Source: a bacterium (GTDB taxonomy: Bacteria; Fidelibacterota; Fidelibacteria; Fidelibacterales; Fidelibacteraceae). From it: DNA of 64,000 nucleotides. The position numbers were made by a program, and so were the translations under genes. The stretch is from contig OY781066.1 of the NCBI GenBank assembly GCA_963676395.1, forward strand, positions 1,792,001 to 1,856,000, read 5' to 3'. Shown in pieces: positions 1-64,000 of this stretch (position 1 is its first letter; each line of letters starts with the position of its first letter). The notes under the pieces are model-generated. The model was not told where the DNA came from and did no database searches. It saw only the letters and a list, made by a program, of their open reading frames with translations.

Positions 1-1187
1 ACGCCATCAATCTCTTTAGTAATTACATTAGGCTTAGATACCATCAATTCATAGCCTTCACGACGCATGGTTTCGATCAATACTGCCATTTGAAGTTCAC
101 CGCGACCACAGACTTCAAAAGCATCGGCTCTTGGGGTGGGTTTTACTTGAATAGAGACATTTGATAAAACTTCACGCTCTAATCTTTCTTTAATATTTCT
201 TGAAGTTAAAAATTTGCCTTCTTTTCCGGCGAAGGGTCCATTGTTAACATAAAAAACCATAGAAATGGTCGGGTCATCAACTTTGATCCTGGGCAAAACG
301 ACAGGTGTTTCATTATCTGATATTGTATCACCAATATTGATCCTATCAATTCCCGCAAGTGCAATGATATCACCTGCATGTAGTTTTTCAACCGGCACAC
401 GTTTTAATCCCTGGAAGGTATAGAGAGCAGAGAATTTCACATTATGGTGAATCTCATCTTCTGTGCAGTGAGCATAAGGTTTTTGGAATTCAATAACACC
501 ACTTAGCAGGCGACCGATAGCGATTTGACCAACATAATTGTCATAAGCCAGATTTGTTACAAGAAAAGATACTTTTCCGTCATCGTTGGCTTCGGGGCCG
601 GGGATTTCTTTTATTAATGTTTCAAAAAGAGGAGTAAGATCATCTGAGCCATCATCAAGTTTTGTATGGGCGATGCCGACTTTGGCATTTGTATATAAGA
701 TGGGGAATTCCAATTGCTCGTCATTGGCCCCAAGGTCAATGAAAAGATCATATACTTCATCGATTACTTCATCAATACGGCGATCTTTACGATCGATCTT
801 ATTAATAACAAGAATGACCGGAAGTGTGCGAGCTAAAGCCTTCTTGAGAACAAAACGCGTTTGAGGTAAAGGACCTTCGGAAGCATCAACCAATAATAAT
901 ACACCATCGATCATATTTAATGAACGCTCAACCTCACCACCAAAATCGGCATGGCCCGGTGTATCTACAATGTTGATTTTGATGTCACCATATTTAATTG
1001 CCGTATTTTTAGCCGAAATGGTGATGCCTCGCTCGCGTTCCAGATCCATGGAATCCATGACTCGAGTTTCAACTTCCTGGTTTTGCCTAAAAGTACCACT
1101 CTGTTTAAGCATACCATCAATGAGCGTTGTTTTACCATGATCAACATGTGCGATAATGGCGATATTTCTTATGGAATCTTTTCTCAC
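1..1187 (-). CDS. typA: Translational GTPase TypA/BipA (runs off the window edge)
   Basis: Manual translation from GTG at 1187 (AAGGAA RBS upstream): [22 protein letters not shown]...ERGITI...[14 protein letters not shown]...NKID. Absent from the ORF track because the stop is outside the window. Confidence 0.95.
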
Positions 1188-1371
1188 TTTGTTCCTTTCG
1201 TGATTAATGCCGAATATAGTTCCTAAAGGGACAAGAGACAAGAGGCAAATGCCAATAAATGAGATAATTATGAAATAAAATACTGACCCTAAACTCAATA
1301 AATCAGGTGAAAATCCAAGTCTATTGAATATTATATTCTGCTTGCTATCTGTTGGTTTCTGGCTTTTAGAG

Positions 1372-1442
1372 AGCGGGTGAAGGGAATCGAACCCTCGTAT
1401 TTAGCTTGGGAAGCTAATGTTCTGCCATTGAACTACACCCGC
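1372..1442 (-). tRNA. tRNA-Gly (CCC)
   Basis: Reverse complement GCGGGTGTAGTTCAATGGCAGAACATTAGCTTCCCAAGCTAAATACGAGGGTTCGATTCCCTTCACCCGCT forms a cloverleaf with anticodon CCC and a GTTCGA T-loop. Confidence 0.95.
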
Positions 1443-1514
1443 AGGAAGAGGAAAAAAAGTCCTCTGTATCAAATTAACAATTCGGTTTATTTATCACCGA
1501 TCAACGTTTATAGA

Positions 1515-2708
1515 CTAATGATACCGTTTTTTTACAAATTCCGCAACTTTAGTGTAAGCCTTTTCGAGAATTTTTTCATTAGGTAGATAAACGATACGGA
1601 TATGCTGGGTACCTGGTTTCTGACCAAAACCGCTACCGTGAACGGTGACAACACCTGTTTCACGAATAAGGTCTTTAACAAAGTCTTCATCTTTGTCGGG
1701 GATGTTCAATGTGGGGAATGCATAGAAAGCCCCTTTAGGTACGGTGCAATTGAATTCATCAAGATCATTTAACATGTTTACGGTCATATCACGCGAAGCT
1801 TTTAATTTTTTCAGCATAACCTGAATATGGTCTTGCGGGCCGTCCAGAGCGGCTTTAATGGCAAATTGTACCGGGTGTGAAGCACTTAAACGAGCACGAG
1901 CCATTTTGTTGACCGCTTCAATGTAATCTTTCATGATGTCGATAGGGCCACTGTAAATTCCCCAACCGATTCTAAATCCGGGTACAATGTAGGATTTAGA
2001 CAGACCGTTAAACGTTACGATAGGAACATCACTGCACAGGGATCCCATTGATGTATATGTATTATCATCAAAGAGGAGCTTATCGTAGATCTCATCAGAG
2101 AACAATAGTAGATCATATTTTCTTGCAAGATCAATGATCTGTTCCAGTGTTTCTTTTGGATAGATAGCACCTGTAGGATTGTTAGGATTGATCACGACGA
2201 TGGCGCGAGTTTTGTCATTGATACGGCTTTCGATGTCAGCTACGTCAAGATTCCAGTCATCTTCTTCATTTAAGTAATATGGGTTTACTTCTGCATCCAG
2301 TTTAGCAAGAATGGATGAATAAAGGGGATAACCGGGTTGAGGTAGTAGAACATTGTCACCTTTTTCCAGTAAAGCGGTCAATGACAGTTCAATTGCTTCA
2401 CTGGCACCATGTGTTACAATAATATCCTGTATATCTTTGATACCATTTCTTTCTGCCTGACGGTGAATAGAATCACGTGCTTCGGCAGTGCCGGGTGAAG
2501 GAGAATAACCATTGTAGTTATCTATCATGGCCTGATTTACAGCTTCGATCATATGTTTTGGCGGTGCAAAATCAAAAATATTCGGGTCACCGATATTTAA
2601 GAACGTCATTTCTTTGCCACTGGCTTTGACTTCGTTTGCCAAGCCGACAACTTCACGGATCGCATAGCGAATGTTCTCGACGCGTGCTGCGGGAGTGATC
2701 TTTTTCAT
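1515..2708 (-). CDS. Class I/II PLP-dependent aminotransferase (AlaA/alanine aminotransferase-like)
   Basis: LNIGDP, INPNNPTG, SDEIYD and GLSKSY..PGFRIGW (PLP lysine) motifs. Confidence 0.9.
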   Translation of the reverse strand: MKKITPAARVENIRYAIREVVGLANEVKASGKEMTFLNIGDPNIFDFAPPKHMIEAVNQAMIDNYNGYSPSPGTAEARDSIHRQAERNGIKDIQDIIVTHGASEAIELSLTALLEKGDNVLLPQPGYPLYSSILAKLDAEVNPYYLNEEDDWNLDVADIESRINDKTRAIVVINPNNPTGAIYPKETLEQIIDLARKYDLLLFSDEIYDKLLFDDNTYTSMGSLCSDVPIVTFNGLSKSYIVPGFRIGWGIYSGPIDIMKDYIEAVNKMARARLSASHPVQFAIKAALDGPQDHIQVMLKKLKASRDMTVNMLNDLDEFNCTVPKGAFYAFPTLNIPDKDEDFVKDLIRETGVVTVHGSGFGQKPGTQHIRIVYLPNEKILEKAYTKVAEFVKKRYH

Positions 2709-2842
2709 TTAAAGCCTCTTAGTTTAATGAACCCTAAATTTACATATTTTTAATCATTTAAGTCAAGAATAACATCCCCTTGTTTATTGGGATTTGACTG
2801 CTCATCGAAGCTTCAGCACAGGCGGGTTTCTTGATGTAAATG

Positions 2843-2867
2843 AAAAACCCTGCCGTCGGACAGGGTT
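2843..2867 (-). terminator. Putative intrinsic terminator after tRNA-Gly(GCC)
   Basis: aaccctg...cagggtt hairpin followed by a T-run on the minus strand. Confidence 0.6.
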
Positions 2868-2870
2868 GTG

Positions 2871-2942
2871 AGCGAGAGACGAGATTCGAACTCGCGACAG
2901 CCACGTTGGCAACGTGGGGCTCTACCACTGAGCTACTCTCGC
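2871..2942 (-). tRNA. tRNA-Gly (GCC)
   Basis: Reverse complement GCGAGAGTAGCTCAGTGGTAGAGCCCCACGTTGCCAACGTGGCTGTCGCGAGTTCGAATCTCGTCTCTCGCT; anticodon GCC. Confidence 0.95.
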
Positions 2943-2963
2943 ATGTCATTTAAAAAGCCAAAA

Positions 2964-2992
2964 ATTATAACGTTAAAAATTCTTATTTGCAA
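2964..2992 (-). promoter_or_regulatory. Sigma70-type promoter of tRNA-Gly(GCC)
   Basis: Minus strand reads TTGCAA-17 bp-TATAAT, about 20 bp upstream of the tRNA. Confidence 0.7.
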
Positions 2993-3054
2993 GGAAAAAT
3001 GTATCAAAATTGCACAAAGTTTTTTATTATACACGGATAATTGAAAGGAAAAAG

Positions 3055-4851
3055 ATGAAAAGAGTATTAACAGTCCTGTTTACCCTGATAGCGGTAGTGC
3101 TTTTTGCCGATGAGAATGTAGTCTCGGCAAAAATAAATTATGAAAGCAATGAAATTGAAGCCGGCAAAGATCTTGTCATACTGGTTGACGTTAATATAAA
3201 AGATGGGTGGCATATTAATTCAGCCAAAGTATTGGATGAATATTCTATTCCCACACAAGTCTCCCTGGAAAGTGGAGAAGGTTTTTCCATTAAGAGCGTT
3301 AATTATCCCGAAGGTGAGATCGTAGCGATCTCCTGGGGTGGTAATATGTCGTTATACGAAGGAAAGCTAAGTATACCTCTAAAGATAAGCACCGATCCGG
3401 ATCTGGCAGTAGGCCTGCATGTGCTAAAACTAAAAATATCTTATCAAGCTTGTAATAATGCAACTTGCATGTCACCTGACAATATTATTGTTGGAACAGA
3501 TATTAGAGTTCTTGAAAATAAGGGGACGATATCGACTCAGGAGCAAGTTGAAAATAAGTCATCAGAAGATAATGTTCAGGAAGCAAGTTCTGGGCAGCAG
3601 GAAGAATCAATTGAAGAGGCAATCGTAGCTTCAAGTGAAAACGATAATGAAGGCGGTCCATTTAGAAATAAAAGTTTGATCGTAGTTTTAATGATTGTTT
3701 TTGTTATGGGACTGGCTTTGAATTTAACACCGTGCGTTTATCCTCTTATTCCTATTACAATGGGATATTTTCTGGCTCAAAAAGAATCTCGATCACCGGT
3801 ATTGTTGGCGGTAATGTATGTTTTGGGTCTAGCGATCACTTATTCTATTATCGGTACATTGGCAGCTTTTGGCGGCTCAATGATGGGGTCGCTTTTGGCA
3901 CATCCGGCTACACTGATATTTTTTGCCGCTTTGATGTTGGCCTTATCTCTTTCTATGTTCGGTTTGTATGAATTTAAATTACCCGATGCCTTGACGCAAG
4001 TGGGTGGTGGTTCGCGTTCAGGAGCTATAGGTGCTCTGATCATGGGCTTGACCATGGGAATAGTTGCCGCACCATGTGTCGGTCCTTTTGTTGTATCTCT
4101 CCTGTCATTCGTTGCTCAGAGCGGTTCAGTATTTATTGGTTTTATCACATTCTTCTTTTTGGCTTTAGGCTTAGGCTTGCCATATCTTTTCTTGGGTATA
4201 TTCTCAAATAAGATTTCCGCTTTGCCACGCTCCGGAGAGTGGCTGAACGGTGTAAGGATTTTCTTTGGTTTGGCATTGATAGGTATGAGTATCTATTTTG
4301 TAAAACCTTTACTTTCCGGCATGGTATCTGAATTGCTCCTTCCTGTTTACATGATAGCTGCGGCCGTATATTATGGAGTGATTGATTCAGCGGGTCTTTC
4401 GGTAAAATGGTTTTCACGGTTCAAAGTCATTCTTGCTATGTTGGCCTTGGCCCTTGGTATTTTAATGTTGAAACCTGTTGCAGCTCCGGAAAGGGAAATG
4501 ACGTGGGAAAACTATTCCGAAACTAAATTGGAATTAGCGCTTGAAGCGGGTGAACCGGTAATAATTGATTTTTATGCCGATTGGTGTAATCCCTGTAAAG
4601 AATTGGAGCATATTACTTTTACTGACCCCGCCGTACAGGAAATATTGGAAGATTTTGTACGTTTTAAAGTTAATCTGACGGTGGTAAATGACAGTACGAA
4701 TGCCATTAAAGGAAATTTTGAAATACCCGGTGTTCCCACAATTTTATTTTATGATGAAGATGGAATTGAAAGAAAAGACCTAAGATTAAATGGTTTTGAA
4801 AAACCGGGGAAATTTGTTCAACGACTTCAGAAACTCGAAGAGGATAAGTAG
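3055..4851 (+). CDS. dsbD: Protein-disulfide reductase DsbD
   Basis: Signal peptide, N-terminal domain with QACNNATC, TM domain with LTPCVYP and AAPCVGP, C-terminal thioredoxin ADWCNPCK. ATG at 3055 follows GAAAGGA. Confidence 0.92.
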   Translation: MKRVLTVLFTLIAVVLFADENVVSAKINYESNEIEAGKDLVILVDVNIKDGWHINSAKVLDEYSIPTQVSLESGEGFSIKSVNYPEGEIVAISWGGNMSLYEGKLSIPLKISTDPDLAVGLHVLKLKISYQACNNATCMSPDNIIVGTDIRVLENKGTISTQEQVENKSSEDNVQEASSGQQEESIEEAIVASSENDNEGGPFRNKSLIVVLMIVFVMGLALNLTPCVYPLIPITMGYFLAQKESRSPVLLAVMYVLGLAITYSIIGTLAAFGGSMMGSLLAHPATLIFFAALMLALSLSMFGLYEFKLPDALTQVGGGSRSGAIGALIMGLTMGIVAAPCVGPFVVSLLSFVAQSGSVFIGFITFFFLALGLGLPYLFLGIFSNKISALPRSGEWLNGVRIFFGLALIGMSIYFVKPLLSGMVSELLLPVYMIAAAVYYGVIDSAGLSVKWFSRFKVILAMLALALGILMLKPVAAPEREMTWENYSETKLELALEAGEPVIIDFYADWCNPCKELEHITFTDPAVQEILEDFVRFKVNLTVVNDSTNAIKGNFEIPGVPTILFYDEDGIERKDLRLNGFEKPGKFVQRLQKLEEDK

Positions 4852-4897
4852 TATTTCAAGATTGTTTAAGTGCGAAGCAATGAATATATTTTAACCT

Positions 4898-5251
4898 ATG
4901 ACAAAAATGATCCAAAATAGAGAAAAACTCCGGTGGGTTTTTCAGCGTTTGAGCGGCTTGCAGCTATTGCTCTGTTTTGGAGTTCATATCTGGGTTTTTT
5001 ATTTTAAGCTCGAAAGACCGGTTGAGCTTGAGAGCCTTCAGAAAATATTCTCACATGCCGGATGGGTCATTTTTTACGCACTTTTTATTTCGCTTATCGT
5101 TTATCATGCTTTTTCTGGATTATGGACAGTATTGACCGATAATAATCCATCAAAGTCTTATAAAAGAAACTGGAAAATAATACTTTGGACAAGTGCTGTT
5201 GTTTTAATTATTGTTACGACTTGGAATTTGATTTTGATAGGGCGTGCATGA
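4898..5251 (+). CDS. sdhD: Succinate dehydrogenase membrane anchor (SdhD-like)
   Basis: WVFQRLSG...YHAFSGLWTVLTD, three TM helices, first gene of the sdh operon. Confidence 0.7.
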   Translation: MTKMIQNREKLRWVFQRLSGLQLLLCFGVHIWVFYFKLERPVELESLQKIFSHAGWVIFYALFISLIVYHAFSGLWTVLTDNNPSKSYKRNWKIILWTSAVVLIIVTTWNLILIGRA

Positions 5252-5628
5252 AAAAGAATAGTACTTTTAATCATTATCGCATGAATTTTAGATTAGGGAC
5301 TTTTTCTTTTCTAAGTCATCGTATTTCTGGGATCTTTCTTGTTATTACAGGTGTGGTAATGTTGCTTGGACTTTCGGTGATCATGTTTGGTCGAGTACCC
5401 TTTGAGGGGCTGTTGATCACTTTGAAGTTGCCGGTTTTTGTTGTAATAGCTCATATAATTGCCATTGTATTCTTTTGGCATGTGCTTAATGGTATAAAAA
5501 TACTTTTAATTGATGTTTTTAAATTGGGTCCCATTCAGGAGTTGCTAACTTTACTTTGTTTAGGAGCTTTTGCCTTGGGTATTGTTTTGTACTTTGTATA
5601 TGTATTTACCGCGTCGGGAAGCGTATGA
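5248..5628 (+). CDS. sdhC: Succinate dehydrogenase cytochrome b556 subunit (SdhC-like)
   Basis: SHRISG...WHVLNGIKILLID motifs; ATGA overlap with the upstream gene. Confidence 0.75.
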   Translation: MKKNSTFNHYRMNFRLGTFSFLSHRISGIFLVITGVVMLLGLSVIMFGRVPFEGLLITLKLPVFVVIAHIIAIVFFWHVLNGIKILLIDVFKLGPIQELLTLLCLGAFALGIVLYFVYVFTASGSV

Positions 5629-7361
5629 AAAACTACGACCTGATCATTGTCGGTGGTGGTATGGCAGGATTAAGAGCTGCCATTGAAGGTGTGAAAAATG
5701 ATCTTCATGTGGCGGTTATCTCTAAGGTCCATCCATTACGCTCGCATTCGGTTGTAGCATCTGGGGGTATGAATGCCGCTATGCCAAGAAGATCAAGTCC
5801 CGATTCTACAGAGGTACACTACAAAGATACCATGGAGTGCGGTCATCATTCTTCTGAGAATGAAGCACTGAAAATATTTGTTGAAGCAGCTCCACAGAAG
5901 ATCAAAGAGCTGGAGAAATGGGGTTGTTTGTTTTCTAAAGAAAAAGATAGTTCCATTGCCGTAAGAAAAATGGGTGCTTCTTCATATCCCAGAACTATTT
6001 ATTCTTCAGACAAAACCGGACATGTTGTGATGAATACATTGTATGAGCAATGCATTCGCTTACGCCAGAACCGTCCGGATAAATTGAGGTTCTATGATGA
6101 GTGGTTTGTTCAGCGATTACTGGTTAATAATAATACTGCTTATGGTGTCATCGCATTAGAAATAGCCACCGGAAAAATGGAGATATTTTCTTCCAAAGCT
6201 GTTATTTGGGCAACGGGAGGAGCGGGTAGAGTATATGGTTGTACTTCTAATCCATTGACCAATTCAGGATGGGGAATGGCTGTACCTATGTATGCCGGTG
6301 CCGGATTGAGAGATATGGAATATGTTCAATTTCACCCGACACAACTTTCAGGCTCCCATATATTGATCACGGAAGCTGCCAGGGGAGAGGGTGGACATCT
6401 ATTAAACTTGAAAGAAGAAAGATTTTTATCCAGTTATAGAGATACAAAAGAAAAAATGGAGCTTTCTCCCAGAGATGCCATCTCAAGAAATATCAAACGA
6501 GAGATCTTAGCCGGACGCGGTGTTAATGCTACTTGCGTGCATTTGGATCTTAGACATCTTGGTAGTAGGAAATTAAAAAAACAACTTCCCGGAGTTCGAG
6601 AGTTGTGTAAAACTTTTGCGGGACTTGACCCCATAAGGCACATGATTCCTGTCACTCCCGGACAGCATTTTATTATTGGTGGTATAGCCAGCAACGAGAA
6701 AGCAGAGACTGATATTTCCGGTTTTTTTGTAGCCGGAGAATGTGCATGTAACGGAATACACGGTAGTAATCGAATGGGCGGAAATTCATTGATGGAAACA
6801 TTGGTGTTTGGTGAGATCGCCGCAAATAATGCTGCAACACATATAAAACATCGACATCAAAAAGCACCTGCGAAAGAATTTTATAAAAACGCTTTCAGCG
6901 AAGAAAAGAATAAGGTGAAAGATATCCTGTCTTCAAAAGGGAAATACCGCGTGGGTGAGTTGCGTGAAAAAATGCAAGCACTCATGGATGAATATGTTGG
7001 GATATATCGAGATGGTATGGGGCTGATCGAGGCGGCACAGGAAATCAAAGAGTTGAAATCAAAGTTCAGTTCGGATCTTTTTGTAGACGGAAAAAATGCC
7101 AGAGCAAATTATGGATTGATTGATGCAATGGAATTAAAAGGATCTTTAGATCTTGCCGATGTTATCATACAGGCTGCAAGTCGAAGAAAAGAAAGCTGTG
7201 GCGTTCATTTTAGAAACGATTTTCCGAATAGTAAGGGCAGACCACGATATTCTTTAACGAAATTAAAGAAAAACCGTTTACAAATAAGGTATTTCCCCGT
7301 AAAAGTAAAAAGTAATCCTATTAATGCTTTGTTAAGTGAATCGGGACTACTAAAACCATGA
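5625..7361 (+). CDS. sdhA: Succinate dehydrogenase/fumarate reductase flavoprotein subunit
   Basis: GGGMAG, RSHSVVASGG (covalent FAD His), QFHPT, EAARGEGG, HGSNRMGGNSL. Confidence 0.92.
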   Translation: MKNYDLIIVGGGMAGLRAAIEGVKNDLHVAVISKVHPLRSHSVVASGGMNAAMPRRSSPDSTEVHYKDTMECGHHSSENEALKIFVEAAPQKIKELEKWGCLFSKEKDSSIAVRKMGASSYPRTIYSSDKTGHVVMNTLYEQCIRLRQNRPDKLRFYDEWFVQRLLVNNNTAYGVIALEIATGKMEIFSSKAVIWATGGAGRVYGCTSNPLTNSGWGMAVPMYAGAGLRDMEYVQFHPTQLSGSHILITEAARGEGGHLLNLKEERFLSSYRDTKEKMELSPRDAISRNIKREILAGRGVNATCVHLDLRHLGSRKLKKQLPGVRELCKTFAGLDPIRHMIPVTPGQHFIIGGIASNEKAETDISGFFVAGECACNGIHGSNRMGGNSLMETLVFGEIAANNAATHIKHRHQKAPAKEFYKNAFSEEKNKVKDILSSKGKYRVGELREKMQALMDEYVGIYRDGMGLIEAAQEIKELKSKFSSDLFVDGKNARANYGLIDAMELKGSLDLADVIIQAASRRKESCGVHFRNDFPNSKGRPRYSLTKLKKNRLQIRYFPVKVKSNPINALLSESGLLKP

Positions 7362-8035
7362 GTGTAAAAAATTATAAAATATCAGTGTTTAGATTTGATC
7401 CGCTTGTTGATACCAAACATCGATTTGAAACATATTCGGTACCGGTCGATCGAGCCAAAACGGTTTTAGATGCTCTACTGTATGTGCGGGATTATGTCGA
7501 TTCAACATTAGCGTTTAGATCTTCTTGTGCTCAGGGGAGATGCGGTTCATGTATAATGCATATAAATGGGAAATATTCTTTAGCCTGCGAAACTTTTCTA
7601 AAAAAAGGGAAAAATATTGTTCGTCCTATTGCTCAATTGGAGATCATAAAAGATGTTATGGTTGATATGGACCCGTTTTGGGCAAAATACGAATCTATAC
7701 GACCTTATCTTGTCAGGCATAGTGGAGAGAGCGGACAATCTTATGAGAACCGAAGAGAGATGGATACCATTATAGATTGTATTCTTTGTGGAGCATGTTA
7801 TTCCGCTTGTATGATGACTGGAATGAACCCGGAGTTCCATGGCCCGGCAGCATATGTGGCCTTAAATAGGTTTTTGAAAGATGAGAGAGATAGTCTTTAC
7901 GAGCAGCGGATGGAGTTGATAAAAGGTGAAAACGGTGTATTTAGATGTCACAGTATGTATAACTGTAATCATGCCTGCCCTAAAAATGTAAAACCATCAG
8001 AAAACATATTGGAAATTAAAAAAAATATCGGTTAA
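7358..8035 (+). CDS. sdhB: Succinate dehydrogenase/fumarate reductase Fe-S subunit
   Basis: SCAQGRCGSC, CILCGACYSAC and CHSMYNCNHACP cluster motifs. Confidence 0.92.
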   Translation: MSVKNYKISVFRFDPLVDTKHRFETYSVPVDRAKTVLDALLYVRDYVDSTLAFRSSCAQGRCGSCIMHINGKYSLACETFLKKGKNIVRPIAQLEIIKDVMVDMDPFWAKYESIRPYLVRHSGESGQSYENRREMDTIIDCILCGACYSACMMTGMNPEFHGPAAYVALNRFLKDERDSLYEQRMELIKGENGVFRCHSMYNCNHACPKNVKPSENILEIKKNIG

Positions 8036-8073
8036 ATTTCATAGTAAGTTGCTAAGCAAAAAAGGAGCCTCTT

Positions 8074-9426
8074 GTGGAAAAAACCATCTCTCGACAAATT
8101 GCAGAATATGCGGTGAATTTACGTTATGAAGACCTTCCCGAAGAAGTGATTTATGAGGTAAAAAGATACTTGTATGATTCGATTGGATGTGCTTTAGGAT
8201 CTATGCACACTAAAGATGTAAACATAATAAAAGACATTTATGAAGAAATGGGGGGCAAAGAAGAGGCTACCATTTTTGGATTTGGTTTAAAAATGCCGGC
8301 AGTTCAAGCCAGTTTTTTAAATGCCTTGATGATCCGTGCTTTAGATTATAATGATATCTACTGGAAAGAAGATCCCTCTCATCCCTCAGATATTATTCCC
8401 GCTGCTTTGGCTATGGGTGAAAGAGTAGGGGCATCTATGAAGGATGTTATCGTAGCTATTGTTCTTGCTTATGAATTTGAACAACGTATTTGTGAATTTG
8501 CCAAACCGGGTGTTCGTGAAAGAAAATGGCATCATGCTACATTGACTCAATTTGTTTCACCTATTGTAGCAGGTAAAGTATTGGGGCTTAATGTTGACCA
8601 AATGGTAAATGCTATCGGTATTTCAGCTTGCCATAATCATACGATAGGTTGTCCGACAGCCGGTAAATTAACCATGATGAAAAACACGGTTGACCCCATG
8701 TCTACTCAGTCCGGTGTGCTTGCTGCATTAATGGCAGAAAAAGGTTACACCGGCACCGAAGCGATCTTTGAAGGTAAAGAAGGCTTCATGGATGTTTTTG
8801 GTCCTGATTGGGATGTTGAAGCCATGTTGGGAGGTTTGGGTGAATCGTACAGAATACTCCAGTGTTCAATGAAAGCCTTCCCCACAGAAGCTTTGACTCA
8901 CACTCATATATCAGCTACAATCAAAATTATGACAGAAAACGAAATTTCTTATAAAGATATTGATACAGTTAAGATCACAACGATCGCAAGAGCTTGCGAT
9001 ATTCTTTTTGATCCCCATAAATATCGTCCTACATCAAGAGAAACCGCAGATCACAGTTTACCTTATTGTATCGCTTGTGCTTTGGTAGATAAAAAGGTAA
9101 CAACCAAGAGTTTTGATGACGAAAAGATCCAAGATCCACGGATTTGGGAGGTGATCGATAAAATTCAAGGGGAAGCCTCAGAAGAATTTGAAAAAATGTT
9201 TCCTGCGAAACAACCTTCAAGAGTAACGATAACAACAGTTGATGGTAAAGAATATACCTTGTATCTTGAATATCCTAAAGGTGATCCTCGTGAACCTATG
9301 ACGATGGATGATCTTGATGCGAAAATTGATGCACTTTGTGGTGATAGCTATGATGTTGAAGCAATGAAAACAAAAATATTTGCTTGTGAACAAGTAAGTG
9401 CCAAAGAATTTATGGCCTCGATATAG
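8074..9426 (+). CDS. prpD: MmgE/PrpD family protein (2-methylcitrate dehydratase-like)
   Basis: RALDYND, HPSDIIPA, RETADHSLPY, PKGDPREP. Confidence 0.85.
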   Translation: MEKTISRQIAEYAVNLRYEDLPEEVIYEVKRYLYDSIGCALGSMHTKDVNIIKDIYEEMGGKEEATIFGFGLKMPAVQASFLNALMIRALDYNDIYWKEDPSHPSDIIPAALAMGERVGASMKDVIVAIVLAYEFEQRICEFAKPGVRERKWHHATLTQFVSPIVAGKVLGLNVDQMVNAIGISACHNHTIGCPTAGKLTMMKNTVDPMSTQSGVLAALMAEKGYTGTEAIFEGKEGFMDVFGPDWDVEAMLGGLGESYRILQCSMKAFPTEALTHTHISATIKIMTENEISYKDIDTVKITTIARACDILFDPHKYRPTSRETADHSLPYCIACALVDKKVTTKSFDDEKIQDPRIWEVIDKIQGEASEEFEKMFPAKQPSRVTITTVDGKEYTLYLEYPKGDPREPMTMDDLDAKIDALCGDSYDVEAMKTKIFACEQVSAKEFMASI

Positions 9427-9528
9427 GGGTATAAAGCCTTACAAAGACATTGACTTACTTGTATTAGTTTGTTACTTTATTACAAATATTGTCTATTAAG
9501 TTATTGACGATAAATTTAGGAGTCAGTA

Positions 9529-10509
9529 ATGCGTTCAAAAATAATTTCTATCATGCTTGCAATTTTATTGGCTTTTGGTCTATTTGCTGAAGATAAAAAG
9601 AGTCGAAAAGACTTTTTTAAAGAGTTTTACGGCACTTATTTCAAAGCTTCAGGCATCGAATTGCCACAAGATAAAGTTGAAAGTGGAGAAATTGGATTAG
9701 AAGATGTGATCAAGCAACTTGAAGCACGCTATGGTATTGACATTCCTTTGGAAGACGAGTTGAAATTCAAGACGGTTGAAGAAGTCGCCGAGTACGTCAA
9801 TAAAATGGTTAAAGAAAATGGTGATCTAAGTGTGCCGGAAGAAATTATGGCAACAATTGAGGCACCTGAAGATACCAGTACGAATGTAAGAAAACGAGAA
9901 ACATGGGCAATAAATCTATATTCATCCTATGGCTTAGTTGAACCAATGGGTTTAACCGGGGATCATGGTTGGGACGGAAATGTTTCGGGATATCAAGCAT
10001 TTAATGTGCTTGAAAATATGTTTACTTTTGATGCGGGAGTCATGTTTCACCCTTATGCATTGACCAAGAAAGAAAAACATATTCCAAATTCTCTTGGATT
10101 AGCCTTTGACTATGCTTCATTCAATCATTGGGGTGCTCATTCTGCATTTCCTGTTGATACTACCGCTACTCGCTGGGGTTTAAGTTTTGTTCTCCAACAA
10201 GATATTACAGGTAGAAAAAATCCTTGGGCTGATGCCGGAATATATTTGCAGGAAAGCATTAAGGTTTCTTTCCATGATTTTGGATACTATGATGATTTTA
10301 TTCAAGGAAACAATTATTTGTCAATTGGTCTTGGTTTGACTGAAGGATTTTATGTGTCGATATTTGATATAAAGCTTTATCAAACAATTGCTTATAGTCC
10401 AGCTTTACATGCGGCATATCCCTCTCTAAGCGTTCTAGATTTCTCATATCAAGGCGGAATTCTTGATTATGAAATTGGTTTACGTGTAGGAGTGGCGATT
10501 AAAATTTAG
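9529..10509 (+). CDS. Exported hypothetical protein: ACP-like N-terminal domain plus probable outer-membrane beta-barrel
   Basis: Signal peptide; LEARYGIDIPLEDELKFKTVEEVAEYV resembles ACP helices II-IV; amphipathic beta-strands ending YEIGLRVGVAIKI. Confidence 0.55.
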   Translation: MRSKIISIMLAILLAFGLFAEDKKSRKDFFKEFYGTYFKASGIELPQDKVESGEIGLEDVIKQLEARYGIDIPLEDELKFKTVEEVAEYVNKMVKENGDLSVPEEIMATIEAPEDTSTNVRKRETWAINLYSSYGLVEPMGLTGDHGWDGNVSGYQAFNVLENMFTFDAGVMFHPYALTKKEKHIPNSLGLAFDYASFNHWGAHSAFPVDTTATRWGLSFVLQQDITGRKNPWADAGIYLQESIKVSFHDFGYYDDFIQGNNYLSIGLGLTEGFYVSIFDIKLYQTIAYSPALHAAYPSLSVLDFSYQGGILDYEIGLRVGVAIKI

Positions 10510-10554
10510 CTACAAGAAGCGTTAAAATTAAAAGTTCGAATAAATCAAATTAGT

Positions 10555-10583
10555 TTGACATTCGCATAAATCGACGGTATATT
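10555..10583 (+). promoter_or_regulatory. Sigma70-type promoter
   Basis: TTGACA-17 bp-TATATT upstream of the ORF starting at 10648. Confidence 0.65.
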
Positions 10584-10647
10584 AAGTTTAATGATTGAAT
10601 TTGAAAGTTTTATAAAAAATGAAAGAATAATAGAGGAGTTTAGAAAA

Positions 10648-11265
10648 ATGAAACGTTTCGTTATTGTATTATTGGCAATAGCAATGGCAACTTTTGCTTT
10701 TGCTGGGGGCTCTTGCTTTAAAATGTATTTGAATGGTGGTGTAAATGAACCGGGTATGGTTGGTTCTGCAGCTTTTGCTTATAATCATAACCCTGTTGAG
10801 ACAGGTTTTGATGTTAAATTAGGTATTAGAAAACACTTAAAAGATTATTTTGAAATGCCCGAAGCATTACCTCTAGAAGTACAGTTGGGTCTTGGTTTTC
10901 AGATGAATGCAGAAAAAGCTACTGCAGCTGAAGATCTCATGGCTTTTACATTTAATGCTGATTTGTTGTATCCTATTGATCAAGTAGTATGTATTCCGGT
11001 TATTGATATTTCTCCATTTATTGGTTTATCGTATGACTTGCATTTATATCGTGATTGGGATGGTACCAGTGCTCAGTGGAATGCTCATTTGATAGGTGTT
11101 CAAGCTGGTGTTATGTTTGATCTTGACTTGACTGAACGTCTTGCTGTAGAATTGGTTCTTGCCAACCCATTTAATTTCGATGTCTCAGGAAACATTCCAC
11201 AGGTAGTTACCTCACAAGCATATGCTAACGTAGGTCTGTCTTATGTATTTGGCGGAAACAAATAA
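10648..11265 (+). CDS. Probable small outer-membrane beta-barrel protein
   Basis: GAGGAG RBS, signal peptide MKRFVIVLLAIAMATFAFA, alternating beta-strands, terminal YANVGLSYVF. Confidence 0.65.
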   Translation: MKRFVIVLLAIAMATFAFAGGSCFKMYLNGGVNEPGMVGSAAFAYNHNPVETGFDVKLGIRKHLKDYFEMPEALPLEVQLGLGFQMNAEKATAAEDLMAFTFNADLLYPIDQVVCIPVIDISPFIGLSYDLHLYRDWDGTSAQWNAHLIGVQAGVMFDLDLTERLAVELVLANPFNFDVSGNIPQVVTSQAYANVGLSYVFGGNK

Positions 11266-11286
11266 GATATTTTAGATTTATTATTT

Positions 11287-11311
11287 AGCCCCGCATGTCG
11301 GGGCTTTTTTT
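11287..11311 (+). terminator. Intrinsic terminator
   Basis: agccccg-catgt-cggggct followed by a T-run. Confidence 0.8.
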
Positions 11312-11380
11312 ATACCCTGAAAAACATTTTTTTTATGCCTGAAATGTGTATATTTACATACTTAAAATAGGAGCTTGAAA

Positions 11381-12748
11381 ATGAATGAATTTATTTTCCG
11401 TGAATATGATATACGCGGTATCGTAAAAGAAGATTTTACCGATGATGTGGTTATAAGCTTAGGTAAAGGATTTGGAACCTGGTTGATTCGTCATGGGGCC
11501 AAAAAACTCGTATTAAGTGGTGATATTAGAGTTACAACTCCAAGATTAAAAGAATTATTTGCCAAAGGAGCAATGTTAACAGGTTTAGATGTGATGGATA
11601 TAGGAATTTTACCTACACCTCTTAACTATTATTCTCAATTTGTACTACCTGCCGAAGCCGCTTGCCAGATCACCGGTTCACATAATCCTCCTGAATTTAA
11701 TGGCTTTAAACTATCCTATGAACAACAAGCTTTTTATGGACCGCAGATTCAAGAGATAAAAGAATTGATTCTTGCCGGTGATTTTGAAGAAGGCGAAGGA
11801 AAATTCTCAACAGATGATTCAATTAAGGAACGATATTTAAAAGAAGTTAAAGAAAAGATCAATGTTGAAAGAAAGCTTAAAGTGGTTGTTGATTCGGGTA
11901 ATGCTGCCGGCGGCTTAGTTGCCCCCGAATTATTTAAATCTCTGAATGTCGAGTTGACTGAACTATATTCTGAAATTGATGGTTCATTTCCGAATCACCA
12001 TCCCGATCCGACTGTCGAAAAAAATATAGCCGATCTGATTGATTTAATGAAAACAGGTAAATATGATGTGGGTATTGCTTATGATGGTGATGCGGATAGA
12101 GTTGGTGTTGTGGATAATAAAGGTAGAATTATTTGGGCTGATCAGCTGATGGCTTTGTTCCTACCGGAAGTTATCAAAGAAAAAGATACTCCTATTGTAT
12201 TCGATGTGAAATGCTCACAGGTTCTTGAAGATGAAGTTCGTAGAAACGGTGGAAAGCCTATTATGTGGAGAACCGGACATAGTGTATTAAAGCAGAAAAT
12301 GAAAGAGCTTAAAGGACCCTTTGGTGGTGAAATGAGCGGGCATATTTTCTTTGCTGATGATTATTATGGCTTTGATGACGCTATCTATGTTTCTGCCAGA
12401 CTTGTACAAATGGTTTCTCGCTCAGATAAAGAATTATCAGAATACTTGGATGAACTTCCAAAGTTTGTTTCAACACCTGAAATTAGACTTAATGCCGAAT
12501 CTGATCAGGTTAAGTTTGATATTGCCGATAAAGCATTCAAATATTTCTCAGAGAATTATGACTGTATAACAGTAGATGGTGTACGAATTCGTTTTGATGA
12601 TGGCTGGGGATTGGTAAGGGCATCTAACACACAACCTGTGATCGTAACGCGTTTTGAAGCCAATTCTACAGAAGCTCTTGAGCGTATTCAAAAACTGGTT
12701 ATGGATAAATTATCAGAATATGGAACTCTAACGGAAGACAGTCACTAA
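11381..12748 (+). CDS. Phosphomannomutase/phosphoglucomutase
   Basis: FREYDIRG, ITGSHNP (phospho-Ser), DGDADR, GEMSGH, RASNTQP. Confidence 0.95.
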   Translation: MNEFIFREYDIRGIVKEDFTDDVVISLGKGFGTWLIRHGAKKLVLSGDIRVTTPRLKELFAKGAMLTGLDVMDIGILPTPLNYYSQFVLPAEAACQITGSHNPPEFNGFKLSYEQQAFYGPQIQEIKELILAGDFEEGEGKFSTDDSIKERYLKEVKEKINVERKLKVVVDSGNAAGGLVAPELFKSLNVELTELYSEIDGSFPNHHPDPTVEKNIADLIDLMKTGKYDVGIAYDGDADRVGVVDNKGRIIWADQLMALFLPEVIKEKDTPIVFDVKCSQVLEDEVRRNGGKPIMWRTGHSVLKQKMKELKGPFGGEMSGHIFFADDYYGFDDAIYVSARLVQMVSRSDKELSEYLDELPKFVSTPEIRLNAESDQVKFDIADKAFKYFSENYDCITVDGVRIRFDDGWGLVRASNTQPVIVTRFEANSTEALERIQKLVMDKLSEYGTLTEDSH

Positions 12749-13729
12749 GTGTTTAAGAAATTTTATCAGGAATATATTCCTGTATTCAGGAAAGAATATG
12801 AGGGTAGCGTTGTTAAAACGCTTCCTCTCTCATTCTATCAACCCATAGCATATACATTAAGGAATCCCGGGAAACAAATTCGTCCTGCCGTTTTAAGTGC
12901 TGTATACTCTTCCTTGACAGATAGCCATATAAACAGATCATTACCTGCGGCGCTTGCTGTCGAAATGGTCCATAACTTTACGTTGTTGCATGATGATATC
13001 ATGGATGGTGATGTTATGCGACATGGTAAACCCACTGTGAATGCAAAATGGGATGATAACACCGCGATACTTGCCGGTGACGGCCTTTTTGTTGTCGCTT
13101 TAGAACAACTGAATGCTTATAGAGATAATCCATCCTTATACGCTAAATTAATGCCGGCATTGCTTTCAGCTGTTATTTCCGTATCTGAAGGGCAAGCAGA
13201 TGATCTTGAATTTGAAGATCGAGATGATGTAAGTTTAGACAATTATCTTCAGATGGTTTTAAATAAAACGGCTAAACTTCTATCTGTTTCGGCAAAACTA
13301 GGTGCATGCCTTGCGGGAGCTGATGAAAAAACATGTATGTTGGTTGAAAATATCTTCAATGAACTTGGCATAATATTTCAAATTCAGGACGACCTACTTG
13401 AATTGACAGCCAGTGAAGAAACCATGGGAAAAAGCTTGGGTTCCGATCTTGTTAAGAAAAAGAAAACATATCCATTTTTGTATGCTAAAGAAAATTTGGA
13501 TATTAATAACTGGAATAAATTTGTGGCCACTATTGATAAAGTATTTATTGAGGCACATGGAGTTCACCCGGCAATTCGGATCTTGGAAGAAAATTTAGTA
13601 TTTGATAGAATTCATGAACTTATTAAATTAAGGCATGTTACTATTCAAGAAATGATAAACAAACTTCCATCTGGAAGTCAAAAAATGTTCAACTCTATTG
13701 TTGAATTCATTATGAACAGGAAACATTAA
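12749..13729 (+). CDS. Polyprenyl diphosphate synthase
   Basis: GKQIRP, LLHDDIMD, KTA, FQIQDDLLE. Confidence 0.9.
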   Translation: MFKKFYQEYIPVFRKEYEGSVVKTLPLSFYQPIAYTLRNPGKQIRPAVLSAVYSSLTDSHINRSLPAALAVEMVHNFTLLHDDIMDGDVMRHGKPTVNAKWDDNTAILAGDGLFVVALEQLNAYRDNPSLYAKLMPALLSAVISVSEGQADDLEFEDRDDVSLDNYLQMVLNKTAKLLSVSAKLGACLAGADEKTCMLVENIFNELGIIFQIQDDLLELTASEETMGKSLGSDLVKKKKTYPFLYAKENLDINNWNKFVATIDKVFIEAHGVHPAIRILEENLVFDRIHELIKLRHVTIQEMINKLPSGSQKMFNSIVEFIMNRKH

Positions 13730-14004
13730 TGGTAAGTAAAGAAGTTACGATTATTAATAAACAAGGGTTGCATGCCAGACCTGCTACAGCTATGGTAAAT
13801 ACAGCAGCTCGGTTTAAATCTGAAATCTTTATCTGTAGAGATGAAAAAAAAGTTAACGGCAAATCTATTCTTGGCTTACTTGTTCTTGCTGCCGAGAACG
13901 GAGCGGTTCTAAAGATCGAAGCAAGTGGTCCTGATGAAGAGGAAGCTGTTAATGCGCTCGTAGAATTGGTCAATGATCATTTTGGGATGGGCGAAAATAT
14001 TTAA
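13729..14004 (+). CDS. ptsH: PTS phosphocarrier HPr
   Basis: GLHARP (His15) and KSILG (Ser46). Confidence 0.95.
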   Translation: MVSKEVTIINKQGLHARPATAMVNTAARFKSEIFICRDEKKVNGKSILGLLVLAAENGAVLKIEASGPDEEEAVNALVELVNDHFGMGENI

Positions 14005-14011
14005 GGTCCAT

Positions 14012-15763
14012 ATGACTAAGCATGAGGAAATAAACCTGATTCAGGGTAAATCGGCATCTTCGGGGATTGCGATCGCATCGGCATATGTCCGAAAACTTGA
14101 TCAAGAAATGATCATTCCCCGAACTTTAATACCTGCCGATAAAATAGTCGACGAGATGAAACGACTGGAAGAAGCTCGTGAACTGGTTTGTGATGAGCTT
14201 GAATTTGTAAGAGATAAGATCAAAGAGCGTCTTGGGACATCTTACAGTGATATTATTTCTGCGCAATTAGCTATAGTTAAAGACGAAGAGCTTTACCGTG
14301 AAGTACAAGCCTACATTGAAGAACATCATGTAAATATAGCTTTTGCCTTTAAGGTGGTTGTTAATCAATATGTTGAAATTTTTGAAGATCAGGAGTCGGA
14401 ATACTTTAAAGAAAGACTTGCTGATATTAAAGATATCAAACAACGAATTCTTCGTGCAATTTTATCTAAGAAAACAGTCCTTTCCTCTTTTGGTATAGAT
14501 AAACCAACAATTTTTATTTCAAGAGATCTAAGTCCTACGGATATTGTTATGTTGGTATCTGAAAACGTTGTGGGTTTTGTTACCGAATTTGGAGGTATGA
14601 CCTCACATGTTTCCATTCTTGCTAGAGCGATGAAAGTACCTATGATCACGGGTGCTCGAGATGCGCTTCAAAGCATTGAATCAGGTGAAAATCTTATTCT
14701 CGACGCAAATGCCGGTAAAGTATTCATTCGTCCCTCAGAAGAACTTTTAGATGAGTATAAACGTGAAATACTTCAGTTGACACGCAAAGATGAGATATTT
14801 CGGGCAGATTTTCATAAACAGGCGGCGACAAAAGATGGGTATAAGATCAAGTTGGGTGCTAATATTTCTTTACCACTTGAAGTGGATGATGTAAAGAAAT
14901 ACGGTGGAAAAGGCATTGGTTTATATCGAACGGAATATTTTTATTTAATGAAGCAACGACTTCCAAGGGAAGAAGAGCTTTTTAAAGAATACAGACAAGT
15001 TGTTGAAGGCATGGATGGAAAAGAAGTTGTGATCAGAACCATCGATTTGGGTGGTGATAAAATGTCCTCTTTGATTGAACAAGATGTTCGCAATGAATCA
15101 AATCCCTTTATGGGCTATCGTGCTATTCGAATCTGTTTGGATCAGCCTGAACTTTTTATTACTCAGTTGAGAGCCATTTTAAGAGCATCTGCTTTTGGTA
15201 AAGTATCAATACTTATTCCGATGATTACACATCTGGAAGAATTAACCGAAAGTATAAAAATGATTGAGGATGTGAAACGTGAACTTATAAATGAGAAGAT
15301 CCCCTTCGATAACACTATACGTATCGGCATGATGGTTGAAACGCCATCTGCGGTTATGAATATTGAGACCTTTGCAAAGAAGGTTGACTTTTTCTCCATT
15401 GGTACTAATGACCTTACTCAGTACTGTTTGGTTGTAGATAGGGGAAATGAGAAAGTCATTGATGTATACTCTCATTATGATCCGGCGATCATTCGAATGA
15501 TCTTAAAGGTAGTAGAAGCAGGTAAAGCTGAAGGTATCGAGGTTTTTATTTGCGGTGAAATGGCCGCAGAAAAGCGGGCGCTTGTTTTGTTTTTAGGCAT
15601 GAAGATAGATGGTCTATCCGTTGCACCTCAGTACATAGGTGAAGTGAGAGACCGAATATCCAACTGCGAACAAAAAACAGCGGAAAAACACCTGGATGCT
15701 GTTTTAAAAATGGATACGAGAAAAGATATTCTAGATTATTTAGATAATATTCACAAACTGTAA
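14012..15763 (+). CDS. ptsI: PTS enzyme I (PEP-protein phosphotransferase)
   Basis: GGMTSHVSI, GLYRTEY, RTIDLGGDK, SIGTNDLTQY, CGEMA. Confidence 0.95.
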   Translation: MTKHEEINLIQGKSASSGIAIASAYVRKLDQEMIIPRTLIPADKIVDEMKRLEEARELVCDELEFVRDKIKERLGTSYSDIISAQLAIVKDEELYREVQAYIEEHHVNIAFAFKVVVNQYVEIFEDQESEYFKERLADIKDIKQRILRAILSKKTVLSSFGIDKPTIFISRDLSPTDIVMLVSENVVGFVTEFGGMTSHVSILARAMKVPMITGARDALQSIESGENLILDANAGKVFIRPSEELLDEYKREILQLTRKDEIFRADFHKQAATKDGYKIKLGANISLPLEVDDVKKYGGKGIGLYRTEYFYLMKQRLPREEELFKEYRQVVEGMDGKEVVIRTIDLGGDKMSSLIEQDVRNESNPFMGYRAIRICLDQPELFITQLRAILRASAFGKVSILIPMITHLEELTESIKMIEDVKRELINEKIPFDNTIRIGMMVETPSAVMNIETFAKKVDFFSIGTNDLTQYCLVVDRGNEKVIDVYSHYDPAIIRMILKVVEAGKAEGIEVFICGEMAAEKRALVLFLGMKIDGLSVAPQYIGEVRDRISNCEQKTAEKHLDAVLKMDTRKDILDYLDNIHKL

Positions 15764-15810
15764 GGCCTCAAACCTAACACGTCTGAAATAATTAATGATG
15801 ATTTAAAAAA

Positions 15811-16593
15811 TTATGCAGTATCGTCTTGTAATGTCGATAATGCCTGACGAGCTGCCCTTTGACTGGCAGCTTTTTTAGTTGTACCTGAGCCGGTACCCAA
15901 CCATTCTTTACCTACCAAAACAGAGATCTCAAAATATTTTCCATGCGCAGGTCCTTCTTCGTGAGTTGTAACGAATTTTGGCATTTCAAGACCATGTTGT
16001 TGACAGAATTCTAAAAGCTTCCCTTTATAGTTTTGGATCTCGGCTGCGGGAAGGAGGCGTTTATGCTTTGAAAGTAATGTTTGATAAGTAAAATTATAGG
16101 CGGCTTTAAAACCACCATCCAAATATAAGGCACCAACGAAAGATTCGTAGATATCGCATAGTATAGACGATGAGTTTCTTAGATTATCGTTTTCACCACT
16201 TTTACCAAGAAGAAGGAATTGTCCAAAATGCAAACCTCTTGCAATAGAAGCCAAGGTTGTGCGATTGACCAATTTAGCTCTCATTTGTGTAAGTTCGCCT
16301 TCTTTAGCGTTAGGGAATTGTTCGAATAAAAATCTTGTAACGATCATTTCGATGACAGCATCACCTAAGAACTCCAGTCTTTCATAGGAATCCACTTTGG
16401 TTTGTGTATCATAATCTATTGCAGAGGTATGTGTGAAAGCTTGTTTTAATAGATTTTCATCGTCAAAAGAATATGGGTAAGCGCCATGAACCTTCTTCGC
16501 AAGCTTGTGTGGCTTGCTGGGGAAGAAAGAAAAGTAAGCAGACTTTATTTTATTAAGAATATTTGCCATAATAAAATTATGCAAAAAAGACAT
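15811..16593 (-). CDS. rnc: Ribonuclease III
   Basis: YERLEFLGDAV signature and C-terminal dsRBD; the start may be 16569. Confidence 0.95.
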   Translation of the reverse strand: MSFLHNFIMANILNKIKSAYFSFFPSKPHKLAKKVHGAYPYSFDDENLLKQAFTHTSAIDYDTQTKVDSYERLEFLGDAVIEMIVTRFLFEQFPNAKEGELTQMRAKLVNRTTLASIARGLHFGQFLLLGKSGENDNLRNSSSILCDIYESFVGALYLDGGFKAAYNFTYQTLLSKHKRLLPAAEIQNYKGKLLEFCQQHGLEMPKFVTTHEEGPAHGKYFEISVLVGKEWLGTGSGTTKKAASQRAARQALSTLQDDTA

Positions 16594-16637
16594 AAGAACG
16601 ATAAATCGTTCTTATGGTCTAATAAGCAAAAAATATT

Positions 16638-16820
16638 CTAATTTTCTTTTGGCGTAATTACCGGGCGACCTTTGTAATATCCACAATGAGGACATACATG
16701 ATGAGGCATTTTTGGTTGTCCACAATGTTCACATGTAGAAACGGTTGCAGCTTTGAACTTATAGTGAGTTCTGCGTTTCGCACCGCGTGTATGAGACAAT
16801 CTTCGTTTTGGGTTAGCCAT
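16638..16820 (-). CDS. rpmF: 50S ribosomal protein L32
   Basis: MANPKRRLS..RGAKRRTH, CxxC...CxxCGYYKG. Confidence 0.95.
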   Translation of the reverse strand: MANPKRRLSHTRGAKRRTHYKFKAATVSTCEHCGQPKMPHHVCPHCGYYKGRPVITPKEN

Positions 16821-17332
16821 TATTCCTCCGCACTTTCAAGCGTTTTTCTGAGTTCTTTCAATGAATCCCATCTGGGATCTGTTTTTTCTTTTTTACAGGT
16901 ACATTTCTCTTTATTCAGGTTTGCACCGCATCCGGCACACATACCTTTGCAAGAATCCGAACAAAGTTTCTTGAAAGGTATGCTCAATTGAATTGTATCT
17001 TGAATATAAGGTTTGATATCTATTTCGATATCCTGAGGTTCAAGATACATAATGTGATCATCTTTATCGACATTCTCTTCAGAAGTGTAAATGACTTCGA
17101 AATTCTGGTCTATCTTTTGCTTGTAAGAACCCAGGCAACGATCACATTGCAGTTCGATAAGTGTAGAGAAACTTCCTTTTATGGTATAGCTTTCTCCTGT
17201 TTGATATATAGATGCATGTACCTTCACATCTTCCCTTAATTCGGGTATATCAAATGACTCCTTATCACCTGAAAATTCAAAGAGCTTTTTATCAGCACAA
17301 ATATGTGATATCAAAATTTTCATAGCCTGCAA
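16820..17332 (-). CDS. yceD: YceD/DUF177 family protein
   Basis: CDRCL, LCSDSCKGMCAGCGANLN, DPRW; directly upstream of rpmF. Confidence 0.9.
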   Translation of the reverse strand: MQAMKILISHICADKKLFEFSGDKESFDIPELREDVKVHASIYQTGESYTIKGSFSTLIELQCDRCLGSYKQKIDQNFEVIYTSEENVDKDDHIMYLEPQDIEIDIKPYIQDTIQLSIPFKKLCSDSCKGMCAGCGANLNKEKCTCKKEKTDPRWDSLKELRKTLESAEE

Positions 17333-17476
17333 AGATAAAACAGAAAAGCTTCTTAGTCAAGTTATAATCAATGTAATAATAGCATATTTTTATCAATCGC
17401 AGGGTGGTTGCTTTTATATAAAAATGGACGACTTAAGAGTCGCCCATACATTTGTATTTGTAGCATTAATTAATGC

Positions 17477-18373
17477 TTAACGTATATTATCAACCCAACA
17501 ATCATCATAGGGTGTTGTGCGAACTAAAGTCGCACGATATTTATTGGCTTCGTCTCTAGTTTCAAAATGTCCTATACGTATTCTGTAATATGTTATTCCA
17601 TTCACATCTGCCGTTTGAATAAAGGCATCATAACCATCTTTTCGTAGTTTATTTTTGAGATCATTAGCATATACTTCTTTGCTTGAAGAAGCTATTTGAA
17701 TGGTATATTTAGCATATATATTTGGTGTTTTTTGGCCATCATCTTTTCTATCGACGATTTTACCATTCTCATTGATGGTTTCTGTTTTTGTTTGAGTCGT
17801 ATACTTAGGTTCTTTTTTTACTTCTTCTGGATTTTGTCCGGGAAGAGGAGCCGTTTGCCATTGATTAGGGATTTTTGTAACAGTTGTTTTTTTATGGATA
17901 ATCTGTTCTTTTATTACCGGAACTTCAATGACCTTAGGTGGTAATTTTTTTACCGGTTCTTCTTTAGTTTGTTGTTGAACCGTTCTTTGCTGCGTATTTG
18001 TCTTTTTTTGTTCTTGAGATTCGTTGTCTATGGTTGCAAGGTAATTTCCTTGAACATCTGCATTAAAGTGAAAATTTTTATTGATCACATTGCCTTCAGA
18101 AGTGATCATACTTAATCTAATGGTATATTTTCCCGGTTGATCGGGGATGAATGTAACATTAGGATGGTAATTTGATGGAATAAAATCTCGAGGGTCAAGT
18201 CTGGATGTTGCCGGCTTGGTGTCGAATGACCATTGATATTTAATTACATTGGATGGATGTCGAAAATTGTCAATATCTACTGTTGAACCCACGGCAACGG
18301 AGTTATCCATAGAACATCCAATTAACATGAGCAAAGACGTAATGATCAACAGAAATTTCTGGTATCCGGACAT
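17477..18373 (-). CDS. SPOR-domain lipoprotein with a PKD/Ig-like N-terminal domain
   Basis: Lipobox LIGC, YQWSF..P...FIPDQPGKY, C-terminal YTIQIAS...YYRIRIGHF SPOR domain. ATG at 18373 follows GGAGG. Confidence 0.8.
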   Translation of the reverse strand: MSGYQKFLLIITSLLMLIGCSMDNSVAVGSTVDIDNFRHPSNVIKYQWSFDTKPATSRLDPRDFIPSNYHPNVTFIPDQPGKYTIRLSMITSEGNVINKNFHFNADVQGNYLATIDNESQEQKKTNTQQRTVQQQTKEEPVKKLPPKVIEVPVIKEQIIHKKTTVTKIPNQWQTAPLPGQNPEEVKKEPKYTTQTKTETINENGKIVDRKDDGQKTPNIYAKYTIQIASSSKEVYANDLKNKLRKDGYDAFIQTADVNGITYYRIRIGHFETRDEANKYRATLVRTTPYDDCWVDNIR

Positions 18374-18413
18374 AAAACCTCCAAATATGTACTTTCCATA
18401 TAATTTTGTGTAT

Positions 18414-18812
18414 TTAAAAGAAAAACGCAATCTCTTTTTTTGCATTTTCCTGAGAGTCCGAACCATGCATTGCATTGCGTCTGTTATTTTCACCATACTT
18501 GTTTCGGATGGTTCCTTCAAGGGCCTCCGGGGAATTAGTTGCTCCCAAAAGATCACGCAGATCTTGAATTGCGTTCTCTTTTTCCAGCACTAAAACAACA
18601 ATAGAACCGCTGATCATAAATTTGACCAACGGTTCATAGAATTCTCTACCTTTATGAACAGCGTAAAATGCTTCAGCTTGTTCTTGTGTTAGCGTTAACA
18701 TTTTCATTGCCATGATCTCAAATCCGGCATCTAATATGTCGTTAATAATGAGTCCCTGAACTTTTTTTTCAAGAGCATCGGGTTTAATCATTGCAAGTGT
18801 CTGTTCTTTCAT
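18414..18812 (-). CDS. ndk: Nucleoside diphosphate kinase
   Basis: TLAMIKPDA, GATN, GTIR, NAMHGSDS. Confidence 0.97.
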   Translation of the reverse strand: MKEQTLAMIKPDALEKKVQGLIINDILDAGFEIMAMKMLTLTQEQAEAFYAVHKGREFYEPLVKFMISGSIVVLVLEKENAIQDLRDLLGATNSPEALEGTIRNKYGENNRRNAMHGSDSQENAKKEIAFFF

Positions 18813-18819
18813 GGTAGCC

Positions 18820-20148
18820 TTATTTTTTTATATTCTGGATCTTCTTTTTCAAAATAACTTCAAGATCCGGTTGTCCTATTTCCTGTAGATCGTAGGTTAC
18901 GCGGACAGAGGGTTTATCTATATCGATCACCCTGCGAAGATCAATGGGAGTACCAATGACAACTGCGTCGCATTCGGTTCTGCGAATTGTTTCTTCGAGG
19001 TCTTTAACCTGTTCTTCACCATAACCCATAGCAGGTAAGAGAAGTCCGATCTCGGGATACTTTTCAAATGTTTCACTTATGGTTCCAACAGTAAATGGGC
19101 GAGGATCTATAATCTCTTCGGCTCCAAATTTAACTGCTGCAACGGTTCCCGCACCATATTCCATTTCTCCATGAGTTAAGGTCGGGCCATCTTCGACGAC
19201 AAGAACTTTCTTGCCACGAATAACTGAAGGATCTTCAACGGAGATTGGAGAAGCTGCATCAACGATAATAGCATCGGGATTTGCTTCTACAATGCTCTGG
19301 CGAACTATTTCAACATCTTCATAATCAGCTGAATCAATTTTGTTGATCACAACGATATCTGACATTTTTAAATTTGTTTCACCCGGGTAATAACTAATCT
19401 CATGTCCCGGACGATGAGGATCGGCTACGGTGATAATGATGTCGGCATCATAGAATGATGTATCATTGTTACCACCGTCCCAAAGAATAACATCCGCTTC
19501 TTTTTCTGCTTCGCGAAGAATGGCTTCGTAATCGACACCGGCATAAATGATGGAACCCATCGCAATATGCGGTTCGTATTCTTCCATTTCTTCTATGGTG
19601 CATTCATGTTTTTTTAGATCATCGATACAAGCAAAGCGTTGTACTGCCTGTTTTATCAGATCGCCGTAAGGCATGGGGTGGCGGACAGAGACAACTTTTA
19701 GTCCCATATCCTTTAAGATGTTAACCACACGACGAGTTGTCTGTGATTTGCCGCATCCGGTTCTCACTGCGTTAATAGCGATCACGGGTTTGCTTGATTT
19801 AAGCATAGTCCGTTTTCCGCCCATCATGATGAAATCAGCGCCACAAGCATTTACTAATGCTGCTTTATGCATAACTACTTCGTGAGGAACGTCGCTATAT
19901 GAAAACACAACCTGATCGACATCATGTTTTTTAATGAGTTCCGCCAGTTCGCTTTCATCCACGATCTTTATTCCTTCGGGATAGAGAGAGCCTGCCAATT
20001 CGGCCGGATATTTACGGCCGTCAATGTCAGGAATCTGAGTTGCTGTAAAAGCAACGACCTTAAAGTCCTCATTTCCTCTGAAGAAAGTGTTAAAGTTGTG
20101 GAAATCGCGTCCTGCGGCACCCATAATGATGACGTTCGTTTGTTTCAT
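18820..20148 (-). CDS. P-loop NTPase of the cyclic 2,3-diphosphoglycerate synthetase-like / arginine synthetase (ArcE)-like family
   Basis: GAAGRDFHNFN, AVRTGCGKSQT, VRHPMPYG, WDGGNND, EDGPTLTHG, PAMGY. Confidence 0.8.
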   Translation of the reverse strand: MKQTNVIIMGAAGRDFHNFNTFFRGNEDFKVVAFTATQIPDIDGRKYPAELAGSLYPEGIKIVDESELAELIKKHDVDQVVFSYSDVPHEVVMHKAALVNACGADFIMMGGKRTMLKSSKPVIAINAVRTGCGKSQTTRRVVNILKDMGLKVVSVRHPMPYGDLIKQAVQRFACIDDLKKHECTIEEMEEYEPHIAMGSIIYAGVDYEAILREAEKEADVILWDGGNNDTSFYDADIIITVADPHRPGHEISYYPGETNLKMSDIVVINKIDSADYEDVEIVRQSIVEANPDAIIVDAASPISVEDPSVIRGKKVLVVEDGPTLTHGEMEYGAGTVAAVKFGAEEIIDPRPFTVGTISETFEKYPEIGLLLPAMGYGEEQVKDLEETIRRTECDAVVIGTPIDLRRVIDIDKPSVRVTYDLQEIGQPDLEVILKKKIQNIKK

Positions 20149-20344
20149 ACAAACCTCCTTTATAAGTAATTAAACGTATCTTTATCGGTAACCAGTAATC
20201 ACTGACCAGTGAACAGTGATCGGAAATAGAGAAAATACTCTTTTCTGATACACGGTATTCTGGTTTTTGATATCATAATATTTCAAATAGCTTTTGGGGA
20301 TTTTACTCCCATATATATAAAGGGTTAGCCCCTAATATATCGAA

Positions 20345-22693
20345 TTATTTAGCGGTTATTGCAACCTTGATAATATCAGAAAAATGTTCTACAAAAACAA
20401 ACTTAATACCTTTTTTTACCATCTCAGGCACTTGCGCAAGCTCGGAGCGGTTCGCAATTGGAAGTATTACGGTTTTGATCCCCATACGTTTTGCTGCGGT
20501 TACTTTTTCGCGCACTCCGCCGATAGGTAAAACGCGTCCGCGTAGTGATATTTCGCCTGTCATGGCTACGGTGTGTTTTACTTTATTTCCTGTCAGGCAA
20601 GAAAGCAGAGCTGTGGTGATGGTTACCCCTGCCGAAGGACCGTCTTTAGGAATTGCCGCTGATGGGAAGTGTATATGAATGTCTTTGGTCATGAATAAAG
20701 ATGGATCGATATTGTATTCATGTGCTGTTGATCTTAAAAAAGAAATAGCGGTTTCAACAGATTCTTTCATGACATCACCCAGCAATCCGGTGGTTTTATA
20801 GTGCCCTTTTCCGGGCATGAGATTAACTTCTACGGGTAATACATCACCGCCACTTTGAGTATAAGCCAATCCTACGACTATCCCGATTTCATCTTTTCCG
20901 GGTAACTTATCCTTGAAGACTTTTTGAGGTCCCAGGAATTGCTCAAGATTTTCAGGTCCCAAATCTATCTTGTCATGCTTGGTCTCGGTTGCAAATATTC
21001 GTGCAGATTTTCTACAGACTTTTGCGATCTCGCGTTCTAGTGAACGAACTCCCGCTTCCATAGTATAATTATCAATGATCGAAGCGATGATTTTAGGTGA
21101 AAATTTCAATTGTTTACTTGATAAACCGTTTTGTTCGATTTGGCGTGGAATTAAAAATTTCTTGGCAATCTGAGTTTTTTCCGGTGTGATATAACCGGGC
21201 ATTGTGATCAATTCCATTCTATCAAGAAGGGCCGAAGGAATGCTGTGTGTGCTATTCGCTGTGGCGATAAAAAATACTTTCGAAAGGTCAAATGCCACTT
21301 CAAGATAATTATCTCTGAAATCTTTATTTTGTTCGGGATCTAAAACTTCCAACAGAGCCGAAGCGGGATCTCCGCGGAAATCTGCACCAATCTTATCGAC
21401 TTCATCCAGCATGATCACGGGATTTTGAGACCCGCATTTCTTGATGTATTGAATAATGCGGCCAGGCATAGAACCGATATATGTTCTGCGATGTCCCCGG
21501 ATCTCAGCTTCATCACGCATGCCACCGACTGAAAAACGAATGAATTCACGATGCATAGCACGGGCAATGCTTTTACCGATGGAGGTTTTTCCAACTCCCG
21601 GAGGCCCTACAAGACAAAGGATAGGACTTTTAGCATCATTTTTAAGTTTTAAAACGGATAGGAACTCAAGGATTCGGTCCTTTACATCCTCCAGTCCGTA
21701 GTGATCGTCATTCAATATATCAGCAGCTTCATTCAGCTCTAGACTATCTTTGGTGTATTTACCCCAAGGTAGATCCAGCATCCAATCGATATAGGTTTTA
21801 CTGACTGTGTATTCCGAAGAATAGGGTGACATCAACGCCAAACGTTCAGTTTCTTTTTCTACGGCCTTACGAGCTTCTTCGGTCATTTGAGCTTTATCAA
21901 TTCTTTTATTGATTGCGATCACATCGGAATCGTCGTCTTCACCTTCGCCAAGTTCTTTTTTGATAGCTTCAAGTTGTTCGCGAAGCAGAAATTCACGTTG
22001 TTGGCGATTGACTTCTTTATTTACATGCTCATTGATCTTGGCATTGATCTCGATAACCTTGAATTCTTTTTGCAAAGCTTTGGCAAGAAGGTCAAGGCGT
22101 CGGGTAATATCAAGTTCTTTCAAGAATTCGTATTTTTCGCTGATCTGTATGTTTAAAGAAGATGCAATGAGATCTGCTAATTTAGAAGGATCTTCAATAG
22201 AGAATATCACATCTTGTATTTCTTCGGGAAAAATAGGGGAGATAGAGATAATGCGTTGAAATAGATCCGAAATATTCCGGATATAGGCTTCGGCTTCCAA
22301 TTTTGGAGCGGGAGTTTCATTTAAACGTGTGATGATTCCTACGCGATATGGATCACTTGTTTCTAGTTCACGGTCTATCTCTATGCGATACAAACCACGT
22401 AACAAAACGCGTGATGAACCGTCAGGTGCTTGCATTATTTTTAAAATTGAGCATGCAACACCGATATCAAGAATCGTTTCCTCTTCTTCTTCAGTTTCGG
22501 GTGTTATAGATAGAAGTTTTGTAAAAACACCGATGGTTTTATCGGATTTTAATGCATCATTTATTAATTGATGGTGTTTCTCCTCGCGGATAACAACCTG
22601 AAAAATAATATGAGGTAGAGGTACAATGCCTTCAACGGGTAGCAGTCGCATGGTGGGAGGCATAATATCTAATGGATTTAGTTCTTTTGTCAT
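20345..22693 (-). CDS. lon: ATP-dependent protease Lon
   Basis: LON N-domain, GPPGVGKTS, RGHRRTYIGSMPG, KDGPSAG (catalytic Ser), IGGVREK. Confidence 0.97.
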   Translation of the reverse strand: MTKELNPLDIMPPTMRLLPVEGIVPLPHIIFQVVIREEKHHQLINDALKSDKTIGVFTKLLSITPETEEEEETILDIGVACSILKIMQAPDGSSRVLLRGLYRIEIDRELETSDPYRVGIITRLNETPAPKLEAEAYIRNISDLFQRIISISPIFPEEIQDVIFSIEDPSKLADLIASSLNIQISEKYEFLKELDITRRLDLLAKALQKEFKVIEINAKINEHVNKEVNRQQREFLLREQLEAIKKELGEGEDDDSDVIAINKRIDKAQMTEEARKAVEKETERLALMSPYSSEYTVSKTYIDWMLDLPWGKYTKDSLELNEAADILNDDHYGLEDVKDRILEFLSVLKLKNDAKSPILCLVGPPGVGKTSIGKSIARAMHREFIRFSVGGMRDEAEIRGHRRTYIGSMPGRIIQYIKKCGSQNPVIMLDEVDKIGADFRGDPASALLEVLDPEQNKDFRDNYLEVAFDLSKVFFIATANSTHSIPSALLDRMELITMPGYITPEKTQIAKKFLIPRQIEQNGLSSKQLKFSPKIIASIIDNYTMEAGVRSLEREIAKVCRKSARIFATETKHDKIDLGPENLEQFLGPQKVFKDKLPGKDEIGIVVGLAYTQSGGDVLPVEVNLMPGKGHYKTTGLLGDVMKESVETAISFLRSTAHEYNIDPSLFMTKDIHIHFPSAAIPKDGPSAGVTITTALLSCLTGNKVKHTVAMTGEISLRGRVLPIGGVREKVTAAKRMGIKTVILPIANRSELAQVPEMVKKGIKFVFVEHFSDIIKVAITAK

Positions 22694-22787
22694 GTGTTTT
22701 ATTGGCTCCAAATTATGATGTAATTTAAATATGAATGATGGGAGAAAAAAGAAGAAACGATGAGCGATAAACTAAAAACGGGAATAC

Positions 22788-22846
22788 TAGTGAGTAGTGA
22801 GTAGTGAATAGTGAATAGTGAGTGGTAAGTAGTAAGTAGTAAGTAG
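22788..22846. repeat. Heptamer microsatellite (TAGTGAG/TAGTGAA/TAGTAAG, about 8 units)
   Basis: tagtgag tagtgag tagtgaa tagtgaa tagtgag tggtaag tagtaag tagtaag, between dusB and lon. Confidence 0.85.
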
Positions 22847-22904
22847 AAGATTTCTAATGGAAGGAAGTTATCATATATATTCTACTATTTTGTCTAAATT
22901 GTTT

Positions 22905-23882
22905 TTATTGGGCGGTAAAAAACTCTTTTGCAATTTTTCGGATTTCATCAATATCTTTTGCGCGATTGATCTCGAAACGCATATGAGAAGCACCATCCAT
23001 TCCACGGATATAGGCAGCCGCATGTGTTTTAAATAAATTTCCGGCATACATAAGAGAATAATTTTTTTCCTGAAGATCAAGATGTTTGAAAAACGCTTCA
23101 CCAATCTGTGCTTTGTCGGGTGTGTCATGTTTAATATTATTGTCTAGATAATCAATAATATCTCTGAATAACCAGGGTTTTCCCATAGCACCGCGACCGA
23201 TCATAATACCGTCACAACCGGTTTCCTCGATCATTCGCTTTGCATCTTCGGGGGATTTAACATCTCCATTGCCGATGAGCGGAATGGAGAGTTCCTTTTT
23301 TACCTCAGCGATATGCTTCCAGTTGGCAAATCCCGTATACTTTTGTTTGGTAGTTCGAGGATGAAGCGTAAGTAGTGATATTCCCTGAGCTTCCAGTCGT
23401 TTTGCTGCTTCAATATGAACAATATTCCCGTTATCCCAACCGGAACGTATCTTTGCGGTAACCGGAAGATTTACGGCACGGACTACCCATTTTGCGACTT
23501 TTTCCATGAGATCCAAATCTTTTAAAATCGCGGAACCTGCACCACGTTTAACTACTTTGGGGACAGGACAACCAAAATTCAAGTCGATGATATCCGGTTT
23601 TAAGTGTTCTTCTATATACTGTGCAGAGCGAGCAAGGACTTCGGGGTCGTGTCCGAAAATTTGTATCCCAATTGGGCGTTCGATCCGGTCAAAACGCATA
23701 TAGTCGATAGTTTTATCATTTCCCCTAACGATCCCTTCGGCAGATACGAATTCGGTATACACAATACCGGCATTAAAAGTTTTGCACATAGTACGAAAAG
23801 GCCTATCTGTTACACCTGCCATGGGTGCTAATAGAACCGGATGTTTAATCTTTAATCCGTCGATGTTCAAGGGTTTTAACAT
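22905..23882 (-). CDS. dusB: tRNA-dihydrouridine synthase B
   Basis: LAPMAGVTD, DLNFGCPVPKV, GAGSA, GNGDV, MIGRG. Confidence 0.93.
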   Translation of the reverse strand: MLKPLNIDGLKIKHPVLLAPMAGVTDRPFRTMCKTFNAGIVYTEFVSAEGIVRGNDKTIDYMRFDRIERPIGIQIFGHDPEVLARSAQYIEEHLKPDIIDLNFGCPVPKVVKRGAGSAILKDLDLMEKVAKWVVRAVNLPVTAKIRSGWDNGNIVHIEAAKRLEAQGISLLTLHPRTTKQKYTGFANWKHIAEVKKELSIPLIGNGDVKSPEDAKRMIEETGCDGIMIGRGAMGKPWLFRDIIDYLDNNIKHDTPDKAQIGEAFFKHLDLQEKNYSLMYAGNLFKTHAAAYIRGMDGASHMRFEINRAKDIDEIRKIAKEFFTAQ

Positions 23883-24027
23883 GAATGAAATATAAACAAT
23901 AATTTTGTAAAGACAAGGTATTGCATGTCTAAGGAAGCGGAAGGTTTCGGGTAACTGTTCCTGATATTTATATGTATTTTTAGTTTATTATTTGTTACAT
24001 TAACAAATAAAAATTACGGAGTTAATC

Positions 24028-24885
24028 ATGAGTTTCAGATTTAAAAGCACAATTCTTATCGCTTGTTTAATTTTAATCTTAACCTTTAGTTGTTCTGTAA
24101 AAAGCGGTTATAAAATTTATGAATTAAAGAATGCCCCTTACCCGCATGAAGCCAGGGCCGAGGGACATGAATATCATCAGAAGCATTATAGTTACGAAGA
24201 ACACTATTCTGATTCATCGGTTTTGGTTTACATCCCCGATGCATATGAAAAAAATAACACTACAGATTTGATGGTATTCTTACATGGTTGGGGAAATTCA
24301 AAAGATACATGTGTTAAGAAATTTGAATTGGCTTCTCAATTGAATGAAGCCGGAAAAAATATGCTATTGGTGATCCCCGAAGGTCCAAAATTTGCTCCGG
24401 ATTCTCATGCCGGAAAATTTTGTGACAAGGATGGTTTTAAACGATTTATTGATGAGCTGCTAGGAAGATTGAAAGACGATGGTATTGTAAAAAATACAAA
24501 TATCGGTCGTATTCTCCTTTCCGGGCACAGTGGTGGATATTATGGAATGGCTCATATTCTCCGTTATGGCGGTTATACCGAAAAGATTTCTGATGTAGTT
24601 ATTTTCGATGGTTTATATTGGCTGGAAGAAGATTACTTAAATTGGATTCAAGCTTATGATGGTCGCCTGATCAATATTTATACGGAAAACGGCGGTACCA
24701 AGGATAATTCCGAGATGTTTATGGGGTGGTGTGATTCCCTTAATATTGATTATTTCTCGGGAGAAAGTAAAGGACTTGTTACTATGCCTGAAGATAGAAT
24801 TATTATGCTTTACAGTGATCTTGGTCACTCTGAAGTGATGCATAAACGCAAGAATTTGCTCAAGATATTAGAGTCGATGAGATAA
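24028..24885 (+). CDS. Lipoprotein with alpha/beta-hydrolase fold
   Basis: Lipobox FSC, VFLHGWG, SGHSGGY nucleophile elbow, FDGLY. Confidence 0.65.
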   Translation: MSFRFKSTILIACLILILTFSCSVKSGYKIYELKNAPYPHEARAEGHEYHQKHYSYEEHYSDSSVLVYIPDAYEKNNTTDLMVFLHGWGNSKDTCVKKFELASQLNEAGKNMLLVIPEGPKFAPDSHAGKFCDKDGFKRFIDELLGRLKDDGIVKNTNIGRILLSGHSGGYYGMAHILRYGGYTEKISDVVIFDGLYWLEEDYLNWIQAYDGRLINIYTENGGTKDNSEMFMGWCDSLNIDYFSGESKGLVTMPEDRIIMLYSDLGHSEVMHKRKNLLKILESMR

Positions 24886-24961
24886 CTATCATCATGGAAT
24901 AATATATGAAATTGTTGAGGCGCAGGATTTTGTTTTTCTACAGAATAATAAATTAAAACTA

Positions 24962-26128
24962 TTATGACAATACGACTCTGATACAAGTCCCTTCACCTTC
25001 TTTAGAGCGATGGACAAATATTTTACCCTTATGGTATTCTTCAATAATGCGTTTTGTAAGCGATAGACCCATGCCCCAACCACGTTTTTTAGTGCTGTAA
25101 CCGGGTTTGAATATATTTTTCCATTGAGAATCCGGGATACCTTTGCCGGTATCTTCGACATCGATGATCATTTTCTTGCCGGCATTATTAAAAGCAACTT
25201 TAATGATGCCGGGTTTTCCTTCAAGAGCATCTACACCATTTTTGATAAGATTTTCAAGTGCCCATTCAAGCAATTCTGAATTAGCTTGGATATTACCGTG
25301 AGCATTCATGATAAAGTCTAGTTTTACAGCACCATTCTTTTGTGGAATACGTCGTTCGATATAGCTTTTTACACTATCAAACAGGTCGCTGGTAGGTGTA
25401 GGTGTCAGCTTAATTTTTGCCCCGATCTGTGAGAAACGATTGGATACTTTTTCCAATCTTTTGATATCTACATCCATTTCTTGCGCAATTTCACTGTTAG
25501 CTCCTAATTTCAGTTTGACTATTTCCAGCCAACCCATAAGCGAGGAGATCGGTGTACCGAGTTGATGTGCTGTTTCTTTTGCTAAACCTACCCAAATAAA
25601 CTGTTTTTCCGATCCTCGAATGTATTGAAAACCAAGGAAGCCGGCGAGGATGATAACCAATGCGCCAAGGATCTCTACGAAAGGTAACCATGTCAATTTG
25701 CGGATCGTTGCACTATCACCGTAGTGGATCATTCCTATTGCTTGATCACCAATCATTAATGGTACAGGCTCATTGCTTTCGTCCATATTTGCAGCGATCT
25801 TTTGCAGATCTTGTATGAGATTATTATTTATACTTGCCGTATCAGCTATCCCGCGAATATTTTTCCAGGCATTAATTTCATTGCTTTCGGGGACCGTGAT
25901 CACAATAGGGAAAGATATTCTTGGAATGATCTCTTCAAAGAAGAAACCATAATCTGTAAAGGCGTTATCACCAGCAAGCTGAGCATAGAGTTCCGTATAA
26001 AAGATCAATGATTCTTCCGACTCTTCTCTCAGATCGGTAACAATAGAATTTGAATAAAATAAAACGCCTCCGGCGAAGATAAGAGCGATGGCGATGAGTA
26101 CAAATTTTATACGGGAAGTATTGAACAT
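24962..26128 (-). CDS. Membrane sensor histidine kinase
   Basis: Two TM segments, KETAHQLGTP H-box, ENLIKNG, DTGKG, GWGMGL. Confidence 0.92.
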   Translation of the reverse strand: MFNTSRIKFVLIAIALIFAGGVLFYSNSIVTDLREESEESLIFYTELYAQLAGDNAFTDYGFFFEEIIPRISFPIVITVPESNEINAWKNIRGIADTASINNNLIQDLQKIAANMDESNEPVPLMIGDQAIGMIHYGDSATIRKLTWLPFVEILGALVIILAGFLGFQYIRGSEKQFIWVGLAKETAHQLGTPISSLMGWLEIVKLKLGANSEIAQEMDVDIKRLEKVSNRFSQIGAKIKLTPTPTSDLFDSVKSYIERRIPQKNGAVKLDFIMNAHGNIQANSELLEWALENLIKNGVDALEGKPGIIKVAFNNAGKKMIIDVEDTGKGIPDSQWKNIFKPGYSTKKRGWGMGLSLTKRIIEEYHKGKIFVHRSKEGEGTCIRVVLS

Positions 26129-26284
26129 TGGTTTTCCTATAATTAATCTTAATAATAGGGAAAAGAAATCAAACATGCAAATATGTAAAGACGGGGGGGG
26201 GACGATCATTACTGTTTCTTACAATACCAATATCCTTGATAAATTGGATTATGATTAATAAATTCCATTTTATGGAGATATACA

Positions 26285-27430
26285 ATGTTTAAAAGAGTAT
26301 TTGCATTGATGTTTATTTTTGTGGTTTCGATTTTTGCATCGCAAAATTATTCTTGGGAAATAGTATTAGAGATCCCGGACGAGACACCACAAGATGCCCA
26401 AATTTTTATAGCAGGTAATTTTAATGGATGGGATCCAGGTAATCCAGACTATCAATTAAATGAGATCGGTGAAGGATTATATGGTATAAAGTTGGAACCC
26501 GAAATTGATGATCTTGAATTTAAATTTACTCTTGGTAGCTGGAAATCGGTAGAGGTCAATGAACGTGGTAGAAATATCTCCAACAGAAGAGCCATGTTAA
26601 ATGATTTTGTTTTACTCTCAACTTGTCGTGTTAAAGGATGGAGTAAAGTGCAAACCGGCAAAAATATAGTTGGCAATATTTCGGTGATAAATAACTTTGA
26701 AATGCCACAATTGGAAAGAACCAGAAGTATATGGATTTATTTACCTCCTAGTTATGGAAAGGGTTTAAAACGTTTTCCGGTGATGTATATGCATGATGGA
26801 CAGAATTTATTTGCCGATTCAACCTCATTTTCCGGGGAATGGGGGATAGATGAAACCCTGGAAAGCTTGTATGCCGATAGGAGAATGAAAGAAATAATCG
26901 TGGTTGGGATTGAAAATTCCGAGTACCGATTGAGTGAATATTCACCTTTCGATTTTGAGTACAAAGGTGTGCATACGGGACAAGCAAAAAAATACGGCGA
27001 GTTTATTGTAAAAACCTTGAAACCTTACATTGATAAAAATTATCGAACAAAACGCGGCCGCAGACAGACAGCTATTTCCGGATCATCCATGGGTGGATTG
27101 GTGTCGGTTTATATTGCCTTGGAGCATCAGGATATTTTTTCGAAAGTCGGTGCTTTATCTTCCTCGTTTGACGTTTGTCGGGATGAATTTGTCACTTATA
27201 TCAAGAATACTCCAAAGCGTTACCCGATTCGTTTTTGGTTGGATCTTGGTTCGGTTGAGTCCGAGCAGATGCAGTATGATGTAAGCCAGCAGATGGTGAT
27301 TGATGCTTTGATTTCGTCGGGATGGAAACCTAAAAAAGAAGTCAAATATACCTTATATGAAGGAGCTAAGCATCATGAGCGCTTTTGGCGTGATAGGTTT
27401 GAGGAAGTGTTGGAGTATTTATGGCGGTAA
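26285..27430 (+). CDS. Exported esterase (alpha/beta hydrolase) with CBM20-like N-terminal domain
   Basis: IFIAGNFNGWDP...FKFTLGSW, YMHDGQNLF, GSSMGG, HHERFW. Confidence 0.8.
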   Translation: MFKRVFALMFIFVVSIFASQNYSWEIVLEIPDETPQDAQIFIAGNFNGWDPGNPDYQLNEIGEGLYGIKLEPEIDDLEFKFTLGSWKSVEVNERGRNISNRRAMLNDFVLLSTCRVKGWSKVQTGKNIVGNISVINNFEMPQLERTRSIWIYLPPSYGKGLKRFPVMYMHDGQNLFADSTSFSGEWGIDETLESLYADRRMKEIIVVGIENSEYRLSEYSPFDFEYKGVHTGQAKKYGEFIVKTLKPYIDKNYRTKRGRRQTAISGSSMGGLVSVYIALEHQDIFSKVGALSSSFDVCRDEFVTYIKNTPKRYPIRFWLDLGSVESEQMQYDVSQQMVIDALISSGWKPKKEVKYTLYEGAKHHERFWRDRFEEVLEYLWR

Positions 27431-27460
27431 GGAAGGATTACCGACTTGAAACTTAGAGAA

Positions 27461-27545
27461 AAGCGACTCGGTTTAATTAGTATCCAACCGCCTCGGTTCA
27501 TCAGTTACTCAACCGAGTCGGTTGCTTAGCTCTAACACCGACTCG
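27461..27545. repeat. REP-like cluster (AACCGACTCGGTT family), copy 1
   Basis: aagcgactcggtt, aaccgcctcggtt and aaccgagtcggtt units in direct and inverted orientation. Confidence 0.7.
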
Positions 27546-27632
27546 CTGCAAAAAAAAACAACCCCCGTCACACTTTTTAGCTAATTTCTTCAACATAATT
27601 GCCTTTTTCATTTTCCTTTCGTAATTTCCGGT

Positions 27633-29717
27633 ATGTTATACCGTGATCTAAATACACCGGTGATCGAGCTACCTCTTATCGGTGAGAAACGTCGAAAGGC
27701 TTTGACATCTGTTGGGGTTTCTACTTTGGAAGATCTGCTGTATTATGTTCCGCGAACCTATCTGGATCGTAGTAGTGTGAAGTTGATTGGTCAGCTTGTG
27801 GTCGGTGAGGAATGTACCGTCGTAGGGGAAGTCCGTAAAGTACAAGTCATTCCAACACGAAATAAACGAAAGATCCTTAAAATTGAGATCGCTGATTCCA
27901 GTGGCTTAATTACATTAAATTGGTTTCGCGGTATTGAATGGGTCTCTAAGGCTTTCGAGGTAGGTGATCTTGTTTCGGTGTTTGGGAAAGTGGAATTTTT
28001 TCGTGGTAACACCATGACCCATCCGGATTTCGATTTTATCGGTAAGCAAGATGCTTTTAATACCGGAGCCGTGATCCCGGTGTATCCATTGACTCAAGAT
28101 CTACGGAAAGCCGGATTGTCTTCGCGTGCCTTTAGGAAATTATTCTCTCGTTTACTGGAGCAATTGAGTCCCGAAATTCTCGATCCCATTCCTCGTTCCG
28201 TATTGGACGAGCATAAACTAATGCCATTTTTAAAGGCTATTCGAGAACTTCATTTTCCTGACGATATAGCATTCTTGCAAAAAGCAAAACACAGATTTAA
28301 ATATCAGGAAGCATTCATGTTTCAGTCGGTTGTAGAGTTGCGCAGGCGAAAATTTAAAGCGCATCCAAATGGAGCAAAGTGCGAAAAAGCGGGTCAATTA
28401 TTAACCCGAATGTATGAAAATTTACCCTTTGATCCCACGAATGCGCAAAAGCGGGTAGTCAAAGAAATATATGAAGATCTCAAAGCTGAACATCCTATGA
28501 ATCGACTTCTTCAGGGCGATGTGGGATGCGGTAAAACGTTGGTGGCAGCGATGTCGGCAGCGATCATGACCGCAAACGGATACCAGACCGCAATTATGGC
28601 ACCGACCGAAATTCTTGCCACGCAGCATTATGAAAGTTTTAAAAATGAGTTTGATAGAATAGGTGTAAAATGTTGTTTGTTAACCGGAAAAACACCTAAA
28701 AAACAGCGTGAATTATTATTACTCGAGATACAAGCCGGACGCATTCCTATCGTGATTGGTACACATGCTTTGATACAAAAAGATGTACACTTTAATGATC
28801 TGGGTTTGGTTATCATTGATGAACAACATCGTTTTGGGGTGGATCAGCGCGGTGCATTGATAAAAAAAGGTCCACCACCGCATACACTGGCAATGACAGC
28901 TACACCCATTCCAAGAACCTTAAGTATGACGCTTTACGGTGATATGGATGTTTCGGTGATTGATGAAATGCCTAAAGGTCGAAAGCCCGTCCGAACAAAG
29001 TTGGTCACTCCATCACGCTTACCAAGTATATATGAATTCTTTGATAAGGAAGTCGATGCAGGTCGGCAGATTTATGTTGTTTATCCGCTGATCGCAGAGT
29101 CCGAAAAAATGGATCTTCAAGCTGTGGAGAAAGGTTATAAAGAATTGAAAGAGTACTTTCCGCATATTTCTGTAGCAATGTTGCACGGAAAGACTAAGAA
29201 AGATGAGAAAAAATCAATTATGAATGCTTTTATCGCTAATGAGATTGGCATTCTGGTTTCGACCACTGTGATTGAGGTCGGAGTAAATAATCCCAATGCC
29301 TCCGTTATGCTCATTGAGAATGCCGAACGATTTGGTTTGAGTCAGTTGCACCAGTTGCGTGGTCGTGTAGGACGGGGAACTCAAGAATCCTGGTGTATAT
29401 TGGTCCAGCGAAACAATTCACCGGATTCAACGGCTCGATTGCGTATCATGGAAAAAACCTCAGATGGCTTTGTGATATCCGAAGAAGATATGAAGCAACG
29501 TGGTCAGGGTGATATTTTTGGAGCACGTCAGCACGGCATGCCCGAAATGAAATTTATCAACATGTTCACTGATCGTAAATATATGGAGCAAGCACGGATT
29601 TCTGCAGCTGCTATATTCAATGAAGATGAACAATTGTTGTTACCTGAAAATGCCGCATTTAGAAAATATTTCCAAAAGCATTATGCTCAGAAACTGGAGT
29701 ATTCGGGGATTGGGTAA
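27633..29717 (+). CDS. recG: ATP-dependent DNA helicase RecG
   Basis: OB wedge domain, QGDVGCGKT, DEQHRFG, MTATPIPRTL, QLRGRVGRG. Confidence 0.97.
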   Translation: MLYRDLNTPVIELPLIGEKRRKALTSVGVSTLEDLLYYVPRTYLDRSSVKLIGQLVVGEECTVVGEVRKVQVIPTRNKRKILKIEIADSSGLITLNWFRGIEWVSKAFEVGDLVSVFGKVEFFRGNTMTHPDFDFIGKQDAFNTGAVIPVYPLTQDLRKAGLSSRAFRKLFSRLLEQLSPEILDPIPRSVLDEHKLMPFLKAIRELHFPDDIAFLQKAKHRFKYQEAFMFQSVVELRRRKFKAHPNGAKCEKAGQLLTRMYENLPFDPTNAQKRVVKEIYEDLKAEHPMNRLLQGDVGCGKTLVAAMSAAIMTANGYQTAIMAPTEILATQHYESFKNEFDRIGVKCCLLTGKTPKKQRELLLLEIQAGRIPIVIGTHALIQKDVHFNDLGLVIIDEQHRFGVDQRGALIKKGPPPHTLAMTATPIPRTLSMTLYGDMDVSVIDEMPKGRKPVRTKLVTPSRLPSIYEFFDKEVDAGRQIYVVYPLIAESEKMDLQAVEKGYKELKEYFPHISVAMLHGKTKKDEKKSIMNAFIANEIGILVSTTVIEVGVNNPNASVMLIENAERFGLSQLHQLRGRVGRGTQESWCILVQRNNSPDSTARLRIMEKTSDGFVISEEDMKQRGQGDIFGARQHGMPEMKFINMFTDRKYMEQARISAAAIFNEDEQLLLPENAAFRKYFQKHYAQKLEYSGIG

Positions 29718-29721
29718 TATC

Positions 29722-29769
29722 TAGTATCCAACCGACTCGGTTCAAAATTTGGAAACCGAGTCGGTTGGA
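29722..29769. repeat. REP-like hairpin (AACCGACTCGGTT family), copy 2
   Basis: tccaaccgactcggtt...aaccgagtcggttgga inverted repeat. Confidence 0.75.
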
Positions 29770-29899
29770 CGTATCTTTAAATAATCGGAACTATCTCCCT
29801 GAATTGGGCATTTATTCCCTCGTATTAACATAGGTTTTTATTGTTAACTACCATATAAAGAATTAAATTATTCTTTTGGAATATTTATTGGAGGAAATC

Positions 29900-30247
29900 A
29901 TGAACGATAAGATCTCAAGTGGACAATTATTTATGGGATTAGTGTACTCTTTAACACAATCAGCATTTATATCCTTGGGTAAATTACCCGATCCAATGAC
30001 AGGTCAGGTTGAGCGTCATTTAGACCAGGCATCACAAACCATTGATTTGCTTGCCGCTTTAGAAGAAAAGACCAAAGGTAATCTTGATGAGGAAGAAGAA
30101 AAATTCCTGACTCGCACGATCTCCGATCTTCGCTTGAATTATGTTGATGAGGTGAATAAACCTGATGACAAGAAAGAAGACGAAGACGCACCTGAAGAAA
30201 AATCTAATGAGGATACTGCCGAAAACGAAACGGCTGAAAAAGAATAA
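29900..30247 (+). CDS. DUF1844 family protein
   Basis: LGKLPDP..G.....LDQASQTIDLLAALEEKTKGNL; GGAGG RBS. Confidence 0.85.
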   Translation: MNDKISSGQLFMGLVYSLTQSAFISLGKLPDPMTGQVERHLDQASQTIDLLAALEEKTKGNLDEEEEKFLTRTISDLRLNYVDEVNKPDDKKEDEDAPEEKSNEDTAENETAEKE

Positions 30248-30265
30248 TATTGAAAAAGGATCATC

Positions 30266-32911
30266 ATGTTAGTTGACAAACTTAAAAAAGCGAATAAAAT
30301 GAAACTTGGTTTTGGACTAAGTTCCCTGATCATTTCTTTTATCGTTTATCTATCTACCATGGCACCCACGGTGTCATTTTGGGACTGCGGTGAGTTTATT
30401 GCTTGTTCTGCAAATCTAGCCGTACCACATCCTCCCGGTGCCCCTCTATTCTTGTTGTTTGGGCGTATTTTTGCCATGATCCCTTTTTCAGCAGATATTG
30501 CCTTTAGAACAAACTTGATGTCAGTCATTGCCTCGGCTGCATCAATTATATTTCTATATTACAGTATCATTTTATTGATCGAACGTTTTCGCGGGGTAGC
30601 TGAGACAAATAAAGATCATTTTATTGTATACTTCTCTGCCTTTATTGGTGCAATGGCTTTTGCATTCTCCGATTCTCAGTGGTTTAACGCCGTTGAAACG
30701 GAAGTGTATGCCTTGAGTACTTTGCTGACCGCTCTCACGGTTTGGCTGGTATTGAAATGGGATGCCGAAGATATTAAAGGTCGTCATGGCGAAAAATATC
30801 TGCTTTTCCTTTTTTATACGCTCGGTATTGCCGTAGGTATTCACCTGCTGAATATTCTTGCGATTCCTTTTATCGTATTGATTATCTATTTCCGTTATTC
30901 AAAATTCGAGATTAAAAGTTTTATCGGTGTAACTGCATTGGCATTTGGTCTTTATTTGATCATTCACAAGGGTATTATTGATGGTACGCCAGAGATCGCT
31001 CGAATGATCAATATAAATCCGGCTGCAGTTTCTTTCCCCCTAGCACTGCTAGTGCTTGCGGGTATTTTTATTGCGCTGTTCTTTATGTTTGGAAAGGTTT
31101 TTAAATCTAGGCCCACAACCGCTAAGTGGAGTCGCCTTGTAACTTTGGGATTGATCCTGATCCTGGTTGGTTATTCCTCATATGAGATGATCTTTATCCG
31201 TTCACTCAAAAATCCCGGTATTGATGAAAATGATCCCGAGACAGTGAGTGCGGCGGTATCTTATTTGCATCGAGAACAATACGGTCAGCATTCTTGGTCA
31301 CGTGAAGATGCAATGGCACAAAACAAGACTAAAATGCAGTATAGTTCCGAAATGGATTTTTTCTGGCGCTATCAGTTCAAACGTATGTACATCCGTTATT
31401 TCAATTGGCAGTACATGGGGCGTGCCGAAGGAGGTGGCGTTGGTTGGGCCGGTGCCGAAGTGGATATTCGCCAGCTTTGGGCTTTACCATTCATCTTTGG
31501 GATGTTGGGGGCATTCTTCCACTTTTCAAGGGACCCTAAACGAGCGTTTCCCATACTTGTGCTCTTTGTGATGACCGGGTTGGCGATCGTTCTTTATGTG
31601 AACAATCCCGATCCGCAGCCAAGGGAGCGTGACTATTCCTATGTCGGCTCGTTCTTTACCTTTGCCTTCTGGATAGGCATGGGTGCATTGGCTGCTCTTG
31701 ATTCTCTTAATAAATTGGTCAAGAAAAAACAATTGAACAAAATTCTAATTGCAGCTGTATCACTTTTACTTGTGATCGCATTGCCTGCGAACTTGCTGTT
31801 CGCGAACTATGAATCTCACAGTCGTAAAGGCAATTATGTGGCATCTGATTATGCGCATAATCTCCTTAATTCTTGTGAGCCGAATTCAATTCTATTCACC
31901 AATGGTGATAATGATACTTTCCCCTTGTGGTATTTACAAGAAGTGGAAAAGTTTAGGACCGATGTTAAAGTTGTGAACTTGTCATTGTTGAATACAGCAT
32001 GGTATATTAAGCAACTCAAAAATGCCGAACCTAAACTGCCTTTGAGATGGAGCGATGCTCAGATCGAAACCATTCGTCCGGTTCCGTGGAAAACCAAGCA
32101 AATTTCGGTTGCAGGACTTGAGCTTAATGTGAAACCGACTTATGCCGGACAGTATTTACGTGTTCAGGATCTGATGATCTTTGAACTCATTCGAATAGCA
32201 AACTGGGAAACACCGGTCTATTTTGCGGTTACCGTATCTACCAATGCGCGAGTTGGGCTTGATAGTTACTTATCTATGGAAGGACAGGTTATGCGCCTCT
32301 ATCCTGAAAAGGTTGATCCTATTGATGAAGATGCTATTTATGAGAACTTTACCAATAATTACAAATTCCGGAATCTAAATAATCCTGATGTATATTTCTC
32401 ACCGAACACTCAGCGTTTGATGCAAAACTATCGTACTGCGGTATTGCAGGCATCTATGAAATTCCTGGAAGATGATAGAGACGATAAGGTAAAAGAACTT
32501 CTTGGGACTATTGAAGAAAAGATCCCCGAAGCCATTATACCTCAGTATCATCCTCAAATGACCTTGCAAGCCGGTCACATTCTTTTTGAACTGGGTGATA
32601 CGGCAGAATACGAACGTCGAATTGATGAAGTACTTGGTTCCGATAATTTGGATCAACGTACGCTTATATTGGTTGCTCAGGAATTGGTTTACAGTATCAA
32701 AAATTACGAAAAAGCCGAGCAAATTCTTTTGCCGATGTACAGACAAAATCCTTATGATAATTGGATTGCCGGTACATTGGTAAGATTATACAGAGAACAG
32801 GAAAAATATACGGCTGCATTAAATATCCTGGATAAATGGCTTAAAGTATCTCCTAATGATAATCAAGCTCAGGCCTTAAAAATGCAGATCCAATCTTTGG
32901 CGAGTGAATGA
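30266..32911 (+). CDS. DUF2723/TMEM260-family GT-C membrane glycosyltransferase with C-terminal TPRs
   Basis: PTVSFWDCGEFI, PHPPGAPL, AVETEVYA, PRERDYSY, FTNGDNDTFPLWY. Confidence 0.88.
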   Translation: MLVDKLKKANKMKLGFGLSSLIISFIVYLSTMAPTVSFWDCGEFIACSANLAVPHPPGAPLFLLFGRIFAMIPFSADIAFRTNLMSVIASAASIIFLYYSIILLIERFRGVAETNKDHFIVYFSAFIGAMAFAFSDSQWFNAVETEVYALSTLLTALTVWLVLKWDAEDIKGRHGEKYLLFLFYTLGIAVGIHLLNILAIPFIVLIIYFRYSKFEIKSFIGVTALAFGLYLIIHKGIIDGTPEIARMININPAAVSFPLALLVLAGIFIALFFMFGKVFKSRPTTAKWSRLVTLGLILILVGYSSYEMIFIRSLKNPGIDENDPETVSAAVSYLHREQYGQHSWSREDAMAQNKTKMQYSSEMDFFWRYQFKRMYIRYFNWQYMGRAEGGGVGWAGAEVDIRQLWALPFIFGMLGAFFHFSRDPKRAFPILVLFVMTGLAIVLYVNNPDPQPRERDYSYVGSFFTFAFWIGMGALAALDSLNKLVKKKQLNKILIAAVSLLLVIALPANLLFANYESHSRKGNYVASDYAHNLLNSCEPNSILFTNGDNDTFPLWYLQEVEKFRTDVKVVNLSLLNTAWYIKQLKNAEPKLPLRWSDAQIETIRPVPWKTKQISVAGLELNVKPTYAGQYLRVQDLMIFELIRIANWETPVYFAVTVSTNARVGLDSYLSMEGQVMRLYPEKVDPIDEDAIYENFTNNYKFRNLNNPDVYFSPNTQRLMQNYRTAVLQASMKFLEDDRDDKVKELLGTIEEKIPEAIIPQYHPQMTLQAGHILFELGDTAEYERRIDEVLGSDNLDQRTLILVAQELVYSIKNYEKAEQILLPMYRQNPYDNWIAGTLVRLYREQEKYTAALNILDKWLKVSPNDNQAQALKMQIQSLASE

Positions 32912-33984
32912 TCTATAAAACCGTAGATAATCCCGTGATCAGGATTGAAGAAAAAGTGGCTGTTGTGCTCTTGAGTTACAACAGCCGCGAATACATAGAA
33001 CAGTTTATTCCTTATGTATTAAAATCCACTTATGATGATTTTAAGCTTATTCTAGTGGACAATGCTTCTACAGATGATACCTTGGATTTTATGAAAGAAA
33101 ATTATCCGCAGATCGATGTCTTGAATATTGATGTGAATCGGGGTTTTACTAATGGTTTTGTTGAATCTTTAGCTTGTATTAAAGCCAAATATTATGCTTT
33201 GCTGACATCTGATGTTGAGGTGGCACCCAATTGGCTGGAACCTATGGTTGAAGCCATGGATGCCGATGACAAACTCGGCGCTTGTCAGCCTAAGATCAAA
33301 TCATTCAAGGGTCGCGATTCTTTTGAATATGCGGGTGCTTGCGGTGGTTTTATGGATAAATGGGGCTATATGTTCTGTCGCGGTCGACTTTTCGATTCTG
33401 TGGAAAAAGATCGTGGGCAGTACGAGTCCGCCATTGATGTTTTTTGGGCAAGCGGCGCTGTATTCTTGCTACGAGCAGATGTTTACCATGAAGTAGGTGG
33501 TTTTGATAACGATTATTTTGCACATATGGAAGAGATTGATTTGTGCTGGAAGATCCAGCGTGCCGGTTATAGCATTAAAGTGATTCCTGCTTCTGAAGTT
33601 TTTCATGTGGGCGGTTCTGTTATCTTGTACGGCTCGGCCGAAAAAACATTTAGAAATTATCGTAATAATCTTATTCTTATGACTAAGCATCTTCCCGCTG
33701 CACGATTGGTCTGGCTTTTACCCTGGCGTATTTTACTGGATCTGGTGTCTGCATTGCAGGCAATGCTGGCAGGGCGGGATAAAGAAGCCGATGCCATCAT
33801 TAAAGCCCACGGTGATTATCTCAATTCTTTTGGGAAATGGTGCCGGAAACGCCGTGAACTTGTTTCGCGTGTACCTTACCGTAAAATTACAGGTGTGTAT
33901 AATCGTTCGATCGTTTGGCAATATTTTATAAAAGGTAAAACACTATTCTCAGATCTGCCCGGCAGACTGAGTAAAGGAGTTTAA
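32908..33984 (+). CDS. Glycosyltransferase family 2
   Basis: VDNASTD, SDVEV, WASGA, HMEEIDLCW; ATGA overlap with the upstream gene. Confidence 0.9.
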   Translation: MIYKTVDNPVIRIEEKVAVVLLSYNSREYIEQFIPYVLKSTYDDFKLILVDNASTDDTLDFMKENYPQIDVLNIDVNRGFTNGFVESLACIKAKYYALLTSDVEVAPNWLEPMVEAMDADDKLGACQPKIKSFKGRDSFEYAGACGGFMDKWGYMFCRGRLFDSVEKDRGQYESAIDVFWASGAVFLLRADVYHEVGGFDNDYFAHMEEIDLCWKIQRAGYSIKVIPASEVFHVGGSVILYGSAEKTFRNYRNNLILMTKHLPAARLVWLLPWRILLDLVSALQAMLAGRDKEADAIIKAHGDYLNSFGKWCRKRRELVSRVPYRKITGVYNRSIVWQYFIKGKTLFSDLPGRLSKGV

Positions 33985-33985
33985 T

Positions 33986-34762
33986 ATGAAAGTGGTCATT
34001 TTCGCCGGTGGTAAAGGAACTAGAATTTCCGAAGAATCTGTTCTTCGCCCCAAACCTATGGTTGAGATCGGTGCTAAACCCATTCTTTGGCATGTCATGA
34101 AACATTACGCCGCTTACGGTCACAATGAATTTGTGATCTGCCTTGGTTATAAAGGTGAAATGATCAAAGAGTATTTTCTGAATTATTCTGCACTTAATTC
34201 CGATTTGCAAATAGATATCAAAGATAATAAGGTTAATGTTACCGGTTCATGTAACGAAGAATTTAAGATTTCTTTGGTGGATACCGGACTCGAGACCATG
34301 ACCGCCGGTCGTTTGAAACGCGTTGAAAAATATTTGAACGGTGAACAATTTATGCTCACCTACGGGGACGGTGTTTCGGATGTGGATATTAATAAATTGA
34401 TCGATTTTCATAATAGCAAAAAGGCAATGGCGACTATGACAGGTGTCCAACCTCAAAGCCGCTTTGGTATTCTTGATATCGACGATAATGATATGGTTAA
34501 AACTTTCCAGGAAAAACCCAAGAATGACAATGTCTGGATCAACGGAGGATTTTTCGTGCTTGAACCGGAAATCTTCGAGCATCTGCATTCGGATGCCGAC
34601 ATTATGATGTGGGAAAGGCAACCGCTGGAAGATATTTGTGCGCTGAATAAATTGGCTGTTTACAAGCATTATGGTTTTTGGAAGTGCATGGACACCTTGC
34701 GCGATAAGATCGAATTGAATGACATGTGGGAAAACGATCCCAAATGGAAGAGCTGGAAATGA
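33986..34762 (+). CDS. rfbF: Glucose-1-phosphate cytidylyltransferase
   Basis: AGGKGTRISEE..PKPMVEIG, TYGDG, WINGGFF, FWKCMDTLRD. Confidence 0.95.
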   Translation: MKVVIFAGGKGTRISEESVLRPKPMVEIGAKPILWHVMKHYAAYGHNEFVICLGYKGEMIKEYFLNYSALNSDLQIDIKDNKVNVTGSCNEEFKISLVDTGLETMTAGRLKRVEKYLNGEQFMLTYGDGVSDVDINKLIDFHNSKKAMATMTGVQPQSRFGILDIDDNDMVKTFQEKPKNDNVWINGGFFVLEPEIFEHLHSDADIMMWERQPLEDICALNKLAVYKHYGFWKCMDTLRDKIELNDMWENDPKWKSWK

Positions 34763-35832
34763 TCGCCGAGTTGAAAAAATTTTATCAAGGCAAGAAGGTG
34801 TTGCTCACCGGACATACGGGCTTTAAAGGAGCCTGGATGTTGGTGTTGTTGAATGAATTAGGTGCCGAAGTAAAGGGTTATGCCTTGGAAGCGCCTCGTA
34901 AGAATGACCTTTTTTATGCCATTGAGGGTGACAAACTCTGCGATTCGCAGATCGCCGATATTCGTGATCGTGATAGCATGACGAAAGCTATTGTAGATTT
35001 TCAGCCCGATGTGATCCTGCATTTTGCGGCTCAGGCTATTGTGCGTGAATCCTACAAAACACCGGTTGAGACTTTTGATACCAATGTAATGGGTAGCGTG
35101 CATGTGCTGGATGCCATGCGTCAGTTGGATAAACCTTGTTCGGCTGTGATGATCACCACGGATAAGGTGTATGAGAATATGGAATGGGAATTTCATTATA
35201 AAGAAAATGACAGGCTGGGCGGTTTTGATCCTTATAGCTCCTCGAAAGCAGGTGCCGAGATCGCGATCGCATCGTATCAGAAAGCCTTTTTTAATATGGA
35301 TAAATATGATCAGCATCAAAAAGCTGTCTCCGCCGCACGCGGCGGGAATGTGATTGCGGGCGGAGATTGGTCCGATAACCGTATTATTCCCGATTTGGTG
35401 CGTGCGCTACAGAACGATGAGCCGCTAGAGGTAAGAAATCCTAAGGCGATTCGTCCTTGGCAGCATGTGCTTGAATTATTATACGGATATTTATTGCTAG
35501 GTATGCGTCAAAGTGAAAAAGCCGAAGTATATCAAGGTGCGTACAACTTTGGTCCCGAAAAGGGTGATGAAATGACCGTGGAAAAATTGGTTCAGACTGC
35601 TATCAGGGTCTGGGGCAGCGGCGCTTTCGATCATCAGCCCGATCCCGAACAATTGCATGAAGCAGGTATTTTGCGTCTCGATATTGATAAGGCAAAATCT
35701 GTTCTCAACTGGTTACCCAAATGGACCTCCGAACAGACCGTGGAAAAAACCATGAGCTGGTATAAGGAGTTTGAGGATGGGGAGAAGGCGATTGAACTTT
35801 GCCGTAGACAGATTAAAGAGTATTTTGGGTAG
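34759..35832 (+). CDS. rfbG: CDP-glucose 4,6-dehydratase
   Basis: TGHTGFKGAW, TTDKVY, DPYSSSK, RPWQHVLE, HEAGIL. Confidence 0.95.
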   Translation: MIAELKKFYQGKKVLLTGHTGFKGAWMLVLLNELGAEVKGYALEAPRKNDLFYAIEGDKLCDSQIADIRDRDSMTKAIVDFQPDVILHFAAQAIVRESYKTPVETFDTNVMGSVHVLDAMRQLDKPCSAVMITTDKVYENMEWEFHYKENDRLGGFDPYSSSKAGAEIAIASYQKAFFNMDKYDQHQKAVSAARGGNVIAGGDWSDNRIIPDLVRALQNDEPLEVRNPKAIRPWQHVLELLYGYLLLGMRQSEKAEVYQGAYNFGPEKGDEMTVEKLVQTAIRVWGSGAFDHQPDPEQLHEAGILRLDIDKAKSVLNWLPKWTSEQTVEKTMSWYKEFEDGEKAIELCRRQIKEYFG

Positions 35833-35890
35833 ATTTTATACTTTTCAATGATAGAAATGTTTGCCTTGGATTGAAATCCAAGGTATTATT

Positions 35891-35997
35891 TTGTTCAACC
35901 CCTCGAAATACTCGGGGTTGGATATATTTTTGTATCCTTTTCTCGGCACTTCGTGCCGGGTTATTCAGAGTTTTACTCCTCGACAAGCTCGGAGTAA
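35891..35997 (+). repeat. REP/REPIN-like unit A flanking the HUH transposase
   Basis: About 107 bp with three hairpins (caacccctcgaaatactcggggttg; cggcacttcgtgccg; tactcctcgacaagctcggagta); near-identical to 36690..36796. Confidence 0.8.
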
Positions 35998-36094
35998 ATT
36001 GATTAAATTTCATTTCATGAAAATTAAGCAGAAGATGAATATCACGATTGAATATTTTTTGTACAAAAATAATTTAAAACAAAATCCTATAGAA

Positions 36095-36197
36095 AATCCC
36101 GACAAATGGAGGGGGTAAACTCTACATAACCCGGGGTGAAACCCCGGGGAAATAACTCCCTCACACTGTCAACCCCGAGTATTTCGAGGGGTTAAAC
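36095..36197 (-). repeat. REP/REPIN-like unit B (inverted, diverged)
   Basis: Contains caaccccgagtatttcgaggggtt (reverse complement of the unit A hairpin), taaactct..ataacccgg and ccccggggtgaaaccccgggg. Confidence 0.7.
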
Positions 36198-36619
36198 TAA
36201 AGTCCATTTCTTTTTAACAATCCCCCAAATTCCTGATAATAATTATTCTTTTTATGGTGTTCTTTTTGCTTATCAATATAATGTTTGACTGTTTCAAGCG
36301 AAGAATAGTCCTTGGTGAAAACAGAATAACCTATAGCCCAGGACTTGAAATGAGGAAATATTTTTTCTTGTTTAATAAACTTTGACGACGAAACTTTTAA
36401 GTCTTTCATAAAACCTGATATCGAAATATCAAGTCGAATTGATAGTAACATGTGTATGTGGTCTTCAATACCATTAATTGCATATAATACACAATTTTTA
36501 TTCTTTACAAAGGATCTGATGTATGCGTATAAACGATTTTGATTCTTATCATTTAGAACCTTTTCTCGTTTATAGGGCTCAATGATGATATGATAGAGTG
36601 TTTGTCTATATGTTCCCAT
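36197..36619 (-). mobile_element. tnpA: IS200/IS605-family HUH Y1 transposase (TnpA, RAYT-like)
   Basis: YHIII, DHIHML (HUH), MKDLKVSSS, W..GYSVF, VKHYIDKQKEHH (catalytic Tyr); no tnpB; flanked by palindromic repeats. Confidence 0.9.
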
Positions 36620-36689
36620 TTGATAAAATACCATATTTTAAAATGACTTTCTATATCTAAAAATAGAGTGTGATGTAGGTCACACTTTT

Positions 36690-36796
36690 TTGTTCAACCC
36701 CTTGAAATACTCGGGGTTGGGTATATTTTTGTATCCTTTTTCCGGCCCTTCGTGCCGGGTTATTTAGAGTTTTACTCCTCGACAAGCTCGAAGTAA
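36690..36796 (+). repeat. REP/REPIN-like unit C
   Basis: Direct repeat of unit A with a few substitutions. Confidence 0.8.
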
Positions 36797-36966
36797 GCAA
36801 GAATCATGCTAATTATTACCATTACGATACTTAGTGAGCAAAATATGAAAATATTGAAGGCAAATTCTTCTAATTTTATATAGCAAACATCACCTTTTAA
36901 CCATTAAATTATGGGGTTGATTAAATGATGTTGTTAAATGTGCATCTACCTTATAAAAAGGATCAT

Positions 36967-37503
36967 ATGAAAATTATCAATACATTATTTGAAGCCGTCC
37001 ACCTTATTGAGCTTCCTCGTTTCGATGATGAACGCGGGTCGTTTATAAAATGCTATGATGAGGCTTCGTTCAAGGAAGCCGGCATCGCAAATTGTTTTAA
37101 AGAATCTTACTTTTCTATTTCAGATAAAAATGTGATCCGTGGGATGCACTTTCAGGTACCTCCGGCTGATCATGAAAAGCTGGTTTGTGTGACCAAAGGT
37201 GCCGTGAAGGATGTCATTCTTGACATACGGAAAGAGTCACCTACTTACGGTCAAGCGATGGAAGTAGAGCTAAGTGCAGAGAATCATTTGGCACTGTACA
37301 TTCCTCGGGGTTTTGCTCATGGGTTTATGAGTCTACAAGATCAAACCATCATGAATTATTTGGTTGCCACCGTGCACTCACCGGAGCATGATAAGGCCAT
37401 ACGCTGGGATTCATTCGGTTTCGACTGGAAAAACGAGCAGCCGGTGATGAGTCAGCGCGATAAAGACGCTCTTCCCCTCAGCGATTTCAAAAGTCCATTT
37501 TAA
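36967..37503 (+). CDS. rfbC: RmlC-family NDP-4-keto-sugar 3,5-/5-epimerase
   Basis: DERGSF, IRGMHFQ, DVILDIRK.SPTYG, IPRGFAHGF. Confidence 0.88.
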   Translation: MKIINTLFEAVHLIELPRFDDERGSFIKCYDEASFKEAGIANCFKESYFSISDKNVIRGMHFQVPPADHEKLVCVTKGAVKDVILDIRKESPTYGQAMEVELSAENHLALYIPRGFAHGFMSLQDQTIMNYLVATVHSPEHDKAIRWDSFGFDWKNEQPVMSQRDKDALPLSDFKSPF

Positions 37504-37512
37504 GAGAGAGCC

Positions 37513-38388
37513 ATGAAAGTACTTATTATCGGAGCATCGGGATTGGTTGGCAGTAATTGTTTGCACCGCATGCAGGAAGATCCCACCTTTGATGTGATCG
37601 GCACGCATTATTCTTTTGCTACCAATGATACGGAATATTTTGATGTTTTCGATCAAAGTAAAACAACATTTGATATCAGGGCGTTTTCTCCCGATGCGGT
37701 TGTTCATACCGGTGCTTTAACGCATGTAGATTACTGCGAAACGCACGAGGATGAAAGTTATCGGCATACCGTAGCATCTACCGAGGCTGCTATCGCTCTC
37801 GCGAATGATTTTGGTGCGCGCTTTGTGTACATTTCGTCTGATTATGTTTTCGATGGCGAAGACGGTCCTTACGATGAGAATGCAGAGACCCATCCTATAT
37901 CAGTCTATGGTCGTCACAAACTTCTTGCCGAAAAAATGGTGAGAGAACAATGCGAAAATTATTTGATCCTGCGTATTACCAATGTTTACGGTAGTGAAAT
38001 ACGTGGAAAGAATTTTGTAGCCTTTTTGGCAAAAACGGCAGAGGCCGAAGAAGAAAAAACATTGCGCTTACCGGTAGATCAATTTGCTACACCGATCAAT
38101 GCTGCAGATATTGCAAAGGTTTTGGTCGCTTTATTGAATGACAATAAGCAGGGTATTTATAATATTGCTTCGGACGAATATTTAAGTCGAGTTGAATTGG
38201 CCGAAAGAGTGCTGAAGCACTTTCCGGGGCATAAGGTCAAGGTCGAGGCCATAAGAACCGAGGATCTGGGGCAAGCAGCTCCAAGACCCCTATTCGGTGG
38301 TTTAAAAAATAATAAAATTAAGGGAGAGTATCCCAAGATGGATTTCTCAACCGTTGAAGAATACGTAGAGGAAGAATATGGAACTTAA
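37513..38388 (+). CDS. RmlD-like NDP-4-keto-sugar reductase (SDR)
   Basis: GASGLVG, YISSDYVFDG, YGRHK, APRP. Confidence 0.85.
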   Translation: MKVLIIGASGLVGSNCLHRMQEDPTFDVIGTHYSFATNDTEYFDVFDQSKTTFDIRAFSPDAVVHTGALTHVDYCETHEDESYRHTVASTEAAIALANDFGARFVYISSDYVFDGEDGPYDENAETHPISVYGRHKLLAEKMVREQCENYLILRITNVYGSEIRGKNFVAFLAKTAEAEEEKTLRLPVDQFATPINAADIAKVLVALLNDNKQGIYNIASDEYLSRVELAERVLKHFPGHKVKVEAIRTEDLGQAAPRPLFGGLKNNKIKGEYPKMDFSTVEEYVEEEYGT

Positions 38389-39691
38389 GAATATTAATAA
38401 GGATCTGGCGGCACAGTTAGAAACCATTGCTAAGCAACGTATAGAACGACCCATGGAACCGGGTGTAGATTATATTCCCGCATCTGGAAAGGTGTTGTTT
38501 GAACAGGATTTGCTCATGGGAGTTGATGCCGTGTTGGACGGTTGGCTGACCGGCGGTCGTTTTAATACAGAATTCGAATCCAGATTGGCTAAAATGATCG
38601 GTAATAAACGCGTATTGACCGTTAATTCCGGTTCATCGGCTAACTTGTTGGCATTTGCAACACTTACATCACCTAAGTTGGGTGATCGTGCACTCACAGA
38701 CGGTGATGAAGTCATTACCGTTGCTTCGGGTTTTCCCACTACGGTGAATCCTATTTTGCAGTTTAACTGTGTGCCTGTATTTGTGGATGTCACCGTGCCG
38801 GGTTACAATGCCAATGTAGACATTCTAGAAGAAGCGGTAGGGCCAAAAACCAAAGCTATTATGCTGGCGCATACCTTGGGTAATCCCTTTGACCTGGAAG
38901 CCGTGATGGCCGTTGCTAAGAAACATGACCTCTGGGTCATCGAAGACAACTGCGATGCCTTAGGCGCTGAATTTGCCGGTAAAAAGACAGGAACCTATGG
39001 TGATTTGGCAACCTGTTCATTTTATCCCGCTCACCATATCACCATGGGTGAGGGTGGAGCGGTGCTTATCAATAATCCCAAACTTATCCGCATAGCCGAA
39101 AGCATGCGCGACTGGGGGAGAGACTGCTGGTGCGAAACCGGTCACGACGATACCTGCAAAAATCGCTTTGGCGGACAGTGGGGCAATTTACCCTTTGGTT
39201 ATGACCATAAATATGTCTACTCCGAAAAGGGATTCAACTTTAAGATCACCGATATCCAGGCCGCCATTGGACTGAGCCAAATGGAACGCATGGAACCCTT
39301 TGCCGAAAAACGCAGACATAATCACGAATATTTAACGAACCTGGTAAAAAGCGAACTGGGTGATCTCATTATTGCCGATGAAGCCCATCCCAAGGCTACA
39401 CCTTCCTGGTTTGGCTGTACTTTTACATTAAATGACGGCTTCCCCAAGAATCGTCACGCACTCCTACAATACCTTGAAGACCATAAAGTCGGTTCAAGAT
39501 TATTATTTGCCGGTAACATCCTTAAACAACCCGGATACCTCGATATTCCACACAGAGTGGTAGGATCATTGGAAAATACTGATCGTGTGATGAATGATAC
39601 CTTTTGGGTAGGGAGTTGGCCTGGATTAGAAGAGAGGCATCTTGATTATATTGCGGAACAGATGGTTAATTTCGTTAAAGAAAATAAATAA
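38378..39691 (+). CDS. rfbH: CDP-4-keto-6-deoxyglucose 3-dehydrase (RfbH/DdhC)
   Basis: NSGSSANL, FPTTVNP, SFYPAHHITMGEGG (His in place of the PLP Lys), RDWGRDCWC, YDHKY. Confidence 0.93.
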   Translation: MELKNINKDLAAQLETIAKQRIERPMEPGVDYIPASGKVLFEQDLLMGVDAVLDGWLTGGRFNTEFESRLAKMIGNKRVLTVNSGSSANLLAFATLTSPKLGDRALTDGDEVITVASGFPTTVNPILQFNCVPVFVDVTVPGYNANVDILEEAVGPKTKAIMLAHTLGNPFDLEAVMAVAKKHDLWVIEDNCDALGAEFAGKKTGTYGDLATCSFYPAHHITMGEGGAVLINNPKLIRIAESMRDWGRDCWCETGHDDTCKNRFGGQWGNLPFGYDHKYVYSEKGFNFKITDIQAAIGLSQMERMEPFAEKRRHNHEYLTNLVKSELGDLIIADEAHPKATPSWFGCTFTLNDGFPKNRHALLQYLEDHKVGSRLLFAGNILKQPGYLDIPHRVVGSLENTDRVMNDTFWVGSWPGLEERHLDYIAEQMVNFVKENK

Positions 39692-39713
39692 TATTATTTA
39701 ACATAATGTGTAG

Positions 39714-39742
39714 AGACGCTGCATTGCAGCGTCTTTTTTTTT
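39714..39742 (+). terminator. Intrinsic terminator of the rfb operon
   Basis: agacgctgca-t-tgcagcgtct followed by a T-run. Confidence 0.75.
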
Positions 39743-39764
39743 GTATGGGTGGGTTTTTGTGATG

Positions 39765-39841
39765 TATTAACGTTTCGCAAATATGCGAAGTGCTATAACA
39801 CCGCATTTGCCGTAGGGCGCAGTGCATATTTCTTGTTATTG
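39765..39841 (-). other. attC-like site 1 (short, about 77 bp)
   Basis: tattAAC..aaatatgc...gcatattt..GTTattgg. Confidence 0.65.
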
Positions 39842-39868
39842 GTAGAGATTATGGGGTTTTACTAATAA

Positions 39869-40303
39869 TTAAAAAATTATCCATCTATATCTACACTTCT
39901 GCCTTTCACCTTCAAGATATTGATCATTATCTTCAGGTAAATCAACGGTCGTCACATATTCTGCGCCAATCCATTCACAAGTTTTTCTGGATGCGTGATT
40001 ATCAGGATTACAAGTAATCCAAATAACATCAAGACCAAATTTTTTTATTTCATCCTTTAAAAGCAAACAAGCTTTACCAGCAAAATGATTGCCTCGAAAT
40101 TCTTCTATAATACTATAACCCAGATGCCCACCATAAAAAACAATAGAATCTGAATATCCAATTCGAAAATTAATATGTCCAATGACAATGTTCTGAGAAT
40201 TAAGAAAAATATTAAATTCCAAATTTCTTAACCAGTTTTTTTCAGGATTTGCAGGTGAATCTTTTTGCAAAACTAAGCTTATTTCATCATTCGCCAATTT
40301 CAT
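39869..40303 (-). CDS. GNAT N-acetyltransferase (cassette)
   Basis: GGHLGYSI.EEFRGNHFA, ITCNPDNHASRKTCE. Confidence 0.88.
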   Translation of the reverse strand: MKLANDEISLVLQKDSPANPEKNWLRNLEFNIFLNSQNIVIGHINFRIGYSDSIVFYGGHLGYSIIEEFRGNHFAGKACLLLKDEIKKFGLDVIWITCNPDNHASRKTCEWIGAEYVTTVDLPEDNDQYLEGERQKCRYRWIIF

Positions 40304-40346
40304 TTTTATAAATAGCCTCTCCAATAATATTATTCAGAATTTTTTC

Positions 40347-40478
40347 CGATAACGGTGGTGGTATGAGGTCGTGGCGGTCAGACGAGAGTCTGAGAGTCCG
40401 ACCGAAACTGAAGTTGGGACGAGATTCGACTTATCGAATCCGCACAAACCCAGTCATGACTTATACCACGTGTTATCG
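40347..40478 (-). other. attC-like site 2
   Basis: cgatAAC..gtggtatgaggtcgtggc...gtcatgacttataccac..GTTatcg; the arms pair with one extra base. Confidence 0.8.
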
Positions 40479-40486
40479 CCAGTAAT

Positions 40487-41761
40487 TTAATTTTTTGAAT
40501 ATTCATTAATTAATTTCTCAGCTTCATTTTTTTGATTTGGGTCTTCATATAATTCTTTCGCTTCTCTAAGTTTTTTTATTGCGTCTTGTTTCATCCCATT
40601 TATTGAATAAACCAATGCTAAACTTTTCTTATTTTGAGCACTTGATTTATAATTTTCAATCGTTTCCGCATATTTAACAGCGCGTGAGGAAGGTATTCTG
40701 TAAAAACTTGTAAATTCTATATAAAAATAATAATGCCAGAAATCATCCATGAAATTTTCCGGTTTCGAATACTCATCCATCCATTTGTTGAAAACTTCAA
40801 TCCCTTGTTTCATGTCTCCATGTCTTGCACAACGATGGGCTTTTAAATAAGGGGTCCAGTGGTCTGCATAGTTTCCCCCGTAATTGCTATATAGGGTAGT
40901 TAAACTGTCTGCTTTTTCAAAGTCTTTATTTTGCTTATACAAAAATTCTGCGTAATCTCTTACGTATCCCAAATGATGATTAAAATTCCCTTTTACAAGA
41001 GCATTTAAGTAATAGTTTACACTATCCATATTGTTGTTATCTCTATAGAAGAAATACAGTTCACTAAATCCCCATTCTTTAAATTGTTTGCTTATCCTTT
41101 CTTTCTTTACAAAGTTTATCATCTCAAGAGGTGATGGTTGTGGTTTTTTTCTTATCATAGAATATGCATGGTATAATTGGGCTTCTGTTTTCAGTTCCTC
41201 ATTATTACTGTGTCTTTCTGCATAGTCGGTAAATTCAATTGTCTTTAAATAAAGGTTTCGAGAAAGCATTTTATCCAGAGCAATCGTTCTAAATAATTCC
41301 AAACTGTCTGGATTTTGATAATATTTCTGTTCAAGAATGATTAAATTTTCTTTTCCTGAAATTATTTTTTTTATTGCATCAATAAACTCATTGGAGTTAT
41401 TTGCTTTTAATCCAACGATTCGGTCAATTTCATCACCATTGAGGTCAGTTATAATAAAGGTTGGATAGCCTGTAATTTTATATTTTTTTACAATTTCTTT
41501 ATTCTCTTCGATCTCTGCATTGATTTTTGTAGATAGAAAATTTCCTGAAATGTAATCTATGAATATACTATCAGTGACTATCTCTTTTTCAAACAATTTA
41601 CAAGGTCCACACCAATTTGTATAAAAATCGATGAATACCATTTTGTTTTCATTCTTGGCATTTTTAAAAACGCTTTTGTAGTCATTGTCAAAATAGGAAG
41701 TAGGCTCTTGTGTACAACCCCAAATTAGCGACAGAATTAGCAACGTGAATATGGTTTTCAT
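40487..41761 (-). CDS. Thioredoxin-family lipoprotein with helical/TPR-like C-terminus (cassette)
   Basis: Lipobox IWGC, DFYTNWCGPCK, GYPTF. Confidence 0.8.
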   Translation of the reverse strand: MKTIFTLLILSLIWGCTQEPTSYFDNDYKSVFKNAKNENKMVFIDFYTNWCGPCKLFEKEIVTDSIFIDYISGNFLSTKINAEIEENKEIVKKYKITGYPTFIITDLNGDEIDRIVGLKANNSNEFIDAIKKIISGKENLIILEQKYYQNPDSLELFRTIALDKMLSRNLYLKTIEFTDYAERHSNNEELKTEAQLYHAYSMIRKKPQPSPLEMINFVKKERISKQFKEWGFSELYFFYRDNNNMDSVNYYLNALVKGNFNHHLGYVRDYAEFLYKQNKDFEKADSLTTLYSNYGGNYADHWTPYLKAHRCARHGDMKQGIEVFNKWMDEYSKPENFMDDFWHYYFYIEFTSFYRIPSSRAVKYAETIENYKSSAQNKKSLALVYSINGMKQDAIKKLREAKELYEDPNQKNEAEKLINEYSKN

Positions 41762-41779
41762 AGTTGTCCTTATTATTGG

Positions 41780-41910
41780 CTACAACGGCAAATTGTATGA
41801 GTAGTGGCAGATTGCGTGGTAGTTTCCTGTCAAACCGGTACGCCGTTTGAGCGGGCTACAACCCTTGAATTTACTACTGACTCGGCTATTATTTTTATAC
41901 ATTGTTGGCG
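41780..41910 (-). other. attC-like site 3
   Basis: ctacAAC..tgtatga...ttataca..GTTggcg; its right half is nearly identical to site 5. Confidence 0.8.
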
Positions 41911-41914
41911 GTAG

Positions 41915-43306
41915 TTATTCATATTCAATGTATTCTTTTGCATATTCAATCCAGTCCTCTACAAATTTATCCATATATATATCAGGTTGAATTCCAATAT
42001 TATCTAAAGGATATTCTGGCAAACGCATCATTCGAACCGTGGGCATATATAATTTATAATTTGAACAATCAAATTCAAATTCTCTAACTGAGACATAATC
42101 AATAGCTCCATAGGTTGGAGTACCTAATATTTTAACTTTTTTACTCTGCTTGGCAATTAAAACTAATTTTTCAGTCGAACTCGCACAACGTCCATCAACT
42201 AATATAGCAACTCTTTGTGGAAAACTGAATATTGAGTCTCTTTCTGTGAAACCAAAATTTGATTCTGCATTGTAGGGTATAAACTGTCCTATTTTGCCCT
42301 CCATACGTTTTAAATCACTTTTAACATCTTCAATTTCTTCGGAGTATTTTTCTTTATCTGCGGTATTGCACCAATTTTCAAGTTCGCTAATTAATGTCTG
42401 GGTAACAAGGTATTCTGCACCTAAATGTCTCACGGGATTTGAATAAATATATGGTAGTATTGGACGAAAACAATAATCTGTTCCACCACCATTTCCTCGA
42501 ACATCAATGATAAGATTTTTATGGGAAACAATTAGGGCATGATTTTTTTCGATAAGTTTAGTAACCTTTTTAACATTCGAATAATCAAAGCTTGAAAGTC
42601 TGAGCAATAAAGTTTGTTCGCTTAATTTGTCAAGATAAAACCCTAAAGCTCTTTGAACAATACTATCTGTATTGGTATTATAGCTTTCAGGAAAATCTTT
42701 GATAAAGGTCATTCCTAAATCTAAAAATTTAATCGCAACATTATCAACTATTTGAACAGAATCAAATGATAAAATATGATTCCGATTATAAATAACAGCT
42801 TGTCGGTTAGGATATATTTTGAACTTTACCTCGCCTTCGTTCCAATTGTCATATTCGCAATCGAATATAAGAGCATGGTAAATAGTGTCGATTTTTAGTA
42901 TTCCAACTTTATACTTACCAGATGTCCAAATTCCAGCTAACTTATCTTCGGATATTATTACTTGTTTCTTATAATCAGTAAATTTCATTTTTATCGTCTC
43001 AATAACCTGCAATTCATCATTGTCTACCTGATTTGATGAAATCTGCAAATGACCATCCTTAAAGTATTTAACGTATTCTTGTAGTATTTCAAAACAATCT
43101 CCTTCTTTGGTATTTTCAGCCCTTTTGATAAGATTGTTCTTGAAGTTTTTATACAACACCGAATCTTCTACTTTGTCTATAAATCCAGGATATTCATTTT
43201 CAACTTTGTTACTTAGATTGATAATTGACGTTTTGCACTCACAGTCGGATTGACCATAAATTTGGTGTGCGAAAAATAACAGTATTATAAATATTTTTAT
43301 TTTCAT
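41915..43306 (-). CDS. S41-family peptidase, exported (cassette)
   Basis: Signal peptide, FKDGHL, IIDVRGNGGG, CASSTE, GTPTYG, GIQPD. Confidence 0.88.
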   Translation of the reverse strand: MKIKIFIILLFFAHQIYGQSDCECKTSIINLSNKVENEYPGFIDKVEDSVLYKNFKNNLIKRAENTKEGDCFEILQEYVKYFKDGHLQISSNQVDNDELQVIETIKMKFTDYKKQVIISEDKLAGIWTSGKYKVGILKIDTIYHALIFDCEYDNWNEGEVKFKIYPNRQAVIYNRNHILSFDSVQIVDNVAIKFLDLGMTFIKDFPESYNTNTDSIVQRALGFYLDKLSEQTLLLRLSSFDYSNVKKVTKLIEKNHALIVSHKNLIIDVRGNGGGTDYCFRPILPYIYSNPVRHLGAEYLVTQTLISELENWCNTADKEKYSEEIEDVKSDLKRMEGKIGQFIPYNAESNFGFTERDSIFSFPQRVAILVDGRCASSTEKLVLIAKQSKKVKILGTPTYGAIDYVSVREFEFDCSNYKLYMPTVRMMRLPEYPLDNIGIQPDIYMDKFVEDWIEYAKEYIEYE

Positions 43307-43352
43307 AAATCAACATGTTTTATTTGTGTAGCTCAGTTCTCTTTTTAATTAC

Positions 43353-43482
43353 TGCCAACGGTAAGTATATGAAAAGTTGCCGATTTCGATGCTCAGATTT
43401 TTCAAGTTACAATGAAGCTGAAATGAGCTACAAAGCTTAATTTTACTAATGTTTCGGCAATTATTTATATATATTGTTGGCG
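43353..43482 (-). other. attC-like site 4
   Basis: tgccAAC..tatatgaaaagttgccga...tcggcaattatttatata..GTTggcg. Confidence 0.8.
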
Positions 43483-43505
43483 GTAGTTAATTTCATTTTC
43501 ATCAA

Positions 43506-44903
43506 TTAATTGTTTTGATTTATTAAAAAGCTGAGAGCAGTTTCAAGTGCTGTGTCTCTTCCTTTACGAAAATCCTCTATGGTAAGATGTGATTCTATAT
43601 CTGGCTTAATCCCGCTCCCTACAAACTCGCGACCATCTGGGTATGTATCTTTTTTTGAACATATTGACAATACACCACCATAAGGGAGATTCCATCTGAT
43701 TGGATTGCCAGTACTGCCAGCTGTCACTTCTCCAATTAGTGTAATGTGCTCTTGATTGTCGCAGAATACAAGAAAATCTTCGGCTGCAGAGTAGGTTTGA
43801 TGCCCGATAAGAATAACCGTTGGAATTACGAGACGTTCCCGATTGGAATCAAAAGTGAAATTAGTTTCTCCTCCTTTTTCGAAATACTTATGGTTTGCGA
43901 TTTCGTACTGTATTTTATTTTCAACATTTCTAATTGTGTCTTTCGGATTAATATTCTGTCCCCATGACATAAGAGCTGGATTATGTACTCGTGTGTACCA
44001 AGTCGAGCCAACAAGGTCATCTTCTGGGGTCAACCAACTTAGAATTTTCGCTGCATAACTGGAACTTCCACCATGATTGTTGCGAATATCTATTATCAAC
44101 CGTTTCGCACGTTTTTTAAGATCGGGGAAAATAGCCTCGAAGTCATCAACAGTCTGTTTATTGTTAAATGAATTGATAACAACATAGGCAATATCATTAC
44201 GATACCATTTAAGCTCTACAAATTTCCACTCTTTATCGGCTGGAACCAAAGGATCATTCTTAATTTCGGGCAGAACATCGTGAACCGCATGTGTTCTAAC
44301 CTCCTTTCCGTTGGGCGTAAGAAAAGCAATATCATAAGGGTCATATCTCAACGAAGTAAAAATTCTACTTATTGCCTCATCAAGCAAATGATGTTTAGTT
44401 GATGAACTTATGAAAGGCTCTACCTTTTCTTCAATATACTCAGCAGTCGGTATACCGTTTACTTCCACAATTTCACTACCGACAGGAATCCAATCGCTTT
44501 GTTTGCTGCTTATTTGGGATACTATAGCTCGTCCCTCAACAGGTTTAACAATAATCTGAAACTTGTCGAAAAAGGTTGTAACGGATGGATTGTATTTGTA
44601 ATAGACATATGAGTGCCCATCTTTTAACATTGCACAGTAACGGCTTAATATGCGATAGCATTCGTTATCACTTTTTGATTCCATAACTGGTTTTATCAAT
44701 GCAAGATATGTGCTATCCCATGCTTGCTCACCTATATTGTTAAAAAAAGCCTCATTATACTTAGCCTCTGACCATACTTTCGATAGTGCATACAATTTAT
44801 CTTCGGGTGTCATATAGGTGTTGATGCCATGAGTGATACGCTGTTGTGCGTTAGACGCCATTATTGACACGAAAATGAATACAGTAAATAGTAATATCTT
44901 CAT
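43506..44903 (-). CDS. S41-family peptidase with PDZ-like domain, exported (cassette)
   Basis: LKDGHS, IIDIRNNHGG, TYSAAEDF, GEVTAGSTG, GIKPD. Confidence 0.88.
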   Translation of the reverse strand: MKILLFTVFIFVSIMASNAQQRITHGINTYMTPEDKLYALSKVWSEAKYNEAFFNNIGEQAWDSTYLALIKPVMESKSDNECYRILSRYCAMLKDGHSYVYYKYNPSVTTFFDKFQIIVKPVEGRAIVSQISSKQSDWIPVGSEIVEVNGIPTAEYIEEKVEPFISSSTKHHLLDEAISRIFTSLRYDPYDIAFLTPNGKEVRTHAVHDVLPEIKNDPLVPADKEWKFVELKWYRNDIAYVVINSFNNKQTVDDFEAIFPDLKKRAKRLIIDIRNNHGGSSSYAAKILSWLTPEDDLVGSTWYTRVHNPALMSWGQNINPKDTIRNVENKIQYEIANHKYFEKGGETNFTFDSNRERLVIPTVILIGHQTYSAAEDFLVFCDNQEHITLIGEVTAGSTGNPIRWNLPYGGVLSICSKKDTYPDGREFVGSGIKPDIESHLTIEDFRKGRDTALETALSFLINQNN

Positions 44904-44973
44904 TATAATATATCCTATAAGTTACAAGTCTATTATTAATTGAAATATCATAAGTTTTGCGATTCTTAATTAC

Positions 44974-45103
44974 CGCCAACGACAAGTATATGCAAAGTAG
45001 GCAATTGCGGGCTTTAAACTTATCAAACCGTTACGATTTTGAAGCGGGCTACAACCCTTGAATTTACGACTGAATCGGCTATTATTTTTATACATTGTTA
45101 GGC
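44974..45103 (-). other. attC-like site 5
   Basis: cgccAAC..gtatatgc...tatac..GTTaggc; shares gcgggctacaacccttgaatttac.actga.tcggctattatttttatacattgtt with site 3. Confidence 0.8.
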
Positions 45104-45114
45104 ACTGGCATTAA

Positions 45115-46428
45115 TTATAAATCCTTTGAATTCCATCCTAATTTATCAATTTGGTCAGAATAGTTCTCAAGTAAAAATTCCTGAACTTCATATTGATAAT
45201 CAAAATCAGATTGAGACTTTAACCATTCTAATGGCATTTCACCATTTAAAGCTTTAACAATTTCTTCCTCTAAATATTCAACAAGGTCATCAAGTGAATC
45301 GATACAAAAAGGCGTATCATGAGTTTCATCCGTCCCATCTAAAGTACCTTCTTCAAAGTTCCATTCTAAATTACTTATCGCTCCTTCTAATGCTTCTTGT
45401 GGAATATCTCTAATTGGGTCATAATAATCTTCTGCAATTTGATTAACAAATACTTCTAATTGTTCAAATAACTGTTCGTTTCTCAATTCCTCAATATCTA
45501 AAGCGTTCCTCAATTTAATTTTAAATGGTTCTGAGATGAAAAGAAATATAGTCCTGATAAAAACCGATGAGTTTTGTAATTGTTTTTCAATGTTTTGAAT
45601 AACAACATTCATTTCATTAGTTGATTGGTCATCATCTAGAATTACTATTACAGCTTTTGTATTCTTATGGTCTCCATAAATATTTAATAATGAAGGTAAT
45701 TGTCTAATATTATTTGCCCCATTTAAAGTTTCAATTCTATATGATAAAGAATATCTGTGTTTTATAGGCTCAATAAAGTTTTTAATTATTGGTATATCAG
45801 TTCTTCCTTCCACAAAAACTAATAAGTCATCAATCTTAACAGTCTTTTTAGATTCAATTCTAGAAAATTCATCGAACTTTAAAATTTCTGTTGGTTCTAA
45901 GTGTGATATTTTCTCTGCTTTTTCTTTTAAATCATATGGAGCTAACAAACTCCCAGTATCTCCAGCTTGTCGGAGCTTGAACTTTAATACATCTAAGAAC
46001 GATATTTCCCCGTTGAAAATTAGTTCAATATCATTTCTGTCGAATAACAATATGTTTAGTGATTTTCCAAATTTCAAGGCATCTTCAACATCTTCACTAT
46101 ATCCATTAACTGAAAGAAAAACACCACTGGTTGTATGAAATTTTCCGTCGAGTTTACCTTTAAATGAATAAATACTAGATGCTGGAAGTGTTTTTGCTAC
46201 CCATTTAGCTTCCAGTAAAAATGTTTGTCCACTCCAAAAAAACGACCCATCTATTTGTTCCCCTTCAGGTTTGTAGCCAGACCTTGGTTCCAAATTTTCA
46301 TTTTGTAATACTGAGTAAATAATTTTCTCAAATTCAAATCCTCTTTCTTGTGGGGTGTATCTCTTGCCCTCCAAAAGTTCTTTGAATTTATTTTTAATCT
46401 TAGTTTTGTTTAAAATCTCTTTTGACAT
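45115..46428 (-). CDS. Mrr-like PD-(D/E)XK restriction endonuclease fused to a TOPRIM-like domain (cassette)
   Basis: N-terminal RGFEFE...EQIDG...LLEAKW; central LLVFVEGRTD...NGANNI...IVILDDD; acidic tail. Confidence 0.75.
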   Translation of the reverse strand: MSKEILNKTKIKNKFKELLEGKRYTPQERGFEFEKIIYSVLQNENLEPRSGYKPEGEQIDGSFFWSGQTFLLEAKWVAKTLPASSIYSFKGKLDGKFHTTSGVFLSVNGYSEDVEDALKFGKSLNILLFDRNDIELIFNGEISFLDVLKFKLRQAGDTGSLLAPYDLKEKAEKISHLEPTEILKFDEFSRIESKKTVKIDDLLVFVEGRTDIPIIKNFIEPIKHRYSLSYRIETLNGANNIRQLPSLLNIYGDHKNTKAVIVILDDDQSTNEMNVVIQNIEKQLQNSSVFIRTIFLFISEPFKIKLRNALDIEELRNEQLFEQLEVFVNQIAEDYYDPIRDIPQEALEGAISNLEWNFEEGTLDGTDETHDTPFCIDSLDDLVEYLEEEIVKALNGEMPLEWLKSQSDFDYQYEVQEFLLENYSDQIDKLGWNSKDL

Positions 46429-46470
46429 TCAATATCTACTTAAGTCGTTTCAAGGTTGCTTCTATTTTTT

Positions 46471-46654
46471 GCTTGTGAAACGTAAGGGATTTGAAAAACT
46501 TTCCTATCAAGTTTGCACGTAGCCAAATTTACGTTTTGACACAAATTTAAAACTTTTAACAAACCCGTCAAATCGCAGATTTGGCGGACTTGATTAAATG
46601 TACAAATGTTCCGTAAACCACTGTCGCCCTTATGTTTTATATACTTTGTTAGCA
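46471..46654 (-). other. attC-like site 6 (long, degenerate at the left end)
   Basis: aaacgtaaggg pairs with cccttatgttt; right end GTTagcaagc is intact, but no AAC box is present at the expected left position. Confidence 0.6.
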
Positions 46655-46664
46655 AGCGTATTTC

Positions 46665-47492
46665 CTATTTTTGATAATATTTATAATCCTTATTCACTAA
46701 TATATAATCACTTATCGGATTGTTTCTCAAATTGCCATTGTTTCTCATAAATCGTGCAAAATTCATAATTGAATGATATTCGATTTCTCGCAATTCCGAA
46801 TGATATTTTGGATGAACTATTTCGTATCTAAATTTATTCCACTTTGGAATTTCATGTCGTCCAATTTTCACTCTATCTCCGAGGCGTTTTGCACTTCCGA
46901 TATATAATTCTCTATTCTTTTCGTCAATCAAGTAGTAAATAACAAACTCTCTATCTTCATGCTTAATAAGGTCAACCGAATCAATCCATGTTGTTGATTT
47001 TGTAATCATTTGATTGTTGTCAACCTTGCTTATCCAACCAAAAACATTTTTATCCACCAAGTCTCTGAAAATATTGTCGTAAGGTGTTTCAATTTTTATA
47101 AAAGTTTCTAATTCAATCAATGTGCCTGAAATTGGTTTAAAAATCAATACTTCTTGATTTCCCCCAAGTAAATTAGTCCTAAAATATTCTCCTTTCAATT
47201 TACTGTCATAGTTTTGACTCTCGATGGCAAAATAAGTTTGTATAAATTCCTTTTTCAGTTCGTTTAGTAAATCAATATTATTATCCCAACGAATCTGATA
47301 TATTGATTTTCCACTTTGATTTTTTCCATGAATCATTCGGGCAGAGTAAGTCATTTTCTTAAAAATCACATCAATCTCAATAGATGAACCTTGCTCAATT
47401 GTTCCACTCTGAAGAAACATTGAAATGTACTCTTTCGGAATCGCAATCCCGTATTTAAAAACTGATTTATCTATCTTTTTGTAATATGCCAT
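46665..47492 (-). CDS. Putative GIY-YIG nuclease with N-terminal DNA-binding domain (cassette)
   Basis: C-terminal VIYYLIDEKNRELYIGSAKRLGDRV...LREIE...LVN pattern. Confidence 0.65.
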   Translation of the reverse strand: MAYYKKIDKSVFKYGIAIPKEYISMFLQSGTIEQGSSIEIDVIFKKMTYSARMIHGKNQSGKSIYQIRWDNNIDLLNELKKEFIQTYFAIESQNYDSKLKGEYFRTNLLGGNQEVLIFKPISGTLIELETFIKIETPYDNIFRDLVDKNVFGWISKVDNNQMITKSTTWIDSVDLIKHEDREFVIYYLIDEKNRELYIGSAKRLGDRVKIGRHEIPKWNKFRYEIVHPKYHSELREIEYHSIMNFARFMRNNGNLRNNPISDYILVNKDYKYYQK

Positions 47493-47522
47493 TTTATTAT
47501 CTGCTCTGTCTTTTTATATGCT

Positions 47523-47643
47523 TGCTAACGGTTGGTACATGTTGTCGGGGTGGATTTCGGAACGAAGGACACGGAACTGCGAAACGAGAATCCGCAGTTG
47601 GCGTACCACCGAACCCCGCCCTGCAATATGTACTGTGTTAGCC
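47523..47643 (-). other. attC-like site 7
   Basis: tgctAAC..gtacatgttgtcggggtgg...ccgccctgcaatatgtac..GTTagcc. Confidence 0.8.
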
Positions 47644-47651
47644 ATAGTTTT

Positions 47652-48740
47652 TTATTTTATATTTTCTGCTGATTCCCAAATTGCAATGAAATTTTCGAGC
47701 ATTGTTTTTCCTTGGCTTGTATAAATGTTTGTTATTGTAAATGATGATTTTGTGAGTCTAACAGTTCTTCCTTGACAATCAAATCGAATTGGCGTAAATA
47801 ACACGGCATCATCAATAATAATTATTTCAAAAGTTCTTTGTGTCATATACTTTTTTAGGTGCAAGTTCGGCTCGATACTATTTCTCTCTAGAGTTGTAAT
47901 TGCATTATTCAAACAATTATTTAATTGATTGATAAAATCTTCATCTTGGTGAGCACAATCCAGGATAAACTTTGGCGAGTCAGGATTTAGAAACAAACAT
48001 TTAAAATCAAATCCATTACTAATTTTCTCTTTTAAGGATTCATAAAACCACCAGTGGTCTTTGTCAAAAACTTTTCTATTTTTTCTTCCAAAGATGTATA
48101 ATCTTTCTGAGGCATTATTGAATACTGCTTCATAAACTGCATGACTTTCAAAACCTTCTTTAAAATTTACTGTTCGACCTATCTCTGGTTTAGGTAATCC
48201 TCCTTTTTGTAATATGTCTATGAACTTTGGAAGAACTTTTGAAGTATTTGTTAGTCGTATACATTTAAAATTTTTATCAAGTGTGGTTTTGAAATTATCC
48301 CATTTTTCTTCAAACTCTTCAATTAATAATTCCTTCTCTTTTTTATATTCGTCAAGTAACTCATTTAGCGAAAGGATTAAATTAAGCATATCCTCCTTCT
48401 CAAGTGAAGTTGCTTGGAATTGAGCAAGTGGTCCTGTTAAGTCTCTTTTTTCCATGCCTATTAAGATTGGACATACTCGTGATTCTTCCATTACCTTTGA
48501 AATAGCCCCCGATTCAAATAGTAACCATTGTGAATCTTGATTTTCTGGAGTTATACAGATTACTCCAATCATATCATTTGATAATCTATTACCAATTTCT
48601 TGGCTCCAGCGTTGCCCTTTTTGTATCTCAATTGATGACATCCATGGTTTTAGTGGATGCAAGAGTCTTTTTGTAAAATCGTAGAATGATTCTGCAAATA
48701 TTTTACTCCTTTCTCCTGACCAGCTAATGAATATTTCCAT
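47652..48740 (-). CDS. TIR-domain protein with C-terminal PLD-like (DUF5919-like) domain (first cassette)
   Basis: IFISWSGERS...WMS..EIQKGQRW...CITPEN..SQWLLFESGA (TIR catalytic Glu); C-terminal A.ERLYIFG...KCLFLNPDS...IIIIDD...F..IWESA. Confidence 0.8.
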   Translation of the reverse strand: MEIFISWSGERSKIFAESFYDFTKRLLHPLKPWMSSIEIQKGQRWSQEIGNRLSNDMIGVICITPENQDSQWLLFESGAISKVMEESRVCPILIGMEKRDLTGPLAQFQATSLEKEDMLNLILSLNELLDEYKKEKELLIEEFEEKWDNFKTTLDKNFKCIRLTNTSKVLPKFIDILQKGGLPKPEIGRTVNFKEGFESHAVYEAVFNNASERLYIFGRKNRKVFDKDHWWFYESLKEKISNGFDFKCLFLNPDSPKFILDCAHQDEDFINQLNNCLNNAITTLERNSIEPNLHLKKYMTQRTFEIIIIDDAVLFTPIRFDCQGRTVRLTKSSFTITNIYTSQGKTMLENFIAIWESAENIK

Positions 48741-48852
48741 ATGTTTAGTTTTTTCGCTTTTATGTTTTAAATGTTTTTCCCGGAAATTTGGTAATCGTTT
48801 TACTTGCTATCTAAATGAATATTGTCACAATCATATTTATCTAAGTTGCATA

Positions 48853-48881
48853 AAATTAAGGTAGGATAATCGCAATTCCAA
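48853..48881 (-). promoter_or_regulatory. Candidate array promoter (Pc-like)
   Basis: Minus strand reads TTGGAA-17 bp-TAATTT, about 110 bp upstream of the TIR start and pointing into the array. Confidence 0.45.
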
Positions 48882-49244
48882 ATGATATTCTTTTTCAAGC
48901 GTAAGACGTGAGACGCCTGCCGGTAGTAGCCTTCTTGACCACCGTAGCCTAGGCGGGGGCGGGTTAGTAGTGAACCGTTAAAAAGAAGTTGATTTCAGAA
49001 TCGCCCGTATTATTTGAGTAAATTTTTAATGATATACAAAACATGGATCGTGATGGAGGCGAAAAAGGCGCTACCATCGTCACGATTACAACGGACAGGT
49101 TTATAGATAATGGCTCTTTTCAATAGCCGCGGGTAATGTCATCCTGAGCGAATAACCCAAGGCCAAAAGATCTCAAAATCTCTCGAAAAGGTTTTTTTGA
49201 CTGAATGCCTACGACTAAATTGGGTAGATTAATTCAGTATAATA

Positions 49245-49290
49245 AAAGAACCCCATAATGGATGCATTTCCACTATGGGGCTCATTTTAT
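49245..49290 (-). terminator. Putative terminator of the DUF898 gene
   Basis: ccccataatgga...tccactatgggg hairpin with an A-run on its left. Confidence 0.55.
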
Positions 49291-49301
49291 TTTAAGCCAG
49301 C

Positions 49302-50228
49302 TTACTTCGACTCTAAATATGTTTTACTTAATATTCTTTTTCCAATTTTGCAAGCAGCCCAGGGATAATAGATTCCCAGGGTAATGATTGATAAAAGGGA
49401 TTGTCCCCAAATAAAAAGAAAATCTTTCGATTGCTCTATATCATATCCAAGTCTCATTTTTGCTTCATTATTTTCTACGCATGTTTTTTGAGTAAAATAT
49501 TTATATAACCTAAGTATGGCTAGAGGGTAATATATTCCAAGTGTAATGACTGTGAGTAGTAATTCAATGGCAATTTTTCCACAAGATTCCCAAAATTTTG
49601 TATCCCAAGAAATTTGGTATTCTTTGTATTTTATATCTACCATCCATTTATATGCAAAGTATGCATAAGGTATTGCAATGATGAATATGATGATTTGAAA
49701 TATAAAATTTAATCCGACACTTCCGCTGTTGTTGATCAAAAACTGACTCATAACTATCGTTAATACAACAATAGGAATAATAATAGCTAATAACATGATC
49801 AGGAATAACTTCCCACCTTTACCTTGAAACTGAAGATTGTTTGATTTGTAAGAAGTATTATCTACAAAAAATTTATATATATTTCTAACATACCACGCTC
49901 CGTAAATTCCCAACGTAATAATAGTAAGAAAAAGCCCTAATAATACAGTGCCCATGTATTTCCCGAATTTCCCATTGAATTCTACACTTTCATTATTATA
50001 GCTTATGTTCTCAATGCTTAATTTTGTGATGTAAAAAGTGATAAAAAATGTAATGATCATTACTAAAAATAACAAGGGTAACAATATCAGCGAAGAAGCA
50101 TCATCAGCCTGAATATTTTGCATTTTAAGAATGATAATTGAATAAGGAATAATAAATAATACTAAAAAAGCTATCCATATTGGGAAAAGCTTTTTGCCGG
50201 TTAATTTGAAATCAAAATAATTTTTCAT
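49302..50228 (-). CDS. DUF898/YjgN family membrane protein
   Basis: Three repeats of LTIITLGIY.(P/A)(W/L) and F.GKGG motifs. Confidence 0.8.
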   Translation of the reverse strand: MKNYFDFKLTGKKLFPIWIAFLVLFIIPYSIIILKMQNIQADDASSLILLPLLFLVMIITFFITFYITKLSIENISYNNESVEFNGKFGKYMGTVLLGLFLTIITLGIYGAWYVRNIYKFFVDNTSYKSNNLQFQGKGGKLFLIMLLAIIIPIVVLTIVMSQFLINNSGSVGLNFIFQIIIFIIAIPYAYFAYKWMVDIKYKEYQISWDTKFWESCGKIAIELLLTVITLGIYYPLAILRLYKYFTQKTCVENNEAKMRLGYDIEQSKDFLFIWGQSLLSIITLGIYYPWAACKIGKRILSKTYLESK

Positions 50229-50415
50229 AATTCTCCTATTAGATTTTGCTGTTTAATTTCATGTGTATTCATGATGTCATCTCATTTATTTTAGAAATCG
50301 ATTAAGTCGTATTTATTTAATTGTGTAAAAATAAGATAAGTCAGGTAAAATTCCAAAGGCTTTTCTTTTTTGTGAGACATGGAATGTTGCAATTTGTCAC
50401 TATCGCTTTTCAAGC

Positions 50416-52983
50416 TTAGCGCTTATTAGCCCCCAAATATTTATTGATCAGTCCGAACAAATTATCTTTTTCAATTGGTTTAGAGATAAAATCATTACAA
50501 CCGGCGTTGAGACATTTTTCCCGGTCACCCATTTGAGCAAATGCGGTTTGTGCGATGATCAGGATATCTTTGTTAAATTCACGTATTTTTTGTGTGGCGG
50601 TAAGACCATTCATTTTGGGTAGTTTGATATCCATTAGAACCAGATCAAGATCGGGATTGTTTTTACATGTTTCAACGGCTTCGAGACCATTATTTGCAAT
50701 AAAAATTTCCTTAGCAAAATCTTCGAGAAGTATATTTAAATAGGTTGCTGCAAATTCTTCGTCTTCTACGATAAGAATTTTGAGTGGCTTATTGGTGGTA
50801 AAATCTTCATGCTTTTTATTGTCGGTGTGTACGATTGTTTCAACTGCGGGATTGTAAGGTAGTGTAAAATAGAAAATCGACCCGGATTTTTCAATGCTTT
50901 CCACCCAAATATTACCTCCAAGCATTTCTACATATGCTTTTGTAATGGATAAACCCAATCCGGAACCTTCGTACACATTTTTATCTTCTATGTCTGCTTG
51001 TTCAAAACGATTGAATATAGCGTTTTGTCGTTTTACCGGAATACCAATCCCGGAATCTTTGACATAGAATTTTAGTTGATCGTTAGCTTCTTTGGTGCAG
51101 CCAAATTCTATGCTTCCTTCGTGAGTATATTTTAGTGCATTTTTTATAAGGTTTGTCAGGATTGAATTTAATTTATCTTTATCTGTTTTGATGTTTATTT
51201 TATGATCTGTTGATTGTTTGCTTATTGATAACCTAAGATTATTTTCCTGGGCTTCAGGTTGGAAGAAATCTAATAATTCTTGCGTTAATAGACCTAAATC
51301 AACATCTGATAATGAAATTTTTTCCTGGCCGGATTCAATTTTTGATATATCTATAATATTCTGGAGTGTATCTAGCATTCGCTGTCCACTTTGTTCAATG
51401 ATATTAATATATCGTTTTTCTTCTTCTCCGGTTAAATTGGGTTTCTTTAATAGACCGGTAAAGCCCAGTATGCCATTCATAGGCGTTCTGATTTCGTGAC
51501 TCATGTTAGCCAGAAAAGCAGATTTTAAATGATCACTTTCTTCTGCTTTTTCTTTGGCGGATATCAGTTCTTTTTCTGCGATTATTTTTTCGCTTATATC
51601 GATCCATTGACAAACAATATTTGTTATTTCATTTTTTTCATTTAAAAGAGGGAATAATGTTACATTAATCCATAGATCATGAGCCCTAGACAGATCAATG
51701 TGTTTTATTTTGTTTGCTTCCCAAAGTAGTGTAAAGTCAACTGTTTTTTGTTCGTTAAATACTGACTTGATCTTTAGTGATAATTCATCATTTTGTAAGT
51801 TTTCATCTTTTAGTACACTGTATTTTCCTACTAAATCTTCATCAGTTAGATTCAGTATCGCTTTTAGTGCTTTGTTTGCATCTTGGAGTATACCATTTTT
51901 ATCGGCTATCCACATTGGGAAAGGGTTGTTCTCTACAAGGGCTCTGAATTTTTGTTCACTTTTCTTTAGCAGCCTTTCTGCTTTTTTTCTTTGGGCTTCA
52001 CCTTTCATGATGTTGCTTACTTTTGCTAAAGAAAAAACATAAATGATCACTGCTATAAATAATATGAAAAGGAATACAGTTGATCGTAATCTGAACTTAG
52101 AGAGAGAACTGTATATTTCGGCCTCATCGAAAGAAATTAAAATAGTCCAGTATGTAGATCCCAGTGGGATGCGTTGATAAACGACAAATTTTTTCTCTGC
52201 TTTTTTAGTATTTAATCCACTAAAATCTTGATGTGTGCTAAATCCTGTTCCGTTTTCACTTCCCTTGATTTTGTCGATTAATTCAAGCGTATTAACATCA
52301 CTCATTGTATTTTGAATGAATGATGCACCTTCGTGTCCCGGTATGCGACAATATATTTGAAACAAATTTTCAGAGATTAACCATGAATGCCCATTTTTTT
52401 CATCACCAATATTATCAAGAAATTTATTTCCAATTTTATTAAGGGGGATGAGTAAGGCAAGGCTACCATTAAATTCCTTATCTTTAAATACCGGTACATG
52501 TATAGCAATGGTATTGTAGCCTTGAACACTCATAAAAATATCACTGATCACCGGTTTGTGTGTGGCAAATATTTTGATCATATGGTCTTGCCATGAAATA
52601 TCCTGCCCTATGACTGAATCCATGTAAGGATAAGTATAAACGATCCTGCCGGAGGCGTTTACTCTTGTAATTGCATCAAGGGTGTTGGAGTGCATCTTAT
52701 AGTAATCTATCAGGCATTTTTTATATCCGGTGCTAAGGTCAATGACCGGGGCATATTTAGCTATGAATGTTAGGTCAGATTGATAGGTTGCCAAAAGCGT
52801 AGAGATACCCTGAGCAGCTGTTTTTGCCAATAACAACTGTTCCTTAACGAAATCATCTTTGGTTTTATTTTTAATGTCAGTGTATATGAGATTGAAAAAA
52901 AAGTAGAACAATACAAAAAATACAATGATAATCAGATATCTCTTGGAAGTCCATTCTATAAACTTTCTTTGTTTAGGAACCAT
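50416..52983 (-). CDS. Hybrid sensor histidine kinase (Cache-PAS-HisKA-HATPase-REC)
   Basis: FLANMSHEIRTPMNG, NLIKNALKYT, GSGLGLSI, LVLMDIKLP. Confidence 0.93.
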   Translation of the reverse strand: MVPKQRKFIEWTSKRYLIIIVFFVLFYFFFNLIYTDIKNKTKDDFVKEQLLLAKTAAQGISTLLATYQSDLTFIAKYAPVIDLSTGYKKCLIDYYKMHSNTLDAITRVNASGRIVYTYPYMDSVIGQDISWQDHMIKIFATHKPVISDIFMSVQGYNTIAIHVPVFKDKEFNGSLALLIPLNKIGNKFLDNIGDEKNGHSWLISENLFQIYCRIPGHEGASFIQNTMSDVNTLELIDKIKGSENGTGFSTHQDFSGLNTKKAEKKFVVYQRIPLGSTYWTILISFDEAEIYSSLSKFRLRSTVFLFILFIAVIIYVFSLAKVSNIMKGEAQRKKAERLLKKSEQKFRALVENNPFPMWIADKNGILQDANKALKAILNLTDEDLVGKYSVLKDENLQNDELSLKIKSVFNEQKTVDFTLLWEANKIKHIDLSRAHDLWINVTLFPLLNEKNEITNIVCQWIDISEKIIAEKELISAKEKAEESDHLKSAFLANMSHEIRTPMNGILGFTGLLKKPNLTGEEEKRYINIIEQSGQRMLDTLQNIIDISKIESGQEKISLSDVDLGLLTQELLDFFQPEAQENNLRLSISKQSTDHKINIKTDKDKLNSILTNLIKNALKYTHEGSIEFGCTKEANDQLKFYVKDSGIGIPVKRQNAIFNRFEQADIEDKNVYEGSGLGLSITKAYVEMLGGNIWVESIEKSGSIFYFTLPYNPAVETIVHTDNKKHEDFTTNKPLKILIVEDEEFAATYLNILLEDFAKEIFIANNGLEAVETCKNNPDLDLVLMDIKLPKMNGLTATQKIREFNKDILIIAQTAFAQMGDREKCLNAGCNDFISKPIEKDNLFGLINKYLGANKR

Positions 52984-53174
52984 ATATTTGCCGTTCGTTG
53001 TTTAAAATTATCCTTGCAGGTAGCTACCTTATAATGATATATATATTATTGAAAATCTTATTTAACTGCAAGAAAACAAAAAAGTAATCAAAAATGATAA
53101 GGTTGAAAATTACAATACTTTCTTTAGATGAATTTTGTCTGCGAATGAAATATCGTTCTGATATAGTGTATGAT

Positions 53175-54119
53175 TTACACGAGTGTAGCGAGGAATATTT
53201 TTCTTTCAAACTTTGTTTTACCCATCTTCCCGATGCTGCATTGATCAATCATGCTAAGTCCGCATGATTCGATCATACCAGAAATATCGCTGGTAGAAAC
53301 GATAACGAGTTTGTTTGCAACCTTAGCCGCAGAGCGAATGATATGGCTCAGAGTTTCATCATCGGCTCGACAAAAAAGATTGTAGGGGAGGTCTACAATG
53401 GCGGCATTGTATTTCCCTTGTATATCTTTGATGTCTGAGTGATATACCTTAGCTTTATAATCAAAATGTGCCAGATTAGCTCTGGCTTGATGGCAAACTT
53501 TTTTGCCGATCTCACAACCTTCAATATCATAACCGGCATAACAAGCTTCTAGAAGAACAGTACCAATCCCGCAGCAGGCATCGATAAGCTTTTTTTCTTT
53601 CTTGCCCTGTGAAGCGATATTTGCCAAAGCTTTAGCAACCTTTACATTTATCGCAGAGCTGAAAGTATAAGGTTTATTTTGATGTTTATTCCAATCGGCA
53701 TTGTTATGAATAAGCTCAGAGAAATACCATTGATCTTCATGATAACACAAAGCATAGCTAATATGTGGATGATAATAATCAGGTTCTCCCTCGATACAAA
53801 AAGCTATGTCACGACATTTGCTCAGTCGATCAGAATTTCTATGTGGGTCGCCGTGCAGACGAATGTATTCAATTTTAAAACCGTTGAGCTTAAGTTTTAA
53901 GGCTTTGATCTTTTGCAGGAGTTTGTCGTAGTGCTTATCTTGTAGCAGGATATCCAGTCGTTTACGAATAAAGGCTGAGGCATCTGGTTTGATTTTTATA
54001 TCAGAGAAGAGAAATTTATTTTCCATATTTACCGAGAATAAATATCGTGCTTCAAACAAACAGAGTTCCGTTTCGTGGTGATTATAATTAAAAATGTAAA
54101 GATAATTAGCTTTTTGCAT
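53175..54119 (-). CDS. SAM-dependent methyltransferase (TRM11/UPF0020-like)
   Basis: IDACCGIGT and VDLPY motifs. Confidence 0.8.
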   Translation of the reverse strand: MQKANYLYIFNYNHHETELCLFEARYLFSVNMENKFLFSDIKIKPDASAFIRKRLDILLQDKHYDKLLQKIKALKLKLNGFKIEYIRLHGDPHRNSDRLSKCRDIAFCIEGEPDYYHPHISYALCYHEDQWYFSELIHNNADWNKHQNKPYTFSSAINVKVAKALANIASQGKKEKKLIDACCGIGTVLLEACYAGYDIEGCEIGKKVCHQARANLAHFDYKAKVYHSDIKDIQGKYNAAIVDLPYNLFCRADDETLSHIIRSAAKVANKLVIVSTSDISGMIESCGLSMIDQCSIGKMGKTKFERKIFLATLV

Positions 54120-54201
54120 TGACTAAAATATGAAAACAATAATTTACCTCAAATGGAAAAGTTATTATTTGCATTATATAAATTATTTTGGGAAATAAAG
54201 T

Positions 54202-55104
54202 TTAGCTCATCGCTGAGTTGATCATTTCAGCTATTTTTACCGTTTTAACTCCGGTTTGAGCATTGATAGGATAATCTTTATTCTGTCTTACAGCTTCAAC
54301 AAAGGTATTTAGTTCATCCATCATGGCATCGGAAAACTCAAATTCGAGAACTTTATCATTCTTGCTGGAAGAAAGGGTACGATTCATTAGATCGGCTTTG
54401 TACTCAAAATCGCCGTCTGTACAAAGTATCTCACGTCTTCGTTTTTCTTCAGCCCGCGAGGCGAATAGAATAGCTTCTGAACCATTGGTGAATTTAATTA
54501 TAGCAGTGGCACGATCACTGTTATTTGTATAAGGATTTTCACCTGTTGCATACACGGTGTCGATAGGGTATGGGATAAAGTGTGTGATCAGATCAATATC
54601 ATGGATCATTAATTCAAGCACAATGGAAACATCAATACCATTTCCCGGAATGTATGGTCCTTGGCGGAATGCTAACAATTTTTTAGGTGTTGTTTTAAGT
54701 TGATCTTTAAGTTGGATAAGCACCGGATTGTAGCGTTCAATATGGCCAAGTCCAACTTTCACACCCTTTTGAGAGGCAAGTTCGGCCAATTCTTCGGCTT
54801 GTTCAAGTGTTTGAGCAAACGATTTTTCTATAAAAATATGTTTGCCGGCTTCAAGGCACTGTTTTGCAATAATATAGTGCTGGGATATAGGAACGACAAT
54901 ATCAAGAATATCACAGATAGCGATAAGATCATTCAAAGAATAATAGTTTAGATCCTGTTCTTTTTCAAGTTTTTGGCAGATCTCACTATTCTTGTCATTA
55001 AAGCCAATAACTTCAATATTATCCATTGCCAGCCACTTGCTGAGATGACGGGAACCAAAGCGTCCCACTCCGATGATACCGACTTTTAATGTTTCATTTA
55101 TCAT
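54202..55104 (-). CDS. Gfo/Idh/MocA oxidoreductase
   Basis: GVGRFG, HIFIEK, GHIERYNP, LMIHDID. Confidence 0.88.
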   Translation of the reverse strand: MINETLKVGIIGVGRFGSRHLSKWLAMDNIEVIGFNDKNSEICQKLEKEQDLNYYSLNDLIAICDILDIVVPISQHYIIAKQCLEAGKHIFIEKSFAQTLEQAEELAELASQKGVKVGLGHIERYNPVLIQLKDQLKTTPKKLLAFRQGPYIPGNGIDVSIVLELMIHDIDLITHFIPYPIDTVYATGENPYTNNSDRATAIIKFTNGSEAILFASRAEEKRRREILCTDGDFEYKADLMNRTLSSSKNDKVLEFEFSDAMMDELNTFVEAVRQNKDYPINAQTGVKTVKIAEMINSAMS

Positions 55105-55246
55105 AAGCGTTAAAATAAGAAATTCCTATCGAAAGACAAAAGCATAAATATTATTAGAAGAATATTGTCTTGATAATCAGTATTGCATTTTTCTTGTTTT
55201 TTGGCAGTCTAAAAGATAAATTTCACGTTAAACAAAAAGGAATGAC

Positions 55247-56770
55247 ATGAAAAAAAATAATGTGATGTTGATGATCCTGGATGGCTATGGCATTCGTGAA
55301 AATCACGATAATAATGCAGCCTTTCAGGCAAAAACACCGTTTTTAGATAAGCTAAAAGCAGAAAATCCCATGACTGCTCTTAACTGTCACGGAAACGAGG
55401 TTGGTCTTCCTAAAGGTGTCATGGGGAATTCTGAAGTTGGTCACTTGAATATTGGAGCCGGTCGTGTTGTAATGCAGGATCTGGTTCGTATTGATAAAGC
55501 TCTGGAAGATGGCTCATGTGCCGACTATCCTGAGTATAAAGATTTGGTAAAGCATGCGGTAGATAATGATGTGCCTGTTCATTTAATGGGCTTGATGTCC
55601 GACGCAGGTGTTCACTCTAATGTTAATCATGTAAAAAAGATCCTTATTTCGCTAAAAGCCAATGGTGTAAAGCAAGCTTATATTCATGCCTTAATGGATG
55701 GTCGCGATACACCTCCCAACAGCGGTGCCGGATACCTTGAAGATCTGATTACTTTCATGAACAAAAATGAATTTGGTAAAATTTCAACAATTATCGGTCG
55801 TTATTATGCCATGGATCGTGATAAACGCTGGGAACGCGTAGAAAAAGCCTACAATGCCCTTGTTCGCGGTGAAGGTGTTAAAACGGATGACCCCGTTGCA
55901 ACTGTTAAAGAATTTTATGCAAAAGATGTTACGGATGAATTTATGGAAGCCATCATTGTAGAAGAAGATGCCAGATTAAAAGATGGCGATGCGATGTTGA
56001 CCTTTAATTATCGTGCCGATCGTGTACGTGAGATCTCTGTAGCATTGAATGATAAAAGCTTTAATGAATTTAAAACTGAAGATATTAATTTGCATTATGT
56101 AACGATGACTCAGTATCAGGCTGATTTCCCATATCCGGTGTTGTTTAAACCGGTACAAATGGATAAGATCTTCGGTGAAGTGGTTGCCGATGCGGGATTG
56201 ACTCAATTACGTATTGCCGAAACAGAGAAGTATGCCCATGTGACTTATTTCTTTAATGGTGGTGAAGAGCAGCAGTATCCCGGTGAAGATCGTATTCTGG
56301 TACCTTCACCTAAAGTTGCAACATATGATTTACAGCCCGAAATGAGTGCGCCCGAAGTCACTGAAAAACTACTTGAGGCCATCGAGGCGGATAAATTTAA
56401 TGCTATTGTCCTTAACTTTGCAAATGGCGATATGGTGGGACATACCGGTATGTTGGATGCCGCAATCAAAGCACTTGAATACTTGGATGGTGCTATTGAG
56501 CGCATCGTAAAAGCATTTAACGCCAAAGGTGGAACTGTATTTATTACAGCCGATCATGGAAATTGTGAAACAATGTGGGATGACAAGAACGGACAACCTC
56601 ATACACAACATACTTTAAACAAGGTTCCCTTTATTGCATGTGATCCCGATGGAAAGATCAAATCTATGCGCGATGGCGGAAAACTTGCCGATATTGCTCC
56701 GACTCTACTTGATGTTTTGGGCATTGAAAAACCAGAACAGATGACCGGTGAGAGTTTGTTGCTTAAATAG
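55247..56770 (+). CDS. gpmI: 2,3-bisphosphoglycerate-independent phosphoglycerate mutase
   Basis: LDGYG, MGNSEVGH, AETEKYAHVT, DMVGHTG, TADHGN. Confidence 0.97.
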   Translation: MKKNNVMLMILDGYGIRENHDNNAAFQAKTPFLDKLKAENPMTALNCHGNEVGLPKGVMGNSEVGHLNIGAGRVVMQDLVRIDKALEDGSCADYPEYKDLVKHAVDNDVPVHLMGLMSDAGVHSNVNHVKKILISLKANGVKQAYIHALMDGRDTPPNSGAGYLEDLITFMNKNEFGKISTIIGRYYAMDRDKRWERVEKAYNALVRGEGVKTDDPVATVKEFYAKDVTDEFMEAIIVEEDARLKDGDAMLTFNYRADRVREISVALNDKSFNEFKTEDINLHYVTMTQYQADFPYPVLFKPVQMDKIFGEVVADAGLTQLRIAETEKYAHVTYFFNGGEEQQYPGEDRILVPSPKVATYDLQPEMSAPEVTEKLLEAIEADKFNAIVLNFANGDMVGHTGMLDAAIKALEYLDGAIERIVKAFNAKGGTVFITADHGNCETMWDDKNGQPHTQHTLNKVPFIACDPDGKIKSMRDGGKLADIAPTLLDVLGIEKPEQMTGESLLLK

Positions 56771-56831
56771 CCGAAAAGTGTCATCCCGAGCGAAGTCGAG
56801 GGAGCTAAAACTAAACTGTATGAATGCTGAT

Positions 56832-56860
56832 AAGGAGTCTTATGTTAAGACTCCTTTTTT
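56832..56860 (+). terminator. Intrinsic terminator of gpmI
   Basis: aaggagtctta..taagactcctt followed by a T-run. Confidence 0.8.
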
Positions 56861-56874
56861 ATTAGCACAGGTCT

Positions 56875-57410
56875 GTCCCCCCGAGCATGGTCGAGGGGTC
56901 TCAAACTAAATAGCAATGTGCTTGAGTATAGTGGTTATGTTGAGGAATGATTACATTCGTTGCGGCATTCAAGGTTATACTCAGGGAGTAATGTCTTTGG
57001 TTTGCGATCTCTCCACTCATTCGTTTCTCACTCGGTCGAGATGACAAGAAAAGTGTCACCCCGAGCGAAGTCGAGGGGTCTCAGGTTAAGTAGTGATGTG
57101 CTTGAGTATAGTGGTTATGTTGAGGAATGATTACATTCGTTGTGGCATTCAAGGTTATACTCAGGGAGTAATGTCTTTGGTTTGAGATCTCTCCACTCGT
57201 TCGTTCCTCACTCGGTCGAGATGACAAGAAAAGTGTCATCCCGAGCGAAGTCGAGGGAGCTCAAGTTAAATAGTGATGTGCTTGAGTATAGTGATTATGT
57301 TGAGAGAATGATTACATTCGTTGTGGCATTCAAGATTATATTCAGGGAGTAATGTCGTTAGTTTGCGATCTCTCCACTCGTTCGTTCCTCACTCGGTCGA
57401 GATGACAAAA
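56875..57410. repeat. Three tandem 180-bp REPIN/BIME-like units, plus a lone half-unit at 56774..56805
   Basis: Units start at 56875, 57055 and 57235. Each is bounded by gtcatcccgagcgaagtcgaggg and its imperfect inverse gatctctccact..cggtcgagatgac around a near-identical core. Confidence 0.9.
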
Positions 57411-57431
57411 AAGCCACGCTTATGCGTGGCT
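57407..57431 (-). terminator. Intrinsic terminator
   Basis: agccacgc-ttat-gcgtggct with an A-run on its left. Confidence 0.75.
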
Positions 57432-57438
57432 CAATGTT

Positions 57439-58104
57439 TTATCTAATTAACTTCGATTTTTTTAAATATTCTTCATCGTCACCATAAATAAACAATACCG
57501 TACCTTCTTTTATGGTTTTAATAATATCCTGAGTGATATCCGGAGGAAGCGCGGGACAGCCCCAACTGCGACCGAGTCTGCCGTTTTCTTGGATAAATTC
57601 ATCAGTAACATAATCAGCCGAATGGATCACGATGTAACGTTTTCTTGCGCGATGATTAACCCCTTTCTCTAAACCATCAAGTTTCAAAGATGTCCCATGT
57701 TTTCCTTCATATGTTTCTGCGGTTTTATAAAAGCCCAATGAACTCTGGCGAGAGCCTTCTTTGTTAGAAAAGGCCATTGCAATATCTTCGCCGGTATTGA
57801 CTCCGTGAGAGGTATATGTATAGTAGAGAAGATTTTTGTTTTTTAGGTCAATGACATAAAAACGTTGAAATGTTGAAGGAAGTCCAAAATCAATAATTGC
57901 CAATAAATTGTCTTTTTTTTGCGCGATTTTAGAGTATCCGGTCATAGCCATTTTAAAGACATTATAATCTAGGACAGCTTCTAATTCTATATCACTGTAG
58001 AGTTGATTGATCTCTTCGATTGGCATGGGGGTTTTATTATACATCATGGTTGAACATCCGGAAAAAATTGCGATTATTAATAGTAATGGTATAAGTTTTT
58101 TCAT
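57439..58104 (-). CDS. Murein L,D-transpeptidase catalytic-domain lipoprotein (YkuD_2)
   Basis: Lipobox FSGC, SSLGFY, IVIHSADYV, GRSWGCPA. Confidence 0.9.
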   Translation of the reverse strand: MKKLIPLLLIIAIFSGCSTMMYNKTPMPIEEINQLYSDIELEAVLDYNVFKMAMTGYSKIAQKKDNLLAIIDFGLPSTFQRFYVIDLKNKNLLYYTYTSHGVNTGEDIAMAFSNKEGSRQSSLGFYKTAETYEGKHGTSLKLDGLEKGVNHRARKRYIVIHSADYVTDEFIQENGRLGRSWGCPALPPDITQDIIKTIKEGTVLFIYGDDEEYLKKSKLIR

Positions 58105-58113
58105 CGAGAGTTC

Positions 58114-60057
58114 CTAAGAGTTTTTAATCATTTGTAGTAAGCCGCCCTCAAGAATGAGTCGTTGTGCAGCTTTACCGAGAGGATTGAAAGTATATTGTTT
58201 ATCCGCCACTTTTATTAATGCTATCTTGAAATCCACTATGATATCCAGTCCTGTGACAATGGTTAAACCTGTTTTATATGCTTCACAAAGATCATTGATG
58301 AGTTCAGGGCATTCGATAACGATAAAACCATTGTTTATGGCATTACGTTTGTATGTTTCGGAAAATGACCCTGCGATTACCATTTGTATACCTTTATGCA
58401 AGAATGCTGTGGCTGCCTGCTCACGCGAGGAACCGGTACCAAAGTTGAAACCACCTGCCAGAATATCACCTTTTTGTGTGATATTTACGAATTCAGGATC
58501 ATAATTTTCCATGACCACTTCGGCTTGCTCGGCACCTGTCATAGCATCATTATATGTGTATTTACCAGGGTAAATTCCATCGGTATTCAAGTTGTTTTCA
58601 GGACAATAGATTAAGCGACCTTCTATTTTTTCGGGGAAACCGGCAAGAATACTGGTTTTGCTGTTTTTAATTTTCTTGGGAGCTTCTGCAATATCGCAGA
58701 CCGGCGCGTGAAGTGTTGCTTCGGCGACGATGTAACCTTCCACAGCCGACATGGCGACGGTAAGGGGAGAGCCAAGATAAGCTTCAGAATCTTTCGCACC
58801 CATACGACCTTTAAAGTTCCGATTGGTTGCAGAAATAGCCACTTCGCCGGATTCAAGCAGACCTTTACCAAGTCCGATACACATGCCGCAACCGGGAGGC
58901 AGTTCAATGGCGCCGGCTTCGAGTAATGTCGTCCAGTGACCTTCTTTTTCGAGTTTTTCCTGGATCTCTTTCGAGGCACATCCTACATAAAATTCAACGC
59001 CATCGGCAACTTTTTTGCCTTTAATATAATCGGCAGCCGTAACCATATCTTCATAGCGACCATTCACGCAAGAAACCAGATAGGCTTTGTTAATGGGAAT
59101 ACGTTTATTATTCATTTCTTCTGCAGAATACATAAGCTTTACACCGTGCGGTCCTGAGATGATAGGTGAAATGCTACTGACATCCAGAGTAAGCGTTTTA
59201 GCGTAGTAGGCATCGGCATCCGCTTCAAGAGGATTTGTTTTTAATTCTTTAATGTTATCATCATTGATACGAGGATGAATACTAAGACCTTTGTCTGATT
59301 CAACACCCATGAGCCCGCGAACTTTAATATCGGCATTGCGTTTATCGTACCAGGCCAGAGTAAGCGCATCAACCGGGAAAAGTCCGACTAAAGCACCCCA
59401 TTCGGTGGTCATATTGGCAATAGTCATGCGCTGTTCGATACTGATATGCTTTAGGGCATCACCTTCGAATTCCAAGGCATGGTTTAGGACTTCATCTTTA
59501 GCGAAGAGTCCACAAAGAGCCAGAGCAATATCTTTACCGCTAACACCTTCGGCAGGTTTGCCGTTTAAAATAATCTTTGCAATAGGTGGAATTTGCCACC
59601 ATGTTTCACCTGTAACCCAAAGTCCGGCGGCATCGGTACGAACGATAGGAGTGCCCAAACAACCCAAACCACCATACATATTGGAGTGTGAATCAGAGGC
59701 AACTGCCAGAGTATTAGGAAAGGCATATCCCTCGTCACACATTATTTGATGACCGATACCCGTTTTTGCCGGATAAAAATCAATACCGTATTTCTTGGCA
59801 AAAGCTTCAATTTTAGCATACTTGGCCAGATTTTTTTCATCGGTACTTTGGACATTATGATCCAATGCATAGACCGGTTGGCGGGGATCATTGATCGTCA
59901 TTTTTCCAATTTCATTAAATTTGGGAATGACTGCACCTGTGTTATCGTGAGTTAAAACATGTTTTGGGCGGATCATAACATAATCGCCACTATGAACTTT
60001 ATCTTCGTGTCCAATAACAAATCGCTGTACGATCTTCTCGATCCTGGTTTGTTGCAT
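58114..60057 (-). CDS. lysF: Single-chain homoaconitase-like aconitase-family enzyme
   Basis: HDNT, GIGHQ, ASDSHSNMYG, CVNGR, CGMCIG, ATNRNFKGRMG, fused swivel domain NTDGIYPGKY..GTGSSREQA. Confidence 0.8.
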   Translation of the reverse strand: MQQTRIEKIVQRFVIGHEDKVHSGDYVMIRPKHVLTHDNTGAVIPKFNEIGKMTINDPRQPVYALDHNVQSTDEKNLAKYAKIEAFAKKYGIDFYPAKTGIGHQIMCDEGYAFPNTLAVASDSHSNMYGGLGCLGTPIVRTDAAGLWVTGETWWQIPPIAKIILNGKPAEGVSGKDIALALCGLFAKDEVLNHALEFEGDALKHISIEQRMTIANMTTEWGALVGLFPVDALTLAWYDKRNADIKVRGLMGVESDKGLSIHPRINDDNIKELKTNPLEADADAYYAKTLTLDVSSISPIISGPHGVKLMYSAEEMNNKRIPINKAYLVSCVNGRYEDMVTAADYIKGKKVADGVEFYVGCASKEIQEKLEKEGHWTTLLEAGAIELPPGCGMCIGLGKGLLESGEVAISATNRNFKGRMGAKDSEAYLGSPLTVAMSAVEGYIVAEATLHAPVCDIAEAPKKIKNSKTSILAGFPEKIEGRLIYCPENNLNTDGIYPGKYTYNDAMTGAEQAEVVMENYDPEFVNITQKGDILAGGFNFGTGSSREQAATAFLHKGIQMVIAGSFSETYKRNAINNGFIVIECPELINDLCEAYKTGLTIVTGLDIIVDFKIALIKVADKQYTFNPLGKAAQRLILEGGLLQMIKNS

Positions 60058-60277
60058 ATGCTTAGTCTCCAATATTAATGCTTTAATAATAGGGAAAATG
60101 AGAATAAAATTCCATAAAAAACGCTAAGAATACTTCATGCGAAGAGAAGGTGAAAATAAACAAAGGCACACTGCTTTACACGAAGTCACAAAGGGATCAA
60201 TTACAAAATTTGATTATAAGTATGTAATATTTGATTCGGATATTTTAAGCACTGAGTAAATTTGTGGGAGATAATAC

Positions 60278-60297
60278 AAAACCCCGATTCCGGGGTT
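60278..60297 (-). terminator. Putative terminator after tRNA-Lys
   Basis: aaccccg-attc-cggggtt with an A-run on its left. Confidence 0.6.
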
Positions 60298-60302
60298 CTT
60301 AG

Positions 60303-60375
60303 TGAGTGCGGAAGGATTCGAACCTTCGACCAACGGCTTAAAAGGCCGCTGCTCTACCGACTGAGCTACGCACCC
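60303..60375 (-). tRNA. tRNA-Lys (TTT)
   Basis: Reverse complement GGGTGCGTAGCTCAGTCGGTAGAGCAGCGGCCTTTTAAGCCGTTGGTCGAAGGTTCGAATCCTTCCGCACTCA. Confidence 0.95.
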
Positions 60376-60391
60376 GTCTCAAAAGCCCAAA

Positions 60392-60420
60392 AGTATAAGT
60401 AAAATAGATTGTGAATGCAA
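60392..60420 (-). promoter_or_regulatory. Sigma70-type promoter of tRNA-Lys
   Basis: Minus strand reads TTGCAT-17 bp-TATACT. Confidence 0.7.
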
Positions 60421-60477
60421 TAGAATTTTTAAAAAAGTGTAGCGTAAATCGTGAGTCCATAGTTGGAATGCAAATTG

Positions 60478-60560
60478 AACCGACATCCAAGCGACTCGGT
60501 TTCAAAAGGCTTCAACCGCCTCGGTTGAGTATACCTCGAACCGAGGCGGTTCAAGTCGCT
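60478..60560. repeat. REP-like cluster (AACCGACTCGGTT family), copy 3
   Basis: aagcgact..aaccgcctcggtt..aaccgaggcggtt..agtcgctt nested inverted repeat. Confidence 0.7.
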
Positions 60561-60605
60561 TAGATAGACCGTTGTTCATTTAAATAAAATTTCGTATCTT
60601 CCACC

Positions 60606-61130
60606 ATGAAAGTACAAGCAACACCCAAGGTAAAGCTCATTATCGGGTTGATATATTCGCAGCAGAGCGATCTTCGTGCCTGTGAGGTGCATTTACAAAA
60701 AGTATTTGGTACCATTGAGAGCATTAGTCCCGAATATGATTTTGATATTACGGACTATTATGAGCCTGAAATGGGAAAGGATCTAAAACGTCGATTTATT
60801 TCCTTCGAGCATCTGATCGATGCTAATGAGATCGCCGAAGTAAAACGTTTGAGTAATATAATTGAGCTGGATTATGTCAAAGAGGCCGGTCGTAGCATTA
60901 ATCTTGATCCGGGATACCTTGATATGGATAAATTTGTGCTGGCTTCGGCTAAGTATGGTAGACAAAAAATATATCTCGATAAAGGGATTTATGCGGATCC
61001 AACGCTTTATTTTTACAAGAAAGCGTTTCATGCCTATGAGTGGAGCTTTCCGGATTTTTCAAAAGGTATTTATAACGATTATTTTATAAACATTCGCAGA
61101 TATTATAAACAACAGATCAAATCATTATGA
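60606..61130 (+). CDS. DUF4416 family protein
   Basis: TDYYEPEMG..LKR, INLDPGY, IYL.KGIYA, WSFPDF. Confidence 0.85.
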   Translation: MKVQATPKVKLIIGLIYSQQSDLRACEVHLQKVFGTIESISPEYDFDITDYYEPEMGKDLKRRFISFEHLIDANEIAEVKRLSNIIELDYVKEAGRSINLDPGYLDMDKFVLASAKYGRQKIYLDKGIYADPTLYFYKKAFHAYEWSFPDFSKGIYNDYFINIRRYYKQQIKSL

Positions 61131-61855
61131 TCATACTTTACATACTATTAGGTATTTTCTTATTTCTTTTGCTTTTGTTGGCAATGTTTCTTTTTGTACC
61201 CACAAAAATCTGTATGCAAGGTTCCTTTTGGGATGGAGAAATCAATGCTAAACTCGATGCTTATTGGATCAAGTACGTATTTGGCATGCGCATTCGACTT
61301 CTTGATATGGAAAAGCTGAAGATTATTGTTTGGTTTCTCGCTATTCCAATTCCTTTTTCTCTTCCTTTCAAGAATGCTAAAGCTCAGGACGATTTAAACA
61401 ATAAGGCTAAGATTAAGGAAGACGTAAAGGTTCAAGATAAGGTCGAAGAAGATGAGATGATCTCCATTGAAGAAGAAGAGTCTGAAAAAAAACCTGATGA
61501 TAAGAAAAGTTTGAGAGAAAAACTTGAAGATATTCTTCAAATTAAAGATACGCTGATTGCATTTATTCGCAAGAATTGGTCCGATATTAAGAAAATATTT
61601 GTGACCTACATCACATTTTCTATAGAACATTTAGACCTGAATCTTGGAATGGGAGATCCTGCGCAAACAGGAAAAATGGCGGGAAACCTTTATACTGCCT
61701 TGACTTTTATACCGGTTAAGCGTGTAAACCTTTCTTGGGATTTTACAAAAGCATGTTTTAATATTGATGCAAGCATAAAAATTATAATGAAGTTTTATGG
61801 AATTCTTCTTACATTACTAAAACTTTACAGATCTTACAAAAGGGAAGTAAAATGA
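61127..61855 (+). CDS. DUF2953-like membrane protein
   Basis: N-terminal TM, LGMGDPAQTG..AG motif, directly upstream of a YtfJ gene. Confidence 0.7.
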   Translation: MIILYILLGIFLFLLLLLAMFLFVPTKICMQGSFWDGEINAKLDAYWIKYVFGMRIRLLDMEKLKIIVWFLAIPIPFSLPFKNAKAQDDLNNKAKIKEDVKVQDKVEEDEMISIEEEESEKKPDDKKSLREKLEDILQIKDTLIAFIRKNWSDIKKIFVTYITFSIEHLDLNLGMGDPAQTGKMAGNLYTALTFIPVKRVNLSWDFTKACFNIDASIKIIMKFYGILLTLLKLYRSYKREVK

Positions 61856-62199
61856 CATTTAACGATACTCTGGCCACCTTGTTAGACAAGGTGAAAACAC
61901 TAGCAAAAACCGAAACCGTTGTAGGCGATCCAATTGTCGTTAAGGATACAACATTGATCCCGATCTCTAAGGTCAGTGTTGGCTTTGCCACGGGTGGGGG
62001 AGAACATGCCGTGGAATCTCGTAAAAGCGGTGGTGATGCGGCCGGAGGGGGCATAACGATCACTCCCATGTGTGTTGTTGTAATTACAGAGGGAAAAGAT
62101 TCCAAATTGCTTTGGTTGGAAAAAGACGATAATTCATTTAATAAACTTTTGGATCTCGTCCCCGGTATTATGGATCGTATTGTCCCGCAAGAAAAGTAA
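61852..62199 (+). CDS. GerW/YtfJ family protein
   Basis: TVVGDPI...LIPISKVSVGFATGG...GGGITITP. Confidence 0.88.
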   Translation: MTFNDTLATLLDKVKTLAKTETVVGDPIVVKDTTLIPISKVSVGFATGGGEHAVESRKSGGDAAGGGITITPMCVVVITEGKDSKLLWLEKDDNSFNKLLDLVPGIMDRIVPQEK

Positions 62200-62209
62200 A
62201 GGGACGAAG

Positions 62210-62887
62210 ATGACATGCCTGCTTGAAGAATTTCCATTATTTGATGGTATCAGCACCTCGGTTTTAAATCAGATTTCGGAAAAGACTACCATAACAAAAG
62301 CTAAACTAAACACACTTATTATTCATGAAAATTCAATGAATGAGTATGTGTATTTTATCAAGAAAGGTGAAGTTTGCGTTTATCGTGAAGATAAAAACAA
62401 AGAAAAGATCGTACTGGCTATTTTGAGTGAAGGTGATTTCTTTGGTGAGATGTCCGTATTGGAAAACTACGAAGCATCTGCAAGTGTTATGACCACTCAG
62501 TCATGTGAATTTATAGCATTTCATGACAGATATTTCATCAGGATCATGAAACGATATCCAAAGATCGCTTCCAAATTATTCTCATATATGTCACAAAGGA
62601 TCCGCCATTGTGATGAAAGCATTAAAACATTAAGTAAATCGCAATGTGGGGATAGAATAGCCGCAGTCATTATTCATCTGGCAGAAAAAAGCGGTTACAG
62701 AAGAAAAGATTCAGTGATTATAAAACGATTACCATACAATTATAATATAGCCTCATTAGCCGGTACCACACGAGAGAGTGTTTGCCGGACTTTTAGCATT
62801 CTTGAAGAAAATGAATACATTACAAGGAATGGCAGAGAGCTGGTGATTAACGATTATCCAAGATTTTACGAAAAGTATTCAACATGA
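62210..62887 (+). CDS. Crp/Fnr family transcriptional regulator
   Basis: cNMP domain GDFFGEMS..SASV and HTH IASLAGTTRESVCR. Confidence 0.9.
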   Translation: MTCLLEEFPLFDGISTSVLNQISEKTTITKAKLNTLIIHENSMNEYVYFIKKGEVCVYREDKNKEKIVLAILSEGDFFGEMSVLENYEASASVMTTQSCEFIAFHDRYFIRIMKRYPKIASKLFSYMSQRIRHCDESIKTLSKSQCGDRIAAVIIHLAEKSGYRRKDSVIIKRLPYNYNIASLAGTTRESVCRTFSILEENEYITRNGRELVINDYPRFYEKYST

Positions 62888-63819
62888 CAAATTTACCATA
62901 TGCCCGCAGAGGTTTTCACTATAATAATTATACATATTATCTGCAAGATCGCTTTGGTGGTCGTGTACAGCGTGTTGCCATCGAAGGCGGTTTTACCTGT
63001 CCCAATCGTGATGGCAGCAAGGGAATAGGCGGTTGCATTTATTGCAATTCGGCATCATTTTCTCCACCCTATTCAGATAGCAAATATTCTATCGCAAGGC
63101 AGCTGGAAGAAGGGACAAAATTTCTATCCGGTCGTTTTGGTGCCCAAAAATTTATTGCCTATTTTCAAAATCGGACCAATACCTATGCAGCATTGAAAAA
63201 ACTGGAATCCATGTATCGCGAAGCGCTGGAACATCCACAAGTGGTTGGACTTTCGGTATCGACTCGTCCCGATTGTGTAGATGATGATGTGCTTTCACTG
63301 TTAGCTGATATCAATAAAGACTATGATGTTAACTTGGAGCTTGGCTTGGAATCCCTAAAAGACGAATCTTTGCAATGGATGAATCGTTGTCACAGCATGG
63401 ATGACAGTCGCAAAGCACTGGCACTGGCTGAAAAGCACGGGCTGGATGTCACGGCTCACCTTATCCTAGGTCTTCCCACGGAAACCCGGGAAGAGATGTT
63501 TGAGCAGATCAATGAGATCAATGTGTTGCCGATCAAATTCTTAAAACTGCATCATTTGCAGGTGGTCGAGAACACCCGACTGGCCGAAGTCTACGCAAAA
63601 GAACCTTTTAAATTATTCGATTATCGTGAATATATTGAATTCGTTGCAGATTACATTTCTCGTTTACGCCCCGGATTAATTTTACAACGTGTGCTTTCAT
63701 CCTCTCCTGATGAATGCCTTGTTGCCCCCAAATGGCCACATACCACCACTGCTTTTATGATGGATTTGCAGAAGTATATGAGGGAGAGTGAATTGTTTCA
63801 AGGTGATAAGTACAATTAA
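62884..63819 (+). CDS. TIGR01212 (YhcC-like) radical SAM protein
   Basis: FTCPNRDG..G.GGCIYC, YFQ..TNTY, TRPDC, KLHHL. Confidence 0.9.
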   Translation: MTNLPYARRGFHYNNYTYYLQDRFGGRVQRVAIEGGFTCPNRDGSKGIGGCIYCNSASFSPPYSDSKYSIARQLEEGTKFLSGRFGAQKFIAYFQNRTNTYAALKKLESMYREALEHPQVVGLSVSTRPDCVDDDVLSLLADINKDYDVNLELGLESLKDESLQWMNRCHSMDDSRKALALAEKHGLDVTAHLILGLPTETREEMFEQINEINVLPIKFLKLHHLQVVENTRLAEVYAKEPFKLFDYREYIEFVADYISRLRPGLILQRVLSSSPDECLVAPKWPHTTTAFMMDLQKYMRESELFQGDKYN

Positions 63820-64000
63820 ATCTTGAATTGGGTTTATAATTTATTTTTGACTTAAGTGTTTCTAGTCATAATACCAAGGCTACTCACAAGCAAAAGAGGT
63901 ATAACTTGCAAGAATTTGTGTATTTTATTGCGAGTTAAACTATCGCTTGTGATACTCTATCATAATTAATAAATTTTTCTGCTTAGTATTAATAAAAATG

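Follow-up and report, generated by a model that had tools for sequence, protein, structure and literature searches.

The window, a stretch of 64,000 nucleotides, contains seven minus-strand ORFs between positions 39869 and 48740 (all coordinates are those of the window unless stated otherwise). An imperfect palindrome of the form AAC...GTT is located directly 3' of each ORF, as the original prediction had described and as the ORF and site coordinates bear out. The first cassette gene encodes a TIR-domain protein of 362 aa (47652..48740, minus strand as all genes of the block; Pfam TIR_2, E 1e-9), which matched the PADLOC model TIR-TM with an E-value of 1.9e-48 over residues 1-156. It is followed by a cassette gene of 275 aa (46665..47492), with a weak match to Pfam GIY-YIG below the cut-off (E 0.0062), and by a gene of 437 aa (45115..46428) with no match in Pfam, NCBIfam or PDB sequences and a weak PADLOC match to HEC-01B (E 3e-4). 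Two S41 peptidases of 465 aa (43506..44903; Pfam, E 1.1e-26) and 463 aa (41915..43306; Pfam Peptidase_S41, E 4.9e-16), sharing 22% identity, are followed by a thioredoxin-domain protein of 424 aa (40487..41761; Pfam Thioredoxin, E 1.9e-13) and a GNAT acetyltransferase of 151 aa (39869..40324; Pfam Acetyltransf_3, E 4.9e-10). The labels first given to the TIR, GNAT, thioredoxin and S41 genes were supported by Pfam; the GIY-YIG label is below the cut-off, and the nuclease-TOPRIM label of the 437-aa protein found no counterpart in Pfam, NCBIfam or PDB sequences. A 71-aa ORF (46440-46655) overlapping the second site had no Pfam family, and no immunity family was named among the cargo by Pfam, NCBIfam or PADLOC. 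The GC content of the cassette block is 0.30-0.39, against 0.42-0.47 in the rfb genes, and no PF00589 match and no recombinase were found within the window. Both points agree with the original prediction.

The seven sites (s1 to s7, minus strand) comprise five strong members of one family of about 141 nt, one degenerate site and one short site. Limits are given in plus-strand coordinates, from XXXAAC to GTTXXX. The full sites are s1 (47524..47642, 119 nt), s3 (44975..45102, 128 nt), s4 (43354..43481, 128 nt), s5 (41781..41909, 129 nt) and s6 (40348..40477, 130 nt), and their scores with the covariance model R1, described below, were 109.5, 130.9, 136.9, 118.9 and 113.5 bits, s4 being the top match. 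On the gene strand a site opens with R'' (..YAAC), which a 3-nt spacer separates from L''; after a variable centre come L', a spacer of 5-7 nt whose last base is C, and R' (GTTRNNN). The R' boxes read GTTAGCA, GTTGGCG, GTTGGCA, GTTGTAG and GTTATCG, and the R boxes listed earlier are the same boxes read on the gene strand. Site s6 folds into a long hairpin with the R boxes paired, and in s5 a comparison of the arms showed mutually non-complementary R boxes (CTAC-AAC versus CTAC-CGCC-AAC). The degenerate site s2 (about 46477..46653) was recognised by arm comparison and is not detected by R1. Its R''-L'' arm beside the GIY-YIG-like gene is intact, whereas about 13-15 nt of its L'-R' arm, the GTT core among them, have been lost. 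Since s2 is dead, the 437-aa gene and the GIY-YIG-like gene are joined in one unit. The last site of the array, s7 (39767..39840, 74 nt), is a short variant read from the sequence and undetected by R1, with the order R box, 3-nt spacer, 8-bp L stem (AAATATGC/GCATATTT), 7-nt spacer and GTT. In another genome (L099), too, a short variant was detected, 86 nt in length.

The sites form a family with conserved pairing and a bias in strand stability. R1 was built from the five full sites of the window, and its alignment leans towards its own structure. With R1 these sites reached 109-137 bits when read on the minus strand, and no score exceeded 21 bits on the plus strand. The covariance-model scan that had been proposed as a check retrieved 14 matches in the 2.34-Mb genome, each directly 3' of a co-oriented ORF: five in the window, six after a recombinase gene, including one with an E-value of only 0.6, and three at two other places. 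R1-type sites with compensatory base changes were found elsewhere in the genome and also in other phyla. Pairing was tested in an alignment, fitted to R1, of 61 distinct sites that came from this genome and Bacteroidota; 85.3% of cells paired compared to 62.9% in shuffles, and none of 500 shuffles reached the observed value. The covariation score was 0.506 against 0.153 in shuffles, and at most 0.076 when the partners were slid by 1-3 columns. The predicted R''-L''-L'-R' architecture is confirmed by the hairpin folds and by this covarying pairing. The bottom strand was the more stable one in 52 of 58 sites and the top strand in four, with two ties, and the mean strand difference was -3.1 kcal/mol at the sites versus +0.56 in 232 flank windows of the same orientation. 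In the window, the plus and minus strands gave -27.4 and -21.6 kcal/mol for s1, -21.2 and -16.6 for s4, and -29.5 (bottom strand) and -25.6 for s6. Site length was 137-145 nt in 53 of the 58 sites. The arms of the L stem were equal in 49 sites and nine had one or two extra nucleotides on the L'-R' arm; no site had extra nucleotides on the R''-L'' arm. The folding into R/L hairpins with extrahelical bases, anticipated for these sites, was accordingly found as far as the hairpins are concerned, with extrahelical bases in 0 of 58.

An IS200-type Y1 transposase gene (Y1_Tnp; 36197-36634) lies 3 kb to the left of the array, and the sites follow directly after stop codons as terminators would, so that the palindromes could be read as REP/MITE-like repeats, transcription terminators or mRNA stabilisers and not as recombination sites. 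This is the least probable explanation and is given hardly any weight. Only 14 copies exist, in four arrays and in constant orientation relative to the genes. The better-folding strand is antisense to the genes and is therefore not the mRNA, and no T-run was found 3' of the sites in the window sequence. Furthermore, the link between the sites and a tyrosine recombinase extends across phyla, and assemblies break at the GTT core, as described in the following.

A recombinase of 279 aa, P0001, is encoded at genome position 712955-713791, 1.08 Mb from the window array, and heads its own array of the same site type (genome 713-728 kb). P0001 scored 237.9 bits with NF040815 (cut-off 220), and its best sequence matches were the XerA-like protein of P. 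abyssi 4a8e (E 1.6e-44) and NCBIfam recomb_XerA_Arch. The R, K, H-x-x-R, H and Y motifs are visible in the translation. P0001 aligned to residues 16-180 and 248-318 only of VchIntIA, a gap which indicates that the IntI insert is missing, and it was placed outside the IntI clade by FastTree. A separate XerD is present in the genome (TIGR02225, 362 bits, over the cut-off). Around relatives of P0001 (68 loci), 42 of 51 R1 matches, at 16 loci, were located downstream on the same strand, and the remaining nine, at five loci, on the opposite strand. Arrays of R1-type sites in Bacteroidales MAGs are headed by recombinases that share 48% identity with P0001. Read off tables for the host phylum, ten R1 matches share seven contigs with a P0001-type recombinase, and no R1 match shares a contig of a multi-contig assembly with IntI. 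On sequence grounds, the site family is linked to the XerA/XerD-like recombinase family. A motif resembling attI, ..ATACACTAAC|GTTGTGC, was found about 70 nt past the recombinase stop codon. Among contigs ending within 300 nt past a recombinase stop, 12 of 28 break 0-3 nt after the GTT of the conserved motif ..ACGTT (11 of 27 with one duplicate counted once), where 6% is expected by chance, which points to the GTT as the probable crossover position.

The array had been proposed to be a classical CALIN-type integron array, served in trans by a possibly divergent integrase. The divergent recombinase is indeed encoded in the genome; it is Xer-like, has 279 aa and lacks the IntI insert. Likewise, the search for an IntI-like recombinase yielded the XerA/XerD-like P0001 and no IntI over the TIGR02249 cut-off of 265: the best match in the genome, a single ORF scoring 120.7 + 94 bits, left model positions 182-238 unmatched. 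With five strong sites inside 7.3 kb and a window free of PF00589 matches, the array corresponds to the operational CALIN definition, given in the available text of Neron et al. 2022 as at least two clustered sites with no integrase nearby. Moreover, the R''-L''-L'-R' layout, the AAC/GTT cores and the bottom-strand G after AAC match canonical attC. IntI over the cut-off was found in 71 of 201 genomes searched in the host phylum and in none of 21 congeners, so that integrons as seldom reported fits the genus and not the phylum. Among the R1-positive genomes, as read off tables, 25 of 48 had IntI and 25 of 48 a Xer-like recombinase, and only linkage at the level of the locus separates the two as partner. 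R1 gave no match at E<=1 around 20 IntI genes of the host phylum (282 kb), where many contigs end near the gene and part of the IntI arrays is therefore unseen. In the portion of Bouvier et al. 2009 (PMC2727003) available, attC is defined by extrahelical bases, two or three in number, that lie on the R''-L'' arm; two such bases are present in the IntI-linked sites of the host phylum, yet none occur in the 58 R1 sites. On these three grounds, the extrahelical bases, the missing IntI and the R1-free surroundings of IntI genes, the classical integron CALIN was rejected. That the sites are recombined by a canonical IntI, one that has disappeared from the genome or arrives with incoming elements, is considered very improbable.

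The array lies at a variable locus. On the left it is flanked by a DegT-type aminotransferase (38378..39691, plus strand), a core gene present in 21 of 21 genus genomes. To the right of the first cassette gene lies a non-coding array head of 561 nt (48741..49301), followed by a site-free remainder of the variable island with a DUF898 protein and a hybrid histidine kinase/response regulator (49302..53100, minus strand; Pfam). This remainder is not syntenic in congeners, and none of 32 family genomes yielded the DUF898 protein. A GFO/IDH/MocA oxidoreductase (54202..55104, minus strand), identified as right flank by locus comparison with congeners, and beyond it iPGM (55247-56770) adjoin DegT in some congeners. 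The distance from DegT to the right-flank genes is 0.3-1.7 kb in six congeners (G050, G098, G090, G126, G130 and G122) versus 13.5-15.5 kb in the genome studied here. No R1 sites were found at the locus in the scanned congeners G050, G098, G126 and G042, the last with a 4-kb gap. At the same place G005 has two R1 sites and no cassette protein in common with the window, and one of its sites is 94% identical to s3 over 83 nt. In G133, a recombinase 66% identical to P0001 is located 489 nt from the GFO homologue and points into the island. The interval between DegT and GFO/iPGM is a hotspot, which in congeners is empty, holds other cassettes or has a resident recombinase. Fixed gene content and order, which would have spoken against mobility, were not observed. 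Variation was also seen in four marine or seawater sequencing runs (X1 to X4) of two studies, available as contigs only and with joint sides shorter than 30 nt, whose contigs contain many copies of the site arms. Two cassettes, the thioredoxin one in X1 and an S41 one in each of the four runs, were found on contigs that diverge from the window beyond the sites. One contig of 1470 nt spans 40455-41788 with the thioredoxin cassette, and for the S41 cassette (43506-44903) contigs of the four runs span 43474 or 43492 to 44700 (X2) or 44882 (X1, X3 and X4).

The array head contains neither a recognisable attI-like motif nor a remnant of a recombinase. It showed no alignment to attI-like regions taken from five recombinase loci, and it gave no R1 match better than E 4 and no Rfam family at the gathering threshold. 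An array of the same type could have become an inert relic, its own recombinase lost and the distant one inactive on it. The bare array head, the lost core of s2, the short s7, the site-free genes at the island head and the recombinase of G133 at this very locus are all consistent with such a relic, which is nevertheless thought unlikely. The five full sites score as high as sites adjacent to a recombinase and keep the bottom-strand bias, s3 is nearly identical to a site of another species, and an intact recombinase of the right family, with its motifs visible, is encoded in the genome. Because of the one dead and the one short site, and a head without attI-like motif or recombinase remnant, the window array may be decaying.

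Among known systems, the rAID-1 clusters of Bacteroidales (recombinase-associated acquired interbacterial defence; Ross et al. 2019, 10.1101/471110) come closest. According to the available part of that account, a tyrosine recombinase resembling XerD stands at the 5' end and is followed by co-directional low-GC genes, the sequences between genes contain repeats and are called 'reminiscent of integrons', and a conserved motif is located just 3' of the recombinase stop; the criteria are a recombinase >44% identical to BF9343_RS08045, at least two co-directional downstream genes and GC <=41%. As far as this text goes, the 713-kb array fits in recombinase, co-directional genes, low GC, repeats and 3' motif, and the window array agrees in its GC and its five same-family sites. 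Relatives of P0001 in Bacteroidales MAGs also carry R1-type sites. The window array differs in having no recombinase, so that the co-directional criterion applies at 713-728 kb and not there. The cargo of rAID-1 is described as orphan immunity genes against interbacterial toxins (10.1101/471110), whereas here TIR, nuclease-like, S41, thioredoxin and GNAT genes are found and not recognisable T6SS immunity genes. In the available part of the rAID-1 account, no description is given of a hairpin structure, a bias between the strands or a crossover point.

Xer/dif and archaeal XerA resemble P0001 in sequence, as its best matches show. P0001 differs by heading a cassette array, whereas Xer acts at a single 28-bp dif site, and the genome has its separate XerD. 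Integrons and CALINs, reportedly treated by Cury et al. 2016, share with the present arrays a gene followed by an imperfect R''/L''/L'/R' palindrome with AAC/GTT cores. The palindrome has a variable centre and an unpaired spacer that makes it asymmetric, and its bottom strand folds better. In both, arrays occur with and without an adjacent recombinase, and different cassettes are found at one fixed locus. Recombinase and cassettes have the same orientation here, and likewise in the host-phylum IntI integrons inspected. Defence genes, found among the cargo here, are part of integron cargo too, according to the accessible text of 10.1101/2024.07.02.601686. The differences are that P0001 has no IntI-specific insert and lies outside the IntI clade, and that R1 sites have no extrahelical bases and a near-constant length.

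Taken together, the block 39767-48740 is probably a recombinase-less array of five or six cassettes, belonging to an integron-like, rAID-type system that works with a XerA/XerD-like recombinase and not with IntI. A cassette would consist of one gene with its 3' site, or of two genes at the dead s2. The bottom strand, which is antisense to the genes, would fold into the hairpin substrate in single-stranded form, and P0001 would bind the R and L boxes and catalyse strand exchange at the GTT core. Cassettes would be excised as circles and inserted at the attI-like site behind the P0001 stop or at other sites of the same kind. By analogy with CALINs, P0001 is assumed to serve the window array in trans, and may still do so today. 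The array looks like an integron and would belong to a separate, little-studied gene-capture system.

Seven ORFs on the minus strand were found between the gene of a DegT-type aminotransferase (38378-39691, plus strand) and position 48740, and about 10-20 nt 3' of every one of them lies an imperfect palindrome that starts ..AAC and ends GTT... Numbered from the TIR gene, s1 and s3-s6 measure 119-130 nt and s7 74 nt, and s2 has lost about 13-15 nt from the arm expected to carry the second core. The predicted series of unrelated minus-strand genes, each with an AAC..GTT palindrome, was thus borne out, as was the AT-richness of the block (GC 0.30-0.39 vs. 0.42-0.47 for the rfb genes). No tyrosine recombinase domain was found within the 64-kb window, also as predicted. 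Pfam confirmed the labels GNAT, thioredoxin-domain protein, S41 peptidase (two, with a mutual identity of only 22%) and TIR protein, the TIR domain also matching PADLOC TIR-TM (E 1.9e-48). The remaining two labels are weaker: the 275-aa protein matched GIY-YIG only at E 0.006, under the cut-off, and the 437-aa protein, labelled nuclease-TOPRIM, had no sequence match in Pfam, NCBIfam or PDB. An Rfam search of the window returned three tRNAs only. An IS200-type Y1 transposase gene (36197-36634, minus strand; Pfam Y1_Tnp, E 2e-23) is situated in an AT-rich gap (GC 0.32) directly left of the rfb genes; no link to the array sites was seen.

A covariance model, R1, was built from the gene-strand sequences of the five long sites, rather than from all seven as had been suggested. 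Their scores were 109-137 bits on the minus strand and did not exceed 21 bits on the plus strand. A scan of the whole 2.34-Mb genome recovered 14 sites. Five of these belong to the window array and six, one of them only at E 0.6, to a second array at 715-728 kb; two more lie at 1104786-1107425 (L009 4786-7425) and one at 1135635-1135756 (L010 5635-5756), both places being without a recombinase. All 14 lie immediately 3' of a co-oriented ORF. Among 151 sampled genomes of the phylum, 48 had R1 sites, and further sites were found in genomes of Flavobacteriaceae, Chitinophagaceae and Bacteroidales, among others. A simple AAC...GTT hairpin scanner was noisy in coding DNA and was used only to pick sites for inspection. 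Right of 48740 no site better than E 0.4 was obtained with R1, filters off. The 561-nt non-coding stretch at 48741-49301, between the TIR cassette and a DUF898 gene, has a GC-rich part at about 48900-48980 and showed neither an Rfam family nor an attI-like motif. At the head of the array, no alignment to five attI-like regions was obtained, and neither an attI-like motif nor a recombinase remnant was found.

The architecture of the sites is remarkably fixed. Of 58 sites, 53 measure 137-145 nt; in a set of 61 distinct sites from this genome and Bacteroidota, 60 have an A directly after AAC, 59 a 5' spacer of 3 nt, 58 a 3' spacer of 5-7 nt and 59 a C in front of GTT. In the same set, whose alignment was fitted to R1 and is hence biased to its structure, 85.3% of the cells were paired vs. 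62.9% after shuffling, a value reached by none of 500 shuffles. The covariation score was 0.506, compared to 0.153 for shuffled alignments and at most 0.076 when the partners were slid by 1-3 columns. Literature searches, with subscription papers and bioRxiv supplements outside their scope, returned no publication describing this site structure.

The original prediction implied folding of the bottom strand into hairpins with extrahelical bases, and the first half of this was confirmed. Folding energies calculated with DNA parameters favoured the strand antisense to the genes in 52 of 58 sites, favoured the top strand in four and were tied in two. The mean strand difference was -3.1 kcal/mol at the sites and +0.56 in 232 flank windows of the same length and orientation. 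The greater stability of the bottom strand relative to these controls indicates that the structure is selected on the DNA bottom strand and not on mRNA, as is likewise known for bottom-strand folding of integron attC sites. The same finding speaks against transcription terminators and mRNA elements, and little probability is given to repeats without a role in recombination. The second half did not hold. According to the accessible text of Bouvier et al. (2009, PMC2727003), two or three extrahelical bases in the R''-L'' arm are part of the definition of an attC site. Extra bases on this arm of the L stem were found in 0 of 58 sites; the arms were equal in 49, and one or two extra bases were present on the other arm in nine.

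The search for an integron integrase gave a negative result. The best match to the IntI model TIGR02249 in the genome was a single ORF with 120.7 + 94 bits (cut-off 265), in which positions 182-238 of the model, the IntI-specific insert, were unmatched. This ORF, P0001 (279 aa, genome 712955-713791), exceeded the NCBIfam recomb_XerA_Arch cut-off (237.9 vs. 220 bits), aligned best with archaeal XerA structures and could be aligned to V. cholerae IntI4 at residues 16-180 and 248-318 only. P0001 adjoins the XerD of the genome yet is distinct from it. In a FastTree analysis of 108 recombinases, 25 IntI sequences formed one clade (support 98) and 81 P0001-like rows another (94); P0001 itself falls in a clade where its own phylum is mixed with Flavobacteriaceae. 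The tree has a single outgroup and local supports only, and no rooting is claimed. Many Bacteroidota relatives of P0001 (L043-L086) have ORFs of 345-417 aa, which may reflect about 100 additional N-terminal residues or too generous a choice of start codon. Two short PF00589 fragments on the minus strand of the genome (2003875-2004093 and 2013371-2013697; open frames of 99 and 145 aa) are possibly remnants of other integrases. The second array lies downstream of P0001 on the same strand, with cassettes for Abi_alpha, a SIR2 protein, an AAA ATPase with HNH nuclease, an HD-CE/HATPase protein, GNAT and others. A CALIN, a cluster of attC sites without an integrase nearby, was the proposed identity of the window array. 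That part of the proposal which describes a cassette array with no recombinase in the window is correct; with no IntI in the genome and no extrahelical bases in the sites, an assignment to a classical CALIN is given little probability.

Linkage between sites and recombinases was examined at 68 loci of P0001 relatives in named genomes, where 51 R1 matches were found at 21 loci. Of these, 42 (16 loci) were downstream on the strand of the recombinase and nine (5 loci, with more distant recombinases) on the opposite strand. R1-type sites upstream on the opposite strand were noted at L099, L103, L104, L089, G119:C13, G144:C460 and G065:C199, with recombinases that are more distant relatives of P0001 (34-54% identical); this divergent layout is the one known from classical integrons. 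IntI above the cut-off was detected in 71 of 201 genomes of the phylum and in none of the 21 of the genus. Around 20 IntI genes of the phylum (282 kb), R1 gave no match at E≤1. The IntI integrons of the phylum (L130 9902-17483 in G080, L123, L127, L129, L135 and L140) have an integrase co-oriented with the cassettes and attC sites of about 87-134 nt whose R''-L'' arm has two bulged bases, as seen after IntI at L130 11793-11917 and L127 8061-8193. In the phylum tables, read by eye, ten R1 matches on seven contigs shared the contig with a P0001-like gene, and no R1 match shared a contig of a multi-contig assembly with IntI. Genome-level co-occurrence was rejected as a discriminator, IntI and P0001-like genes each being present in 25 of 48 R1-positive genomes, and only linkage at the locus separates the two recombinases. 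A reciprocal model of IntI sites was dropped after MAFFT lost the 3'-arm register in 4 of 11 aligned IntI-linked attC rows; these 11 sites were judged by direct inspection, without a second model.

3' of the stop codon, P0001 and its relatives have a conserved region ending ..ATACACNNACGTT|RNNN, which is similar to the L'-spacer-R' part of a cassette site. Among 28 contigs ending at most 300 nt behind the stop, 12 ended 0-3 nt past the GTT of this region (6% by chance), or 11 of 27 when one duplicate contig is counted once. Assemblies break where the strains of a population start to differ, and the breaks at GTT therefore point to exchange at the core, as in attI. MAG and draft contigs that break off precisely at the GTT core following the recombinase gene were L012, L013, L017, L020, L027, L033, L035, L043, L049, L060 and L087. 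Such breaks could serve as an assembly signature for finding these platforms.

Constant gene content among relatives, with no empty sites, would have spoken against mobility; instead, both empty loci and loci with different cassettes were found in congeners. DegT is present in all 21 genomes of the genus. In G050, G098, G090, G126, G130 and G122, 0.3-1.7 kb separate it from the homologues of the right-flank genes (53.2-56.7 kb), compared with 13.5-15.5 kb in the window genome, and R1 found no match in the scanned stretches of G050, G098, G126 and G042. G005, with an 82% identical recombinase, carries two R1 sites at the corresponding position, one of them 94% identical to s3 over 83 nt; its cargo (Fic, NmrA-like, FAD oxidoreductase and antitoxin-like genes) leaves DegT as the only protein in common with the window. 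In G133, a 66% identical recombinase is located 489 nt from the GFO homologue and directed into the island, and several MAG contigs stop 0.15-2.2 kb behind DegT. The variable island of the window genome covers 39692 to about 53100. No sites are present in the right part (49302-53100), which encodes a DUF898 protein, found in 0 of 32 family genomes, and a hybrid histidine kinase/response regulator; both proteins belong to the strain-specific island.

Metagenome contigs from four marine or seawater runs (X1-X4, two studies) contained 5-10% of the words of the stretch; a run with 94% was excluded as it may be the source. Hundreds of contigs matched the site arms and then diverged in the centre or past the boxes. 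The thioredoxin cassette (40455-41788) was covered in X1, and an S41 cassette starting at 43474/43492 in all four runs, to 44700 (X2) or 44882 (X1, X3 and X4); past the sites, the contigs of both cassettes were unlike the window. This cover fits cassettes travelling singly. The near lack of cover of the second S41 gene, the 437-aa gene and both flanks was not taken as absence. Core-to-core joints (e.g. 40474 to 47527) were not counted as excision products, the sides being 24-28 nt with 90% likeness.

The block in the window is a genuine cassette array, and the integron-like system to which it belongs is not an integron: array logic and hairpin layout are alike, and the recombinase and the absence of extrahelical bases are different. 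The array is probably served in trans by the Xer-like recombinase, which would act on the sites as bottom-strand hairpins, with strand exchange at the GTT core as at attI; an inert relic of the same kind is an unlikely alternative. The closest known system is rAID-1 (recombinase-associated acquired interbacterial defence) of Bacteroidales, for which the accessible text of Ross et al. (bioRxiv 10.1101/471110) describes a 5' XerD-like recombinase, co-directional low-GC genes, intergenic repeats "reminiscent of integrons" and a motif directly after the recombinase stop. Added by this window are a recombinase-less satellite array in a genome that also has a complete platform, and one locus that within a genus is empty, holds other cassettes or holds a recombinase. 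It also adds a phylum in which the system and true integrons occur side by side with no sites in common, and figures that support a hairpin of the bottom strand lacking extrahelical bases.

A broader reading is held only tentatively, and as a whole. Cassettes might be recombined as folded single strands without the IntI-specific domain or extrahelical bases, by a Xer-like recombinase that would recognise a bottom-strand hairpin of about 141 nt, with polarity given by the fixed 3-nt vs. 5-7-nt spacers and by pairs formed on the bottom strand only. It would be a second gene-capture lineage beside true integrons in one phylum, with no common sites; it would have spread between phyla, with recombinase-less satellite arrays served in trans, and could be near the ancestral state of integrons. 

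In surveys that define integrons by IntI and an attC model, few or none are reported for Bacteroidota and relatives, according to the accessible account of IntegronFinder 2.0. The cassette system seen in this window runs parallel to integrons and would be missed by such surveys or filed as odd CALINs. Its cargo includes exported enzymes as well as defence-like genes, the arms of its sites are found again on numerous marine metagenome contigs, and its content changes from species to species within one genus. It offers a natural test of which attC features single-strand recombination needs, and an extra reservoir of mobile genes to be counted in marine bacteria.
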